Shown piece after piece: positions 1 to 64,000 of a stretch of 64,000 bases of DNA. The stretch lies in sequence record CP019900.1. One strand, 5' to 3'. Under the pieces are notes generated by a model. It saw nothing but the letters and a program-made list of their open reading frames with translations. It was not told where the DNA came from and searched no databases. This DNA comes from a plasmid. Each line of letters starts with the position of its first letter. Within the stretch, counting starts at the first letter, position 1. Position numbers and translations under genes: made by a program.

Positions 1-501
1 ATGATCGCTAGCGGAATAGTTCAAAAACTGAATGCGCAAATGAATCAGGAGTTTTATACCTCAAATTTGTATCTTCAGCTCAGCCAGAGGTGCAGCGAGA
101 ATAGCCTTAATGGCACCGCACTATTTTTGCGTCATCAGGCGCAAAATACGGTGACGCAAATGATGCGCATGTACGAATACATCAAACAGAGCGGCGCCAC
201 GCCGGTGTTACAGGAGCAACACGCCCGGTGCGGTGAATTTTCCACGCTGGAAGATCTGTTTGAGCAGACGGTAAGCGATTACCAGAAGCGCATTAATGCG
301 CTGACCTCTTTGACGGAAGACGCCCAGGCAGCAAACGATAAGTCAGCGATTAACTTCCTGAAGCGATACAGAAAAGAGGAAATTGTGGACGGGACGCTGT
401 TGCAAATCATTCTGGATGAAGTCCGCAGCGCTAAAAAAGCGGGCATCAACATGCAGCAAACCGACCACTATCTGGTTGGCGTGATCGATCGCTATCACTA
501 A
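1..501 (+). CDS. ftnB: Non-haem ferritin-like protein (FtnB/FtnA family); starts at or just before the window edge
   Basis: 166-aa ORF with a ferritin diiron-site-like pattern (NQEFYTSNLYLQLS, QAQNTVTQMMRMYEYI); close to E. coli FtnB by recall. Confidence 0.7.
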   Translation: MIASGIVQKLNAQMNQEFYTSNLYLQLSQRCSENSLNGTALFLRHQAQNTVTQMMRMYEYIKQSGATPVLQEQHARCGEFSTLEDLFEQTVSDYQKRINALTSLTEDAQAANDKSAINFLKRYRKEEIVDGTLLQIILDEVRSAKKAGINMQQTDHYLVGVIDRYH

Positions 502-1005
502 ATCAATTTCGCAGTACGAGGAGGTTTTACGCCTCCTCAGAAAATCTGTTTTACATCAGAAACAGAGGTTTATGCCAGTGAACATTTGATACCCAACACG
601 TCATAGTGATTTTTTAACTTAGCGTTTTTATATCGTGCCAAAAATGTCTCTGCTTGTGTCTTTATATTAAGGAAGGTGCGAATAAGCAGGTCATTTCTTC
701 CCAAGCTGACTCGCTGATTAAAATTTCGCGGATCTGGGCCGATTTTTTTCCCGCAAACACATCGAATCAGCCTATTTAGGCTATTTTTTCCACCATTTCT
801 GGCGTTATTTCCGGTTTTTACTGAGATCTCTCCCACTGACGTATCATTTGGTCCACCCGAAACAGGTTGGCCAGGGTGAATAACATCGCCAGTTGGTTAT
901 CGTTTTTCAGCAGCCCCTTGTATCTGGCTTTCACGAAGCCGAACTGCCGCTTGATGATGCGAAACGGGTGCTCCACCCTGGCACGGATGAATCGCCACGG
1001 ATAAT

Positions 1006-1818
1006 CTAGACACTTCCGAGCCGTTGATAATACTGGTTTTCATATTCTGTCGGTGACATCTGTTCGCTAGAACCATGCCGACGCTTACTGTTATAAAACA
1101 TTTCGATGTAATCAAAAATATCACTGCGGGCTTCTTCCCGCGTTCCGTAGATCTTTTTCTTTATCCGTTCACGTTTCAACAACTGGAAAAAACTTTCTGC
1201 AACCGCATTATCATGGCAGTTACCGCGACGGCTCATGCTACCCTCCAGGCCGTGTGATTTCAGGAACGACTGCCACTCATGGCTTGTGTACTGACTGCCC
1301 TGATCCGAATGAACCAGCACCTGTTTTTCGGGATTACGCCGCCATACAGCCATCAGCAGTGCGTTCAGGACAATGTCCTTTGTCATCCGGGATTGCATGG
1401 ACCAGCCGATAATTTTGCGTGAGAACAGATCAACAACAACGGCAAGATACAGCCAGCCTTCGTGGGTCCTGATGTAGGTTATGTCCGTTACCCAACGCTC
1501 ATCAGGAGCATCCGGATTGAACTGTCGCTGGAGCCTGTTGGGTGACACGATACTGGCCTCGCCTTTACGTGCCCGCGGGCTTCGGTATCCGACCTGAGCC
1601 TTTATTCCGACACGTTTCATCAGTCTCCAGACTCTGTTTACTCCGCACTGTTGCCCGCTGTCACGCAGATCCAGATGGATTTTGCGATAACCATAGACGC
1701 ATCCCGATTCCAGCCAGAACTGTTTAATCTGTCCTGTCAGTCTCAGGTCTGCCTGATGGCGTTGTGAATGCGGCTGCTGAAGCCAGGCGTAAAAACCACT
1801 GGGATGAACATCCAGCAC
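1006..1818 (-). CDS. IS3-family transposase OrfB (DDE integrase core); the true OrfAB product arises by -1 frameshift and extends upstream to ~1900
   Basis: DDE motifs (WVTDITY..., [10 protein letters not shown]..., NAVAESFF); rve-type integrase core. Confidence 0.85.
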
Positions 1819-1874
1819 CCGACAGAGCAGGCGAACAGGCCAGCAACAGGAGTTGTCACGGATAAAGGCGTACC

Positions 1875-2159
1875 TCAGTCGGACAGCTTTGCGAAGTACG
1901 CCGCGGCTTTTTTTAATATGTCCCGTTCGTCGGTAACCCGTTTCAGCTCTTTCTGGAGACGGCGGATCTCGGCCTGAGCATCTGACTGTTCTTTATTAGT
2001 GGAAGAATCCGGACCGTACTTTTTTATCCAGGCATAAAGGCTGTGGGTGGTGATATCGAGACGTGTTGCAACGCTGGCAACAGAATAACCGCGATCAACA
2101 ACCTGTTTGACTGCTTCAGTTTTAAACTCTTCGGGATAACGCTTACCGCTCATGGGCAC
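1875..2159 (-). CDS. IS3-family transposase OrfA (HTH)
   Basis: 94-aa HTH/leucine-zipper OrfA typical of IS3 family; ends with AAYFAK motif just before the frameshift window. Confidence 0.85.
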   Translation of the reverse strand: MPMSGKRYPEEFKTEAVKQVVDRGYSVASVATRLDITTHSLYAWIKKYGPDSSTNKEQSDAQAEIRRLQKELKRVTDERDILKKAAAYFAKLSD

Positions 2160-2260
2160 CTCTCTTTAAGCCATCTTAAATGACTCTGAGGTGTCTGTTA
2201 AACCCGTGGCGATTCACACACGTTACGTTCAGTCGGTAGCCATCTGTGCAAAAAATGCGC

Positions 2261-2548
2261 TTAGCGTAGGATAATTTCCTTTTTCCAAGCGGACCCCAGG
2301 TTGTACCAATGCAGCATGCAGTGAATACGCAGCATGGTCTCCAGCGGATAGGGCCGTCGGCCATTGCCCGCCTTGGGATAAAACGGCTCGATGACAGCGG
2401 TCATATTCTGCCATGGCAGAATCTGCTCCATGCGGGAGAGGAAAATCTCTTTTCGGGTCTGACGGCGCTTAGTGCTGAATTCACTGTCGGCGAAGGTAAG
2501 TTGATGACTCATAATGAACCCTGTTCCATGGCTCCAGATGACAAACAT
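2261..2548 (-). pseudogene. IS5 transposase N-terminal fragment (truncated after ...HWYNL)
   Basis: [25 protein letters not shown]...ETMLRIHCM matches IS5 InsH N-terminus; IS5 IRL at 2521-2580. Confidence 0.85.
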
Positions 2549-2786
2549 GATCTCATATCAGGGACTTGTTCGCACCTTCCTTAGGGAATGTCTAAAATAG
2601 CGAAGCCATAGCATAGAATTTTTAATGGCATTATGATCAGGACATAAAGGACTTCATGCAGGGAAAAAATATCCCAAAAGAAACTGGTCATGTCAGCACA
2701 CCAAAGGATCCTCGCCGGATCCTTTGGTTTTTCTCAGCCACAATCGCTTAACGTGAGTTTTCGTTCCACTGAGCGTCAGACCCCTA

Positions 2787-3468
2787 TCACTGCTTAGCTG
2801 TTAATTTCTCAATCTCTTGAGCAATAGCATTAGCCTGCATAGAAGTGAGTTCAATCATCGTTCTACGGAAATTAGCCCCGCCCCCGGTTAACTCTTTAAA
2901 GCGACGCGCGGAGATAGCTTTGAAGCCGGTTTTAAAATCTTTGAGTGGCTTAGCATATTTATCATCAGCTACACCGTAATGTTCGCTTTTCACAAGCTCA
3001 CCATCTACAACACCAGAAGCAATGATGCCTACGCCACTCTGATACAGATAGACCTTATCACCTTTAGAAAGCTGGCAGATGTACTCCTTCCAACCTTCGC
3101 AAAAAGCCGCAGCCTCTTGGTTTTTAACCATATCGAAATGCGTTTCTACATCGTTGTTGTAGTTCGTATTCAACATGAAGGCTTTCCTATCAAGGAAGCT
3201 GGCTGCGCTGTCTTCACGCTGATCAACTAGCTGCTCTTTCATTTCAGCACTAATCAGAGAGTGCTCCTTTAGTAGTTCATTCGCAGTCACTACTCCGGCC
3301 TTGATGAATTCGCTGATTAGCGAGCTCTTAGAGCGATCAAAACTTAAAGATAGTTCGTCCAACTCGTTGTTTAAAATGGTCGGAAGGCGGATAGATATAG
3401 GCGCAGAAACGCTATCATCGATTTGATTAAAAAGACTATTTTTTAAAATTTCTTTCAGATCTGGCATG
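2787..3468 (-). CDS. Hypothetical protein: N-terminal RHH-like DNA-binding segment fused to a C-terminal PUA/EVE-like domain (inferred)
   Basis: ISIRLPTILNNELDELSLSFDRSKSSLISEFIKAG fits a beta-strand plus helix RHH pattern; KGDKVYLYQSGVGIIASGVV resembles the EVE/PUA-like core. Start chosen at MPDLKEIL (3468) because an operator-like palindrome lies inside the longer ORF. Confidence 0.5.
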
Positions 3469-3490
3469 GGTTTAATCTCGCTATCAGCAT

Positions 3491-3531
3491 GAATACAATT
3501 TGTATTTATATAAATGTAATACAAATTGTAG
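3491..3531. promoter_or_regulatory. AT-rich inverted repeat ATACAATTTGTAT ... ATACAAATTGTA; likely operator/promoter for the 2787-3468 gene
   Basis: 13-bp arms 3491-3503 and 3519-3531 are reverse complements, directly upstream of the chosen start. Confidence 0.45.
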
Positions 3532-3708
3532 CTAACGTCAATCGGGTAACGGTAATGCCGCGGCAGACCCGGCTGGCCGTCACTGCACAGATGAGTTTTG
3601 CCGTGAAGCCCCCACGCGAAAGCGGCAGTGACCACAGGGGCCACCGCCGAAAGATGAGAGTGAAGATCTGTTGACATTCTCTCTCCATTCATGTAGCGTT
3701 GCTAACTC

Positions 3709-4053
3709 TTAGTTATGCAGGCTTAACTTTCGGCAGATGGCTGTAACCATCTTACCGATACCCCTGAGTAGCAAGCTTCTTAATGGCATGACCCAGAATG
3801 GCGAAATGGCAAGTTTCACCAGGAAAAAGGTCTTAAGCCAGGGCACTACAGCCCAGACCACCCCGGCAGTAAGTCCCACATAAGCCACAAGAAGCAGGGC
3901 GCAGAGACAGGCGCTCCAGTATCGCTTCTGGCAGATGTGGTCCCTGGCACTGACGACCAGGCGTTGAGCGGTGGTGAAAATCGCGACAACAAAAGCGATT
4001 TCAGTCTGGAACGGGAATGCAAGCATTCCCACGATGTCGGACGTATTTTTCAT
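3709..4053 (-). CDS. Small hydrophobic protein (~3 TM segments), unknown function
   Basis: 114-aa ORF, strongly hydrophobic, own upstream AT-rich region. Confidence 0.45.
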   Translation of the reverse strand: MKNTSDIVGMLAFPFQTEIAFVVAIFTTAQRLVVSARDHICQKRYWSACLCALLLVAYVGLTAGVVWAVVPWLKTFFLVKLAISPFWVMPLRSLLLRGIGKMVTAICRKLSLHN

Positions 4054-4552
4054 TAAGCCTCCAAAGGCAAGTTATTGATAAGACAGATTTATTAGTGTTC
4101 TTCATGTTGTGAACCTCACTTTTTGTCAAAAGGCACCCCCGCGCATCACATGATGTGAACGCCGTCGATACCGCACAGAATGTGGTTTTACCTGGTGCTG
4201 CTACGATGTATTCATTTTGTTACCTCCATACTGAAGCCTCTGTTAGATCTGCTGCCTGAACCACTGAAAAAAAACAGCATGAAACCGAGACGGGACGCCA
4301 CAGCGGCCTGACTGGTGGATGCAATAAGTTTCATGGGATTGGGATAACAGAAAGGATTGGTTACCTGATATTATAGTATCAGGATCTGGATCTATTTGTC
4401 AATAGATTTCGATAACATATCACCAATTATCTTATAATACCACCGCCATGTCTCTGTTGCAATTCGCTTGTTTTAGCAAAAAGTGCTTTTACCTCAATCA
4501 TTCCTGAGACGCCAGTATCTCAGCCGCGGGGGGTGTTGAGCTAATGCGTTTT

Positions 4553-4842
4553 TCAGTTATTTGCTCCCTGCCCCACCGGGGCTGTCTCATAAACTCTGAC
4601 ATAGAGGTGTGTCGCTGTTCCTGCCCGGCGGCGGGTAAATTCGCCCGCAGCAGTTCCTGACGTCAGGCGGCATCTGCGCCCGGCCCTGGAAAAGGCAGCT
4701 TTCAGGGACTTTGATGCTTCACGCAGGGCATCGTTTTCGTCCAGGTTCAGCGCCAGGCAGACCACCTGCCCGGGCGCCATCTTCGCGATCAAGGAAAAGG
4801 AAACGTTACCCCAGACATATCGACTGTTTCTGCTATTACTCA
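4553..4842 (-). CDS. Hypothetical 96-aa protein, second gene of a 2-gene operon
   Basis: Start MSNSRNS with GAGGAG SD 8 nt upstream; 44-bp gap after the upstream gene. Confidence 0.45.
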
Positions 4843-4886
4843 TATTACAGCTCCTCGGATTATGGTGCCGGCCGCTACCGGCCCGG

Positions 4887-5810
4887 TTATACCATCTGGC
4901 TTTCAATGCAGGCCAGCAGCTGCTGCGTCAGCCCGATCTCGACATTTTCATCCGTGACAAACTCTCCGGCATGCCAGGCATAGACATGAAATTCACACCG
5001 GTTATTGCGGAAGAAATAGGCCGGACCAGTGCCACCTGGCGAACTGAGTGACGTGGTGTATCCCGGGTCAGCAATGATGACCCATCCGGGAAACCTGGGA
5101 ACCGGAGCTGGTACTGCTCCGTTATGGCCGTCTTTCAGCATGACCTGCACCCGCCATGCTGATTCGCCGTAACTCGCCGGGCGGTAACTGTATAAAGTCA
5201 CGAACGAACCTTCCGTAACAAAGCCGGGAACCAGAGAGGACAGATTTTTAAGCAACCTGACGGAGTCGATATTTTTATAGAACTGATTTTCTGCATCAGG
5301 CTGAGTGGAGTAAAAAGCCTTTTCCCAGGCCATTCTGATAACAGCCCAATCCTGAGCGGCCAGCTCTGCAAACAGGGCCAGTTCAAGCGACAGCCCCCGC
5401 CTGAAGTAACTGATCCCGGCCATTCCTACTCTTGCCATATCCCGCAGATAAGGCGCATTATTAAAAAGGATACGCTTGAGATCATCATCGTTCTTCAGGT
5501 TCAGAAAACTGATGTAACCCTCGTTGATGCCAGGCAGCAGTCCTGAGTACCCGTTAGGGTCTGCACTGGCTCTCAGGTATTCAAAAAGCTCTGCATCCAG
5601 GGAAGCTACCAGACCACTCTTACGGATGAAATTTGAAATATCATCGCGGAAGGTGTCCACCAGGAGCTCCCGCAGCCAGGTTGTTTTGGGTTTGCCGGCA
5701 CTGGCCGCCTGGCTGGTAATAATATAATCAAGATAGCCCGGAATATTTCTGATGGTATACGAAACCGTACCATCATCGGCTTCATTGTCTGATCTGCCAT
5801 CATTAACCAT
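4887..5810 (-). CDS. Hypothetical 307-aa protein with an RHH-like N-terminus (YTIRNIPGYLDYIITSQAASAGKPKTTWLRELL)
   Basis: Long ORF with SD; no recognisable catalytic motifs. Confidence 0.5.
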   Translation of the reverse strand: MVNDGRSDNEADDGTVSYTIRNIPGYLDYIITSQAASAGKPKTTWLRELLVDTFRDDISNFIRKSGLVASLDAELFEYLRASADPNGYSGLLPGINEGYISFLNLKNDDDLKRILFNNAPYLRDMARVGMAGISYFRRGLSLELALFAELAAQDWAVIRMAWEKAFYSTQPDAENQFYKNIDSVRLLKNLSSLVPGFVTEGSFVTLYSYRPASYGESAWRVQVMLKDGHNGAVPAPVPRFPGWVIIADPGYTTSLSSPGGTGPAYFFRNNRCEFHVYAWHAGEFVTDENVEIGLTQQLLACIESQMV

Positions 5811-6061
5811 ATCATCTACCTTTTTTGTTTACATATCACTTTATGAAAAAAGGATATCCTAAAACAAAGGGTGACTAAATACTGCGAAGTATACTTTTCC
5901 AATAATAGTATTTGATTGATTACTTTTTAACCGTACTTGTTTTATAGATCCGATTTCTGGTGAAGTCGGATCTTTACTGGCTAAGTAGGTTGACCTGCTC
6001 CCCGTTGATTAATACACCGTGATGTTAGTAATGTCTTCATAAGCCACATGAGGACATCCCC

Positions 6062-6325
6062 ATGAAGAAGCGTTTTTCCGACGAACAGATCATATGTATT
6101 CTCCGCGAGGCCGAAGCCGGCGTTTCTGCCCGTGAGCTCTGCCGTAAGCACGCCATTTCCGACGCCACCTTTTACACATGGCGTAAGAAGTATGGCGGTA
6201 TGGAGGTGCCTGAGGTTAAGCGCCTGAAGTCGCTTGAGGAAGAGAACGCCAGACTCAAGAAGCTGCTTGCTGAAGCCATGCTGGATAAGGAGGCGCTTCA
6301 GGTGGCTCTTGGGCGAAAGTACTGA
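6062..6325 (+). CDS. IS407-group transposase OrfA
   Basis: HTH OrfA with LKKLLAE zipper ahead of the frameshift site. Confidence 0.85.
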
Positions 6326-6348
6326 CGACAGACCAGAAGCGGGAAGCC

Positions 6349-7182
6349 GTGGAAGTCATGTGCGAGGCTAAGGGTCTGTCGCAACGTCGTGCCTGCAGGC
6401 TGGCAGGTCTGTCCCTGTCAACCTGCCGATATTCGGCTCAGCGTCCGGCTGCTGACGCGCAGCTGTCTCTACGCATCACAGAGCTGGCACTTGAACGCCG
6501 CCGTTTTGGTTACCGGCGTATCTGGCAGCTTCTGCGACGTGAAGGTCTTTGCGTTAACCACAAGCGGGTTTACCGCATCTATCAACTTAATGGCCTGAGT
6601 GTAAAACGCAGACGACGTCGTAAAGGGCTGGCAACAGAACGTCTGCCGCTGCTCCGCCCGATGGCGCCCAATCTGACCTGGTCAATGGATTTCGTCATGG
6701 ACGCACTGGCCACAGGTCGCAGGATCAAGTGCCTGACCTGCGTGGATGATTTCACAAAGGAATGCCTGACGGTCACTGTTGCCTTCGGGATTTCAGGCGT
6801 GCAGGTCACGCGTATTCTGGACAGCATTGCGCTGTTTCGCGGCTATCCGGCTATGATAAGAACCGATCAGGGCCCGGAGTTTACCTGCCGCGCACTCGAT
6901 CAGTGGGCTTTTGAGCATGGTGTGGAGCTGCGACTTATCCAGCCCGGCAAGCCAACGCAGAACGGATTTATTGAGAGTTTTAACGGACGCTTTCGTGATG
7001 AATGCCTGAATGAGCACTGGTTCAGCGATATTGTTCACGCCAGGAAGATCATTAATGACTGGCGACTGGATTATAACGAGTGTCGACCACATTCATCACT
7101 GAATTACCTGACGCCGGCTGAATTTGCAGCGGGCTGGCGAAACGGGAAATATGAAGAAAAACCAACCGACATTACTAACTGA
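6349..7182 (+). CDS. IS407-group transposase OrfB (DDE); expressed as OrfAB by -1 frameshift from ~6300
   Basis: rve integrase core ([28 protein letters not shown]). Confidence 0.85.
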
Positions 7183-7359
7183 AGGTTGTATCTAACTCTG
7201 GGGGCAGGTCAAGGTAATGGTTTTCGCTACGGCCATGACTTTGGTTATGCAGTTAGAGGATCCTTCAGCTTCTCGTAAATCAGCCAACGATGCTGAGGAA
7301 ACCTAGGAGCGACAACTCATTCTGAGCGGGTAAGACAACGGAAAGTTCTGAAGTATGGA

Positions 7360-7391
7360 TTGACCTGCAGATTAGCAGGTCAATTTTATTT
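7360..7391 (+). terminator. Stem-loop TTGACCTGC-AGATTA-GCAGGTCAA followed by TTTTATTT; rho-independent terminator-like
   Basis: Perfect 9-bp stem plus T-run. Confidence 0.5.
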
Positions 7392-7470
7392 AACGTAAAC
7401 TGGATCGTGATGCCGGCTATACATCGCATATTTTCTGATCAGCTTGCTGAATTTTAAATCGGTAACGGTA

Positions 7471-8046
7471 TCAGGATGTTTTCCAGATGACAGCTACAGT
7501 GAAAATGATCGCCAGACCGGCGAGAAAGCAGAGCGAGAGCGGGATTTTGTCCTTCAGAGTCAGGTTCAGTTCTTCTTCAACCCATGCTTTCTCAAATTCA
7601 CAGTAAAATTTATAATGTGCGTACCAGTTACTTCCGAAGATCTGTTTGCTGATGACTGTGCCGTAAAACCGGGACATGATAGCGTCGATGGATTGCTGTG
7701 TATGCTGATAGTCAAAGTTTGCATTGCTTTTCACGTTGCGGTAGATGACTTCAAGTTCATTAAAAATTTTGGTCTGCTCAATACCCGCAGTTTCGTAACT
7801 CTGCTTTTCCGAGTCATAAAACTGAATGTACATGGTAGCCACACCAAATATAATTAATATTGCGGAGATGACGTTTGTTGCCAGCTCAGGAATGAAAAGA
7901 GCAAACACACCGACAGCAAGAGATATAAAGCTAATCCACCCGGATGCCTTACAAATCAGATCATAGGTGGCAAAGTTTTTCTTAGCGCCAAATCCAACGT
8001 TATAACCGTGTCGGGCGATTAATTTCAGCATCTCTGATTGCGTCAT
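7471..8046 (-). CDS. SLATT-like transmembrane effector (2 N-terminal TM helices, helical domain, C-terminal TM); putative CBASS effector
   Basis: 191 aa; TM helices at ~aa 36-78 and 165-187; placed 7 bp downstream of the nucleotidyltransferase gene; AT-rich. Confidence 0.5.
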   Translation of the reverse strand: MTQSEMLKLIARHGYNVGFGAKKNFATYDLICKASGWISFISLAVGVFALFIPELATNVISAILIIFGVATMYIQFYDSEKQSYETAGIEQTKIFNELEVIYRNVKSNANFDYQHTQQSIDAIMSRFYGTVISKQIFGSNWYAHYKFYCEFEKAWVEEELNLTLKDKIPLSLCFLAGLAIIFTVAVIWKTS

Positions 8047-8053
8047 AAAAACC

Positions 8054-9382
8054 TCAGCTTATGGGAACTTCAATCTGTGCCCGGGCAACCACAACCTCAT
8101 TTTTTATCACATAGCATTCTACCACGTGATCTCCGCGGAAGTCGGTGGTCTCTTTCTTCGTACAGTAGCCGCCGTCCGGAACGATTTGTCCCCGGATCAT
8201 ATTTCTTCTGCGTGCTTCGTCACCCACGTTCAGTACCTTCCACATAACGGTGTAGGGTTCCTCTGCCTCCATTTCTGTCAGGTCTGCTCGGAAAAGGAGA
8301 GATTTTCGGGCGGAGAGGCGGAATCTTCTGGTAAGCATCTCCCTCAGGCTTCTGGGAGGGAAACCATCCTGGGTTACGGTACAGTCAAGGTTGAGTGAGT
8401 ACCTGATATCCACCGGATATTTATCCTCTATAAACTCTTCGGTATCGGCCCAGGGAGCAGCATCAGCCGCATGCGATTCCAGACCGAGGCGGGCTTCCAT
8501 AATATCCACCTTACGTCTGGGGAAGGCTCGTCCGAACACTTTGCGCCAGCGGTCATTTTCACTGGCAGCCCCCTCACCGTCTAAGGCATCACAACATAAT
8601 TCATACGCGTGTTTCGCTGCCCGGCCAAACCAGGGGGATTTAACACGTACATATTGATTACTGCCTAACGCGAGATACCTTTCCCTTCTCTCCTCATTTG
8701 ACAGATATTCAAAAAAGTCTCTTGCGAGGGCTCCCAGGCTGCCGTTTCCGGTATTGTCATAATCTGATGTTGATGAAAGAAAGCGATACGCCAGTGTGTC
8801 TATCAGTAAGCCACCCATATTGACGCCATGCAGGTTCTTCCAGGCTCTGATCATTTTACACAGCTTGCGCAGATTGTTCGATTTATCTCGCGAAAATGCT
8901 GTCATAGCCGCCTTTTCGTGAAGAGGTTTTGTAATGCGCCATGCTCCCCCATTATAGCTTTCAGGGAATTTAAAGCTGCCATCATCCTGTCTGAATACTG
9001 GTTGAACCTCGACATGAAAGTTTTTAAAGACGACTTGAACGACCAGTCTGTCCTTTTTCACCGTCTGGTCAGGATATTCTTCCGCCAGAATGTTTCTGAC
9101 ATCTGTGAGCAATGCAGACTGACCATTATCCTTACGGTTATAATATTCATATTTATTGGAGGGCATAATATAAAGCATATCCAGATCTGATATGCCTTTT
9201 ATTGCGGTATGTCTACCTACTGACCCCACTTTCAAGCGGTTTGCTACCCGGGAACTCGTTCCTCTGAACGCAAGATTTAATGACTTGGTTATTTTTCGAT
9301 AGTGATAGCTGATCTTTTTTGCCTGTTTAAGGTCAAGATTCAAATTTTCAAGAAATTCGCTGAACAACTCCCTGCGGCTCAT
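8054..9382 (-). CDS. SMODS/CD-NTase-family nucleotidyltransferase (cGAS/DncV-like), putative CBASS cyclase
   Basis: GS-x9-SDLDM motif (VGSVGRHTAIKGISDLDMLY) typical of pol-beta superfamily CD-NTases; downstream acidic residue (GGLLIDTL); 442 aa. Confidence 0.6.
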   Translation of the reverse strand: MSRRELFSEFLENLNLDLKQAKKISYHYRKITKSLNLAFRGTSSRVANRLKVGSVGRHTAIKGISDLDMLYIMPSNKYEYYNRKDNGQSALLTDVRNILAEEYPDQTVKKDRLVVQVVFKNFHVEVQPVFRQDDGSFKFPESYNGGAWRITKPLHEKAAMTAFSRDKSNNLRKLCKMIRAWKNLHGVNMGGLLIDTLAYRFLSSTSDYDNTGNGSLGALARDFFEYLSNEERRERYLALGSNQYVRVKSPWFGRAAKHAYELCCDALDGEGAASENDRWRKVFGRAFPRRKVDIMEARLGLESHAADAAPWADTEEFIEDKYPVDIRYSLNLDCTVTQDGFPPRSLREMLTRRFRLSARKSLLFRADLTEMEAEEPYTVMWKVLNVGDEARRRNMIRGQIVPDGGYCTKKETTDFRGDHVVECYVIKNEVVVARAQIEVPIS

Positions 9383-9566
9383 GGTGTTTCCTTTGGTATG
9401 TGAAACATTAACTTACATTATCATTACACCTTATAAAAACCAAGGTCTTCGGAGGTGAGCGTTATGTATGGCTTCATGACTTAAACTTTTACAGGATGGC
9501 CTATAAAAATAAGCCATGAAGTCATTTCTGGCAGATGAAATGCTCTGCATAAGCACGGTCTGATTA

Positions 9567-10940
9567 CTACTTCTTCATGCACTTAATTACCGTAGTGCGC
9601 AGGAGAAACCAGGACGGATGATGGGTAACATCCTCATGATGACGATGAGCCCCCAGCGCAGCCTGCAGAAGACTGACTGCTCCAGCGGCCATATTCAGCA
9701 ATGAAGGTGATCCCATATAACCCAGCACTGCCGGTACGGCGAGCAGTGCAGTGTCCTGTATACTCCTGCGCTTCCATATGCTGAGCTTCTGGTGAAGTTC
9801 ATCCAGCCCTTCATCCGCAATACGTTCCTGGAAACGCTGCTGCAGGAGGCGGATCTCATCCGGACCGGACGCGCGCTCCATTTCAACTGCACAGTCACGC
9901 AAAGAACGCCTGAAGGCTGTCACGCTTGGCTCGTAATCGGTACGGATGCGAAAAATATCGTGTAAAGACAGGTCCTGCAGAAAAGGGAGATCAATTTCCA
10001 GCATCCGGCGTGAAAGTCTGCCCGGTTCATCCAGTTTCTGGAGTATTTTGCTCTGGAACGCACAACGAGTGACAAAAGAGGCACCAGCCCTGGATGACTG
10101 GCTGATATCAGTAAGGAGACCGCGATAATGAAAGTACATGCTACGATTTTTGGCTCCGTTTACCCATCGCTCATACCCTTTACGGCTTTCATGTTTACCG
10201 CGGGTGATCCTTGCTATAAACGTCCCGTCTTCGTTTATCCGGACAGGCTGCATTTCCTGATAAATATACGCATTGGTGAAAGGACTAAGGCAATCCCGTA
10301 ATTCCAGCACGATTTCGTCCGGCAATGTTTTTTCTGACACGAACCTGAAATGCCCTTCTTCACCCACTCGCCTGATGCCCCGCACGGAAAGGCTTCGTTC
10401 ATAGAGCTGAGCCACAGCCGGAGGCATCACGCTGTGAAGGAAATGCCGGTCAGGGTTATCATGCAGGAGCTGCATCCTGCGCTGCTGTTCATGCCTTGCT
10501 GATTCACAAGGCGTGAAAGCAATGAAACCGGCCTGAATCAGAAGAAAATTGTCCTTAACAAAACGAATGAATTGCGCAACACCAGTTCTGATATCCCCAA
10601 GCCTGTCGGTTTCTCTGTTATGTACCAGATGATCCATCGCCTGGGATGACTCAACAATTTCAAGCCGTAATGCCGCTTCTTCCAGCGCATCGGTCAGGAT
10701 TATTCGCTCAGCTGACAATAATCCGGGGCGATAAAGGGCTACCTGGTCGTGACGGGCAATCCACAGACTGAGAGGAGAGTGCTCGGGATTATGCCACTCG
10801 ATCCGGAGTACGCTGACTGCGTGGAGATAACGGCTGAGCGCGCCCCTCAGCGCTTCAGCGTCGAGGACAGAATAGTCTGTTGCCAGAAGACCGTTATCCC
10901 ACAGAATACTGTCAGTGAGGGCGGGGAGGTTATTGTACAT
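9567..10940 (-). CDS. Hypothetical 457-aa protein (no recognisable motif), second gene of a GC-rich 2-gene operon
   Basis: Long ORF with 10-bp gap from the upstream gene; no Walker, HNH or PD-ExK motifs seen. Confidence 0.5.
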   Translation of the reverse strand: MYNNLPALTDSILWDNGLLATDYSVLDAEALRGALSRYLHAVSVLRIEWHNPEHSPLSLWIARHDQVALYRPGLLSAERIILTDALEEAALRLEIVESSQAMDHLVHNRETDRLGDIRTGVAQFIRFVKDNFLLIQAGFIAFTPCESARHEQQRRMQLLHDNPDRHFLHSVMPPAVAQLYERSLSVRGIRRVGEEGHFRFVSEKTLPDEIVLELRDCLSPFTNAYIYQEMQPVRINEDGTFIARITRGKHESRKGYERWVNGAKNRSMYFHYRGLLTDISQSSRAGASFVTRCAFQSKILQKLDEPGRLSRRMLEIDLPFLQDLSLHDIFRIRTDYEPSVTAFRRSLRDCAVEMERASGPDEIRLLQQRFQERIADEGLDELHQKLSIWKRRSIQDTALLAVPAVLGYMGSPSLLNMAAGAVSLLQAALGAHRHHEDVTHHPSWFLLRTTVIKCMKK

Positions 10941-10950
10941 GGGAGTCTCC

Positions 10951-12033
10951 TCACAGATCTCCGTACAGGCAGCGCAGTCCGGTCAGGGCCTCCGCCAGCG
11001 TGCCTTCAGCACACCGCGTGGTGAGCTCGCGGACCAGCACCTCAAAGGCCTCCGCTGGTAAAAAAATTCGCAGGCCGTCTATCCCGAAGAATCCCTCCGG
11101 CATCACACTACCCGGCGGGGAGAACATCACGCGCTCCCCCTGATGGCCGTGCGCCAGGGCTTCAGGATAGCAGGCATACAGGCTGAACAGGCCCAGCAGT
11201 TCAGAGAATGCCGCCCAGCCGCAGGGGAACACAAACTCCTTCCCGGTCAGGACCATATGTAGTTTCGGTGTCCTGTACAGCGCGCCCGGACGCTGCCCTG
11301 GCGGGAGCCCGTCGATCTGAATATCGAGGCGCAGCGTGCCGGCTTCAATAGTTTCCGTCACGGCCGGGATGAGCGGGCGCAGCTCCTGCACCAGGGCCTC
11401 GACCTGGGTCTCGGTCCGCTCCAGTCCGCACAGCAGCAGCGGAAAAACTTCCCTCAGTCTGGCCAGGGTGAAACTCCTGGCCAGCACGGAATCCGGAAAA
11501 TCTGTCAGTTCCAGACAGCCACTTTCCAGCGGGCGCAGCAGCTGTTCGGCGGTGGCATGGTCGATGACCGGGCGTAGTCCGGTCAGAAACCGGTCATAGT
11601 CTGCCAGCAGATCCCCGTCGCGCAGCCGGTAGGTTCTCCGCAAATAATGTTCGTCCCGCACCCTGTCCTGTTCCACCTGCCAGGTCAGCAGTTCCCGGAC
11701 GATCTGCAGCAGCGTGCTGAGTGCCGGCCGTGTGACCAGGCGGTGACGTCCGCGCAGGAAACCCTGTCGGGCGCTGACCAGCATGAACCGCAGTTCGTCC
11801 CGGGAGACCGGCTCAAAGGACATGCCGGCGACTATCTTGCGGTACAGCTGCCGGATCGTGGTTTCAGGGTCGGCGATCAGCTGGAAATAACTGTCGCCGG
11901 TAGCGGCCGTTTTCAGACCGTCATCAAGAAAACGTTCAGCGAGGGCATTGACAGAGGTATTTTCGTGGCCGGCACGAATTTTCAGGGCCTCGATCAGTTT
12001 TTTGTGAAAGCGCAGGGTCAGCTGACTCAGCAT
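10951..12033 (-). CDS. Hypothetical 360-aa protein with an N-terminal RHH-like domain (LTLRFHKKLIEALKIRAGHENTSVNALAERFLDDGL)
   Basis: First gene of the operon; RHH beta-alpha-alpha pattern at the N-terminus. Confidence 0.5.
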   Translation of the reverse strand: MLSQLTLRFHKKLIEALKIRAGHENTSVNALAERFLDDGLKTAATGDSYFQLIADPETTIRQLYRKIVAGMSFEPVSRDELRFMLVSARQGFLRGRHRLVTRPALSTLLQIVRELLTWQVEQDRVRDEHYLRRTYRLRDGDLLADYDRFLTGLRPVIDHATAEQLLRPLESGCLELTDFPDSVLARSFTLARLREVFPLLLCGLERTETQVEALVQELRPLIPAVTETIEAGTLRLDIQIDGLPPGQRPGALYRTPKLHMVLTGKEFVFPCGWAAFSELLGLFSLYACYPEALAHGHQGERVMFSPPGSVMPEGFFGIDGLRIFLPAEAFEVLVRELTTRCAEGTLAEALTGLRCLYGDL

Positions 12034-12595
12034 GTGGGCTCCTGTCAGGATGGATGTATTGTATGAATACAGTTACAGTGACTGAAATGAACAGAGATGA
12101 AGTTAATCATGTAATCATTAAGAGGTCAATTTAATGACATGATGTCATTTTTAATGATGTGATTCAGTATTGTTCTTCTTTTTTTCACTGAGATCCGATT
12201 TCTGTGAGTTCCGGATCTCTGCGAACCCCACCGGCGCGCAGCGGCCCGGCAACACAAGATGTAGCGGTTTTTCCAGCTGACAGTGACCCTATATGTTGTG
12301 TCCCTCCCCTGCCCCGTGACCGGCCGCTCACCACCGGAAAAGGGCTGTGTGGTTATTCCCTGACCGTGGTACACTTCCGGAAAGTTGTGATACGCACGAA
12401 AATCGGATCTGCCGGAAACGGCCATCCGGTAATTTACCTGTGTGGCTGTATGCCTGCTTATTATCATCCTTAAAATGATGACGGCATGGGAAAATCATCA
12501 AGGTGACAGATACAGGATTGTGTACGGCTGATTGTGCTGAGTATAATAATTACGTCGAGTGACTATTGAACCGGATACTATTTTTGAGGCGGGGT

Positions 12596-12925
12596 ATGGG
12601 TAAACCAACATTTAGATCATTTATCGATGTGGTCAGGGAGCTTGAGGATGTATATGGCCATAAAGAGCTATGGCTGTATTCAAGAAAGGCATATGCGACG
12701 CCAAAAGAAATGATTCAAGCCAAATATAACTGGAAATCGCCAAAAATCCTGAAACGTAACGGAAGAATGGTTGCAGAACGAATGGATAACTCGGACTCAT
12801 GGCAACTGGTTGGTGACTACAAAGATCCACAGTCACAAGATTGTGCTCCGCCCTGGCAATCCTGCCTGATAGATAAACCATTTATGCTCCTTTACAGCAT
12901 CGTCACTAGAAAGCCAGAGGAATAA
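12596..12925 (+). CDS. Hypothetical 109-aa protein
   Basis: ORF starting MGKPTFRSF with AT-rich upstream region. Confidence 0.4.
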   Translation: MGKPTFRSFIDVVRELEDVYGHKELWLYSRKAYATPKEMIQAKYNWKSPKILKRNGRMVAERMDNSDSWQLVGDYKDPQSQDCAPPWQSCLIDKPFMLLYSIVTRKPEE

Positions 12926-12957
12926 TGGATAGTGGGATTTCTCAATAAGGATCAAAC

Positions 12958-13629
12958 ATGGCTGACTGGTTTATTGCGACTGAGGGCGTGAAGGTGGTGA
13001 AGGACAGTGCCAGCCTGTGGCCGCAGATCGTTACGGCTATTTCCTCTGCCGGCGCAGCCCTGGTGGGTGTTGCTCTCACACACCGTTTTACCCGCAGGCG
13101 TGAAGAAGCTACTGCTGCACGTAAACGTTACGATGAATTGTACTTTATATCTACCGAGCTAGTTTTTCTGCTGGAGCGTTTTGCACAACGCTGTGTTTAT
13201 TCTGCTAATGAATCAGGGGAATATGACCAAGATGGACGTATTAGGATTGAGTATTCTTTACCTGAAATCAATTTCGAGTCCATTACTGGGGACTGGCGTT
13301 CTCTGCCACCAGGATTGATGTACAGACTTGCTGAATTGCCAGTCATCTGCAGGGAAGCCGCGAGTTCTATAAGTGCGGCGTTCAATGAAGATACTCCCTT
13401 CGATGGATCGTATGGAATTTTCGAACTTAACAGGCAGTCTGCAAGACTCGGATTAAAAGCAATACGTTTATCCCGTTGGCTACGTCAGCTATGCGATATG
13501 CCTGGGGACAGGTTGTCTGACGACCGTTGGTCGGCATGGAGTGTTTTGTATCGGAAGCGCTGGGAGCATATTAGGAATAATAACAATGTTTACCGCCGAT
13601 ATAAACGGTTGCCTGATGTTACTGAGTAG
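12958..13629 (+). CDS. Hypothetical 223-aa protein with one N-terminal TM helix
   Basis: SD AAGGA upstream; TM at ~aa 20-42. Confidence 0.45.
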   Translation: MADWFIATEGVKVVKDSASLWPQIVTAISSAGAALVGVALTHRFTRRREEATAARKRYDELYFISTELVFLLERFAQRCVYSANESGEYDQDGRIRIEYSLPEINFESITGDWRSLPPGLMYRLAELPVICREAASSISAAFNEDTPFDGSYGIFELNRQSARLGLKAIRLSRWLRQLCDMPGDRLSDDRWSAWSVLYRKRWEHIRNNNNVYRRYKRLPDVTE

Positions 13630-13648
13630 ATGGCTCAGGAGTTAGACT

Positions 13649-14437
13649 ATGAATAATAATTTCCCGGCGGGTATCAGGGATAACACACGGAACACCTCGA
13701 TGAATCTGCCAGTAGCCATCGATTACCCTGCCGCTCTCGCCCTGCGTCAGATGGCGCTCGTGCAGGATGAACTCCCGAAATACCTGCTGGCGCCGGAAGT
13801 CAGCGCCCTGCTCCATTACGTGCCGGATCTTCACCGCAAGATGCTGCTGGCGACGCTGTGGAACACCGGCGCGCGCATTAATGAAGCGCTCGCGCTGACC
13901 CGGGGGGATTTTTCGCTGGCGCCGCCGTATCCGTTCGTGCAGCTGGCCACGCTCAAGCAGCGCACCGAGAAAGCGGCCAGGACGGCAGGTCGTGCCCCCG
14001 CAGGCAGTCAGGTCCATCGTCTGGTTCCCCTTTCCGATCACCACTACGTCAGCCAGCTGCAGATGATGGTGGCCACCCTGAAAATTCCGCTGGAAAGACG
14101 AAACAAGCGCACCGGCAGAATGGAGAAGGCGCGTATCTGGGAGATCACAGACCGTACCGTGCGCACCTGGCTTAGCGAAGCGGTGGAGGCCGCAGCGGCC
14201 GACGGGGTGACGTTCTCAGTACCGGTTACCCCCCATACGTTCCGTCACTCCTACGCGATGCATATGCTGTATGCCGGCATACCACTGAAGGTTTTGCAGA
14301 GCCTGATGGGCCACAAATCGATTAGCTCGACGGAAGTCTATACGAAGGTGTTCGCACTTGATGTTGCTGCGCGGCATCGAGTTCAGTTTCAGATGCCCGA
14401 AGCGGATGCGGTAGCCATGCTGAAAGGGAATATTTAA
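13649..14437 (+). CDS. Tyrosine recombinase / site-specific integrase (plasmid multimer resolution or integrase type)
   Basis: C-terminal catalytic motifs HTFRHSYAMHML ... LMGHKSISSTEVYT (R-H-R-Y family). Confidence 0.8.
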   Translation: MNNNFPAGIRDNTRNTSMNLPVAIDYPAALALRQMALVQDELPKYLLAPEVSALLHYVPDLHRKMLLATLWNTGARINEALALTRGDFSLAPPYPFVQLATLKQRTEKAARTAGRAPAGSQVHRLVPLSDHHYVSQLQMMVATLKIPLERRNKRTGRMEKARIWEITDRTVRTWLSEAVEAAAADGVTFSVPVTPHTFRHSYAMHMLYAGIPLKVLQSLMGHKSISSTEVYTKVFALDVAARHRVQFQMPEADAVAMLKGNI

Positions 14438-14494
14438 GTACTTAGGAGAATGATGCTGGCGAACATCCTGCTCGCCGGGGAGGTCTGTCAGACG

Positions 14495-14752
14495 TTATCT
14501 GGACCAGCTGACGGGAATATCTGCTCTGTATTCCTCATACTGCTCATAGATCGCATGCTGAAGCATCGTAATACGTTCTGACAACCTGTTGGCGTCCGAC
14601 ATATGCCGCCATTCCCCCTCAATAGTGGTTTTCTGTCCATCCGGGAGATTGAGCGTGATCAATACCTTTGTATCACGAATAATCACCCCGTCAGTGAAAG
14701 AATTAAGACCACTCCTTACGGTATTATCTATCTGTATAGTTTCAAGTTTCAT
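14495..14752 (-). CDS. Hypothetical 85-aa protein
   Basis: Strong SD AGGAGGTAACAAG before MKLETIQ. Confidence 0.5.
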   Translation of the reverse strand: MKLETIQIDNTVRSGLNSFTDGVIIRDTKVLITLNLPDGQKTTIEGEWRHMSDANRLSERITMLQHAIYEQYEEYRADIPVSWSR

Positions 14753-15317
14753 CTTGTTACCTCCTGTTGACCGGATCCCAAGCATAGATATCTGAATTCA
14801 AATTGCCTAGTGAAATGTCTGGATATGCCGCATTTTTCCCCTTATACAGCGAAGCTGGCCAAAGGCCAGCCCGCATGGATTTATCGCTTTTGCCAGTAGA
14901 TCAGCATAGCAAGGAACAGGATTGTTGCCCCCTGAGAAGCGGTCAGGAAAGTTTCCAGCAATGACATTATCGTAAAACTCCGCATTATTAATTTCAGGTG
15001 TGTGATTCAGGGGCCTTAGTCCCCCTTTTACAGGACGTAGTGTTCTGTCACGACGGGAGCCAGGGTTAATAAAAACGATTCGAATATGTCTGCAGGGACG
15101 ATAGAAATCTTCGTGCGGGTTGTCTCGCTGTAGCGGGCTCTGGAGAGCGACTCGGGGGAGGAGTAGTATCTTCCGGCCACGGATATGATCGAGCCAGCAG
15201 TGCTCGCCGCAGTCGAGCGACAGGGCGAAGCCCCGAGTGAGCGAGGAAGCACCAGGGAACAAAACTTATAAATTCTGCTTACGCTCAATGCCTGAAAAAT
15301 CACCTCCCCCTCGGGGT

Positions 15318-15400
15318 TATCCACTTATCCACGCGCATATTTTTATAAAGTACTTTTTTATTCTTTTTCTTTATTTTACATCTTTTAGGGAGCCTAAAAG
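15318..15400. promoter_or_regulatory. oriV elements: tandem DnaA boxes (TTATCCACTTATCCACGCG) followed by a ~60-bp AT-rich tract
   Basis: TTATCCAC consensus repeated; AT-rich 15342-15400. Confidence 0.6.
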
Positions 15401-15548
15401 CCGCGTACAGTGCGGCCTGAGAGGGGGCCTGTATGGGCAACTGGTAAACATAATATGGGAAATTAATCACGTATCAGTGGGTTTTGTGTCAACAAGCTAT
15501 GGGATACGCATCAACAAGCTATGGGAAAGAGGTCAAGTTCAGTTCTCA

Positions 15549-15566
15549 ATTATCCACTTGTGGATA
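15549..15566. promoter_or_regulatory. Inverted pair of DnaA boxes TTATCCACT / TGTGGATAA, plus a partial inverted iteron (AGGTCAAGTTCAG) at 15531-15543, in the repA promoter region
   Basis: Read directly from the sequence; position is just upstream of repA. Confidence 0.5.
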
Positions 15567-15666
15567 AAGTGCAGATTTTTCCGGTGGATAAGTATCGCGA
15601 TAGCTTGCAATTTCTGTTTTCACTGTCATTATGGGTGGGTAAAAATTTACCCATAGGCATTGAAAT

Positions 15667-16387
15667 GGATACTCAAGCACTCTTGCCAGCTACTAAAACG
15701 TTTAAAAAACGCGCCAGTATAAAGCAATCTAACGAATTGACCGAAGCTGCATATTACCTGCCTCTTCAGGCAAAACGTGTGCTGTGGTTATGCCTCATGC
15801 AGGCCTATTTTAATGACAGCCAGGAAGATGACTCTGACGTATTGCCGCTCTTCAAAATCAGCGTTTCCGATTACGTCAAATACTTCAATGTCGCTACGTC
15901 TGTCGCCAGTCGTGATGTGAAGGCTGGGGTAAATGCTCTGGGCGAATCAACGGTTACCTTTTATCCAAAAGAAGGTGAGTTTGAAGAAGTTAAACGTCCG
16001 TGGCTGGCTGAAGCAGGAATGAAGCGAGGCCGGGGTTCCTGGCAGATTGAATTTAACTACAAGGTCATGCCATTCCTGGTAGGCTTAACCTCCCAGTTCA
16101 CTACCTATTCTCTCTATGACTGTGGCCAGCTTAATAGTGTTCGTGTCATCCGGCTTTATGAAAGCCTGTGTCAGTTCCGGAGCACTGGTGTCTGGATCAC
16201 CACACATGACTGGTTATGTGAAAGGTTTATGCTCCCTGCTTCGCAGAAAAACAATATTGCTGAAATGAAGCGTACCTTCCTGGAACCTGCTCTGAAGAAA
16301 ATTAATGAGAAGACGCCATTAAAGGTAACATATACCACTGAAGAAGATGGTCGCTTGCTGTTTAATTTTCTTGATAAAAAACAATAG
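15667..16387 (+). CDS. repA: Rep_3-family iteron-binding replication initiator RepA (RepFIB-like)
   Basis: Similarity to the pSC101/RepFIB initiator family (LTEAAYYLPLQAKRVLWLCLMQ); iterons downstream; start taken at MDTQALLP. Confidence 0.8.
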
Positions 16388-16439
16388 CCTGTAATTTTTA
16401 TTTCCTCCCCCTTAGTTTGTTGCTGACATATGGGGGGAT

Positions 16440-17035
16440 ACTAAACTTGCTGTATTTCCCATAGTGCTTGCCTAACTTGACCTGTTTCCCGCAATCGCGG
16501 CTGTCTGCGTAGTTGACCTGTTTCCCACAGTCCGGGCCGTCTGCGGAGTTGACCTGTTTCCCACAGTCCCGGTCGTCTGCAAAGTTGACCTGTTTCCCAC
16601 AGTCCCGGTCGTCTGCAAAGTTGACCTGTTTCCCACAGTCCGGGCCGTCTGCAAAGTTGACCTGTTTCCCACAGTCCCGGTCGTCTGCAAAGTTGACCTG
16701 TTTCCCACAGTCCGGGCCGTACGCGGAGTTGACCTGTTTCCCACAGTCCCGATCGTCCGAGAAGTTGACCTGTTTCCCATAGTCCGGGCCGTCCGCGAAG
16801 TTGACCTGTTCCCCACACTCCCGGCCGCCCGCGAAGTTGACCTGTTTCCCACAGTCCGGGCCGTCTGCAAAGTTGACCTGTTTCCCACAGTCCCGGCTGC
16901 CCGCGAAGTTGACCTGTTCCCCACACTCCCGGCCGCCCGTGAAGTTGACCTGTTTCCCATAGTCCGGGCCGTCCGCGAAGTTGACCTGTTTCCCATAGTC
17001 CGGAGCGTCCATTAAAGTTGACCTGTTTCCCACAG
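16440..17035. repeat. Iteron array: ~15 tandem 39-bp repeats with core AGTTGACCTGTTTCCCACAGTCC
   Basis: Periodicity of 39 bp, visible as 13-aa repeats in all-frame ORF artifacts. Confidence 0.9.
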
Positions 17036-17426
17036 AGGATGGAAAACTCTTCTTGTGCTGAGCGTAAGAGCTATCTGCCGGAACGGTTCCTCTTCGCTTC
17101 CTCGCCAGTTCGCTCGCTACGCTCGGTTACATGGCTGCGGCGAGCGCTGATACATAAGGCTCAGCATTGCACTGGTCGTAACTAAAATCAGAATCCTTCT
17201 GAATGACCCTCCTGTCTTGCAAGTTGGATACCTTTCTCAAAGCCCTTTTGTATGAGTTGCTGTTGATGGTCAAAAGTGCGTCTGCGTGTTGCTGCAGTGT
17301 GATTTAGTAGCACGCCCGTCGAGCTTCATCCCTCTTCTGTTGAGAGCGAAATCAAAACAATATGATTTTTTGCTTGCAACATGACTCTTTTTGTTCAAAA
17401 TGACAAAAAACGTCATGAGGTGATAA

Positions 17427-18632
17427 ATGGACAATATTGAGCAGTTACGGAAAGTCGCTACACGTGCAGGTAAGCTTCTGACATCTTTGAGCGAAAGTAT
17501 CCGACAGCAAAAAGAGGAATTGAAGCTTACCGAGTTCTATCAGGAATACAGCAAAGCCGCTCTGTATAAGCTGCCTAAGCTCAGTAAAGGCAGTGTTGAG
17601 TATGCTGTGTCCGAAATGGAAGCCGGTGGCTACATTTTTAAAAAGAAACCTTCTGGTAATACGATGAAATACGCGATGACGATTCAGAATGTCATCGATC
17701 TGTATAACCATCGTAAAGTACCGAAGTACAGGGATCGCTTCGATAAAGCCTTTACGATTTTTGTATGTAATCTTAAAGGTGGTGGTTCCAAGACAGTTTC
17801 TACCGCTTCATTATCACATGCTTTTCGAGCTCATCCTCAGCTTCTGTTCGAAGACCTGCGTATTCTGGCCATCGATTTCGATCCGCAGGCATCTCTGACA
17901 ATGTTCCTGAGCCATGAGAATTCAGTGGGCTTGGTTGAAAATACGGCTGCTCAGGCCATGCTCCAGAACGTGTCTCGTGAAGAATTACTTTCCGATTTTA
18001 TAGTACCGTCTATTATCCCTGGTGTTGATGTAATCCCCGCTTCCATTGACGATGCATTCCTTGCTGAAGGCTGGAAGGGATTGTGTGAAGAACATCTGCC
18101 AGGGAAAAATATTCATGCGGTGCTTAAAGAGAACATTATCGACAAGCTCCAGCATGACTACGACTTTATTTTCCTTGATAGTGGTCCTCACCTTGATGCG
18201 TTCCTGAAAAACTGCATTGGGGCGGCAGACCTGATGTTGACCCCTCTTCCACCGGCGACGGTTGATTTTCATTCTTCCCTGAAGTTTGTGGCCAGCCTCC
18301 CTGCCCTCATAGATTCCATCGAAATGGATGGGCACACCTGCAATCTCATCGGTAATGTCGGCTTCATGTCCAAGATCCTGAACAAGTCTGATCACAAAAT
18401 TTGCCATAGTCAGGCCAAAGAGGTTTTCGGTGCCGATATGCTAGACATGGTTCTGCCGAGACTGGATGGTTTCGAACGCTGTGGGGAGACTTTTGACACA
18501 GTTATTTCAGCAAATCCAGCAACCTATGATGGAAGTACTGAGGCACTAAAAAGCGCAAAATCAGCAGCGGAAGACTTTGCGAAGGCAGTCTTTGATCGCA
18601 TCGAGTTCATTCGTACTAACGGAGGTATGTGA
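17427..18632 (+). CDS. parA: Type Ia partition ATPase ParA/SopA
   Basis: Deviant Walker A CNLKGGGSKT; 401 aa with the N-terminal extension typical of SopA. Confidence 0.85.
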   Translation: MDNIEQLRKVATRAGKLLTSLSESIRQQKEELKLTEFYQEYSKAALYKLPKLSKGSVEYAVSEMEAGGYIFKKKPSGNTMKYAMTIQNVIDLYNHRKVPKYRDRFDKAFTIFVCNLKGGGSKTVSTASLSHAFRAHPQLLFEDLRILAIDFDPQASLTMFLSHENSVGLVENTAAQAMLQNVSREELLSDFIVPSIIPGVDVIPASIDDAFLAEGWKGLCEEHLPGKNIHAVLKENIIDKLQHDYDFIFLDSGPHLDAFLKNCIGAADLMLTPLPPATVDFHSSLKFVASLPALIDSIEMDGHTCNLIGNVGFMSKILNKSDHKICHSQAKEVFGADMLDMVLPRLDGFERCGETFDTVISANPATYDGSTEALKSAKSAAEDFAKAVFDRIEFIRTNGGM

Positions 18633-19606
18633 TGTCGAATGAGAAAAGAAAAACCATCGGCAGACAGTTAAATACCCAGGCGTCAATGGCGGAAATGACG
18701 GACACCGGTAGAAGCCAGGTATTTACCTTAAAAACCGGCAGGAAGGTAACGTTCAGGTTTGTTCGGGTGCCTGCATCTGAAGTTGAAAGTAAGACCTTCG
18801 TAAACCAGGAAAACAACGGAAGAGATCAACTTGCACTGACCAGGGAGTCCCTGAAATCCATTATCCAGACGATTAAGTTTCAGCAGTTCTTTCCCTGTAT
18901 TGGTATTAAGCAAAGTGAAAGGATTGAGATACTGGATGGTTCAAGACGGCGAGCCTCAGCAATTTTTGTCCGTACAGGCCTTGATGTAATGGTTACCGAA
19001 GAACATTTATCAGCTGATGAAGCTCGCCAACTGGCTAAAGATATCCAGACAGCTAAAGAACATAATCTTCGGGAGATTGGCCTGAGATTGATCGCTCTTA
19101 AAGAGTCCGGATTTAATCAAAAGGAAATTGCTGAACTGGAGGGGTTATCTCAGGCTAAAGTTACCAGGGCGCTGCAGGCGGCGGCCGTACCGCAAGACTT
19201 GATTTCTCTGTTCCCGGTTCAGTCGGAGCTATCGTTTAGTGACTATAAACTTCTTTTAGAAGTTAATGAAAAACTCAGTGAAAAGGGATTAACGCCTGAA
19301 GAACTCATTCAGTCTGTATCAGCTCAGCTCGATGCAATTTTGAGTGATGGCGAGCGACCAGAAGACGAACAGAAAGCCAGTATTCTGAAGCTGATTTCTC
19401 AGGCATCTCAGGCATTGATAGATCCATCTCCCAAGGAAAAGTCAGTGGTTTCCCCACTCTGGTCTTTTGAAGAAAAGGACAAGTTCGCGCGTAAGCGTGT
19501 GAAAGGGCGCACGCTGACTTATGAGTTTAGCCGTATGTCAAAAGTGATTCAGGATGAACTGGACAAGGCTATCAACGAGGTCCTTGACAGAAATTTGAGT
19601 CAATAA
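18629..19606 (+). CDS. parB: Partition protein ParB/SopB
   Basis: ParB-like domain; overlaps the parA stop by 4 bp. Confidence 0.8.
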   Translation: MMSNEKRKTIGRQLNTQASMAEMTDTGRSQVFTLKTGRKVTFRFVRVPASEVESKTFVNQENNGRDQLALTRESLKSIIQTIKFQQFFPCIGIKQSERIEILDGSRRRASAIFVRTGLDVMVTEEHLSADEARQLAKDIQTAKEHNLREIGLRLIALKESGFNQKEIAELEGLSQAKVTRALQAAAVPQDLISLFPVQSELSFSDYKLLLEVNEKLSEKGLTPEELIQSVSAQLDAILSDGERPEDEQKASILKLISQASQALIDPSPKEKSVVSPLWSFEEKDKFARKRVKGRTLTYEFSRMSKVIQDELDKAINEVLDRNLSQ

Positions 19607-19610
19607 TTTC

Positions 19611-19685
19611 GCCATGGCGATTTCACATCTAACTTATTGTAATTAGGCAGTTTAGGCTGAGAATTTCAAGGTGAAATCGCCATAG
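19611..19685. promoter_or_regulatory. Inverted repeat GCCATGGCGATTTCAC ... GTGAAATCGCCAT; candidate partition (centromere-like) site
   Basis: 14-bp arms 19613-19626 / 19671-19684 immediately downstream of parB. Confidence 0.3.
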
Positions 19686-19687
19686 TT

Positions 19688-20958
19688 TCACGCCAGTTTC
19701 GCTGCAGGAATATCTGACCATCGTGTCGTATAAGCAGGAGAAAGCATCTCCCGTTTCATCTGCCATTCCGGGGCCATACCCCGCCCCGCAAACCATACTT
19801 TACCCAACCCTGAGTTGTTGATCCCGTCCAGAACCCTCATCAGCTCAGCACTGTGAGGGCGTGGCGGGCGTTCGTCGAACAGCTGCAGCTGCGAAACGCC
19901 GGAGCCGGTGAAGTCATTCAGCATAACTCCGGCTTTGGCATACCGGTGCCCATCCCTCCAGATACGCTCCAGAGCCGTTGTGGCGGCTGCAATGATGTCC
20001 CTGGTGTCCTGAGTGGGTGTAAGAAGTTTTTCCGTAGCCACGTTGCCGTAGTAAGGCTCTTTAATGGCGAACGGAGACGTTTTGATGAAAACGGAAATAT
20101 GCCGGCAATACTGGTGCTCGTTACGCAGTTTTTCAGAGGCCCGCTCTGCGTGCTGACAGATAGCCTGACGGAGTGACTCGTACTCCGTGATCTTAACGCC
20201 AAAACTGCGGCTGCAGACAATTTGCTGTTTCGTCGGAGGGGATTCCTCAAGCGAAAGGCAGCTTTCCCCGTTCAGTTCCCGTACCGTTCGCTCAAGGACG
20301 ACAGAAAAATTTTTGCGGATGAAGGCCGGGTTCGTCAGAGCCAGATCGAGCGCGGTTTTTATGCCCAGCACATTTAGCTTGCGTGCAATACGGTTACCCA
20401 CCCCCAGATTTCTTCAACCGGCTGCAGTGAAAGCAGTTTCCGCGTCCTTTGCGGGTTTCCCATGGTCAGAGCGAGTACGCCACGAAACTGTTTCCACTCT
20501 TTTGAGGCCCACTGGGCTGATTTTGCGAGGGTTTTCGTTGGTCCGGCGCCCACGCCAATGGTCAGGCGGGTACAGTCATACACGTGCTGACGCAGCTGCC
20601 GGCCGAAGTCCTCAAGCCCCATACAGTGCTCCACGCCGGTCAGGTCGAGGAACATCTCATCAATGGAATACTGTTCCACCCTGGGGGCCAGTTCCTCCAG
20701 GCAGTTCATCACGCGCGCCGACATCGAGGCGTAAAGTTCATAATTACTTGAAAACGCATATATTTTTTCCGGGTACCTTTCGTTTTTTATCTGAAACCAC
20801 GGAGTTCCCATTTTGATCCAGGGCTTCGCCTCGGCACTGCGAGCGATTACGTTCCCGTCGTTGTTGCTCAGGACGACTATCGGCTTTCCTTTCAAATCCG
20901 GGCGGAAAACACGTTCACAGCTGGCATAGAAGCTGTTCACATCGGCCAGGGCAAACAT
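19688..20958 (-). pseudogene. umuC: umuC (error-prone polymerase V catalytic subunit) split by a -1 frameshift in a G5 run at ~20390-20400
   Basis: ORFs 20374-20958 and 19688-20401 together match UmuC; ...PVEEIWG|VGNRIARKL is restored by adding one G. Confidence 0.8.
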
Positions 20959-21389
20959 CAGTACATCTCCCTCGGGCGGTGGATGATATGCGTGACGACG
21001 CCAAAGATATCCAGCTCGTCGGGATCAGGATAAATCGGCGACCAGGAGGCATTCATGGGCTGCAGCGTCAGTCGCGGCGTCAGCAGAAGCCGTTTCACCG
21101 TAAACTCCCCCTGTACGCTGGCGACAACGATATCGCCGTGCCGCGGCTTTTCAGCACTGTCCACAACCAGCAGATCGCCATTGTACAGACTGCCGTCGGC
21201 CATGCTGTCTCCGCTGGCACGCAGGTAGTACGTCGCGCTCGGATGCCGTATGCAGTAATCATGGAGATCCAGATCGGACTCGACATAGTCAGCAGCAGGG
21301 CTGGGAAAACCGCAGCTGGCCAGATCGGCAAACAATGGATGGGCCTGTGGCGGGAGTTCTTTCCCGGTGCTGAAAAGTTGTAGCTTCAT
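20958..21389 (-). CDS. umuD: UmuD (LexA-like S24 self-cleaving accessory subunit)
   Basis: Cys-Gly cleavage site (ASCGFPSP), SGDSM and K catalytic dyad; SD CCTCCT complement. Confidence 0.9.
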
Positions 21390-21413
21390 CTTTCCTCCTG
21401 ATACTTCAAGTTA

Positions 21414-21429
21414 CTGGTTATATATACAG
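21414..21429 (-). promoter_or_regulatory. LexA SOS box CTGTATATATAACCAG upstream of umuD
   Basis: CTGT-N8-ACAG consensus, 24 bp upstream of the umuD start. Confidence 0.85.
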
Positions 21430-21430
21430 T

Positions 21431-23370
21431 GTGCGCCGGGAGACCGGTAGAGATCAAGGGGTGAAAGTCCCCGACCATTGAAGGACCAGCAATCCACAAG
21501 GTCCCCGAGTCATGCGTTGCATACCGCGAGGTATGGGGCGAAGCGTTGACAGGGGTGTTGACAGGCCAGCCATTGAGCCACGAAATGTATATTAAATTAC
21601 CGGGTGCCGACGTTGTACTGTTAACGGAAGGCAACATCATAGGGTGCGATACTGCGAGTGCCACATGGACCCGGCGGGGTCTGAGACCCTGGCATGTCAA
21701 TACGATCTCTACGCGGGAACCGGGAGATCTCCCCTCTGACCATCTGCCAGTGTCGGAGATGGCCCGCACCGGGAAGACGAGGAGTCATAGCCGGTGATGT
21801 ACGGAGAGGAGAAGTCGGACTCGCTCATAGTAGCGGCGAAGCAGGCGAACAACCCGAAAGGAGCGGAGTCAGTGGAGCGAAGGAGCGGGGCCAAGGGGAA
21901 CGCGGAACAGCCACACATGCGCCGGACACAGAGCCGGGAAAGCATGTCACAGAGGCTGTCACGCGTGCGGGAAGCTGCGAAGCAGCGGAAGAAAGAACGG
22001 TTTACAGCATTGTTCCACCTGCTGACAGTCGAAGCACTGGAAGCCGCATTCCTCTCCCTGAGCAGGAAAGCGGCCGCCGGAGTGGATGGCATCAGGTGGA
22101 TGGACTACGCCGGAAACATGAAGAACAACATAACAGATCTGCACCGGAGGCTACATCAGGGCAGCTACAGGGCGCAGCCCGGCAGGCGTCACTACATCCC
22201 AAAAGCGGATGGAAAACAACGCCCGCTCGGCATCGCCTCGCTGGAGGACAAGATCGTCCAGTATGCGCTGGTGAAAATCCTGAACGCAGTCTATGAAAAC
22301 GACTTTATGGGGTTCTCATACGGGTTCAGACCCGGGCGAAGCCAGCACGATGCACTGGACGCACTGGCCACAGGGCTGGTACGCACTAACGTAAACTGGG
22401 TACTGGATGCCGACATCAGTCAGTTCTTCGACAGGGTGAGCCACGAATGGCTGATCAGGTTCACAGAGCATCGGATCGGCGACCGGAGGGTAATCAGGCT
22501 CATACGTAAGTGGCTCACAGCCGGGACGTCGGAGGAGGGTCAATGGCGAGCAACGGAGGAAGGCACCCCACAGGGTGCGGTCATCTCACCGCTGCTGGCA
22601 AACATATACCTCCACTACGTCTTCGATCTGTGGGCGCATCAGTGGCGACGTCGCTATGCCACAGGCAATGTGGTAATGGTCAGATACGCCGATGACATCG
22701 TCATCGGGTTCGACAAACGATACGATGCCCGGCGCTTCCGTATAGCCATGCAGCGCAGACTGAGGGAGTTCGGACTCACGGTTCACCCGGAGAAAACCCG
22801 TCTGATGGAGTTCGGCCGCTTCGCTGCCGAAAACCGTGCCATCAGGGGAAAAGGCAAACCAGAAACGTTCAACTTCCTCGGGTTCACGCACATCAGCGGG
22901 AAAGATCGCAACGGCAGGTTCATGCTGATACGAAAGACCCGCCGGGATCGGATGACGGCAACTCTGAAAGCCATCAAAGACGGTCTGCGAAGGCGCTGGC
23001 ATTACTCAATCCCCGAACAGGGAAAATGGCTCAGGAGAGTGGTTCAGGGATACCTGAACTATCACTCGGTACCGGGCAACTTCCCCACCATGCAGAAGTT
23101 CAGGACACACGTAACAAACCTCTGGCGCCGGGCGCTCAGGCGCAGGAGCCAGAAGGATGATACGACCTGGACGAAAGCAAACAAACTGGCAGCCGCATGG
23201 CTACCAAGGGTTCGGGTTCTTCATCCATGGCCTGTGGAGCGGTTCACCGCCAGACACCCGAGGCAGGAGCCCGGTGCGTAAATCGCGCACGCCGGGATCT
23301 GTGCGGGGGTATCCGGTAACGGGTATCCCTACCGCGACATATTTAACGGAGTGACGATAATCCAGATCGC
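21431..23370 (+). mobile_element. Group II intron (5' GUGCG at 21431; domains I-IV, intron-encoded protein in DIV, DV/DVI after the ORF); 3' boundary approximate
   Basis: GTGCGCC 5' end, ~360 nt structured GC-rich RNA region before the RT ORF, RT/maturase ORF, ~90 nt after the stop. Confidence 0.75.
21794..23281 (+). CDS. Group II intron reverse transcriptase/maturase (no endonuclease domain evident)
   Basis: RT motifs including YADD (RYADDIVIG), maturase X domain; 495 aa. Confidence 0.9.
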   Translation: MMYGEEKSDSLIVAAKQANNPKGAESVERRSGAKGNAEQPHMRRTQSRESMSQRLSRVREAAKQRKKERFTALFHLLTVEALEAAFLSLSRKAAAGVDGIRWMDYAGNMKNNITDLHRRLHQGSYRAQPGRRHYIPKADGKQRPLGIASLEDKIVQYALVKILNAVYENDFMGFSYGFRPGRSQHDALDALATGLVRTNVNWVLDADISQFFDRVSHEWLIRFTEHRIGDRRVIRLIRKWLTAGTSEEGQWRATEEGTPQGAVISPLLANIYLHYVFDLWAHQWRRRYATGNVVMVRYADDIVIGFDKRYDARRFRIAMQRRLREFGLTVHPEKTRLMEFGRFAAENRAIRGKGKPETFNFLGFTHISGKDRNGRFMLIRKTRRDRMTATLKAIKDGLRRRWHYSIPEQGKWLRRVVQGYLNYHSVPGNFPTMQKFRTHVTNLWRRALRRRSQKDDTTWTKANKLAAAWLPRVRVLHPWPVERFTARHPRQEPGA

Positions 23371-23380
23371 CTTCAGTACG

Positions 23381-23520
23381 AACATTTTGAGTAAATAAAG
23401 GTGCTCAAAATGCTGTTATTAATCATTTTGATATTTTTATATTGCTCATATTGAGAAATATTGCTTTGATTTTTTCATTTTGCTCTTATAATTGGTATCA
23501 AATTGAGTGTAATTAACGGA
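23381..23520. repeat. AT-rich region with repeated CATTTTG / CAAAATG motifs; candidate parC-like centromere/promoter of the ParMR system
   Basis: At least 5 copies of TCATTTTG-like motifs in direct and inverted orientation upstream of parM. Confidence 0.4.
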
Positions 23521-23525
23521 GCATA

Positions 23526-24500
23526 TTGATGAATATTTACTGCGATGATGGTTCAACTAATGTTAAGCTGGCATGGTTTGAAGGAGATGAGCTTCAGACC
23601 CGGGTATCTGCTAACTCCTTCCGGCATGGCTGGAAAGTGGCTGAATTCAGTGCGGCAACGTTCAATTATCAGGTGGGCACGCTGAAATACACCTGGGACA
23701 GTGTCAGCCGGGATGCCATCCCGACAACAAACGTGGAATATCAGTACGGTGATCTCAACCTGCTGGCCGTGCATCATGCGCTGCTGAACAGCGGACTGGA
23801 GCCGCAGCCGGTGAGCCTGACCGTGACGCTGCCCCTGAGCGAGTATTACGACGGGGACTGCCAGCGGAACGAGGAGAACATACGACGCAAACGGGAAAAC
23901 CTGATGCGTGAGCTGGTTCTGAATAAGGGCAGGGCATTTACCGTAACGGACGTGAAGGTGATGCCGGAATCACTGCCGGCGGCGTTCTCCCGTCTCGCGG
24001 AGCTGAAGCCCGGCCCCGCTGAGACAACCCTGATTATCGATCTCGGTGGCACCACGCTCGATGCCGGTGTGATTGTCGGCCAGTTTGATGATATCAGTGC
24101 GGTGCACGGTAATCCGTCTGTCGGCGTGTCACAGGTCACCCGGGCAGCTGCAGGCGCGCTGCGGGCGGCAGACAGCGAAACCAGCGCCCTCATCGCTGAC
24201 ACTATCATCCGCAACCGCAATGATCGTCAGTATCTGCTGCGTGTGATCAACGATGCCGGTAAAATTGACGAGGTTCGGAACAAAATTACAGAGGCAATCA
24301 CCTCCCTGGGCGCGCGTGTCACCAGTGAGCTGACGGCCTTCAGGAACGTTAACCGGGTATTCCTGGTCGGGGGAGGGGCATCCCTCATTGAAGAGGCTAT
24401 CCGTCAGGCCTGGCCTCTGGCTCCTGACCGTATCGAGGTTATAGGCGATCCGCAAATGGCGCTGGCCAGGGAGATTGCCCTTTACAATAAAGAGGACTAA
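23526..24500 (+). CDS. parM: Actin-like partition ATPase ParM/StbA (type II)
   Basis: Similarity to R1 ParM (IDDGSTNIKL, PESIPAGYE..., IIDLGGTTLD motifs). Confidence 0.85.
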   Translation: MMNIYCDDGSTNVKLAWFEGDELQTRVSANSFRHGWKVAEFSAATFNYQVGTLKYTWDSVSRDAIPTTNVEYQYGDLNLLAVHHALLNSGLEPQPVSLTVTLPLSEYYDGDCQRNEENIRRKRENLMRELVLNKGRAFTVTDVKVMPESLPAAFSRLAELKPGPAETTLIIDLGGTTLDAGVIVGQFDDISAVHGNPSVGVSQVTRAAAGALRAADSETSALIADTIIRNRNDRQYLLRVINDAGKIDEVRNKITEAITSLGARVTSELTAFRNVNRVFLVGGGASLIEEAIRQAWPLAPDRIEVIGDPQMALAREIALYNKED

Positions 24501-24502
24501 AC

Positions 24503-25174
24503 GTGCCGGACGGCCAGTATTCTTTCTATCTGCACAGCGACGATCGCACCGACATCGCGGCAATGGCAACCATCAGCACCATCTCACAGCCCCTGCGCGG
24601 TGAGTTCATCCGTACCGCCGCCACCGCCGGGGCGGTGGTATACCAGGTGGATGCCCGTTTACCGGCGCTGATCCCTGTGTTCTTTGCCGGGCAGCTGAGC
24701 GCTGTCCGCCTTTGCGCCGTGATGGCCCTGGTCTCCGGAACCTGGTCCTCACTCACCGGCCTTCCGGATGAGCCCGAAAATGGTGAGGCTGCTCTGCCCG
24801 TGTCACCGGAGACAGAATACCAGCGCCGGCGTTACACCCTGACGCTTCAGAATGGCCGGAGTGGAGAACGGGTGGAAAGTGTGCTGACGGAGGCGTCATC
24901 CCGTCTGCGTGGCGATCTGCTGAGAAACCTGATTATCACCGGTCTTGCCCTCCACACGACGGCACCGGAGCTGCCGCGCCTGCTGGCCAGTATGCCGGTA
25001 CAGCCCACCTCGGTCAGTGAGCTGCAGGCACTGGTTCAGCAGATGGCCGGCACCGCTGACGTGAACAGGGCTGCAGCTGCAGTACCGGATACGCCGGCAG
25101 CATCTGCCGCGCCGGTGTCCGGGTCGGATACCCGGGAAATAAAGAAAAATATGCGGCGTGCATTCGGTGACTAA
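24503..25174 (+). CDS. ParR/StbB-like adaptor (long variant)
   Basis: Position immediately downstream of parM; no strong similarity seen, assigned by context. Confidence 0.45.
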   Translation: MPDGQYSFYLHSDDRTDIAAMATISTISQPLRGEFIRTAATAGAVVYQVDARLPALIPVFFAGQLSAVRLCAVMALVSGTWSSLTGLPDEPENGEAALPVSPETEYQRRRYTLTLQNGRSGERVESVLTEASSRLRGDLLRNLIITGLALHTTAPELPRLLASMPVQPTSVSELQALVQQMAGTADVNRAAAAVPDTPAASAAPVSGSDTREIKKNMRRAFGD

Positions 25175-25234
25175 CAACGAATCACATCCACTACTACACC
25201 GATTTCAAATGACTGGCATCCCAGGGAGGTTTTC

Positions 25235-25465
25235 ATGTCACCAGGATTCAGAAATGTTCTCCGTCTCGCCCGCATTCCCGTCGACAGCAGTGAACCGGTG
25301 CGCAGAAAATTTGGCAGCCGGCTGATTGGCATTGTGACGATATGTCTGCTTCCGCTTCTGGTTTTCGACGTTCCGCAGTGGGTTTTCATTTTGTCGCAGA
25401 TCATCTGGGGGGCGGGCGTCTATATTGGCCTGTCCGTGGCCGGGGATAAATCCCTGAACCGCTGA
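25235..25465 (+). CDS. Small membrane protein (76 aa)
   Basis: GGGAGG SD; two hydrophobic helices; terminator-like hairpin after the stop. Confidence 0.45.
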   Translation: MSPGFRNVLRLARIPVDSSEPVRRKFGSRLIGIVTICLLPLLVFDVPQWVFILSQIIWGAGVYIGLSVAGDKSLNR

Positions 25466-25901
25466 TACAAACTTTCTTGTTGTTCAAAAAAAGAACAGGC
25501 GTGGTGGCGTCTGTTCTCCCGCGCTTCTCCGTCGTTTGCCTTCAGGTTATCCACAATTTTAAGCCCCGGATTTGTGGACAGGTATGCCGGTAATTCCCCG
25601 TTCGCCTGGAGTTAACGCAAGCCTGCCGCCTGCTGCCAGTGTCTCGCGTCCGGTCTGGTACGGGACGGGCGGTTTTTCCGCTCCGGCCCGGCGTCGTTGA
25701 GAGTGTACGCCAGTCCCTCGCCCTTTTAAGGAACGCCCTTCAAGCCGCTTTCGCGGCATATCCTTGCCGTCGAAAAGACGGACGGCTGCGGTATTCCACG
25801 GTCGGCCTGACCCGTGACCGGACGCGATGAACAGGCAGCGTGCGGCAGGGAACGGTATCGCGGTGATGCCTCCTGCCCCCTCTGACTACAGGAGTGCTGC
25901 C

Positions 25902-26603
25902 ATGTCCAGATTCATTCTCGGGAACTGTATTGATGTGATGCGCGGATTCCCCGACCGTGCCGTTGACCTTATCGTGACCGACCCGCCTTATTTAGTGGGC
26001 TTTAAGGACCGTCAGGGCAGACAGATTGCCGGGGATGTGACGGACGAATGGCTGCAACCGGCCACGCTGGAGATGTATCGCGTCCTTAAAAAAGACGCGC
26101 TGATGGTGAGCTTCTACGGCTGGAACCGTGTGGACCGCTTTATGGCCGCGTGGAAGGCGGCAGGATTCTATGCCGTGGGCCAGCTTGTGTTCACCAAAAA
26201 CTATGCCTCCAACCGTCGTAACGCCAGGGCCCGACGCGGATTTGTGGACTACTGCCATGAAGGGGCTTATGTCCTTGCCAAAGGCCGCCCCGTGCCGCCC
26301 CTTAAACCGCTGCCGGATGTGCTGCCCTTCCCGTATACCGGTAATGCCCTGCATCCGACGCAGAAACCGGTGGAGGCGCTACAGCCGCTGATTGAGTCAT
26401 TCAGCGCCCCGGGCGCGATTGTTCTCGACCCGTTTGCCGGAAGCGGTTCGACCTGCGTCGCTGCATACCGCGCCGGACGCCGCTATATCGGCATCGAAAT
26501 GCTGGCGCAGCACCACCGGGCCGGAACCGAACGACTGGCCGCCATGCACCGGGCCGTCAATACCCCCGCGGCGAACGATGAATGGCTCCCGGAGGCCGCG
26601 TAA
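25902..26603 (+). CDS. Orphan DNA methyltransferase (N6A/N4C beta-class, DPPY motif), typical of IncF leading regions
   Basis: DPPY (VTDPPYLVGF) and C-terminal FAGSGST SAM-binding motif; start at MSRFILGNCID with AGGAG SD. Confidence 0.8.
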   Translation: MSRFILGNCIDVMRGFPDRAVDLIVTDPPYLVGFKDRQGRQIAGDVTDEWLQPATLEMYRVLKKDALMVSFYGWNRVDRFMAAWKAAGFYAVGQLVFTKNYASNRRNARARRGFVDYCHEGAYVLAKGRPVPPLKPLPDVLPFPYTGNALHPTQKPVEALQPLIESFSAPGAIVLDPFAGSGSTCVAAYRAGRRYIGIEMLAQHHRAGTERLAAMHRAVNTPAANDEWLPEAA

Positions 26604-26824
26604 TGAATTACGACGGACACGAAGCCCTGCGCCGCGATATGGCCGGGCTGGCGAACAATCTTTGCGACCTGAAAACCACCCTGAAAGTGCTGGAAGACAC
26701 GTATCACTACCGGTACGACGGACTGGCGGAACGGCTTGCCGGTATCAGTCTGCGACGTCTCAGCGTCCTGATGGATGAGGCGTTCAATATTGCACTGATG
26801 CTCGATGAAAGCTTTCTGGACTGA
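26603..26824 (+). CDS. Hypothetical 73-aa protein (leading region)
   Basis: Translationally coupled to the MTase stop. Confidence 0.4.
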   Translation: MNYDGHEALRRDMAGLANNLCDLKTTLKVLEDTYHYRYDGLAERLAGISLRRLSVLMDEAFNIALMLDESFLD

Positions 26825-26833
26825 GGAGAGAAC

Positions 26834-27253
26834 ATGTACGGAAGCCGTGAAGACCTTTGCAGGATGCTGAGTGAGCAATATCCCGCGGAAACCCCGCTGA
26901 ACCTGATTATCTGGACCCCGGCGGATATTGAGGCGCTGGCTGACGGGATGGAATATCCGTTTTCAGAACAGGACGTAAGGGCAGTACTGGAACGCATGGA
27001 TGTCATACCGGAAGAACAACGGCTTGAGTCGGGTGTGTCAGCCGGCCTGGTGATGGCACTGATAGACCAGGTGAAAGAGAACGGGCAGAGGGTGACTGTG
27101 CCGGTTGACCTGCTTGAAACCCTGCTGATTACCGCCGAACAGGCATTGTGGGACAGGGAATGGACCGCACGGGATCGCAATCTCCCGGTGCCGGAAAGCG
27201 TAATGCGCCGCCTGGCGGATACAGCAAAAGTGCGGGCATTACTGAAAAGCTGA
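26834..27253 (+). CDS. Hypothetical 139-aa protein (leading region)
   Basis: ORF with SD GGAGAG. Confidence 0.5.
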   Translation: MYGSREDLCRMLSEQYPAETPLNLIIWTPADIEALADGMEYPFSEQDVRAVLERMDVIPEEQRLESGVSAGLVMALIDQVKENGQRVTVPVDLLETLLITAEQALWDREWTARDRNLPVPESVMRRLADTAKVRALLKS

Positions 27254-27306
27254 CAGCAGATCGCCCCGCCACGCTGCGGGGTGATATACCCCGGACAGAG
27301 ACGATA

Positions 27307-28074
27307 ATGATGAAAAATGAAACCCTTAACACGCTTATTCTGCGTCACGGCGACCGGATGCTGCGCCAGGCTGGCTGGCCCGACACTGTTGATATGGCGC
27401 CCGTCGCACCCGAAACCGTACCCGGCTGGCTTGCCGCCTGCGGCTCTCTCAGTGGCGTGGAAATCCTAACGCTTACAGAACTGCTTTGTCAGCCGCTGAC
27501 GTATGGCCGGGCTGCATTGTTGCTCGCCAGCGCCCGGCGACTGGCGGGAACCCCGGCTCGTCTGCACCTCTTTCCGGTGCAGGCACATCCGCATCCGGAG
27601 CGGCTGGCTGACTGTCAGGTTATCCGCCTGCCTTACGCTCAGGAGTGGCTGACGGCGGCGGAATGTGACGATCTGCTGGCCTTCCTGAAAGCCTCCCTCA
27701 CGCAGATAACGGAAATCGTCCACCGGGATACGAAGCGCATCGCCGCCGCGCTGAAGCCGTCCGTCACTCCTCGTCTGATGGACAGGCGGATCGGTGACTG
27801 GCGCTTGCTGGCCGATGAGTATGATCATGACAACTGGCTGGACGAAGACGAGACCGACAGGCTGGATAAGGTCCTCGATGCCATTCTGATTCGCGATGCG
27901 CGATTCTGCCCGGTTCTGCTCACCCTGGTTAACGAGCGGGAGGAAACTATCAGGAGCGCAGGGGTTATCACTGATCAGCTGCGTTTTACGGACACTCCGG
28001 TCCGGCGCTGGTTTGATCGCCGGGTTTTAAGGGATGTGGTGAGAGAGGCCCGCGCCATCAAAACTCAGGACTGA
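27307..28074 (+). CDS. Hypothetical 255-aa protein (leading region)
   Basis: Start at MMKNETLN; GC-rich coding. Confidence 0.5.
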   Translation: MMKNETLNTLILRHGDRMLRQAGWPDTVDMAPVAPETVPGWLAACGSLSGVEILTLTELLCQPLTYGRAALLLASARRLAGTPARLHLFPVQAHPHPERLADCQVIRLPYAQEWLTAAECDDLLAFLKASLTQITEIVHRDTKRIAAALKPSVTPRLMDRRIGDWRLLADEYDHDNWLDEDETDRLDKVLDAILIRDARFCPVLLTLVNEREETIRSAGVITDQLRFTDTPVRRWFDRRVLRDVVREARAIKTQD

Positions 28075-28199
28075 CAGCCCGGCGCATCAGGGGAGGGGGA
28101 CCCTCCCTTGTCAGCCTGCCGGCACAGGAGGAGTGGTGCGATAAGGATGTCGCCGTGCCGGCTCCGAGTCCTCCCGGCCCGGTTTCCGGGCCTTTTGGG

Positions 28200-28560
28200 T
28201 GAAAACAACCCTCTGTTATCACCGTGCCGTGTGCGGGATGCGCCGAGCCTTCACTGTAGCCCGGCTGCGGCAGAGGCAGGCGTTCGCTGGCGCCCCCATC
28301 TCCGGATAAGGACGTCGCCGGCTTGCCGTTGCCGCCGGCTCCGCTTCACCCGGCCCCATCCCTCCGGTCTGTGGCCTTATTCCTGCGTCTGTCGCGTCGC
28401 GACATCTGCTTCCGCTTTTCTCCCTGTGGTCGAAAAACGGGGGGAGAAACCCTGTATTCAACCTCCTGCATCGCGACGGGTAGTGCCGTGCCTTCACTTT
28501 AGCCCGGCTGCTGCAGATGCAAGGGTTCGCTGACGCCGCCATCCTCGCCCGGTCGCAGTT
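28200..28560. repeat. GC-rich non-coding region with ~50-bp direct repeats (GCCTTCACTGTAGCCCGGCTGCGGCAGAGGCAGGCGTTCGCTGGCGCC at ~28245 and a variant at ~28492)
   Basis: Direct repeats read from the sequence; no credible ORF. Confidence 0.5.
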
Positions 28561-28753
28561 TTTTTATGGTGCTCGCCGTTCTTCCCGTCGTTTTCTCGCT
28601 CAGGTTTCGCTCGAAAACCGTCCAGACCCGCTTCGCGCTTTTTCTGCGCTGCGGCCTCCGGTGTCGCCCCTGCATCTTCCGCTTTCCGCCGGGCTGACGT
28701 GTCGGCACGGCACAACCCGGTGCCGCAGTCCATGTGATTACGGAGGTTTTACC

Positions 28754-29182
28754 ATGCAGTATGTGACAACACGCCCCGTCCTGAATGTTGAAGAGTGTGA
28801 CCGCCTGTCTTTTATGCCCTACATGTTCGGCGCTGATTTTATGCTCGCAGAATTACAGGTGTACGCTCTGGCCAAAAAATGGATGCCCGGATATGAGGGG
28901 GGCTTCTGGCATTTCATCCGCCTGCCGGAGGGCGGTGGTTACATGATGCCGGATTGTGGCCGGGTTCATCTGGTCAACAGTGAAAACTGGTTTGATCGCA
29001 TTGTGAGCGCCGACGCAGCGGGCATTATTCTGACATCGCTGGCCGTTAACCGTCGTCTGGCGGCCCATCATGACAGCAGTAACCCGGCACTGACCCGCCT
29101 TTATATGCTGCGTGATGCCCAGCTCTGGAATCACATCACCCTTCACCCGGAATGCAACGCCATTTACGCCGCGCTGGACTGA
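28754..29182 (+). CDS. klcA: Antirestriction protein ArdB/KlcA family (copy 1)
   Basis: Similarity to KlcA (GGFWHF..., VSADAAGIILTSLAVN); SD GGAGG. Confidence 0.8.
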   Translation: MQYVTTRPVLNVEECDRLSFMPYMFGADFMLAELQVYALAKKWMPGYEGGFWHFIRLPEGGGYMMPDCGRVHLVNSENWFDRIVSADAAGIILTSLAVNRRLAAHHDSSNPALTRLYMLRDAQLWNHITLHPECNAIYAALD

Positions 29183-29224
29183 TTAACGACCGGGGCGGCC
29201 ATGCCGCCCCGCAGGGAGATAAAA

Positions 29225-29731
29225 ATGACTTCATCAGTAACCGTTCCGGCCGTCTACGTGGGCACATATCACCAGTACAACGGCGGCAGTATTTTTGGCA
29301 AATGGTTTGATTTAACCGATTTCGACGACGAAGACGAATTTTATGACGCCTGCCGGGCGTTGCATGCCGCCGAGGATGACCCCGAGTTTATGTTTCAGGA
29401 CTGGGAAGGGATCCCGTCTCAGTTTGCCTCTGAATCCTCTGTTAAGTGGGCGTTTATCGAGGCATTCCGGCAGGCTCAGGACGAAGGACGCGCCGCCGCG
29501 TTTGTGGCCTGGGCGGAATATACCGGCGAGTGCGACTATGACGCCTTTGATGATGCGTATTGTGGCGAGGCTGAAAGCGAGGAGGATTTTGCTTATGGCT
29601 TTGTGGAGGATCACGGCCTGTTAAACGAGGTGCCTGAATCCCTGCGCGTCTATTTCGATTATGAGGCTTACGCGCGGGATCTGTTCAGCAGCGGCTATGT
29701 CTTCCATGAAGGCTATGTATTCAGCAACTGA
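29225..29731 (+). CDS. ardA: Antirestriction protein ArdA (acidic DNA mimic, anti-type I R-M)
   Basis: VPAVYVGTYHQYNGGSIFGKWFDLTDFDDEDEF N-terminus characteristic of ArdA; very acidic. Confidence 0.85.
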   Translation: MTSSVTVPAVYVGTYHQYNGGSIFGKWFDLTDFDDEDEFYDACRALHAAEDDPEFMFQDWEGIPSQFASESSVKWAFIEAFRQAQDEGRAAAFVAWAEYTGECDYDAFDDAYCGEAESEEDFAYGFVEDHGLLNEVPESLRVYFDYEAYARDLFSSGYVFHEGYVFSN

Positions 29732-29773
29732 TTACTATCCGGCGGGGAAGCCCGCCGGTTAAGGAGAAAGCAC

Positions 29774-29965
29774 ATGAAACTTGCACCACAAAGCCGCGAT
29801 ATCCTGCGACAGTACAAAGCCCTGATTAATGCCCGCCGCCGCGATGCCGGTCAGCGGGAACTGACCACTGCGCAGGTGATGGATGAAATCTGTGAATACA
29901 TGACCTGTCAGTGTGCCGTCTGTATTGGCGGCCATTTCATCCTTCAGGGGGGAAAGGAACGATAA
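29774..29965 (+). CDS. Hypothetical 63-aa protein
   Basis: AAGGAG SD. Confidence 0.4.
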   Translation: MKLAPQSRDILRQYKALINARRRDAGQRELTTAQVMDEICEYMTCQCAVCIGGHFILQGGKER

Positions 29966-30152
29966 ACCGCAGGGCAGGGGGGAACCTCTGCCGCTTCCGG
30001 CCGCGCGAAAACCCGGGCAGGCTGCGCCTGCCGGAGAGAGACGTCGCCGCGCCTCCGGCGCCGCGCACTCTCCTCTCCGTTGTCAGTCGCTGTTGCCCCC
30101 GAATACGCGTATTATCAGGGATATCTTCCTGTAAAGCAGACCGGTGATACAT

Positions 30153-30407
30153 ATGTCAAAGTGGAATATCGCCTCTTTTCCAAAAGAGGAGCAGGACAAC
30201 GTTGCCGTCGATAAGGGGGCCGCTGCCGTTGCCTGGCAGGAAAGGATGAATAAGCCTGTTGTGCCTGAGCTTGTTGAACGGGAACAGCCTGAACACCTGC
30301 GCGAATATTTCCATGAACGGCTCCGCGTACATCGACTGAACAGTCAGCAGCTGCCGCGCGCAAATGCACCCGAATATAATAAACCGGGCGATGATCAGCA
30401 GAATTGA
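30153..30407 (+). CDS. Hypothetical 84-aa protein
   Basis: ORF MSKWNIASF... Confidence 0.35.
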   Translation: MSKWNIASFPKEEQDNVAVDKGAAAVAWQERMNKPVVPELVEREQPEHLREYFHERLRVHRLNSQQLPRANAPEYNKPGDDQQN

Positions 30408-30527
30408 TTTTATTTCTCAGTATGTCCAGGGAGGGTAATCTGTGCGTATGTCTCTGATGTTTGCAGCCGTGACGCTTTTAACCGGTATTAACCTGTTTTT
30501 TATTCCGTTTCAGCCGGTACCGGCTCT

Positions 30528-30761
30528 GTGGGGGGGATCCTGGCCGTTGCCTTTATCCTGATTAATGTCGCGGCGGATAAACTGCGTCTCTGGAGTGGCG
30601 TTGCATGGATTATCGTTGCCGGCATCATCATAACGCTGATGCTGAAGGGGAAGGAGCCGGGTGACGAATTACGCGTGCTGATCACCGTTTTTGCTTTCCT
30701 GGCTTCTGCCTGGTACTGCGTTGTTCAGTACAGAAAAGAGAAGGGCGAATCTCAGTCCTGA
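30528..30761 (+). CDS. Small membrane protein (GTG start inside a G7 run); possibly the C-terminal part of a longer frameshifted ORF starting at 30448
   Basis: Two TM helices; the upstream 37-codon ORF would fuse if the run were G8. Confidence 0.35.
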   Translation: MGGILAVAFILINVAADKLRLWSGVAWIIVAGIIITLMLKGKEPGDELRVLITVFAFLASAWYCVVQYRKEKGESQS

Positions 30762-30824
30762 CCTGACCTGACCAGACCGGTACTCTCCATCTTGCTGCAG
30801 CTCTTCCTCTGTTTAACTTTCTTT

Positions 30825-31250
30825 TCACACAATCTGCACCGGGGCCACCTTCGGCTCCTGACCCGCTGGCGCGGTTCAGTCGTCGAGCCACACTCCGCTA
30901 ACCGCGAAAAGACGCGGTAAGCTCCGCCGAACCCGCCAGGCGGTTTCGGGCCTGCCGGCTAGTGTCTGATGTCTGAGGTCAACGGCAGCGCTTGCTGCGA
31001 CCGTTCCGGCCGCGCCGCTTTCACCGTGCCGGCGAAGGACTGCCGGCACTCTGCAGGGCAACGCCGTTTCGCGCCCGCGCGTTCCATCGTTGCGGCGGGT
31101 GCCTGCTCCTTTCCCCTGGTACCCGAATCACCCGTTTGAGTCCATTCGCCCGGGCTGACATAGCCACAACCTGTCGCATTGGCTGTCCAGGGTGTAATGA
31201 ACAGTCCACAAAACTTTTTGCATGGAACCGCAAAAACTTTTGTGTCCTGC
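30825..31250 (+). promoter_or_regulatory. Frpo-like ssDNA-promoter / ssi-type structured element, copy 1, upstream of ssb
   Basis: GC-rich, multiple perfect short hairpins (e.g. GTGCCGGC-N8-GCCGGCAC); ~90% identical direct repeat of 39640-40050. Confidence 0.5.
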
Positions 31251-31430
31251 CCCGGACAGATGCGTCAGGCCGTGGCGTCTTTGCCCTTGCGGCGAACGGC
31301 TCTCAAACGGGTGAAGGTAACAACCAAGGGGCAGGTTCAGCAGGTCCCCGCACAAAGTCAAAACCGCGGCCCCGGCAACTCAACGGGTGATGGTTTTTAA
31401 AGACAAAACAACAGAGTAAGGAGATTCATC

Positions 31431-31973
31431 ATGGCAGCACGTGGCGTTAACAAAGTCATTCTGGTCGGACATCTGGGACAGGAACCGGATGTGCGTTACA
31501 TGCCCAACGGGGGCGCAGTGGCCAATCTGACGCTGGCCACGTCTGAAACATGGCGTGACAAGCAGACGGGAGAGATGCGCGAAAACACCGAGTGGCACCG
31601 TGTTGTCATGTTCGGCAAGCTCGCGGAAGTGGCGGGCGAATACCTGCGTAAAGGCGCGCAGGTCTACATCGAGGGCCAGCTGCGCACCCGCAACTGGCAG
31701 GACGATGCCGGAGTCACGCGCTACGTCACCGAGGTGCTGGTCGGCCAGAACGGCACCCTGCAGATGCTCGGCGGCCGCCGTGAATCCGGTGTGCCTGAGA
31801 GCACTGCGCAGCCGCAGAGTCCTGCCGCCCCGGCACAACCTGCTCAGGCCACGGCTAAATCCCCGAAAGCGAAGGGCGGTAAGAAAGGCCGTCAGGATGC
31901 GGCTCCGTCTCAGCAACCGCCTCAGCCACTCCCGGATGATTTCCCACCAATGGATGATGACGCGCCCTTTTAA
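31431..31973 (+). CDS. ssb: Plasmid single-stranded DNA-binding protein Ssb
   Basis: OB-fold N-terminus ([32 protein letters not shown]), Gly/Pro/Gln-rich linker, C-terminal DDDAPF. Confidence 0.95.
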
Positions 31974-32022
31974 ACCATGATGAAGACGCCCCGTTCAGGC
32001 GGTGCAGAAAAGGAGAAACACA

Positions 32023-32269
32023 TGGACCATAACGTTTTGTCCCCGCTTGAATCCCTGCCGGATGGCACGTTTACCCGCGAGCAGGCTTAGGTAGTCGCAG
32101 CACAGTATCAGAATGTGGCGATTGAAGATGACCAGGGGACCCATTTTCGCCTTGTCGTCCGTCATCAGGATGACGGCAGCATGGTCTGGCGCGTCTGGAA
32201 TTTTGAACCGGGCGGCGAGGACCTGATGAACCGTTACATCCGGGACTACGGAGTACGCAAAACGAAGTA
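32023..32269 (+). pseudogene. Small conserved leading-region gene (DUF905/YubL-like, by recall) interrupted by an in-frame TAG at 32089-32091
   Basis: [45 protein letters not shown]... reads continuously in one frame through a single amber codon. Confidence 0.5.
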
Positions 32270-32339
32270 AGCAGTAAGAAGAAGGCCGGACAGGTGGGCT
32301 GTCCGGCAGACATTCATCAATAGCTAAGAGGTATCAATT

Positions 32340-34340
32340 ATGTCTGCAACAGAGTCTAAGGTAAAAACTGCACCGAAAACCAGCAAAAAAACGCTTAAGT
32401 CTGCCGAAGCTGAGGCGCTTAAAGTGGCTCTCGATGCCGCACAGGTCGAGTATGTCCCGGTGTCTGCACTGGTGAAGTCTCCCCTGAACGTCAGGACCAT
32501 TCCCTATCCGGCGGAGAAAGTCTGTTCAATGGCAGATTCCATTGAATCCATTGGCCTGTTGCAGAATCTGGTTGTGCATAACCTCCCGGACGGTCGCTGT
32601 GGTGTGGCTGCAGGTGGTCGTCGCCTGAAAGCGCTGCAGCTCCTGCAGAGTGAAAAACGTATCGATGCCGGATATCAGGTAATGGTGAAAAAGGTACCTG
32701 ATGAACTGGCTGTTGCGGCATCAATGGCAGAAAACGAACAGCAGATGGCCATGCATCCGGCAGAGCAAATCAGCGGGTTCCGCACCCTGTCAGAAGAGGG
32801 GAAAACCCCGGCGCAAATCGGGGACCTGCTGGGCTACAGTGCCCGTCACGTTCAGCGGATGCTGAAGCTGGCAAACCTCGCCCCGGAACTGATCACCCTG
32901 CTGGCAGAGGACAAACTCGACGTGGAGCAGTGTCAGGCCCTGAGTCTGGAGAGCGATCCGGCACGTCAGGTGCAGGTGTATGACCAGGTAAAAACCTCAT
33001 ACGGCAGTACTCCCGCTCACCTGCTGAAGCGGGCCATCACGGATACGGAAATCGCCGTAACCCACTCCCGCTTCGTGTTTATCGGCCGTGAAGCGTATGA
33101 GGCCGCCGGGGGCGTGGTGCGTGAGGATCTGTTCAGCGCCCAGGAGGGAGACGGAACGGCGAACGGGGTACTGGTTGAGCGTCTGGTTCAGGAGAAGCTG
33201 GCGGCGGCTGCGCTGGCCATCGAACAACAGGAAGGCTGGTCATGGTCACTGGCTCGTGAGGGATCCGTCAGAAACTACGGCGATGACCGCGAGCATTATC
33301 TGGTGCTGCCGGCGCCGGAGGGGGAATTCAGCGCTGAGGAGCTGCAGCGTCTTGATGAACTGTACGCCACGCTGGAGGCAACGGAAACCTTTGAGGATGA
33401 AGCCGCGATTCAGGTGCTGATTGATGAGATTGAAAATGCGGCATCGGTTCGGGCGTGGACACCGGAGCAGAAAGCGGCCTGTGGCGTGGTGGTCAGTCTG
33501 TATGACGGTGAGCTTTGCGTCCAGCGTGGTGTCCAGAAGAAGATCCAGACGGCGGTCTCTGACGTCGGGGAACACGGTGGCGATCAGGCTGCCGTACATG
33601 TGGTCACCCGCAGTATCCCGGATGCGGCAGAGGGCATCAGCGTGCCGTTGCTGAAAAAAATGTCTTCAGAAAGGACACTGGCGGTTCAGGCCGAACTGGT
33701 TAAGCAGCCACAGAAAGCCGTGGCCCTGATGGTCTGGCGGCTGTGCAGTTGCGTGTTTGACTACTGCACCACCACCCGGCATCCGTTTGTCCTGCGCCTT
33801 GAGGTGCATCACAGCGGCCTGACCAGTGAAGCCCCGACCGGAGAGGAAGGTCAGGCATGGCGGTATCTGATGCAGGAGAAAGCCCGTCTGGAAGCCCTGC
33901 TGCCGGAGGGGTGGCAGAAGGATTTCACCACCTTCTTTACCCTCGACGGACAGACCCTGATGTCGCTGATGGCCTTCTGTACTGCCTGTTCCGTCGACGG
34001 TGTCCAGACCCGTGAATGTGGACATACCCGCCGCAGTGACCTCGATGGCGTGGAGGCGGCGCTGGGATTTCATCTGCGCGACTGGTGGCAGCCGACAGCG
34101 GATAACTTCCTCGGGCTGCTCAGCAAGGCCCAGATTGTGGCGGCGCTGAAGGAGGCCGGGCTGACCGGAGCCGCCTCGGATGCCGAAAAAATGAAGAAGG
34201 GTGATGCTGCCAGCCATGCTGAACAGTGGCTCTCCGGCTCCCGCTGGGTACCGGGCTGGATGCAGTCCCCGGATGCCGCAAAGCCGGACGATGCACATGC
34301 TGCCCCGGACACTGACGAACCGACTTCACACGCTGCCTGA
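32340..34340 (+). CDS. ParB-like nuclease domain protein (YubM-like, large leading-region ParB homologue)
   Basis: N-terminal ParB/Srx domain ([21 protein letters not shown]); 666 aa. Confidence 0.8.
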
Positions 34341-34384
34341 TAACGGAGACGCCGCCCTGCGGGGCGGCGATAAGGAGACTGAAA

Positions 34385-34816
34385 ATGAAAACGTTACTGA
34401 CTCTGGATGTTCTGAAAACCATGTCCATCGATGAGCTGGAAGATTACCGCGCTGCCGGTGAAGATTTCCGCCGTGAGCTGACCCATGCTGTGATGCGTGT
34501 TCTGCATCTGCCGTCAGGCTGGTCCGTGAACGGTGAATATCGCAGTGAGTTTGGCGGTTTTTTCCCGGTTCAGATCCGCTTTTCTCCGGCCCATTGCCAT
34601 TTTGATGTCGCTGTCTGCAGCCCCGGCGAGTTGAGTGAACGCTGGATGGTCGTCTTTGTGACACGTGGTGGCCAGCCGTTCTCTGTTGTTCGCAGCATGG
34701 AAGAATTTAACCCGGAGTTGATCTCCCACACGCTGGCATTGATAGCGTGTCTCGATACTGACGGATATTCCTGCGCCAGCATCATCAGCACACTGTCACA
34801 GGAGGGCGCACAATGA
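34385..34816 (+). CDS. psiB: PsiB, plasmid SOS-inhibition protein
   Basis: Strong similarity to F PsiB ([25 protein letters not shown]). Confidence 0.9.
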
Positions 34817-35544
34817 TCCCGTCATCCAGTGCTCTTGTCTCCCTGAAGCCAGCCCGTCAGGCAGCGCTGCAGGCCATCATGACGGTGGAAGAGGCTCGCC
34901 AGCGTGGCGCACGTCTGCCATCGATGCCACACGTCCGGACATTCCTGCGCCTGCTGACAGGCTGCAGCCGGATTAACAGTGACGTTGCCCGCCGCATCCC
35001 TGGCCTTCACCGTGATCCAAAAGACCGCCTTTCCAGCCTGAAACAGGTGGAAGAGGCGCTGGATATGCTTATCTCCAGCCACGGGGAATACTGTCCGCTG
35101 CCGCTGACAATGGATGTGCAGGCTGAACTGTTTCCGGAAGTCCTTCATACCCGGACAATACGCAGGCTGAAACGTCAGGACATTGCCTTCACCCGGAAAA
35201 TGCGCCGTGAAGCCCGTCAGGTCGAGCAGTCCTGGTTACTGCGTCAGAACCTGCTGGGACAGGCTGTCACAGAACTGAATTTTCAGTCACCGGAAACGGT
35301 CATCAGCTGGTACCGCCGGTGGATCGATGAGTTTGACGCGAGTGAGCTGGAACCGGCCTTCTGGCGCTGGCAGACGCGATTCGCTTCACTCAGGGAGCTG
35401 GTCTGGCTGCGTTACAGTCATGCACCATTGTATGAGGTGATGCATGAAATCAGTTTTATCGTCAGGAGATCCGGGGAACACATTCTGGAGCGCGAACGCT
35501 GGCTGGTTCCCAACAAACTTGAGTTGCGGGAGAGAAAACGATGA
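34813..35544 (+). CDS. psiA: PsiA
   Basis: Position overlapping the psiB stop; length and weak similarity to PsiA. Confidence 0.7.
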
Positions 35545-35768
35545 GAAATAACCCCTGCAAAACGGAGCTGAAGGTGGCCCGCAGCCAGCGCAATAAACTG
35601 CATACCATCTCTTCCCGACTTAAAGAAATGACCTGCGAATGGGACGGCTTGAGTGGCTGGCTGGAAACAGAAACAGAGCGGCTGGTTGAATATGTCGATC
35701 AGCATATTCAGGCGCTGGATGAACAAATCAGCGACTGGTCTGCAGGAAACAGCGACAGGGAGTTCTGA
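35541..35768 (+). CDS. Hypothetical 75-aa protein
   Basis: Coupled to the psiA stop. Confidence 0.35.
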   Translation: MRNNPCKTELKVARSQRNKLHTISSRLKEMTCEWDGLSGWLETETERLVEYVDQHIQALDEQISDWSAGNSDREF

Positions 35769-36007
35769 TGAGTATTGTCAGCCGGAAGTTTGATCGGAAG
35801 GATGTGGGAACGGTATTTCGCCATGCGGTCACAGGAAAAGTATTGTGCCGTCTGGAGGTCAAGCTGACTTCAGAAGACAGGGAAGAGTTACTGTCCTTAA
35901 TCAGTCTGGTGTATCGCGCCGGAGAGAACGCCGGTAGTGAACAACGGGCGGCTGAAATCAGGCAGGCGCTGGGTTTACAGAGAGAAAACGAGTCAGGAGG
36001 TGTTTGA
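35768..36007 (+). CDS. Hypothetical 79-aa protein
   Basis: Coupled ORF. Confidence 0.35.
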   Translation: MSIVSRKFDRKDVGTVFRHAVTGKVLCRLEVKLTSEDREELLSLISLVYRAGENAGSEQRAAEIRQALGLQRENESGGV

Positions 36008-36039
36008 GGATATATTCAGTTATCAGACTGTTAGTCCTG

Positions 36040-36223
36040 GGTGGATTCGATACGACAGGGTATAATGACGTCGGCGCTTGAGGCTTTTTGCCTCATGACG
36101 TAAAGGTGGTTTGTTACCGTGTTGTGTGGCAGAAAGCAGAAAGCCCCGTAGTTAATTTTCATTAACCCACGAGGCCCACTGAATGTCTAGTCAACACCAG
36201 TATGGCCTCTTACCGTGCAATTT
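36040..36223 (+). other. 5' part of a hok/sok (flm-type) locus: hok mRNA leader, mok start (ATGTCTAGTCAACACCAG...), and the sok antisense region; separated from hok by an IS insertion
   Basis: GCAGAAAGCCCCGTAGTTAATTTTCATTAACCCACGAGGCCC...CAAGGAGG resembles the conserved hok/flmA upstream region; AGGAGG duplicated at the IS ends. Confidence 0.6.
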
Positions 36224-37270
36224 GCAAGGAGGTGTATGGGTCCACCACATATTGCAATTTTTACTCTCACGTAAAATATAGTCCACTGGCGTCATCAGTT
36301 CGAGTGATTTATGTGGCCTTTTGCTGTTATACAGCACCAGATATTCAGCCATTCTTTGATTAAACAAATTCAGGTCCTCAAAAAGCAACAATTCATTGAA
36401 TTCAATAAATTGTTCTCTAAGTGTCCGGTTAAATCGCTCACAGGTCGCATTCATTTTCGGTGTGTACGGATAGGTCCAGATGTGTTTAATCGAGGCTTCC
36501 TGTAGCGTTTTATCAAAGTTACCGAGGAACTCCTTACCGTTGTCAGTGACAACTTGTCTGATAGCGACAGGAAAGAGCTTTGTGGCCTTGCTGAAGAAAT
36601 GGCTGGTAATATCGCTGTTGAGTGAAGGGACCGCCAGGGCCAGCGCATAGTCGCTGTGCTCGTCGATCATGGTAATGATATAGCGGCGTAGGTCCCCCAT
36701 CCTGAGTTCAATCGCGTCCATCCCTATGAGTTCGCCTGTTTTTACCGGGCGGTATTGTTTTGGTCTTCTGGGCTTCACTGAGCGTTTTTTTATCAACCGG
36801 GCTTTGCCCCTGGCGCTGAGGCGTACGGGGATCATCCGCATTTTATCGTGAGCACCAGCAATGATTCTTCCAATGGTTGACGTGCTGGGACAGGTAAAAT
36901 GCCGCGCTTCACACCATGGTTTCAGCCTGACAAAAATCTGCTCTTTGCCGAGATTGGGTAACTCAGTTCTCAGACGCCTGATCTCCTTGAGTACATCAGG
37001 ATGCCAGTGCCTTGAACGGCGAACCAGAGGGGCTTTGCTTCTTGGAATTAGTGCTTCTGGACCACCGGTGCGCAGTAACCGGCGCCACCAGTAGAGTGTT
37101 CGCGTTGATACGTCAAAAGCATCAGCTGCGGCACGGATCCCGTGCTTATCCCAGAAGTTCAGAGCCTTCATTCTTAACTTCGCAATCTCGGGCATAAGAG
37201 AGTGTTTCATCGCATAAGCAGTTGCTCGGTAATACCCAAAATAGCCGACACCGATATGCTGCATCAACAT
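36191..37270 (-). CDS. IS481-family DDE transposase; ORF has no stop inside the IS and reads through the IR into flanking DNA (last ~11 codons)
   Basis: rve core (IGMDAIE, VTDNGKEF, CERFNRTL); stop at 36191 lies outside the IS end at 36224. Confidence 0.8.
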   Translation of the reverse strand: MLMQHIGVGYFGYYRATAYAMKHSLMPEIAKLRMKALNFWDKHGIRAAADAFDVSTRTLYWWRRLLRTGGPEALIPRSKAPLVRRSRHWHPDVLKEIRRLRTELPNLGKEQIFVRLKPWCEARHFTCPSTSTIGRIIAGAHDKMRMIPVRLSARGKARLIKKRSVKPRRPKQYRPVKTGELIGMDAIELRMGDLRRYIITMIDEHSDYALALAVPSLNSDITSHFFSKATKLFPVAIRQVVTDNGKEFLGNFDKTLQEASIKHIWTYPYTPKMNATCERFNRTLREQFIEFNELLLFEDLNLFNQRMAEYLVLYNSKRPHKSLELMTPVDYILRESKNCNMWWTHTPPCKLHGKRPYWC

Positions 37271-37323
37271 CTGGCAATCCCTCCTTTAGTGTTCTGAGGC
37301 AATTGCAATATCTGTGTGAACTT
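36224..37323 (-). mobile_element. IS481-family IS (~1100 bp); IRs TGTATGGGTCCACCACATATTGCAATT / complement of TGTAAGTTCACACAGATATTGCAATTG; 6-bp TSD AGGAGG
   Basis: IR alignment and flanking direct repeats read from the sequence; single DDE ORF. Confidence 0.7.
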
Positions 37324-37339
37324 ACACAGGAGGAGTAAA

Positions 37340-37501
37340 CCATGAAACTACCGCGAAACGCCCTGGTCTGGTGCGTATTAATCGTGTGTTTAACGCTCTT
37401 GATATTCACATGCCTGACCCGGAACCGCTTATGCGAAGTCCGGCTAAAGGACGGGAACAGGGAGGTCGCGGCAAGCCTGGCTTACGAATCCAACGGTAAG
37501 T
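37340..37501 (+). CDS. hok: Hok/Gef-family membrane toxin (53 aa)
   Basis: [53 protein letters not shown] matches the Hok family. Confidence 0.9.
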
Positions 37502-37510
37502 AGCAACCTG

Positions 37511-37532
37511 AAGGCGGGGGAAACCCCGCCTT
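37511..37532 (+). terminator. hok mRNA 3' stem-loop GGCGGGGG-AAA-CCCCGCC-TTTT
   Basis: Perfect stem plus T-run 10 nt after the hok stop. Confidence 0.7.
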
Positions 37533-37699
37533 TTCAGGGCTGCGTTGGTCTGACATGCCTGAAGCGCCTTTATGAAGGGGTTACCGTTCGCCGGTAGCCC
37601 CTTTTTCCTTCCCGACGCGACCGCATGCCTTAACTTCCGGGAAGGGCCGTTCCCCTGTGAGGAACGGAGCAGGCCGATAGCAGCTCTTCCCTCCCGCTA

Positions 37700-37742
37700 T
37701 TTGTATTAATGCTAATGTACGCATCCATTAGCTATTACCGGG
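37700..37742. repeat. Left arm of a ~40-bp imperfect inverted repeat (ATTAATGCTAATGTACGCATCCATTAGC...) bracketing the 37747-38241 ORF
   Basis: Reverse complement of 38242-38285. Confidence 0.7.
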
Positions 37743-37746
37743 AAGG

Positions 37747-38241
37747 TTATTTTTCCCTGTTCCGTGCTGCACGGATGCCTGTCTGATAGTGCTTTTTCAC
37801 ACTTGCAATATCACTCAGGGTGGAGGCCTGACAGGAGTATGCGGCAAGACGGTAGCGGGAAGCTATTTCATCCAGGATGGCAGGCGTATTATCGCGGCTG
37901 CGGTGCTGGCGACCCTTCTGCCCAAAAGTGGCAACAATTATGTCCTGGCCACCCGAGCGGCCGAAAAGGCGCATACAAAGGCGCTTTACAATAAGCGGGG
38001 TTAAGTCCAGATCGATGCTGTCAGCTATCTCAAAAATAAAACTCAGCATCCGGTACGTTTTATAGCGCTTAACTGCTGCGCTGAGGCGTGCGGCTCGCTG
38101 AGGCAGTTCCCACGAATCATCAGAATAACGCTGCAGTTCAGCCTGATAATCCCGGGTCAGATGTTCGATTGTGTACGTAAAGTTGCGGTAAAAGTAAGCG
38201 CGAGACTGTTCAGTCCGGGATTCCTGAGCCATTTTATGCAC
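37747..38241 (-). CDS. Hypothetical 164-aa protein bracketed by long inverted repeats
   Basis: ORF fills the space between the IR arms. Confidence 0.5.
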   Translation of the reverse strand: MHKMAQESRTEQSRAYFYRNFTYTIEHLTRDYQAELQRYSDDSWELPQRAARLSAAVKRYKTYRMLSFIFEIADSIDLDLTPLIVKRLCMRLFGRSGGQDIIVATFGQKGRQHRSRDNTPAILDEIASRYRLAAYSCQASTLSDIASVKKHYQTGIRAARNREK

Positions 38242-38285
38242 CGGTTATTGATGCTAATGGATGCGTACATCAGCATTAATAGCTA
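38242..38285. repeat. Right arm of the inverted repeat
   Basis: GATGCTAATGGATGCGTACATCAGCATTAAT. Confidence 0.7.
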
Positions 38286-38421
38286 TTGCGCTCAAATTTT
38301 ACTCTTCTTGCTTGATTGTGTATGACTTCTGTCATACAGTTGTCTGTGTAATGAACAGCAGTGAATCCACTTAACTCAGAGAGGCGAAGCGCAGTCGCGG
38401 GTGAGCCAAAGGAGAGCCAGC

Positions 38422-38694
38422 ATGAACTTCACGTTAAAATCCCGTAAAACCGGCGAAATTTTCAGTTTTTACGCACCCGACAGTGGTGGCTATGTTCACC
38501 TGGAGTCCCCGGGACGCCCTGGTAGCACCGGTGCTCAGATTTGCCGTGGGGGAGGGTTTATGGGGAGTACGCTTTTCTGTGACGCTTCTGAGGACGATCT
38601 GGCCAGTGTTGCCCGTAAATGGTACCGACAGTTCGTGAGGGAGCGGCGCAAATTCTTAATGATGTCGGGCCAGTATTCTGAGGACCTACTATGA
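38422..38694 (+). CDS. Hypothetical 90-aa protein (leading region)
   Basis: GGAGAG SD before MNFTLKS. Confidence 0.45.
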   Translation: MNFTLKSRKTGEIFSFYAPDSGGYVHLESPGRPGSTGAQICRGGGFMGSTLFCDASEDDLASVARKWYRQFVRERRKFLMMSGQYSEDLL

Positions 38695-39041
38695 AAAAAG
38701 AGATCTCCCGCAACCCCTCTTTCACGCCTTCGCCCAAGCTGCGAGCACATCTGAACTCCCACAGGGAAGGGGTGACTGAACGGCTGAATAATATCTTTGA
38801 TCGCTATGCGCATCTGGTTCGCGCCTGTGCCCTTCCTCTCGATGACGAAGAAACACAGGTTCTGCTTAATGTGCTGAATGGCTCCGTTGTGGAACCCGCC
38901 TATATTGAATATCTGGCTCAGGAAATCCGGGACTCGGATTACTATCTGGAGGGGATACCCGCGGCTGAATCACTGTATGAAAAGTGCCTGTCAGCGACCT
39001 ATCCACAACTACTGGCCACCGTCGAGCGGCTCGATCGCTGA
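38691..39041 (+). CDS. Hypothetical 116-aa protein
   Basis: Coupled to the upstream gene. Confidence 0.45.
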   Translation: MKKEISRNPSFTPSPKLRAHLNSHREGVTERLNNIFDRYAHLVRACALPLDDEETQVLLNVLNGSVVEPAYIEYLAQEIRDSDYYLEGIPAAESLYEKCLSATYPQLLATVERLDR

Positions 39042-39055
39042 AGAAGGTAAAACCA

Positions 39056-39373
39056 ATGGGTTACGTACTTTCCTGCAGACAACTTACGGCTAATCTTAAG
39101 ATGATTGCCGGGGCGATTGGCTGCCTCAACAGGAACGATGTTGCACAAATTATCAGCCTGGGCGGTGTTCCATGTTCAAAAAGCCGGGCCGACTCGATAA
39201 TCCGCAGTGCCGGGGCGGAAAAAAATGCATCCGGTAATTCTCATCTTCGCGGAGCCAGAATAAACCGATCCGCAGATGTCACACCGGAAGAATTCAATGC
39301 GTTTTGTGCAGGGCTGAAAGCATTTCTTGTCTCGTTTGAAACGAATAATCTGAGTGAAAACAATGATAAGTAA
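39056..39373 (+). CDS. Hypothetical 105-aa protein
   Basis: ORF MGYVLSCRQ... Confidence 0.4.
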   Translation: MGYVLSCRQLTANLKMIAGAIGCLNRNDVAQIISLGGVPCSKSRADSIIRSAGAEKNASGNSHLRGARINRSADVTPEEFNAFCAGLKAFLVSFETNNLSENNDK

Positions 39374-39639
39374 GCTCCTGACCTGTCTGTGCTCCGGACA
39401 ACTGCAGTTTCAGGAATTAATAAATCCTTATATATGGCAGTGTTAATTTTGTGACTCGGATCATAACATTCAGCCCGGTTATTGTGCTGTAAGTGTAGGC
39501 ATATATTGATATATCTCGATTCGCCCGTTGGATCAGCCCGTGATTTCCCTGCGGGCTTTTGTTCTGATACTCCCCCGTTCCTTCCTGTGATGGTTTTCTT
39601 TCCTGCTGTGTCCCTTTAAAACCTGAAAAGGCTTAAAAG

Positions 39640-40050
39640 CACACCCACACTGGACACCTTCGGCTCCCGGCCAGCTGCGCTGTCCAGTCGTCGAGCCACA
39701 CTCCGCTAACCGCGAAAAGACGCGGTAAGCTCCGCCGAACCCGCCAGGCGGTTTCGGGCCTGACGGCTAGTGTCTGATGTCTGAGGTCAGGGTCAACGGC
39801 AGCGCTTGCTGCGACCGTCCCGGCCGCGCCGCTTTCACCGTGCCGGCGAAGGACTGCCGGCACTCTGATGGCGCCACGCCGTTCCGTCGTGTCGGGTGTG
39901 TTCATTCTCATCCCTTCCCCTGGTGAGTCATCTCTCGTCCGTTCCCCGGCGAAGGGCTGGTCGTAGCACCGTCGTGTCGTCATCCGAAGGGTAAAATGAA
40001 CGCCGCCAAAACTTTTTGCCAGGGACCGCAAAAACTTTTGTCTGCGCCCT
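39640..40050 (+). promoter_or_regulatory. Frpo-like ssDNA-promoter element, copy 2 (direct repeat of 30825-31250)
   Basis: ~230 bp near-identical core plus the shared AAAACTTTTTGC...CCGCAAAAACTTTTGT motif. Confidence 0.5.
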
Positions 40051-40141
40051 TCTCCTTCCGCCCCGCCGTTGCTCCTTTGCCCTTTGCCGCCAGGGAACTC
40101 ACCGAGAGATGGATTAACCACCAGACCAGAGGAAAAGCAGA

Positions 40142-40522
40142 ATGAACACACAGAACGTCAACGTCAAAACCGCCACCAAAGAATCTACCGAAAGATGGGT
40201 TGAAAACCTTCTGGCCACCGCGATTAGCGAGCAAAAGAGCCTCCTGCTGTATCTGGTAGAGCTTAAAAGCAAGCGTATGAGAGAAAGCGAAAGAAGTGAA
40301 CTGGTATGGGGAACGTTGATGCGTATGGCTGATAACGTCCTGGGGGCGGGAGTGGTTGACTGGCACGCGGACGTTCTGCAGGTGCATTTCGGCGTTGCTC
40401 AACCGTGGCTTCAGTCCCGGAAACTCGTTGAGCTTCTTTTTGGTGATACCGGTAAGGAAGCGTGGAATGACGCACGCAAATACATTGCTGACTCAATGCG
40501 CGCTGAACGCCATATGCCATGA
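40142..40522 (+). CDS. Hypothetical 126-aa protein, first gene after Frpo-like copy 2
   Basis: ORF with SD GGAAAAG. Confidence 0.45.
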   Translation: MNTQNVNVKTATKESTERWVENLLATAISEQKSLLLYLVELKSKRMRESERSELVWGTLMRMADNVLGAGVVDWHADVLQVHFGVAQPWLQSRKLVELLFGDTGKEAWNDARKYIADSMRAERHMP

Positions 40523-40587
40523 GTCTGCTTTTTTTCCCAACATCTGGCGGTCCGGGGGCCGCCGGTGATCCACATAAGGAGAGATGT

Positions 40588-40935
40588 ATGAACTTACACC
40601 TGACCGAATCATCAGCCCATCCAGGAATGCTGGCTACAGCAGAATCAGAGCGCGAATACTGGCTGAGCCGGCAGAAAGCAGCGGTTAAAGCCCCCTCAGA
40701 AATCGACGTTCACACGTTCCATGACGCGCTGGGCCTGATGTATCCGCTCAACTGGTCAACAAGTGAGAACGGCGAGTGGGAAACGTTCATGCTGCAGGAG
40801 ATGGTCTGCGGTGACGTGACAGAGATATATGCCCGCTACGGAGCCAGATATTTCCGGCTGCGGGATGTGTGCAACATGAGCCATGCGCAGATCACAACGC
40901 GCATTAAGGAGGAATTTAACCTGTTCCGGAAATGA
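40588..40935 (+). CDS. Hypothetical 115-aa protein
   Basis: SD AAGGAGAG before MNLHLTE. Confidence 0.45.
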   Translation: MNLHLTESSAHPGMLATAESEREYWLSRQKAAVKAPSEIDVHTFHDALGLMYPLNWSTSENGEWETFMLQEMVCGDVTEIYARYGARYFRLRDVCNMSHAQITTRIKEEFNLFRK

Positions 40936-41299
40936 AAAAAGCAGGGAAAACCCTGCTTTATCCATGCCGTAAAAGTCGCGGGAACGATTTTTTCGGCTGT
41001 TCAAATTAACTAACAGGTACATATGAACCTATCTATTCTTTCACCTTCCACTGAGGCTGTAAAGCCCCGCCGTCATCAACGCAATCTGCGTGATGATATC
41101 GCCGCACAGGAGATTGACCCGGCGCTGAAGGCCTTCGGGCGGCATATTGCCCGGAGCGTTCGCAAGGGGCGTGGTGTCCATATCCCCGCGATGAACAACA
41201 CCGCCTTCGGGCAGGTGCTCCGCACGCTTGAACTCAAACGCGCATGTAACTGACAAGGTGAGCCGCTCCTTCGGGAGCGGCAACAGCGGAGATAATGCT

Positions 41300-42133
41300 A
41301 TGTCACAGCTGAGTTTTGCCGATGTGTTCAATATGGCCAGAGAAACCGCGGATAACAGCCCTGTCATTCAGGCAGGGCAGCAGATCGCGGAACAGGTGCC
41401 TGCGGTTCATCGTATGATGAGCGAGCAGTACAGCCGGGGCCGTTTTATCAGCCTTTTTAAGGATATGGGCCGCCATCTGGGGCGCTGGGAAGTGTTCAGT
41501 GATTTTCTGTCACTCGCCGCCAGTGAGCTGGATATGGCCCGGATAAGAACGCCGGAGAGCATGGAGCACTGCCGGAAAATCTGCGCCCGGTACGAGGCCA
41601 CCGACATCGCGAACATGCAGGAAATGTTCTGCCTGATGGTGTGTGCGCTGGAAGCGAAATTTCATGATTTCCTCGGCGCGATTTTTATGGAGCTGGAGCT
41701 GGGTGATAACTTTCACGGGCAGTATTTTACGCCGTATTCCGTGCAGTGTCTGATGGCGCGAATGCTGATGCCAGGCGTCAGAGACACTATCCGCCGGGAA
41801 GGGATTGCCACCGTCAGCGATCCGGCGTGTGGGGCCGCCGGGATGCTGATCGCCTGTGCAGAGTGCCTGCTTGAAGCGGATATTAACCCCTCCATGCACA
41901 TGTTCGGCAGCTGCATTGACATCGATCCGGTGGCGGCAGATATGGCATTCATCCAGCTGTCACTGCTGGGGATAGCGGCGGAAGTGGTGACGGGCAATAC
42001 GCTCACGATGCAGTTCCGGCGGGTGAGGTATACCCCGGTTTACTACCTCAATGATTTTGAAAAACGACTGGCAGATCTGCGCCGGTTCAGGGCTATGCGG
42101 GACTTCATGCGCGGAATACAGGAGGCCGCGTAA
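41300..42133 (+). CDS. N6-adenine methyltransferase-fold protein (HsdM-like motif I and GQYFTP) lacking the catalytic NPPF/Y motif
   Basis: DPACGAAGML (motif I), HGQYFTP (motif X); no (N/D)PP(F/Y/W) found. Confidence 0.55.
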   Translation: MSQLSFADVFNMARETADNSPVIQAGQQIAEQVPAVHRMMSEQYSRGRFISLFKDMGRHLGRWEVFSDFLSLAASELDMARIRTPESMEHCRKICARYEATDIANMQEMFCLMVCALEAKFHDFLGAIFMELELGDNFHGQYFTPYSVQCLMARMLMPGVRDTIRREGIATVSDPACGAAGMLIACAECLLEADINPSMHMFGSCIDIDPVAADMAFIQLSLLGIAAEVVTGNTLTMQFRRVRYTPVYYLNDFEKRLADLRRFRAMRDFMRGIQEAA

Positions 42134-42631
42134 ATAACCGGAAGGGCAGGGGATAACCTGCCCGACTGCGCTGAAAGGCCGCAGCGCCTGTGGCGCTGAA
42201 TAATACCGGCTGCGCTACGCGCCGCCCGTATTACTCCGGCGCGGTATTATCTCATCAATATTCTTTATTCATCCCTGTTACATCGCTTCCGATATTCTGC
42301 TGTGTATCTCTTCTGCTATTTATCTCTGATGAGAAATTAAATAAATACTGACCCGGGCGTCGTCCCTGTCGGGACACGGCTGTCGTGAACAGAGCCAGCA
42401 AGCTGTCTCTGCCCTGTCGGGCTTCCATCCTGACGCAAATTCAAAATCTCGCTTGCTGCATCCTTATCAGGATGCGCCGCTCTCACCGTGGCGATAAATA
42501 CCCGCCACTCCAGGGCCTGAACGTGAATCCGATAAACACCGGATTGACGTTCAGGGTTGTGCGCATTCTCACTCCTGCTCGATATCGCCCGACTTCATCT
42601 TTCGCGGAGGGCTGCTTTTAGCATCAGCCGT

Positions 42632-42680
42632 GGAGGAAATAAAGGGGTATATGAACGCCGCGCGCCCCTTTATTTCCTCC
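42632..42680. repeat. Perfect 16-bp inverted repeat GGAGGAAATAAAGGGG-N17-CCCCTTTATTTCCTCC upstream of klcA copy 2
   Basis: Read directly from the sequence. Confidence 0.8.
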
Positions 42681-42757
42681 CCGTCGGCTGCAAATTGCCC
42701 TTCGCCGCTCAGTGATGAAGTCGAACGTTTTAATAAACCGCGAAGGAGAAAATCAGT

Positions 42758-43288
42758 ATGCGCACAATGAAAGTCAACACCGCCACTCGTGAATCAGACG
42801 AACAGTTTAAAACAGACAAATATCTGCGCTGTGCCGTAACCAATGGGAAAGCTCGCCTGGATTTTATCCCGGACCTCTTTTTTACGCCGTTAGCCGATAA
42901 TATGGCCGCGAGCTGGTTACGCCAGCATTCTGAATACGACGGCGGTTCCTGGTCTTACTGGGTTATTCCACAGGGTGTCGGCGGGAATATTGCACCCAAC
43001 AGCATCCAGTTCATTACCACGCAGACCGGATATATCGCACCTGAAGGTGAGCAGCGTTACAGGATGTGCATCCCGGGAAATTATTTCGAAGGTGAGGTCA
43101 GCGCCGATGCGGCAGGCATTATTGCCACGCTGATGATTATGAACAGGTTGTCCTGGCACGTGGCTGAAATGGGGCCGCAATATGACCAGATCTGCAGGCG
43201 TCTGGTTTCACGGCAGGATGCACTGAAGGATTATATCAGCATTATTCAGCATCCCGAACGGCATTTAATATGGCGGGCAATTGATTAA
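42758..43288 (+). CDS. klcA: Antirestriction protein ArdB/KlcA family (copy 2)
   Basis: VSADAAGIIATLMIMN core shared with copy 1 and KlcA. Confidence 0.8.
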   Translation: MRTMKVNTATRESDEQFKTDKYLRCAVTNGKARLDFIPDLFFTPLADNMAASWLRQHSEYDGGSWSYWVIPQGVGGNIAPNSIQFITTQTGYIAPEGEQRYRMCIPGNYFEGEVSADAAGIIATLMIMNRLSWHVAEMGPQYDQICRRLVSRQDALKDYISIIQHPERHLIWRAID

Positions 43289-43325
43289 TCACTTCACTGT
43301 TCTGAAGACCTCATGAATGGGGTCT

Positions 43326-43805
43326 TCATTTTTTTGTTAAAGATGACTGGCCGGCATTTTTATTTTTCTTGATAGCCAGGTAGATGGCCTCAATCTTCCT
43401 GGCGTACTCCAGTCGTCGTATGGCCTGCCTGTCCGTTCTCCGGAACCCGGCATTGTAGGCGCCGACTGCCTCCCAGCTGACTCCCCATTTTTTAAAAGCC
43501 AGTGCCAGATAATAAGCACCGGTGTAAATATTCAGACAGGCATCAGTCAGAAGGTGTCCCGGTTTAATACCGTACTGCGACAGTTCACCCTGGTGTTGCG
43601 AGTCGATCTGCATCAGTCCGGCACCGTAGCCAGATCCCGGGTTTTTCCCGATGGCATTCACCTTCCATTTAGACTCCTGCCATGAAATAGCCCGCAGCAG
43701 ATCGGGATCTATTCGATAGTCCCGTCCTGCCATATCAAAACAATCCGCAGACCAGGCAGGCGTGGAAATTAAAAGCAGGGTAGCTAATACCAGTTGTTTT
43801 CTCAA
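43326..43805 (-). CDS. Lytic transglycosylase (F orf169/gene X family), first gene of the leading region next to oriT
   Basis: SLT domain motifs ([19 protein letters not shown]); signal peptide. Confidence 0.85.
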
Positions 43806-43884
43806 AAGACTCCCTCCGGGTCGGTTCCTGCAAATACGTTAACCCAGACCAGAACCAGACTCAACAGATATGCACTCCTCACCA

Positions 43885-43910
43885 CAAAATCACCACACCC
43901 CACGCAAAAT
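43885..43910 (-). promoter_or_regulatory. oriT nick region: F-type nic sequence GCGTGGGGTGT|GGTG on the minus strand
   Basis: CACCACACCCCACGC on the plus strand at 43891-43905 is the complement of the F/R100 nic consensus GGGGTGTGGTG. Confidence 0.65.
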
Positions 43911-44239
43911 TAAAATTTTGCAGATTTATTATTTAAACCATAGAGTTATGCTCAACTAAATTACACTATCTTTCATTATGTAATATAAATATGAATCGCA
44001 GATGAATCGCTAACGATTCACTTATAAATCGTGGGTGAATCAGTAACGAATCAACCCTTATGAAATCTAGCTTTATTGGCGAATTGACTCTAGATTCAAT
44101 TCGTGGTGTGATTCGCCTTATGAATCGAGTTTCAAGGCGGTGAATCTAGATTCGAATCGCGAATTGAATCGTTGGTGAATCGTCTGAATTGGTTGGCTGT
44201 AAATAGTATCAAGATTTCTTTTTATATTAAGGGATGGAT

Positions 44240-44632
44240 ATGGCAAAGATACAGGCATATGTTAGCGATGAAGTTGCTGAAAAAATTAATGCCATTGTGG
44301 AGAAACGGAAAGCTGAGGGCGCCAGGGAGAAAGATGTTAGTTTTTCCAGTGTGTCTACGATGCTTGTCGAGTTAGGCTTGAGAGTTTATGAAGCGCAAAT
44401 GGAAAGGAAAGAAAGCGGCTTTAATCAGATGGCTTTCAATAAGGTTTTGCTTGAAACAGTTTTGAAGACACAATTTGCAACCAACAAAATTTTGGGAATT
44501 TCTTGTTTGAGTCCACATATCTCAGGTAACCAAAAATTTGAGTGGCGATTTATGATTGATAACATTCTGGAAGACACTAAAGAAGTGGTCGATACATTCT
44601 TTCCAGAATCAGAAGATGGTGACGAAGAGTAA
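44240..44632 (+). CDS. traM: TraM (oriT-binding relaxosome protein)
   Basis: MAKIQAYVSDEVAEKINAIVEKRKAEGAREKDVSFSS... near-identical in pattern to F TraM. Confidence 0.9.
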   Translation: MAKIQAYVSDEVAEKINAIVEKRKAEGAREKDVSFSSVSTMLVELGLRVYEAQMERKESGFNQMAFNKVLLETVLKTQFATNKILGISCLSPHISGNQKFEWRFMIDNILEDTKEVVDTFFPESEDGDEE

Positions 44633-44774
44633 ACTACACAACATTAAGTTATCTAGATTATTAAACTAAAATATAAAAAATAAAAGCGGAATGATCTGCG
44701 TATTTTTAATGACAGGGAAGTGGGTTACATTTATCATAGTTTGAGAGGCTAAGGTCTCACAAAATTTGAGAATC

Positions 44775-44809
44775 GCTGATGTGAAGGGTTGGCCCCCTTC
44801 ACATCAGCT
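44775..44809 (+). terminator. Stem-loop GCTGATGTGAAGGG-TTGGCC-CCCTTCACATCAGC after traM, abutting the IS903 IRL
   Basis: 14-bp perfect stem. Confidence 0.5.
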
Positions 44810-44814
44810 GCCCG

Positions 44815-45870
44815 GCTTTGTTGAATAAATCGAACTTTTGCTGAGTTGAAGGATCAGATCACGCATCTTCCCGACAACGCAGACCGTTCCGTGGCAAAGC
44901 AAAAGTTCAAAATCACCAACTGGCCCACCTACAATAAAGCCCTCATCAACCGTGGCTCCATAACTTTCTGGCTGGATGATGAAGCTATTCAGGCCTGGTA
45001 TGAGTCAGCAACACCTTCTTCACGAGGCAGACCTCAGCGCTATTCTGACCTTGCCATCACGACTGTGCTGGTCATTAAACGCGTATTCAGGCTGACCCTG
45101 CGCGCTGCGCAGGGCTTTATTGATTCCATTTTTTCTCTGATGAACGTTCCGCTACGCTGCCCGGATTACAGCTGTGTCAGCAGGCGGGCAAAGTCGGTTA
45201 ATGTCAGTTTCAAAACGCCCACCCGGGGTGAAATCGCACACCTGGTAATTGATTCCACCGGGCTGAAGGTCTTCGGTGAAGGCGAGTGGAAAGTCAAAAA
45301 GCATGGCCAGGAACGCCGCCGTATCTGGCGTAAGCTGCATCTCGCCGTTGACAGTAAAACACATGAAATCATCTGTGCAGACCTGTCGCTGAACAATGTG
45401 ACGGACTCAGAAGCCTTCCCGGGTCTTATCCGGCAGACTCACAGAAAAATCAGGGCAGCATCGGCAGACGGCGCTTACGACACCCGGCTCTGTCACGATG
45501 AACTGCGGCGTAAGAAAATCAGCGCGCTTATCCCGCCCCGAAAAGGTGCGGGTTACTGGCCCGGTGAATATGCAGACCGTAACCGTGCAGTGGCTAATCA
45601 GCGAATGACCGGGAGTAATGCGCGGTGGAAATGGACAACAGATTACAACCGTCGCTCGATAGCGGAAACGGCGATGTACCGGGTAAAACAGCTGTTCGGG
45701 GGTTCACTGACGCTGCGTGACTACGATGGTCAGGTTGCGGAGGCTATGGCCCTGGTACGAGCGCTGAACAAAATGACGAAAGCAGGTATGCCTGAAAGCG
45801 TGCGTATTGCCTGAAAACACAACCCGCTACGGGGGAGACTTACCCGAAATCTGATTTATTCAACAAAGCC
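44815..45870 (+). mobile_element. IS903-like (IS5 family) element, 1056 bp, 18-bp IRs GGCTTTGTTGAATAAATC; no 9-bp TSD (flanks CAGCTGCCC vs GGCCATCAT)
   Basis: IRs and transposase recognised; flanks differ. Confidence 0.9.
44846..45814 (+). CDS. IS903 transposase
   Basis: DDE_Tnp_1; near-identical to IS903/IS102 Tnp by recall. Confidence 0.9.
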   Translation: MKDQITHLPDNADRSVAKQKFKITNWPTYNKALINRGSITFWLDDEAIQAWYESATPSSRGRPQRYSDLAITTVLVIKRVFRLTLRAAQGFIDSIFSLMNVPLRCPDYSCVSRRAKSVNVSFKTPTRGEIAHLVIDSTGLKVFGEGEWKVKKHGQERRRIWRKLHLAVDSKTHEIICADLSLNNVTDSEAFPGLIRQTHRKIRAASADGAYDTRLCHDELRRKKISALIPPRKGAGYWPGEYADRNRAVANQRMTGSNARWKWTTDYNRRSIAETAMYRVKQLFGGSLTLRDYDGQVAEAMALVRALNKMTKAGMPESVRIA

Positions 45871-45871
45871 G

Positions 45872-47536
45872 GCCATCATTTACGATCGCTCCTGTGAGTT
45901 CGTCAAAAGCTATTACGACCCGTCACTGGATAAAATCCTCAACCCGCTGGATTCGCGCTGCGCGGCCTGGGATTTGTGGAAAGAGTGCCTGACGCTGCCG
46001 GACTTCGACAACATCTCCAACACCCTTATCCCGATGGGTACCAAAGAAGACCCGTTCTGGCAGGGCTCCGGTCGCACTATCTTTGCCGAAGGCGCGTATC
46101 TGATGCGCGAAGACGACGATCGCAGCTACGAGAAGCTGGTCGATACCATGCTGTCCATTAAAATCGACAAGCTGCGCGCCTATCTGCAGAACACGCCGGC
46201 AGCGAATCTGGTTGAAGAGAAAATTGAGAAAACCGCCATCTCCATTCGTGCCGTGCTGACCAACTACGTCAAGGCTATTCGCTACCTGCAGGGCATCGAG
46301 AAGAACGGGGAACCGTTCACTATTCGGGACTGGATGCGCGGTGTCCGTGAGGACAGACCCAATGGCTGGCTGTTTATCTCCTCCAACGCTGACACCCATG
46401 CTTCCCTGAAGCCGGTTATCTCGATGTGGCTGTCAATTGCCATCCGCGGCCTGCTGGCGATGGGGGAGAACCGTAACCGGCGCGTGTGGATATTCGCCGA
46501 CGAGCTCCCCACGCTGCACAAGCTGCCTGACCTGGTCGAAATCCTCCCTGAGGCGCGTAAATTTGGTGGTTGTTATGTGTTCGGTATTCAGTCCTATGCC
46601 CAGCTGGAAGATATCTATGGCGTTAAGCCTGCCGCCACGCTCTTTGACGTAATGAATACCCGGGCCTTCTTCCGCTCCCCGAGTAAGGAGATCGCGGAGT
46701 TTGCTGCCGGTGAAATTGGCGAGAAGGAAATCCTCAAAGCCAGCGAGCAGTACTCTTACGGTGCTGACCCGGTGCGTGATGGTGTATCGACCGGGAAAGA
46801 AAAAGAGCGGGAAACGCTGGTCAGTTACTCCGATATTCAGACGCTGCCGGACCTGTCCTGTTACGTCACGCTGCCCGGACCGTATCCGGCCGTGAAGCTG
46901 GCCCTCAAATACAAGCCGCGTCCGAAAATTGCCGAGGGATTTATTCAGCGCCGACTCGATACGCGTGTTGACGCCCGCCTCAGTGCGCTGCTTGAAGCGC
47001 GTGAAGCTGAAGGCAGTCTTGCCAGGACGCTTTTTATGCCGGATGCGCCGGCATCCGGGCCCGCGGATACAAACAGTCACGCCGGTGAACAACCTGAGCC
47101 GATCAGTCAGCCTGCGCCAGCAGACATGACAGTATCTCCGGCACCGGTAAAAGCGCCGCCGACAACAAAGAGTCCGGCAGCGGAACCTTCCGTCAGAGCA
47201 ACGGAGCCTCCCGTCCTGCGGGTCACGACCGTACCGTTGATCAAACCAAAAGCAGCCGCAGCGGCCACTGCTGCCTCAACAGCATCCTCTGCCGGTGCCC
47301 CTGCAGCAGCTGCAGGCGGGACAGAACAGGAACTGGCGCAGCAGTCCGCAGAGCAGGGGCAGGACATGCTTCCGGCCGGCATGAACGAGGACGGTGTGAT
47401 TGAAGATATGCAGGCGTATGACGCCTGGGCAGATGAGCAGACACAGCGGGATATGCAGCGGCGTGAAGAGGTCAATATCAACCACAGCCACCGCCACGAT
47501 GAACAGGATGATGTCGAGATTGGGGGGAACTTCTGA
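45872..47536 (+). pseudogene. traD: traD, 5'-truncated (coupling protein; lacks the N-terminal TM segments and Walker A); reading frame begins directly at the IS903 IRR
   Basis: Frame from 45872 ([27 protein letters not shown]...) matches F TraD from about residue 190 onward; C-terminal Q/P-rich tail and GGNF end. Confidence 0.85.
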
Positions 47537-50500
47537 TGATGTCGATTGGCTCCGTTAAATCGGCGGGCAGTGCCGGTAATTACTATACGGATAAGGATAA
47601 TTACTACGTCATAGGGAGCATGGACGAACGCTGGCAGGGTAAGGGGGCTGAGGCGCTGGGGATCGACGGGAAAGCCGTGGATAAGGCGCTGTTTACGGAA
47701 CTGCTGAAAGGGAAGCTGCCGGATGGCAGCGACCTGACCCGGATACAGGACGGCGCCAACAAGCACCGGCCCGGTTATGACCTGACCTTCTCGGCCCCCA
47801 AAAGCGTGTCGGTCATGGCGATGCTGGGCGGCGATAAACGCCTTATCGATGCCCACAACCAGGCGGTAACCGAAGCGGTGCGGCAACTGGAGACGCTGGC
47901 CGCGACCCGGGCCATGACGGACGGTAAAAGCGAAACGGTGCTGACCGGAAATCTGATTGTGGCGAAATTCAACCACGACACGAACCGTAACCAGGAACCT
48001 CAGATACACACCCATGCCGTCGTCATTAACGCCACGCAGAACGGGGACAAATGGCAGTCTCTCGGCACAGATAAGATCGGTAAAACAGGTTTTATCGAAA
48101 ACGTGTACGCGAACCAGATAGCGTTCGGGAAGCTGTACCGGGAGGCGTTCAAACCCCTGGTTGAGAAGCTTGGCTATGAGACGGAAGTTGTGGGCAAACA
48201 CGGGATGTGGGAGATGAAAGGGGTCCCTGTGGAACCGTTCTCCACCCGGTCTCAGGAGGTCAGGGAGGCCGCAGGGCCCGATGCATCCCTGAAGTCCCGG
48301 GATGTGGCCGCGCTCGATACCCGCAAGTCGAAAGAAGCCATCGATCCGGCAGAGAAGATGGTGGAGTGGATGAACACGCTGAAGGAGACCGGATTTGACA
48401 TCCGGGGGTACCGTGAGGCCGCCGATGCGCGAGCCGCAGAGCTGGCCTGTGCACCTGCCGCGCCGGTGAACACTGACGGTCCGGATATCACGGATGTGGT
48501 GACGAAAGCGATTGCCGGTCTCAGCGACCGCAAGGTGCAGTTCACGTATGCCGACCTGCTGGCACGCACGGTCGGCCAGCTGGAGGCGAAGGACGGTGTG
48601 TTTGAGCTGGCGAGAAAGGGCATCGATGCCGCCATTGAACGGGAGCAGCTTATCCCTCTCGATCGCGAGAAAGGCCTGTTCACCTCAAACATCCACGTTC
48701 TCGATGAACTCGCCGTCAAAGCCCTGAGTCAGGAGGTGCAGCGCCATAATCATGTCTCAGTCACGCCTGATGCGTCTGTGGTGCGCCAGGTCCCTTTCAG
48801 CGATGCCGTCAGCGTGCTGGCGCAGGATCGCCCGGTAATGGGTATCGTTTCCGGTCAGGGCGGTGCAACCGGCCAGCGGGAGCGGGTGGCCGAGTTAACC
48901 CTGATGGCCCGGGAGCAGGGGCGTGACGTCCATATCCTGGCGGCCGATAACCGCTCACGTGATTTTCTCGCCGGTGATGTGCGTCTGGCCGGGGAAACGG
49001 TGACCGGTAAATCCGCCCTGCAGGACGGGACGGCGTTTATTCCAGGCGGAACACTCATCGTGGATCAGGCGGAGAAGCTGAGCCTGAAGGAAACGATTTC
49101 CCTGCTCGATGGCGCGATGCGCCATAACGTGCAGGTCCTGCTCTCCGACAGCGGGAAGCGCAGCGGGACCGGCAGCGCGCTGACGGTGCTGAAGGACAGC
49201 GGCGTGAATACGTATCGCTGGCAGGGTGGCCATCAGACCACAGCCGACATCATCAGTGAACCGGATAAAGGAGCACGCTACAGCCGGCTGGCACAGGAGT
49301 TTGCCGTCAGCGTGCGTGAAGGGCAGGAAAGCGTGGCCCAAATCAGCGGGACGCGTGAACAGAGCGTACTCAACGGCCTTATCCGTGACTCCCTCAGACA
49401 TGAGGGGGTGCTGGGTGAGAAAGACACGACCATTACAGCCCTGACGCCGGTGTGGCTGGACAGCAAAAGCCGGGGCGTGCGGGATTATTACCGGGAGGGG
49501 ATGGTGATGGAACGCTGGGATCCGGAGAACCGGACGCATGATCGCTTTGTCATTGACCGGGTGACCGCGAGCAGCAATATGCTGACCCTGAAAGACCGGG
49601 AAGGGGTCCGTCTGGATCTGAAGGTTTCCGCGGTCGACAGCCAGTGGACGCTGTTCCGGGCAGATACACTGCCGGTGGCAGAGGGGGAACGTCTGGCGGT
49701 GCTCGGGAAGATACCGGACACACGCCTGAAGGGCGGGGAAAGCATCACGGTGATGAAAGTGGAGGACGGGCAGCTGACGGTACAGCGGCCGGGGCAGAAA
49801 ACCACGCAGACCCTGGCCGTGGGCGCGGGCGTGTTTGACGGTATTAAAATCGGCCACGGCTGGGTGGAAAGTCCCGGCAGGTCGGTTAGCGAGACGGCAA
49901 CGGTCTTTGCGTCGGTGACGCAGCGTGAGCTGGATAACGCCACCCTCAACCAGCTGGCGCAGAGCGGAAGTCATCTCCGGCTGTACTCGGCGCAGGATGC
50001 TGCGCGCACGACTGAGAAGCTGTCGCGGCATACCGCCTTCAGCGTGGTCTCAGAGCAGCTGAAGACCCGATCCGGAGAGACGGACCTGGATGCGGCCATT
50101 GCGCAGCAGAAGGCCGGACTGCATACCCCGGCAGAACAGGCCATTCACCTGTCCATCCCGCTGCTAGAGAGCCAGGACCTGACCTTCACCCGCCCCCAGC
50201 TGCTGGCGACGGCACTGGAAACCGGGGGTGATAAGGTCCCGATGTGGTCTATTGAGATGACCATTAAGAAACAAATCAAGTCCGGACAGTTGCTGAATGT
50301 CGGTGTCTCCCCGGGCCACGGTAACGACCTGCTGATATCCCGTCAGACCTGGGATGCCGAGAAAAGCATCCTGACCCGGGTGCTGGAAGGCAAAGACGCG
50401 GTGGCCCCCCTGATGGACCGCGTGCCGGCCAGTCTGATGACGGACCTGACCGCCGGACAGCGGGCGGCGACCCGGATGATTCTGGAAACCCCGGACCGGT

Positions 50501-52797
50501 TCACGGTGGTTCAGGGGTATGCCGGGGTGGGGAAAACCACCCAGTTCCGGGCAGTCATGAGTGCCATCAGTCTGCTGCCGGAAGAGACCCGCCCGCATGT
50601 CATCGGTCTGGGGCCGACGCATCGTGCGGTCGGGGAAATGCAGAGTGCCGGCGTGGACGCGCGCACGACGGCGTCGTTCCTCCACGACACGCAGCTGCTG
50701 CAGCGCAATGGCCAGACACCCGATTTCAGCAACACGCTGTTTCTGCTCGATGAGAGTTCGATGGTGGGGTTGTCAGACACGGCGAAAGCCCTGAGCCTGA
50801 TTGCGGCCGGGGGAGGTCGCGCAGTGCTCAGCGGAGATACCGACCAGCTGCAGTCCATTTCGCCGGGCCAGCCGTTCAGGCTGATGCAGCAGCGCAGCGC
50901 CGCCGACGTTGCCATCATGAAAGAGATTGTGCGCCAGGTGCCTGAGCTGAGACCAGCGGTCTACAGCCTGATTGACCGGGATATAGATCGTGCTCTGGCC
51001 ACCATCGAGCAGGTCACGCCGGAGCGAGTACCGAGGAAAGAAGGCGCCTGGGTGCCGGGCAGTTCAGTGGTGGAATTCACGCCGACGCAGGAAGAGGAGA
51101 TACGTAAGGCGCTGAGCAAGGGGGAAAGCCTGCCGGCAGGCCAGCCCGCGACGCTCTACGAGGCACTGGTGAAGGACTATACCGGACGGACCCCGGAGGC
51201 ACAGTCGCAGACGCTGATTATAACCCATCTGAATAATGACCGGCGGGCACTGAACGGTCTGATTCATGAAGCGAGGCGGGAGAACGGGGAAACTGGCAGG
51301 GAGGAAGTCACCCTGCCGGTGCTGGTCACGAGCAACATCCGTGACGGTGAACTGCGCAAACTGTCGACCTGGACAGCTCACAAGGGGGCGGTGGCGCTGG
51401 TTGATAACGTATACCACCGTATCGACAATGTGGATAAGGATAATCAGCTGATCACCCTGACTGACAGTGAAGGAAAGGAGCGATATATCTCTCCCCGTGA
51501 AGCCTCTGCTGAAGGTGTGACGCTTTATCGCCAGGAAGAGATCACCGTGTCTCAGGGGGACAGAATGCGTTTCAGCAAGAGTGACCCGGAACGCGGCTAT
51601 GTGGCCAACAGCGTCTGGGAGGTGCAGTCTGTTTCGGGTGACAGTGTCACGCTTTCTGATGGCAAAACTACCCGCACGCTGACCCCGAAGGCGGATGAAG
51701 CACAGCAGCACATCGACCTCGCCTACGCCATCACGGCTCACGGCGCCCAGGGGGCCAGCGAACCGTATGCCATCGCGCTGGAGGGTATGGTGGGGGCGCG
51801 AAAACTAATGGCCAGCTTCGAGTCTGCTTACGTGGGATTGTCCCGCATGAAACAGCATGTGCAGGTCTATACCGACAGACGCGAGGGCTGGATAAAGGCC
51901 ATCCAGCATTCACCTGAGAAAGCGACGGCGCACGATATTCTTGAACCCCGTAACGACCGGGCGGTGAAAACAGCCGATCTTCTGTTCGGGCGGGCAAGGC
52001 CACTGGATGAAACCGCCGCTGGCCGGGCAGCCCTGCAGCAGTCCGGTCTGGCACAGGGAAATTCACCAGGAAAATTCATTTCTCCGGGGAAAAAGTACCC
52101 TCAACCGCATGTGGCGCTGCCGGCATTTGATAAAAACGGGAAAGCCGCCGGTATCTGGCTCAGCCAGCTGACCGATCGGGACGGACGGCTGGAGGCCATC
52201 GGCGGAGAGGGACGGATTATGGGCAATGACGCCGCCCGGTTCGTGGCGCTGCAGAACAGCCGCAATGGTGAAAGCCTGCTGGCCGGGAATATGGGGGAGG
52301 GCGTCAGAATGGCACGCGACAATCCCGATACCGGAGTGGTGGTGCGGCTGGCCGGTGATGACCGCCCCTGGAACCCCGGGGCCATCACCGGCGGGCGGGT
52401 ATGGGCTGATCCGGCGCCGGTGGCTCCGGTACCGCAGGCCGGGGCTGACATTATCCTCCCGCCAGAGGTACTGGCACAGCGGGCGGCAGAAGAGCAGCAG
52501 CGCCGCGAAATGGAAAAACAGGCGGAACAGACTGCCCGGGAAGTGGCCGGGGAGGCGCGTAAAGCCGGCGAGCCGGCGGACCGGGTGAAAGAGGTTATCG
52601 GGGACGTCATCCGCGGACTGGAGCGTGACCGGCCGGGCCCGGAGAAAACGACGCTACCGGATGATCCTAAGTTCCGGCGCCAGGAGGCGGCGATTCAGCA
52701 GGTGGCTTCAGAAAGTCTGCAACGTGAGCGTCTGCAGGCTGTGGAGCGGGACATGGTGCGCGACCTGAACCGCGAGAAAACCCTCGGGGGCGACTGA
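47536..52797 (+). CDS. traI: TraI relaxase/helicase (full length, 1753 aa)
   Basis: N-terminal relaxase, two helicase domains with Walker A GYAGVGKTT; overlaps the traD stop (ATGATG). Confidence 0.95.
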   Translation: MMSIGSVKSAGSAGNYYTDKDNYYVIGSMDERWQGKGAEALGIDGKAVDKALFTELLKGKLPDGSDLTRIQDGANKHRPGYDLTFSAPKSVSVMAMLGGDKRLIDAHNQAVTEAVRQLETLAATRAMTDGKSETVLTGNLIVAKFNHDTNRNQEPQIHTHAVVINATQNGDKWQSLGTDKIGKTGFIENVYANQIAFGKLYREAFKPLVEKLGYETEVVGKHGMWEMKGVPVEPFSTRSQEVREAAGPDASLKSRDVAALDTRKSKEAIDPAEKMVEWMNTLKETGFDIRGYREAADARAAELACAPAAPVNTDGPDITDVVTKAIAGLSDRKVQFTYADLLARTVGQLEAKDGVFELARKGIDAAIEREQLIPLDREKGLFTSNIHVLDELAVKALSQEVQRHNHVSVTPDASVVRQVPFSDAVSVLAQDRPVMGIVSGQGGATGQRERVAELTLMAREQGRDVHILAADNRSRDFLAGDVRLAGETVTGKSALQDGTAFIPGGTLIVDQAEKLSLKETISLLDGAMRHNVQVLLSDSGKRSGTGSALTVLKDSGVNTYRWQGGHQTTADIISEPDKGARYSRLAQEFAVSVREGQESVAQISGTREQSVLNGLIRDSLRHEGVLGEKDTTITALTPVWLDSKSRGVRDYYREGMVMERWDPENRTHDRFVIDRVTASSNMLTLKDREGVRLDLKVSAVDSQWTLFRADTLPVAEGERLAVLGKIPDTRLKGGESITVMKVEDGQLTVQRPGQKTTQTLAVGAGVFDGIKIGHGWVESPGRSVSETATVFASVTQRELDNATLNQLAQSGSHLRLYSAQDAARTTEKLSRHTAFSVVSEQLKTRSGETDLDAAIAQQKAGLHTPAEQAIHLSIPLLESQDLTFTRPQLLATALETGGDKVPMWSIEMTIKKQIKSGQLLNVGVSPGHGNDLLISRQTWDAEKSILTRVLEGKDAVAPLMDRVPASLMTDLTAGQRAATRMILETPDRFTVVQGYAGVGKTTQFRAVMSAISLLPEETRPHVIGLGPTHRAVGEMQSAGVDARTTASFLHDTQLLQRNGQTPDFSNTLFLLDESSMVGLSDTAKALSLIAAGGGRAVLSGDTDQLQSISPGQPFRLMQQRSAADVAIMKEIVRQVPELRPAVYSLIDRDIDRALATIEQVTPERVPRKEGAWVPGSSVVEFTPTQEEEIRKALSKGESLPAGQPATLYEALVKDYTGRTPEAQSQTLIITHLNNDRRALNGLIHEARRENGETGREEVTLPVLVTSNIRDGELRKLSTWTAHKGAVALVDNVYHRIDNVDKDNQLITLTDSEGKERYISPREASAEGVTLYRQEEITVSQGDRMRFSKSDPERGYVANSVWEVQSVSGDSVTLSDGKTTRTLTPKADEAQQHIDLAYAITAHGAQGASEPYAIALEGMVGARKLMASFESAYVGLSRMKQHVQVYTDRREGWIKAIQHSPEKATAHDILEPRNDRAVKTADLLFGRARPLDETAAGRAALQQSGLAQGNSPGKFISPGKKYPQPHVALPAFDKNGKAAGIWLSQLTDRDGRLEAIGGEGRIMGNDAARFVALQNSRNGESLLAGNMGEGVRMARDNPDTGVVVRLAGDDRPWNPGAITGGRVWADPAPVAPVPQAGADIILPPEVLAQRAAEEQQRREMEKQAEQTAREVAGEARKAGEPADRVKEVIGDVIRGLERDRPGPEKTTLPDDPKFRRQEAAIQQVASESLQRERLQAVERDMVRDLNREKTLGGD

Positions 52798-52886
52798 CGC
52801 GCCTGCGGCTTGTCTGCCCCGGTAGGGCCTCCGGTTAACACCGGGCACCCTGCCGGGGCGCGGTAAAAAGAGAGAAGGATACAGAG

Positions 52887-53612
52887 ATGACAGCACACAC
52901 AGTGGGTTTCAGAGCCGCTGACCGCTGGCTGCAGGCATTACTGACCTGGACACCGGGTCAGACGGATATGATTAAAACGGTGGCCCTGGTCCTGATGGTC
53001 ACCGACCATGCCGGGTTACTGCTGGCACACAATAACGAGATAATGCGCATGCTGGGACGCGGTTGTTTTCCGCTGTTCGGTCTGGCATGGGGAATGAATC
53101 TGGCCCGGCACGCGGAAATACGCCAGTCGCAGCTGAACAGCCTGTGGGGCTGGGCGCTGGTTGCCCAGGTGTCGTTTATGCTCATCGGGTACCCGTGGTA
53201 TACCGGGAATATTCTGTTCGCCTTTGCCGTCACGGGCCAGGTCCTGCGGTGGGTCAGCCAGCCGTCCTGGTATTACACCCTCCCGGCTGTTGGACTGCTG
53301 GTCGTCTGGATACCCCTGTCAACCGGCAGCTACGGCATGGCCGGAGTGGGCATGCTCACCGCCAGCTGGCTGCTTTGTCGCGCACAGCATGCACCGGAAC
53401 GGCTGGGATACGGGGTGCTGTGGGCCCTCATGGTGTTGCTGATGAATATGCATGACGTGAGTGAATCGGTGGCCGGGCTGGCGATTGCGCTGCTGACGCT
53501 GATGGTGTGTTCATCTGCCGGAGAACGTGTGAAACGCTTCTGGCCACGGCAGTTCTTCGTGATGTTCTATGCCGTGCACCTAGCGGTACTGGGTATTGTC
53601 GTCTCAATGTGA
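52887..53612 (+). CDS. traX: TraX (F-pilin N-acetylase, membrane)
   Basis: Similarity to F TraX (IKTVALVLMV, GNILFAFAV). Confidence 0.85.
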   Translation: MTAHTVGFRAADRWLQALLTWTPGQTDMIKTVALVLMVTDHAGLLLAHNNEIMRMLGRGCFPLFGLAWGMNLARHAEIRQSQLNSLWGWALVAQVSFMLIGYPWYTGNILFAFAVTGQVLRWVSQPSWYYTLPAVGLLVVWIPLSTGSYGMAGVGMLTASWLLCRAQHAPERLGYGVLWALMVLLMNMHDVSESVAGLAIALLTLMVCSSAGERVKRFWPRQFFVMFYAVHLAVLGIVVSM

Positions 53613-53683
53613 ATGCAGGAACAGGAAAGGGCGATGTCGTTCAGGTATAGTAGCTCTTATTAACTGAACGATAGGCAATTGTT

Positions 53684-54280
53684 ATGGCAGAAGAAAAACG
53701 CCCTGTACTGAGCCTGAAAAGAAAACCGGCGGAGAACAGTACGACCTCCGCAGAGGCGACCCCTGCTCCTGGTGTGGTGCGCCGAAAGAAGGTCGTGGTG
53801 GTCTCGTCCCCGCCAGCCTGGAAGGCAAAGAAAGCGAAACTTGAGAAGGTTAAACCAGCGGCCGAAGCCGCCGCGCGCAACGCTGCGACGGTGCCGGTTA
53901 AAGCGGTAAAGACGCCACCTCCGGTGCGTTATCTTCGCCTGCTGCCGCCGGAACAGGCCATCATGACCCTCAAGGCGTTCTGGCCACAGCTGTTCGACGG
54001 AAACTCCCCCCGTCTGCTGGCAACAGGAATGCGCGAACAGCTGTTTTCCGACATAGTGAACCGCGACCTGCCGCTGTCGCATAAACAGGTGATTAAGTGC
54101 CTGAAGAGTCTGACCCGGTCTGCGGGCTATCTGTCCCGGATGAAGGTGGGAGCTTCCCGCTATGATCTGCAGGGGAACGCCGTCGCGACCGTCACTGCAG
54201 AGGAAGCGCAGTACGCCAGTGAGCGCATGATGAAAGAACTCATGCGAACTGAGCGTATGCGGAGCCAGTCTGCTGACTGA
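53684..54280 (+). CDS. finO: FinO (ProQ/FinO-domain RNA chaperone, fertility inhibition)
   Basis: KRPVLSLKRK N-terminus, WPQLFDGNSPRLLATGMREQL core as in F/R100 FinO. Confidence 0.9.
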   Translation: MAEEKRPVLSLKRKPAENSTTSAEATPAPGVVRRKKVVVVSSPPAWKAKKAKLEKVKPAAEAAARNAATVPVKAVKTPPPVRYLRLLPPEQAIMTLKAFWPQLFDGNSPRLLATGMREQLFSDIVNRDLPLSHKQVIKCLKSLTRSAGYLSRMKVGASRYDLQGNAVATVTAEEAQYASERMMKELMRTERMRSQSAD

Positions 54281-54299
54281 ATACAACAGAGGTGAGGAA

Positions 54300-54647
54300 A
54301 TGGATTTTGAAGCGCGGAAACAAAAGGCGCTGGCGATAATGGCCAGCCGTAAGATGTGGAAAAGCAATTATGCACCGCTTCTGATACGACTGTTGTGGCG
54401 GCTGGGGATAAACATTCCCCCGCTGCCGTTTGCTCCGCTCTGGCAGGTTTTTGGCGTGATGACAGGCTCTTTCTCCGTCGGATACGGACTGTGGATGTAC
54501 TGGATGGTGTGGCGGGCCCAGGGGATGCCACCCCTGTTCGCTTGCAAAATCAGTCTTATCGCGGGCGTATTATTTGGCCTGACGATGGCACTGTTTCATC
54601 TTTGGCGGCGAAAGGTGAATAAATTACCTGACTGGAAAGATTTATAA
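54300..54647 (+). CDS. Hypothetical membrane protein (115 aa)
   Basis: 3 TM helices; GAGGAAA SD. Confidence 0.5.
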   Translation: MDFEARKQKALAIMASRKMWKSNYAPLLIRLLWRLGINIPPLPFAPLWQVFGVMTGSFSVGYGLWMYWMVWRAQGMPPLFACKISLIAGVLFGLTMALFHLWRRKVNKLPDWKDL

Positions 54648-55117
54648 CGGAATAAATATAGGCTGTCAGGTGGGGGATATTCCCGATCTGACAGATTCCA
54701 CATCCTCTTAAAAAACATTAACCCTGTATGGTGCGGTTATTATATGTGACTGCGTCCGTACTGGTGTTACTCTTGTCCGGAAAGGTCTGTTGTTTTTCTT
54801 ATTGTCTCATAGTCAGAAAAATATATTCAAACGAAAGAGAGGTAAAAGGGTGAAAGGCGTTGTGGCTGAGGCGTGTGTGTTGCCCAGGTATGGGCAGGCG
54901 CGAAGAATTACAAGCCGTTCGGTATACTGAATGGCCGATTCGGGACTGCCTCGTCCCCGGGGTATGTGACGTTTATAAGTGCTCAATTTTCAATTTAAAT
55001 CATCCACTTTCAGAATTTAACTGATTTCAATATTTTCATTGCATCACGACGGGTGATTTATGAAATGCACAGGCATTCTTATCGAGCGCTAATTATCAAA
55101 TGGAAAGGAATGTTACT

Positions 55118-55762
55118 ATGTTTAAATATTTTATTCTGCGCACACAGCAGCAGCTGTTCTGTTATTTCTGCGGTATCGTGCTTGCGATGGTTCTTATGCT
55201 CCTGTTCCCTTCTGTTTTACGGGGGAGTGGGTTTTATCTGCTTTTATCGTCTGTTGCGCTGTTCTGGGCAGGCCTTGCCCTTTATACCCGTCACATCGAC
55301 CGGATGAGAAAGCCAGAGGTCACACCGCTGGTCAGTATTCGCGACGGTATTCAGGTGGTGGCCGAGGTGCCGCGCCATGAAAAGGCCCGACTGGAATGGG
55401 AAATACTCCGGGATGATGAGGTGTTTCGCCAGCAAAGGTGGGAGCTTACTGGCCTGACCGGACGGGTTATCAGCCGGGGGCTGTTGTATACGCCGGCGGT
55501 GATGCTGGGCGGTATCGGTATTCTCGCCTGGGGTTCCCCACAGGATGCCATCCGGCTGATTAATGCTCTTCGTAATATGCCTGCTGCGGAACTGGTGCAT
55601 CAGATTGGTTTTGTCCTGTGCCTCTTCCTGCAGATTAGCGTCATATCAGTTCTGATTGCTGATGTTGTAGCCGGGAGAGGATTACCGAATGTATTTCGCC
55701 GCGCGTTGCTCGACAGGCTGCCGGCAGAGTTCTGCCTTATCAGAAGAGGGACAGAAAGATGA
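55118..55762 (+). CDS. Hypothetical membrane protein (214 aa)
   Basis: Multiple TM helices; followed by a 35-codon HTH-like ORF (55759-55866). Confidence 0.45.
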   Translation: MFKYFILRTQQQLFCYFCGIVLAMVLMLLFPSVLRGSGFYLLLSSVALFWAGLALYTRHIDRMRKPEVTPLVSIRDGIQVVAEVPRHEKARLEWEILRDDEVFRQQRWELTGLTGRVISRGLLYTPAVMLGGIGILAWGSPQDAIRLINALRNMPAAELVHQIGFVLCLFLQISVISVLIADVVAGRGLPNVFRRALLDRLPAEFCLIRRGTER

Positions 55763-56050
55763 GGAAGACGACAGGTCTAACCATCAGCGCGATTGCCCGT
55801 GAATTCAATACTACACGACAGACCATTCTCAGAGTAAGAGCGGCAATGGAAGACTCTAACCCTTTGTAGATAATTGCTTTTTCAATGAATCGCGCCGTTT
55901 ATGCTCTTGTGCTTGATGCCCGCGGGTAGGAGTTAGTACTTAAAGGTATAGGTCAATTTCGCCGGAACACTTGCGCTGGAATGGGATAAAGATGAGATGT
56001 GCCGCGCTCGCTGATATCTGAAAACTGACGAAGGGCAACATCACTTTATA

Positions 56051-56087
56051 TCCTTAAAATAAAAGAAAAGCCGACCATAGGTCGGCT
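56051..56087 (-). terminator. Rho-independent terminator (AGCCGACC-TATG-GTCGGCT + T-rich) after the dehydrogenase operon
   Basis: Hairpin then TTTCTTTTATTTT on the minus strand. Confidence 0.7.
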
Positions 56088-56140
56088 ACGCAAATTAGCG
56101 ATGCAGCGAACATACATTTAAAACATCATATATGGAGCAT

Positions 56141-57532
56141 TTAGTCGTCTACTTGTAGAGAGATAATTTCACCCAACGTGACAGGTTTCAGCGGTGGTCG
56201 AATACGGTAAAAATCCTGCTGCGTAACCTGACGTTTCTGTTCTGAGGCGATGATATTGGCAATGGTGTATCCACATTGCCTGCCCTGACAGGGGCCCATG
56301 CCCGCGCGTGTAAACGCCTTCAGCTGGTTTATGCCCGGTGAGGCCAGAGCGGCCGCCCGCCGGATGTCGCCGGCGGTGAGTTCTTCGCACCGGCACACAA
56401 TGGTTTCGTCCGCCGGTGAGACCAGACGCTGAGGAGGCGGGTAAAGGGCATCAAGCATGGGGCGAATCCCCAGCAGTTTCTTCAACCTTAACCGTAACGG
56501 CAGTGCCAGCGCATCTGCCTTTTTCTGCGCCAGAAGGCCGGCCCGGAGAGCAATGCCCAGCGCCACAATTTCGCCGCGTGTACAGGCCGCCAGTCCGCCG
56601 CCAATACCGGCGCCGTCTCCGGCAACAGAGATGCCAGCAATACTGCCTCTTCCCCAGATATCAAGCGTGGGCACCAGGCAGTTCTGCTGATGACTCCAGT
56701 GATGTTGCAACCCCAGCGATCGCGTCACGTGAACAGACGGGACAACACCTTCGTGCACAAGCACGGCATTCACGCTGACCCGTCGGGTCACACCACTGGA
56801 AAGGGTATATTCCAGTTCCTGAAGACGGCCTTCACCCAGCGCGCGGAAAGACTGAATGCCACGAATGCGACGCGTACCGGAGCGCTTTATCTGGTTCAGC
56901 CAGACGAGACCTTTGAGAATGTCTTTACGACCCCAGAATGCCTCCCTGAGCCAGGGAAGCGCACGGCGCCATTCTCCGGGCGCGCTGGTATCGAGCCAGC
57001 CCTCTATAGTGCCGCCTGCCCGGATAACCTGAGCCATGTAAAGAATGGGAAGGGGACCACTCCCGACGACCCAGGTCGGGCCTTCAGGTATCTGTCTGGC
57101 ATTTTTCAGCAGGATCTGTGCGCCGCCCACCGGCATTACGCCGGGCAGCGTCCATCCCGGGAACGGCGCAGGTCTTTCCTGTGCGCCGGTGGCCAGAACA
57201 ATCTCTTTGGCCTCAACGGATTCAGTTTTCCCGTCCCTGCGAAGAAATACCCGCCATGAAGGCTCTAACTGCCAGACCTGGGTGTTGGGCTCATAAACGG
57301 CTCCACAGGCCCTGAAATCAGCTGCCACTGAAGCACCTGATTCATACTCTTTACCCAGGATCTGTCCCAGAGGCGAACCGGCAACACCTTCAATATTGCG
57401 CCAGAGCTGGCCGCCCGGTCCCGGCTGTTCATCCACGACCAGCACTGACAGTCCGAACGTCCGCATCCGGATCGCCGCACTCATTCCTGCCGGTCCCGCG
57501 CCAACGACAATCACATCAAATTTGCGGCTCAT
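56141..57532 (-). CDS. FAD/NAD-binding oxidoreductase large subunit (opine oxidase OoxA / HcnB-like) with a C-terminal 2Fe-2S-binding segment
   Basis: VIVVGAGPAGMSAA dinucleotide fold; C-terminal CRCEE...GPCQGRQC. Confidence 0.75.
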   Translation of the reverse strand: MSRKFDVIVVGAGPAGMSAAIRMRTFGLSVLVVDEQPGPGGQLWRNIEGVAGSPLGQILGKEYESGASVAADFRACGAVYEPNTQVWQLEPSWRVFLRRDGKTESVEAKEIVLATGAQERPAPFPGWTLPGVMPVGGAQILLKNARQIPEGPTWVVGSGPLPILYMAQVIRAGGTIEGWLDTSAPGEWRRALPWLREAFWGRKDILKGLVWLNQIKRSGTRRIRGIQSFRALGEGRLQELEYTLSSGVTRRVSVNAVLVHEGVVPSVHVTRSLGLQHHWSHQQNCLVPTLDIWGRGSIAGISVAGDGAGIGGGLAACTRGEIVALGIALRAGLLAQKKADALALPLRLRLKKLLGIRPMLDALYPPPQRLVSPADETIVCRCEELTAGDIRRAAALASPGINQLKAFTRAGMGPCQGRQCGYTIANIIASEQKRQVTQQDFYRIRPPLKPVTLGEIISLQVDD

Positions 57533-57831
57533 TTGTTCAGACTCCGGCGGCCCATCTGGCGCTCAACATGCATATTGTCCTCAACGGTGACCAGACAGGT
57601 CTGAACCGATCCCTGTCCGTTAACCACGGCCAGACAGTCAAAACAGACGCCCATCATGCAGTAAGGGGCCCGTTCGCTCATCTGTACCGGCGTGGTCCGG
57701 CTCATCAGTTTGCTCTGGCGTAGCAGGACGGCAGCGACGGTTTCGCCTGCTTCCGCTTCCGTTGCCACTCCGTCGATATAGATAACAAGCTTTTGAGAGC
57801 CGGCTGGCTGATTAAGCTTCCTGAACATGGA
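57529..57831 (-). CDS. Small 2Fe-2S subunit (HcnA / sarcosine-oxidase-like)
   Basis: ~100 aa, Cys cluster CMMGVCFDC; translationally coupled. Confidence 0.65.
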   Translation of the reverse strand, partial: SMFRKLNQPAGSQKLVIYIDGVATEAEAGETVAAVLLRQSKLMSRTTPVQMSERAPYCMMGVCFDCLAVVNGQGSVQTCLVTVEDNMHVERQMGRRSLNK

Positions 57832-58939
57832 ACCGTCCGTAATGAAAAGGTGAAAGGCTGTCCGGGTAGGTGTCGCCTGATGCCAGGATCCGCGCGTACT
57901 GGCTGGCGTGGAAAGACGCCAGGGTGACGCCGGAGTGGCACACGGCAAGATGCGCGCCCGGGCAGGTTACAGAAGAGGCATATACCGGGCTGCCGTCTGG
58001 CGTCATGATCCGCAGAGCGGACCACTGCCGGACTATTTTTGCGCCTGAGAGCGCAGGCAGTGTCTTTATCGCTCTCGCCGCCATACGGGTTGCACCGGCA
58101 GTGGTTGTCGAGAGGTCAAACCCCACATCTTCATGCGTGGCACCGATCATCACGGTTCCTTCAGCAGTCTGACGAATTTCGCCTGATGGCAGTGGAAGGA
58201 ACGATGCCAGCCTTTCTGTGACAAGCAACTGGCCGCGAAGGGGGGCGACGGGAGCTTCAAGCCCCACCATTGGTGCCAGCGTTACGTTACCCAGCCCTGC
58301 AGCCAGCAGGACTTGACCCGAACGGAAACTCGCATGCTCTGTGATGACCTCAAAGCCACCGTCTGCAAGGGATGAAATCTGTCTGACGCGGCTGTTATTC
58401 TGAATAAAGCCACCGCGCAGTAGAAAGGCTTTATGAAGCGCCGAAAGCAGGCGCAGTGGATTGACGTGTCCGTCAGTCGGGCCGAAACACGCACCCACAA
58501 CGTCTTTGCCCAGCCTGATATCGGGAAAGCGGGCGTTCAGTTCGCTGCGGCGTAACATCTGGACTGGATGCGAGAGTTCCGGCATCTGAGCAATCCACTC
58601 ACTCATCTCACGGGAAAAGTTGGAAAATTCTTCTTCGCTCAGGCAAAACTCCAGCCCACCATTATTTTCATAATTGAGGGTGAGCCCGCTTTCGTCTTCG
58701 AGCTCCCGGGCAAAGGCGGGCCATTGTGAGACCGCCTCCACGGAGAGGCGCTGATAGGCCGGATCCCCAAGCCCTTTACCTGCTGACCAGACGAGACCAA
58801 AGTTCGCTTTAGCGGCCCGGAGATCCGTGTCTTCGGCATCCAGCATCAGAACGCGAAGCGGCAGCTTTGATAGTCCCCAGGCGATAGCTGCGCCAGTCAT
58901 ACCAGCACCCACAACTATCAGGTCATACTCACGTTGCAT
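57812..58939 (-). CDS. FAD-dependent oxidoreductase (OoxB / HcnC / DadA-like)
   Basis: DLIVVGAGMTGAAIA N-terminal FAD fold; 375 aa. Confidence 0.75.
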   Translation of the reverse strand: MQREYDLIVVGAGMTGAAIAWGLSKLPLRVLMLDAEDTDLRAAKANFGLVWSAGKGLGDPAYQRLSVEAVSQWPAFARELEDESGLTLNYENNGGLEFCLSEEEFSNFSREMSEWIAQMPELSHPVQMLRRSELNARFPDIRLGKDVVGACFGPTDGHVNPLRLLSALHKAFLLRGGFIQNNSRVRQISSLADGGFEVITEHASFRSGQVLLAAGLGNVTLAPMVGLEAPVAPLRGQLLVTERLASFLPLPSGEIRQTAEGTVMIGATHEDVGFDLSTTTAGATRMAARAIKTLPALSGAKIVRQWSALRIMTPDGSPVYASSVTCPGAHLAVCHSGVTLASFHASQYARILASGDTYPDSLSPFHYGRFHVQEA

Positions 58940-59689
58940 TATGCGGAGTTCCTACAGGCTGAATAATAAACAGTGCTGCTGTCTGGTACTGAACGAGTAA
59001 ACGGCCAAGGGTAGTCCACTGGCCTTGAGTAAAAGACAACAAATTGTCCGGGTCTTTTACAGTGTTTTCTCGGGAGCCCAGAAATACAGGTGCTGCGTGA
59101 CAGGATGCTTGCGAGGTTATACAGCTTCGGCACCGCAGTCATGGATATGAAACAGCGTGAAGAATGCCAATTCAAATGAGTTTCAGAAGGACTTTCATGC
59201 GTAAATGTTATGCATGCATTAAACCGGGCTAGGCCTTGCTGAATACAGTTATTTAATCGTTGTTTTTTCAAAGAAAAATTCATAATTTCTTCAGGGCAAT
59301 AAAAAATCATACTTGTTGCTGAGGGCCATAGTGTTTTCTTATCTGACGAATGAGTTAAAGAAAAGCTCGTTACTGAATGTTTTTGAGGGATGAGTCTATC
59401 ATTCTGATATTAATTGATATTTGTCCCATGAAACCTGACTGGACACATTGTATTAGTTTCGGGCATAACATTCACTCATGACAGCCATCTTATTTTTTAT
59501 TATTCAGTAAACAGGCTTCGTGGCAACACTGCTGACAGGTTTTAAACGTTAATGAAACCATGAAAAAGACTAATTTCACGAAATTATTCTTCCCAATAAA
59601 ACCGCATCTGTAAAAAAACAACTTTAAACAAGGCACGGTCAATAAGCCGCACTGACTTTCTATTTTATTCAACATGAAAGGCCATAATT

Positions 59690-60520
59690 ATGAAATTTGC
59701 TATTGCAACCCTGTTTGCTGCTGCTGCGTTTTCAACTTTTTCAACTTATGCGCAGGATACTATTCAGATTGCTACTGAAGGGGCTTATAAACCTTGGTCG
59801 TTCGTCAATGACAGCGGCAAGCTGGATGGTTTTGAAATTGACCTCACAAATGCGCTTTGCGCACGAATTAAGGCTGAATGCAAAGTATCAGCTCAGAACT
59901 GGGATGGGATGATCCCGGCACTCAAATCAGGCAAGTTTGATGCGATCGTAGCGGCAATGACGATTACGCCAAAGCGACAGGAAGTTATCGGATTTTCCGA
60001 AGCTTACGCAGCGTCACCTAATACGTTTATGGTGCTAAAAGATGGTCCTCTTGCGAACATGAAATCGACCGGAAAAACGTTCGATCTGTCAGACGCTGGA
60101 AACATGGCTGATGCAGAACTGGCTAATATGGCACGGGAACTCAGGGGAAAAACGGTTGGCGTTCAGGTGTCCACAACAGCGGCCTCTTTCCTGCACGACA
60201 AATTAAAAGGGGTAGAGGTTCGTGAATATAAAACGTTTGATGAGTCTGAACTTGATTTGCTTGCCGGACGCGTTGACGCAGTCATGGCAAACATCACCGT
60301 ATTGAGTGATGCGCTCAAACGGAAAGATGCAAGTATTGCCCAGCTTGCCGGTCCTACGCTGGTGGGGTCGCCGTTTAACTCTGTTGCAATAGGACTGCGT
60401 AAAGAAGATGCTGCACTGAAATCTCAGCTGGATGCCGGAATTAAATCTCTGCGTGACGACGGCACAATTAAAAAACTCAGTGAGAAATGGTTCGGGGTGG
60501 ATCTTTCTCCTCGCTCCTGA
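59690..60520 (+). CDS. Periplasmic polar amino-acid/opine-binding protein (HisJ/OccT family)
   Basis: Signal peptide, SBP_bac_3 pattern. Confidence 0.8.
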   Translation: MKFAIATLFAAAAFSTFSTYAQDTIQIATEGAYKPWSFVNDSGKLDGFEIDLTNALCARIKAECKVSAQNWDGMIPALKSGKFDAIVAAMTITPKRQEVIGFSEAYAASPNTFMVLKDGPLANMKSTGKTFDLSDAGNMADAELANMARELRGKTVGVQVSTTAASFLHDKLKGVEVREYKTFDESELDLLAGRVDAVMANITVLSDALKRKDASIAQLAGPTLVGSPFNSVAIGLRKEDAALKSQLDAGIKSLRDDGTIKKLSEKWFGVDLSPRS

Positions 60521-60719
60521 GATGAAGAGTGTTGCTGCAATTTTAAATCAGCAGGCTGGCGCACGTCGTCAGCCTGTTAACCTTCATATCCTGATTCTCC
60601 CGCGCTGGGCTGTTCGAAAATACTCCCTGCATGTTCATTTAAGAGGAGGATGAATGCACCCGATAAGCACACTGGACTCTTTCATAGTATTTAGTTATGA
60701 CCCTCTCGCTGGATGCGCG

Positions 60720-61631
60720 CTACTCTTTGGGGAGCATCAGCTCTTCCTGTAAAAATCTCCAGAATCCATCTGAAAACTCCGTTGTCAAATCACCCCGGCG
60801 GGATTCCACCGCGCTAAGCTCCGTGAAACCCGCTTCAAGAGAGGGTTCAAAACGTCTGATGATCAGTCCTCTGTCCAGAAACTCGGATGCAGCAAAGTGG
60901 TCGATAACGGCAATAGCCCCACCTTCGAGCACGATTGAACAGGCCGTCAGTGACTGGTTGGTTTCAATCGTTGATGTGCGTTCGATACCCTCAAGAATCA
61001 GACTCAGTCTTTTTGAATAGGTTGAGCCGGGATCCACTTCGATGATGTTTTCACCAATAAGATCGCTGCGGGTCAGCACCATTTTTTCAGCCAGCGGGTG
61101 GCCTTGCGGCAGGGCCACCACGGCATCAATTGAACGCTGGCGACAAAGCATACCTGCACGGTTGAACTGAAAATCCACATAGCCCAGTTCAGCATCACCC
61201 GAGGCGACTTTTTCGATAACAGCGGGTGACGTCGCTGCTTCGAGAGAGACGTGCAGACCTTTTCGGCCCCGGACAAAGCGCCCTACATAGCGCGCAAGCA
61301 TACCCGCTGCCAGAGCTGGCATGGCAAATATTCGCAGCGTACCGGCGAAGTTACGACCAATATCCTGCGCCGCACGTCCTATCCGGTCCAGTCCCACAAA
61401 GGCACTCTGTACTTCCCGCATTAACGTGAACGCAGCCGGCGTCGGAAGCAGCCGGTTGCCGCGCCGATCAAACAGATGAAGATTAGTTGCCCTTTCAAAA
61501 TCGGCAATCAGCCGGCTGACGGCGGGCTGAGTCACAAACATGAGCTCGGCCGCGGCGGTTATCTGTCCTGTCAGCATTACTGCCCGGAATGCTTCGACCT
61601 GTCTTAGATTTAGGCGGTGCGTCTGGTGCAT
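60720..61631 (-). CDS. LysR-family transcriptional regulator
   Basis: N-terminal HTH (LRQVEAFRAVMLTGQITAAAELMFVTQPAVSRLI). Confidence 0.85.
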   Translation of the reverse strand: MHQTHRLNLRQVEAFRAVMLTGQITAAAELMFVTQPAVSRLIADFERATNLHLFDRRGNRLLPTPAAFTLMREVQSAFVGLDRIGRAAQDIGRNFAGTLRIFAMPALAAGMLARYVGRFVRGRKGLHVSLEAATSPAVIEKVASGDAELGYVDFQFNRAGMLCRQRSIDAVVALPQGHPLAEKMVLTRSDLIGENIIEVDPGSTYSKRLSLILEGIERTSTIETNQSLTACSIVLEGGAIAVIDHFAASEFLDRGLIIRRFEPSLEAGFTELSAVESRRGDLTTEFSDGFWRFLQEELMLPKE

Positions 61632-61913
61632 AACATCTCCTTATGACGCAATTCTCCTGTACCGGTAAAATCCTTGAATCCTGTGAGCAGAGATCTGTAA
61701 AGCTACAGGTGAATACAGTAAGGAGGAGTTGAGGTCATAAATAATCAGTATTCAGCTCAAACTAACACCAAAATCCCACGTGATTCAATGTGTAATAGGA
61801 AGCATAATATTTAGTAATGCAAGGTCGGCAAATTTTGATTTTTCACATTCGCCATTCCGTTGCAACACTGCTGTAACAGTGAATAAGCATTTGTGCAATA
61901 CGAAGGTTGAGCT

Positions 61914-62633
61914 ATGTCGATATTTGAACTTTTCTCGTTCGGAGAGGGAGGGTGGGGTTATCTGCTGCTGAGTGCGTTGATAACCACGCTTGGCCTCGCT
62001 ATCGCAGGGATGTGCCTGGGTGCAGTGTTTGGCATTTGTGGCGCGCTTTCTGCCTTATCTGGCATACACGTGTTGCAAGCCTTGACCCGTGTTTACACCA
62101 CTATTATGAGGGGCATTCCCGATCTGCTCGTTGTTTATTTGTTTTACTTCGGGTCATCAAGCGCTCTGACAGCGATAGCACATTTGTTCGGGGCAAAGGG
62201 ATTTGTCGGAGCGCCGGAATTTGCCATTGGCGTCTTTGCGCTGGGGATTGTTTCGGGTGCTTACCTTACGGAAGTTTTCCGTGGAGCGATTCAGGCTATC
62301 GATAAAGGTGAAATAGAGGCTGCGCTGGCTTTTGGCATGCGCCTTCGCCAGCGAATGGTTCGGATTGTTCTGCCACTTGCCTTCCGACATGCACTGTCCG
62401 GGATTGGTAATGTCTGGCAGATGGTTCTGAAAGAAACGGCGTTGCTGTCTGTCATTGGCGTGGTCGAACTTATGCGACAGTCGCAAATTGCCGGCGGTTC
62501 AACGCACAAATATTTTACGTTCTACCTGGCGGCCGCGCTGATTTACTTCGCTATTTCATGGATATCAGGGCGTGGTTTTGCCCGCGCAGAAAAATATACC
62601 ATGCGATCCCTTAACCGCAATTCAGGGCAATAA
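61914..62633 (+). CDS. ABC transporter permease (HisQ/OccQ-like)
   Basis: BPD_transp_1, EAA-like loop; 239 aa. Confidence 0.8.
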   Translation: MSIFELFSFGEGGWGYLLLSALITTLGLAIAGMCLGAVFGICGALSALSGIHVLQALTRVYTTIMRGIPDLLVVYLFYFGSSSALTAIAHLFGAKGFVGAPEFAIGVFALGIVSGAYLTEVFRGAIQAIDKGEIEAALAFGMRLRQRMVRIVLPLAFRHALSGIGNVWQMVLKETALLSVIGVVELMRQSQIAGGSTHKYFTFYLAAALIYFAISWISGRGFARAEKYTMRSLNRNSGQ

Positions 62634-62635
62634 AC

Positions 62636-63355
62636 ATGCTAAACGAAGCCACGTTCATCTATGAAATGTTTATTCGCATGCTGCCCGGTATTCCTCTGAC
62701 ACTGCAGCTTGCAGCAACGTCTATTGCATGCGGTGGTTGCCTTGGGCTGGTGCTGGCCCTGATGCGAACCTCAGGCTGGGCATTGCTGGATGCATTTGCG
62801 CGTGCCTACATCGCCCTTTTCCGTGGAACCCCACTTCTTGTCCAGATTTACCTGATTTATTACGGTCTGAGCCAGTACCCTGAGCTGCGGTCCAGTGTGC
62901 TTTGGCCGCTCCTGCGCCAGCCATGGTGGTGTGCTGTTCTGGCGATGTCACTGAATACGGCAGCGTACGTCGCGGAGATTATTCGCGGCTCAATTATCAC
63001 CGTGCCAAGAGGGCAGGTTGAAGCCGCCATGGCTTGTGGCATGAGCACCGTACTGATGTACCGCCGCATCATTATCCCACAGGCTCTGGTTCGCATGCTC
63101 CCAGCATATGGCAATGAAATCATCCTGATGGTGAAAGCCACCGCCCTGGCCTCAACAATCACGCTGATGGAGGTCACGGGGCTTGCAGCACAGGCGATTT
63201 CAGAAACCTATCGCCCGGTCGAAGTTTTTGCCGCTGCCGGTGTTATTTATCTGGGACTGAATTTCCTGATGGTCAGCATTATTCGGTTGCTTGAGAAAAA
63301 GACCTCAACGGAGGCATCGTCCGGGAAACAAACGCTCAAACGAAGCTATTTCTGA
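62636..63355 (+). CDS. ABC transporter permease (HisM/OccM-like)
   Basis: Second permease, adjacent. Confidence 0.8.
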   Translation: MLNEATFIYEMFIRMLPGIPLTLQLAATSIACGGCLGLVLALMRTSGWALLDAFARAYIALFRGTPLLVQIYLIYYGLSQYPELRSSVLWPLLRQPWWCAVLAMSLNTAAYVAEIIRGSIITVPRGQVEAAMACGMSTVLMYRRIIIPQALVRMLPAYGNEIILMVKATALASTITLMEVTGLAAQAISETYRPVEVFAAAGVIYLGLNFLMVSIIRLLEKKTSTEASSGKQTLKRSYF

Positions 63356-63456
63356 TTTCGCCAACCCGGTGATGTTTACAGCCGGGAGTTTACCGGCACG
63401 CTGCGTTCCAGCGTGCCGATTGAAACCAACATCACAAAAAAATCAGGACAGTAAAA

Positions 63457-64000
63457 TGAAACTAGCCCTTGCCACACTCATTGCCATTCTCTCCGCAGCA
63501 GCAGTTCCTGCACAGGCTCAGGACACCATTAAAATTGCAACCGAAGCCTCTTTTGCCCCCTGGTCCTTTACCAACGCATCAGGAAAGCTTGATGGATTTG
63601 AAATTGAATTTGCAGATGCGCTGTGCACCCGTATTCAAGCGAAGTGCCTGGTCAGCAACCAGAGCTGGGATGGTCTGATCCCCTCGCTGAATGCCGGAAA
63701 ATACGATGCGATTGTTGCCTCTATGAGCATTACGCCGAAACGCCTGGAGGTTATTGACTTCTCTTCACCTTACGCTGCCTCCACTAACTCGTTCCTGGTT
63801 TTAAATGGAAGCCCTGCAGGCGATTTAGACTCCACCGGCATCAACCTGGGTCTGGAAGCGGATAAAGAAAAAGCTGATAAAGCCATCGGAATTATCGATA
63901 AACAACTGAGTGGAAAAATCGTTGGGGTACAGGCTTCAACCACGGGAGCCACATTCATGGCATCACGCTTACCGTCAGCTGAAGTGCGCGAATACAAGAC
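63457..64000 (+). CDS. Second periplasmic amino-acid/opine-binding protein (partial, runs off the window end)
   Basis: Signal peptide; paralogous to 59690-60520 (DTIKIATEASFAPWSF). Confidence 0.75.

Follow-up and report, generated by a model that had tools for sequence, protein, structure and literature searches.

What is encoded by a tightly spaced gene pair that sits directly beside an anti-phage CBASS module on an enterobacterial plasmid? The pair lies in a 64-kb stretch of plasmid DNA (64,000 nucleotides of record CP019900.1; hereafter, the window), and a first-pass annotation had put it forward as a candidate defence or toxin-antitoxin-like operon matching no named system. The relevant comparison is the pif (phage inhibition by F) operon of the F plasmid. 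Pif was among the first abortive-infection systems described and is commonly regarded as an invariable pifC-pifA pair, in which PifC is the RHH-type autorepressor of the operon and acts through an operator that precedes pifC. F PifA is an abortive-infection protein acting at the membrane (PMC8594841, PMC13001434); exclusion of phage T7, a phenotype known for F PifA only, is triggered by gp1.2 and gp10 (PMC8594841). PifC also inhibits IncP and IncW conjugation via the coupling protein, as tested for the F and R64 proteins only (PMC5696584). The locus in the window is best explained, with a probability of about 0.5, as a pif-type operon of an IncFIB-type enterobacterial plasmid in which pifA is replaced by an unrelated gene that is a candidate anti-phage effector.

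Gene 1 is almost certainly a PifC ortholog

Both genes are located on the minus strand, gene 1 (360 aa) at positions 10951-12033 and gene 2 (457 aa) at 9567-10940, with 10 bp between them, exactly as first annotated. Gene 1 matches PifC of the F plasmid (WP_000952217) with 69% identity over the full length (360/362 aa). Its relatives carry the annotation 'transcriptional repressor PifC', and many members of the family, which comprises 255 clusters, bear this name. The gene order is also F-like, with a ResD recombinase (92% identity), divergent upstream genes, pifC and then a cargo gene. Gene 1 can therefore be assigned as a PifC ortholog with near certainty, and what had been read as an RHH segment fused to a ~300-aa domain of no recognisable family is, over its whole length, a known regulator.

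An RHH fold at the N-terminus, which had also been proposed, is plausible, albeit weakly supported. The putative segment (residues 1-45; 11899-12033, minus strand) matches DUF6364 at E=4.5e-5, under the gathering score, and Arc-like repressor PHROGs at E=0.004 and 0.0099. In the AF2 model, an extended stretch at the N-terminus precedes two short helices at residues 11-24 and 28-35; their pLDDT is low, as would be the case for a dimeric fold predicted from a single chain. The overall pLDDT is 79, residues 55-360 are confidently folded, and residues 1-45 are nearly identical to those of F PifC. The predicted architecture would accordingly comprise an N-terminal RHH-like DNA-binding segment and a globular domain of ~300 aa. 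A 307-aa RHH-like protein encoded elsewhere in the window (4887-5810) was considered as a PifC paralog and rejected.

The operon belongs to the plasmid backbone

The pair is part of the backbone region for replication, resolution and partition and is found next to ResD and RepFIB. The 'integrase' that had been taken to bound an accessory block together with an IS is the ResD-type backbone recombinase (13649-14437), 92% identical to that of F, and the IS3-family element (5991-7211) was inserted recently, judging from the comparison with a Raoultella plasmid that is otherwise 99-100% identical. The contrast in GC content is smaller than the reported ~60% versus ~38%: gene 1 has 61.7%, gene 2 51.9%, the neighbours 43-48% and the window a mean of 53.3%. 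By profile matches, the adjacent CBASS pair consists of a SMODS and AGS_C cyclase (8054-9382) and a SLATT_6 effector (7471-8046), and toxin-antitoxin pairs are located nearby on the plasmid. The initial view that the two genes form a tightly coupled operon, in a part of the plasmid rich in defence genes, is supported.

Two repeats precede the operon. A perfect palindrome, ATGACAT-N-ATGTCAT (12134-12148), is situated just upstream of a TTGACC -35-like hexamer and is a candidate operator. It has one exact match within the window and also precedes two divergent pifC genes, in Rahnella (L005) and at locus L006, but was not found upstream of pifC in F or L002. The other, an inverted repeat ...GAGATCCG-N-CGGATCTC... 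(12184-12225), is present upstream of every pifC examined, including that of F. The CGGATCT core of its AGATCCG...CGGATCT arrangement is invariant in five loci in which PifC is only 34-69% identical. This repeat may represent the pifO operator or a recombination- or origin-associated site. A sigma-70 consensus promoter was not called on the minus strand. We also considered whether a mosaic breakpoint falls exactly at the conserved repeat. This was not supported: identity to the Raoultella plasmid continues to 12499, and identity to the Klebsiella backbone begins at 12207.

At the junction of the two genes (pifC stop codon and 10-bp spacer; 10941-10953, minus strand), the TGA of pifC overlaps the Shine-Dalgarno sequence GAGGAG of gene 2, and the ATG follows 6 nt further on. 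The arrangement '...YGDL* TGAGGAGAC-N4-ATG' is kept in L002, L013, L006 and L046, and the junction sequence also survives at L007 and L008, where only remnants of pifC are left. F, too, shares the conserved junction of stop codon and Shine-Dalgarno sequence. As the pifC stop overlaps the ribosome-binding site, gene 2 is most likely co-transcribed with pifC and held at a low, PifC-limited level. Co-transcription and repression by PifC are, in our estimate, probable.

Gene 2 is one of several cargos in the slot behind pifC

In F, pifC is followed by pifA, which encodes a 741-aa KAP_NTPase. The window resembles the F operon in its orthologous regulator, in its backbone position next to ResD and the RepFIB/FIA replicon, in the conserved upstream inverted repeat and in an effector-slot gene that directly follows the pifC stop. 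It differs in that this gene is not pifA. Gene 2 has neither a KAP NTPase domain nor Walker motifs, tblastn found no PifA in the 64-kb window, and the ATGACAT palindrome present here is missing from F. We rejected the reading of gene 2 as a diverged or shortened PifA, as the best match to F PifA (E=2.7) amounts to no similarity. Contrary to the first-pass annotation, the locus therefore does correspond to a named system, namely an IncF-type pif operon, with pifA replaced. A classical pifB appears on maps of the 1980s; a search of F for a gene 2 remnant as a pifB candidate found none, and no ORF follows pifA on the same strand.

The slot behind pifC holds at least four unrelated cargos. These are PifA (F, L044 and L059), gene 2 (window), a 292-aa protein that matches the PADLOC candidate family PDC-S64 at E=1.5e-16 (L043), and an uncharacterised 247-aa protein (L056-58), which was dismissed as a remote relative of gene 2 (hhalign probability 0.2). 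In Enterobacterales, gene 2 comes after pifC, after pifC-pifA or after remnants of pifC. The order pifC-pifA-gene 2 was found in Rahnella (L005) and in Klebsiella aerogenes (L048/49), where pifA, but not gene 2, is split and a gap of 11 bp lies between them. The junction between the pifA 3' end and gene 2 is conserved and was also retained by the standalone copy at L050. At L067/68, a distant member of the gene 2 family (22% identical) lies in convergent orientation beside a pair of pifC remnant and pifA.

Vice versa, gene 2 persists where pifC has decayed. At L008, pifC is reduced to 16 codons, and at L007 it carries a premature stop; in both cases gene 2 is intact with a dN/dS of about 0.1. 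The complete 81-kb plasmid p24150-KPC has an intact gene 2 and neither PifC nor PifA anywhere. Furthermore, the identities of PifC and gene 2 are uncoupled across loci (69/97, 33/76 and 34/70%), and a recombination breakpoint between the window and L002 falls within pifC. The pair is correspondingly not strictly co-conserved: most of the 1494 plasmid records with PifC have partners other than gene 2, and only 24 of the 61 plasmid records with full-length gene 2 have kept the pifC-gene 2 junction intact. Lack of co-conservation, named at the outset as a result that would speak against the proposed system, was thus observed in part.

Gene 2 encodes a conserved protein with a hydrophobic C-terminal segment

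Gene 2 is a genuine gene, as all 63 clusters of its close family are full length and dN/dS amounts to 0.10-0.16. Searches of Pfam, NCBIfam, PADLOC v2.0.0 and PHROGs, and with a PDB sequence profile, yielded no match above threshold for the protein, and the earlier description of an uncharacterised gene that is a legitimate candidate for a defence effector holds. So does the reported absence of a Walker motif, as neither gene 2 nor ten distant relatives matched a P-loop family, and the profile searches detected no catalytic or defence motif. In a fold comparison that covered solved and viral structures, the AF2 model of gene 2 (pLDDT 76, pTM 0.72; moderate confidence) found no match. Literature searches on the protein accession, DUF6236, PDC-S67 and PifA together with PifC returned nothing relevant.

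Only Y38, D84 and W259 are invariant across the family. Its members appear to share a build with a globular N-terminal alpha/beta region, long helices and a conserved Gly/Ala-rich hydrophobic C-terminal hairpin. In the window protein, hydropathy and AF2 place a Gly/Ala/Ser-rich hydrophobic helix-break-helix at residues 397-433 (9642-9752, minus strand). The 19-residue Kyte-Doolittle maximum falls at ~395-430 in nearly all family members sampled, with values of 1.4-2.1; that of the window protein is 1.43, which is borderline for a transmembrane helix. AF2 predicts helices at 360-410 and 414-439, with low pLDDT in the hydrophobic region, and P403, P412, G420 and A421 do not vary within the close family. 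The segment may be a membrane-inserting hairpin or anchor; alternatively, it could form an oligomerisation interface. It is followed by a conserved motif, HPSWFL (9603-9620, minus strand; family consensus NPxYFLWK in the alignment). H441, P442, S443 and F445 are invariant in the close family, and P444, L448 and W449 nearly so in the distant clade.

The Pfam family matched by far most often among the relatives was DUF6236 (PF19749), itself uncharacterised, with weak matches in 11 of 90 family members over the region ~310-450. All of them stayed under the gathering threshold of 26.2 bits (best E=0.0013; 13.8-15.1 bits for the two that were scored), and the window protein itself did not match. 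The relationship between the two families would be remote at most.

The gene 2 family is broad, patchy and often found in variable regions

A profile search extended the family to 452 clusters, nearly all of them full-length proteins of ~450 aa. A second, word-indexed search with the broad alignment mostly recovered the close family again, and genomes were scanned for distant members with a 10-sequence alignment. Members were found in Acidobacteriota, Cyanobacteria, Verrucomicrobiota, Patescibacteria, Bacillota and Spirochaetota, and this patchy distribution across phyla resembles that of horizontally transferred genes. Nearly all enterobacterial copies of gene 2 are on plasmids (73 of 72,556 plasmid records, 50 of the 73 conjugative); one Cronobacter copy resides in a chromosomal islet beside mnmE. 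No member was found in 50,697 deposited phage genomes. Of the seven IMG/VR contigs with a member, at least two look plasmid-like, with pifA adjacent.

None of the neighbouring genes recurs beside the distant members examined. Individual instances of flanking ORFs include type I and II restriction-modification genes, AIPR, DndB, Vsr, RT_UG31, a retron PRTase, MzaE and NsnA, and housekeeping genes flank some distant members too. Among the close homologs, gene 2 adjoins CBASS (window and L002), Ppl (L007), a cluster of toxin-antitoxin, Abi_2 and TIR genes (L050) and a SMEK_N protein (L009). The CBASS pair, correctly recognised from the start as a neighbour, follows gene 2 only in the lineage of the window, L001 and L002, and was not found beside it in L005-L008, L013, L046, L048, L050 or L052. 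Unlike accessory (Cap-like) genes of CBASS, gene 2 is thus not consistently linked to a cyclase/CD-NTase or signalling enzyme.

Discussion

The PifC regulator and the pif locus are already known; what appears to be new is gene 2 as a replacement cargo in the pifA slot, with a function that we deduce from sequence and context. We propose that pifC and gene 2 are co-transcribed and that PifC would limit the level of gene 2 via an upstream operator. Gene 2 would ride under this control as an interchangeable cargo and act as a self-contained, single-protein conflict effector, most likely of the anti-phage, abortive-infection type. Its N-terminal region may sense a trigger, and its C-terminal hairpin may act at the inner membrane. 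Outside the pif operon, members of the family are standalone genes of variable regions in which defence genes seem to be common. Gene 2 had no match in PADLOC v2.0.0 and showed no homology that would tie it to phage defence; we put a defence function at slightly under even odds, and action by a membrane mechanism appears rather doubtful. Like effectors with a C-terminal membrane part, such as the 2TM SLATT protein of the adjacent CBASS, gene 2 seems to combine a cytoplasmic N-terminal part with a short hydrophobic C-terminal segment, and it occurs in defence-rich regions of mobile elements; it shares neither sequence nor fold similarity with SLATT or any PADLOC effector. It differs from KAP- and STAND-type NTPase defence proteins in matching no Walker A/B P-loop domain. 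More tentatively, gene 2 could be the founder of a widespread family of single-protein abortive-infection effectors with a C-terminal membrane hairpin and a fold unlike solved structures, and the position downstream of pifC could be a repressor-controlled site for defence cassettes at which unrelated effectors (PifA, gene 2, the PDC-S64-like and the 247-aa protein) are swapped.

As PifC inhibits IncP and IncW conjugation by targeting the coupling protein (PMC5696584), its cargo could serve conflict between plasmids instead of phage defence. Gene 2 might then extend this role of PifC as a factor in fertility inhibition, entry exclusion or membrane activity directed at a T4SS, in line with its occurrence on plasmids that are largely conjugative and with a plausibly membrane-proximal C-terminus. 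The window PifC belongs to the same family, is full length and is 69% identical to the F protein tested; fertility inhibition as shown for F and R64 PifC, however, carries no information on gene 2. Given that distant members come from chromosomal contigs of cyanobacteria, acidobacteria, clostridia and spirochaetes, where they adjoin restriction-modification, Abi and retron-type genes and not those of conjugation, and that the Cronobacter copy is chromosomal, we consider this role unlikely. The same low probability applies to a function in plasmid maintenance or physiology, such as membrane attachment, replication from the nearby origin region or stress adaptation, of a gene that merely shares the pifC promoter. 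The backbone location by ResD and RepFIB, the lack of a detected catalytic or defence motif and the housekeeping neighbours of some distant homologs would fit. However, the patchy cross-phylum distribution without conserved neighbours, the rarity of gene 2 relative to pifC (73 versus 1494 plasmid records) and its interchangeability in the slot with PifA or a PDC-S64-like gene make for a poor fit to a core maintenance function.

It is slightly less likely still that gene 2 is a third pif gene encoding a membrane partner of PifA, with the window copy left as a relic after loss of pifA. The pifC-pifA-gene 2 order in Rahnella and K. aerogenes, the pifA junction at L050 and the convergent family member at L067/68 could be read in this way, as could the report that PifA acts at the membrane yet has no transmembrane helices (PMC13001434). 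On the other hand, F PifA excludes T7 although F has no gene 2, K. aerogenes retains an intact gene 2 next to a split pifA, and gene 2 is under purifying selection where pifA is missing, as it is from the window; nor does a KAP NTPase recur beside distant members. The reading that we regard as least probable, and indeed very unlikely, is the toxin-antitoxin-like one suggested at the outset, that is, a type II addiction module with PifC as RHH antitoxin and gene 2 as toxin. As in ccdAB or ParD/ParE, an RHH-type first gene is tightly spaced with the second on a plasmid, here near other such pairs. In contrast to antitoxins of ~70-100 aa, PifC has 360 aa with a confidently modelled extra domain of 300 aa, is a documented operon repressor and mostly occurs without gene 2. 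Gene 2, in turn, matches no toxin family, and it remains intact and under purifying selection beside pifC genes that are truncated to 16 codons or prematurely stopped. A complete plasmid that carries gene 2 and no pifC argues against such a pair, as do the uncoupled identities and the breakpoint inside pifC. Among these readings, we therefore favor a pif-type operon with gene 2 as candidate anti-phage effector.

Our findings indicate that PifC, as a regulator, is a conserved part of the backbone with a variable downstream slot, and that this variability occurs on clinically important IncF and IncFIB plasmids of Klebsiella, Enterobacter, Raoultella, Cronobacter and E. coli. Gene 2 itself represents an orphan family of 452 clusters in many phyla, with no detectable relative in sequence or, among solved and viral structures, in fold. 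Even if gene 2 does not act in defence, the annotation is corrected from 'hypothetical protein' to a PifC ortholog and a pif-slot cargo. If it is a defence effector, a new single-gene system would be added, and looking behind pifC would offer a simple route to further effectors. This would also bear on how resistance and virulence plasmids shape the phage susceptibility of their hosts and on phage therapy against Klebsiella.

The operon begins with the pif repressor gene

The first-pass annotation placed two open reading frames 10 bp apart beside a CBASS pair, and both observations hold: gene 1 (10951-12033, 360 aa) and gene 2 (9567-10940, 457 aa) lie on the minus strand, next to the SMODS+AGS_C cyclase (8054-9382) and the SLATT_6 2TM effector (7471-8046) of a type I-like CBASS. 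Gene 1, however, which had been read as an unknown RHH fusion, is an ortholog of PifC. BLASTP aligned it over its entire length with PifC of the F plasmid (WP_000952217, from NC_002483) at 69% identity, and its plasmid-borne relatives found by megablast and tblastn are annotated as 'transcriptional repressor PifC'. PifC-family proteins form 255 clusters in the protein collection, every one from Enterobacterales, and 1494 plasmid records carry PifC-like genes. The RHH N-terminus is plausible but weakly supported, with a DUF6364 match below cutoff (E=4.5e-5) and Arc-like repressor PHROGs at E=0.004. In the AF2 model, residues 55-360 form a confident fold (pLDDT 80-94); helices 11-24 and 28-35 are modelled with little confidence, which is normal for a fold that forms only as a dimer.

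The surroundings are likewise those of F. The recombinase at 13649-14437, previously called an integrase bounding the block, is 92% identical to ResD, the F recombinase located after ccdAB, and about 90% conserved in every related locus compared. Just past it lies the RepFIB-type initiator gene (15521-16387), directly followed by a 36-bp tandem repeat (16477-17035; 15.5 copies, 87% matches), probably an array of iterons or an incompatibility array; the repetitive ORFs that it produces in three frames are spurious. The IS3-family element at 5991-7211 (ORFs 6062-6325 and 6349-7182), between a 307-aa gene and the SLATT gene, has inserted here in comparison with plasmid p117885-NR of Raoultella ornithinolytica, which otherwise shows 99-100% identity. 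The GC contrast noted earlier (~60% vs ~38%) was overstated, as gene 1 has 61.7%, gene 2 51.9%, the flanks 43-48% and the window on average 53.3%.

Upstream of every pifC examined, F included, an AGATCCG...CGGATCT inverted repeat is invariant (12184-12225 in the window). A perfect palindrome at 12134-12148, ATGACAT-N-ATGTCAT, adjoins a TTGACC hexamer; the palindrome is shared with the two most divergent pifC loci but absent from F. One of these elements, or each of them, could be an operator for PifC. The window is mosaic: 7212-12499 matches a Raoultella IncFIB/FII plasmid at 98.8% identity, and 12207-25000 is ~98% identical to K. pneumoniae IncFIB-type plasmids with a group II intron (ltrA), umuC and parAB, so that both tracts cover the region upstream of pifC.

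Gene 2 belongs to a widespread protein family

In F, pifC is directly followed by pifA, which encodes a 741-aa KAP-family P-loop NTPase. PifA is an abortive-infection effector that excludes T7 via gp1.2/gp10 sensing and membrane depolarisation (PMC8594841, PMC13001434). Gene 2 was rejected as a PifA because the two share no similarity, and the 64-kb window lacks a PifA gene altogether. For gene 2, Pfam, NCBIfam, PADLOC and PHROGs gave no match, and no sequence relative was found in the PDB even when a 45-sequence profile was used. Sub-threshold, weak matches to DUF6236, itself uncharacterised, occurred in 11 of 90 family members. Close relatives form 63 clusters (39-96% identity), all from Enterobacterales and essentially all 453-458 aa long. 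Judged by a dN/dS of 0.10-0.16 against five homologs, gene 2 is a real gene under constraint.

Exhaustive profile searching extended the family to 452 clusters (E up to 1e-3), 163 of them with E up to 1e-10, and almost every match spans the full ~450 aa. Three residues (Y38, D84, W259) never vary across the broad alignment and five more (P319, R333, F343, R344, L347) hardly do; the C-terminus bears a conserved (H/N)P-x-(W/Y)-F-L motif. In the structural model, residues 1-250 make up an N-terminal region of alpha/beta type, long helices follow (253-284, 337-355, 360-410), and a Gly/Ala/Ser-rich helix-break-helix lies at ~397-433, where nearly all sampled members have their hydrophobicity maximum. 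We read this last segment as a putative membrane-inserting hairpin or anchor, although its hydrophobicity in the window protein is borderline (1.43).

When genomes were scanned with an alignment of the distant clade, family proteins turned up in Acidobacteriota, Cyanobacteria, Verrucomicrobiota, Patescibacteria, Bacillota and Spirochaetota. An all-against-all comparison of three ORFs per side revealed no recurring neighbour, and the family therefore behaves as a standalone gene. Among the 67 flanking ORFs several are defence genes (type I and II RM subunits, AIPR, DndB, Vsr, RT_UG31, a retron PRTase, MzaE and NsnA), a suggestive setting, and housekeeping genes are also present; a role outside conflict is one of the rival readings.

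Gene 2 and pifC are linked but separable

Within Enterobacterales several arrangements connect the family to the pif locus. Gene 2 follows pifC after 10-13 bp in the window, Enterobacter pY546 (locus L002), K. quasipneumoniae (L006), Pantoea cypripedii (L013-15) and Yersinia (L046/47). The order pifC-pifA-gene 2, seen in Rahnella (L005) and K. aerogenes (L048/49), would fit a rival reading of gene 2 as a PifA accessory. In two independent K. aerogenes assemblies pifA is split into two ORFs of 412 and 328 or 308 aa (2762-4989 in L048, 511-2738 in L049) upstream of an intact gene 2, which suggests that pifA is decaying in this lineage.

Two loci without an annotated pifC retain traces of it directly upstream of gene 2, namely its last 16 codons (L008) or a remnant with a premature stop (L007). 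Copies that stand alone are found in K. pneumoniae (L050; within a TA/Abi_2/TIR cluster, the junction being of the pifA-linked type), on the Cronobacter chromosome (L052; an islet next to mnmE) and, from a more distant clade, on a Moellerella plasmid. Neither PifC nor PifA was found on p24150-KPC, a complete plasmid of 81 kb that has gene 2. Co-conservation of the pair is partial: gene 2 occurs in 73 plasmid records, in 61 of them at full length, and 24 of those 61 keep the intact pifC-3'/gene 2 junction. Identities to the window are likewise uncoupled between PifC and gene 2, at 69% and 97% in pY546, 69% and 63% in K. aerogenes L048, 50% and 65% in Yersinia L046, 34% and 70% in K. quasipneumoniae, and 33% and 76% in P. 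cypripedii L013. Between the window and pY546, identity is 93-100% from CBASS through gene 2 and drops inside the pifC 3' end. Gene 2 is an autonomous, conserved and horizontally mobile gene.

In Pantoea agglomerans (L009), a 40% relative has on one side a SMEK_N protein (6772-7686; PADLOC Aga_REase-PNTD-like, E=3e-14) and on the other a 267-aa protein whose C-terminus is hydrophobic (9394-10197), which may represent a different three-gene arrangement. On two IMG/VR 'viral' contigs that look plasmid-like rather than phage-like (L067/L068), a distant member (6001-7359, plus strand; 22% identity to gene 2) is convergent to a PifA homolog (7541-9781, minus strand; 42% to F PifA) preceded by a partial pifC (9887-10216, minus strand). 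This is either a second independent association with pif or an insertion hotspot at the pifA-distal flank.

The position after pifC is variable

PifA occupies this position in F, L044 and L059 (6089-8329), the last with a window-type pifC allele (87% identical), and gene 2 occupies it in the window. IncI pEC012 (L043, 6082-6960) carries a 292-aa Cys-rich protein matching PDC-S64, a PADLOC candidate family (E=1.5e-16). In Serratia-type plasmids (L056, 6235-6978) an unknown 247-aa protein whose C-tail is hydrophobic is encoded between a 5' remnant of pifA and TIR/patatin genes; a Serratia nevei plasmid has the position empty. The other flank of pifC varies as well: F has ccdAB, whereas the window has, on the plus strand between pifC and the ResD-type recombinase, a 119-aa gene (12566-12925) and a 223-aa gene (12958-13629; PADLOC PDC-S67, E=1.3e-27; phrog_33426, E=6e-35). 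Homologs are found in the equivalent place in E. coli pMRY15-131_1 (53%) and P. cypripedii (48%); a literature search on PDC-S67, a PADLOC candidate defence family, found nothing.

Downstream of the CBASS pair, the 307-aa ORF (4887-5810, minus strand) had no match in Pfam, NCBIfam, PADLOC or PHROG and was rejected as a PifC paralog. At the same position pY546 encodes a RelB/DinJ-fused ~317-aa protein and an Abi family protein, and K. pneumoniae L050 has a matching ~317-aa/Abi_2 pair; this region may therefore hold another uncharacterised module.

A pif operon with an exchanged effector gene

The pair had been thought to match no named system; with PifC as its first gene, the locus is a pif operon whose effector gene has been swapped for another. 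Since the junction reads ...GAT CTG TGA GGAGACTCCC ATG, the gene 1 stop codon overlaps the GAGGAG ribosome-binding site of gene 2, and gene 2 is probably transcribed together with pifC and kept low by PifC. Between gene 2 and the CBASS cyclase the terminator search called no intrinsic terminator. A toxin-antitoxin-like module, the alternative raised earlier, is a reading we disfavour, given the intact gene 2 beside pifC remnants and on p24150-KPC. A further rival is a factor in plasmid-plasmid conflict; PifC itself regulates the pif operon and also acts in fertility inhibition of IncP/IncW plasmids (PMC5696584). Its slot, where PifA and the PDC-S64-like gene are interchangeable with it, its neighbours and its scattered occurrence among phyla lead us to favour gene 2 as a conflict effector, which may act at the membrane through the C-terminal hairpin.

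The gene 2 family appears undescribed in the libraries and literature searched, the PADLOC release being that of 2023, so that a recent description is possible. Gene 1 itself was known before; what is new is its pairing with gene 2, a variant form of the pif system. With at least four unrelated cargos, the slot after pifC looks like a repressor-controlled cassette site.
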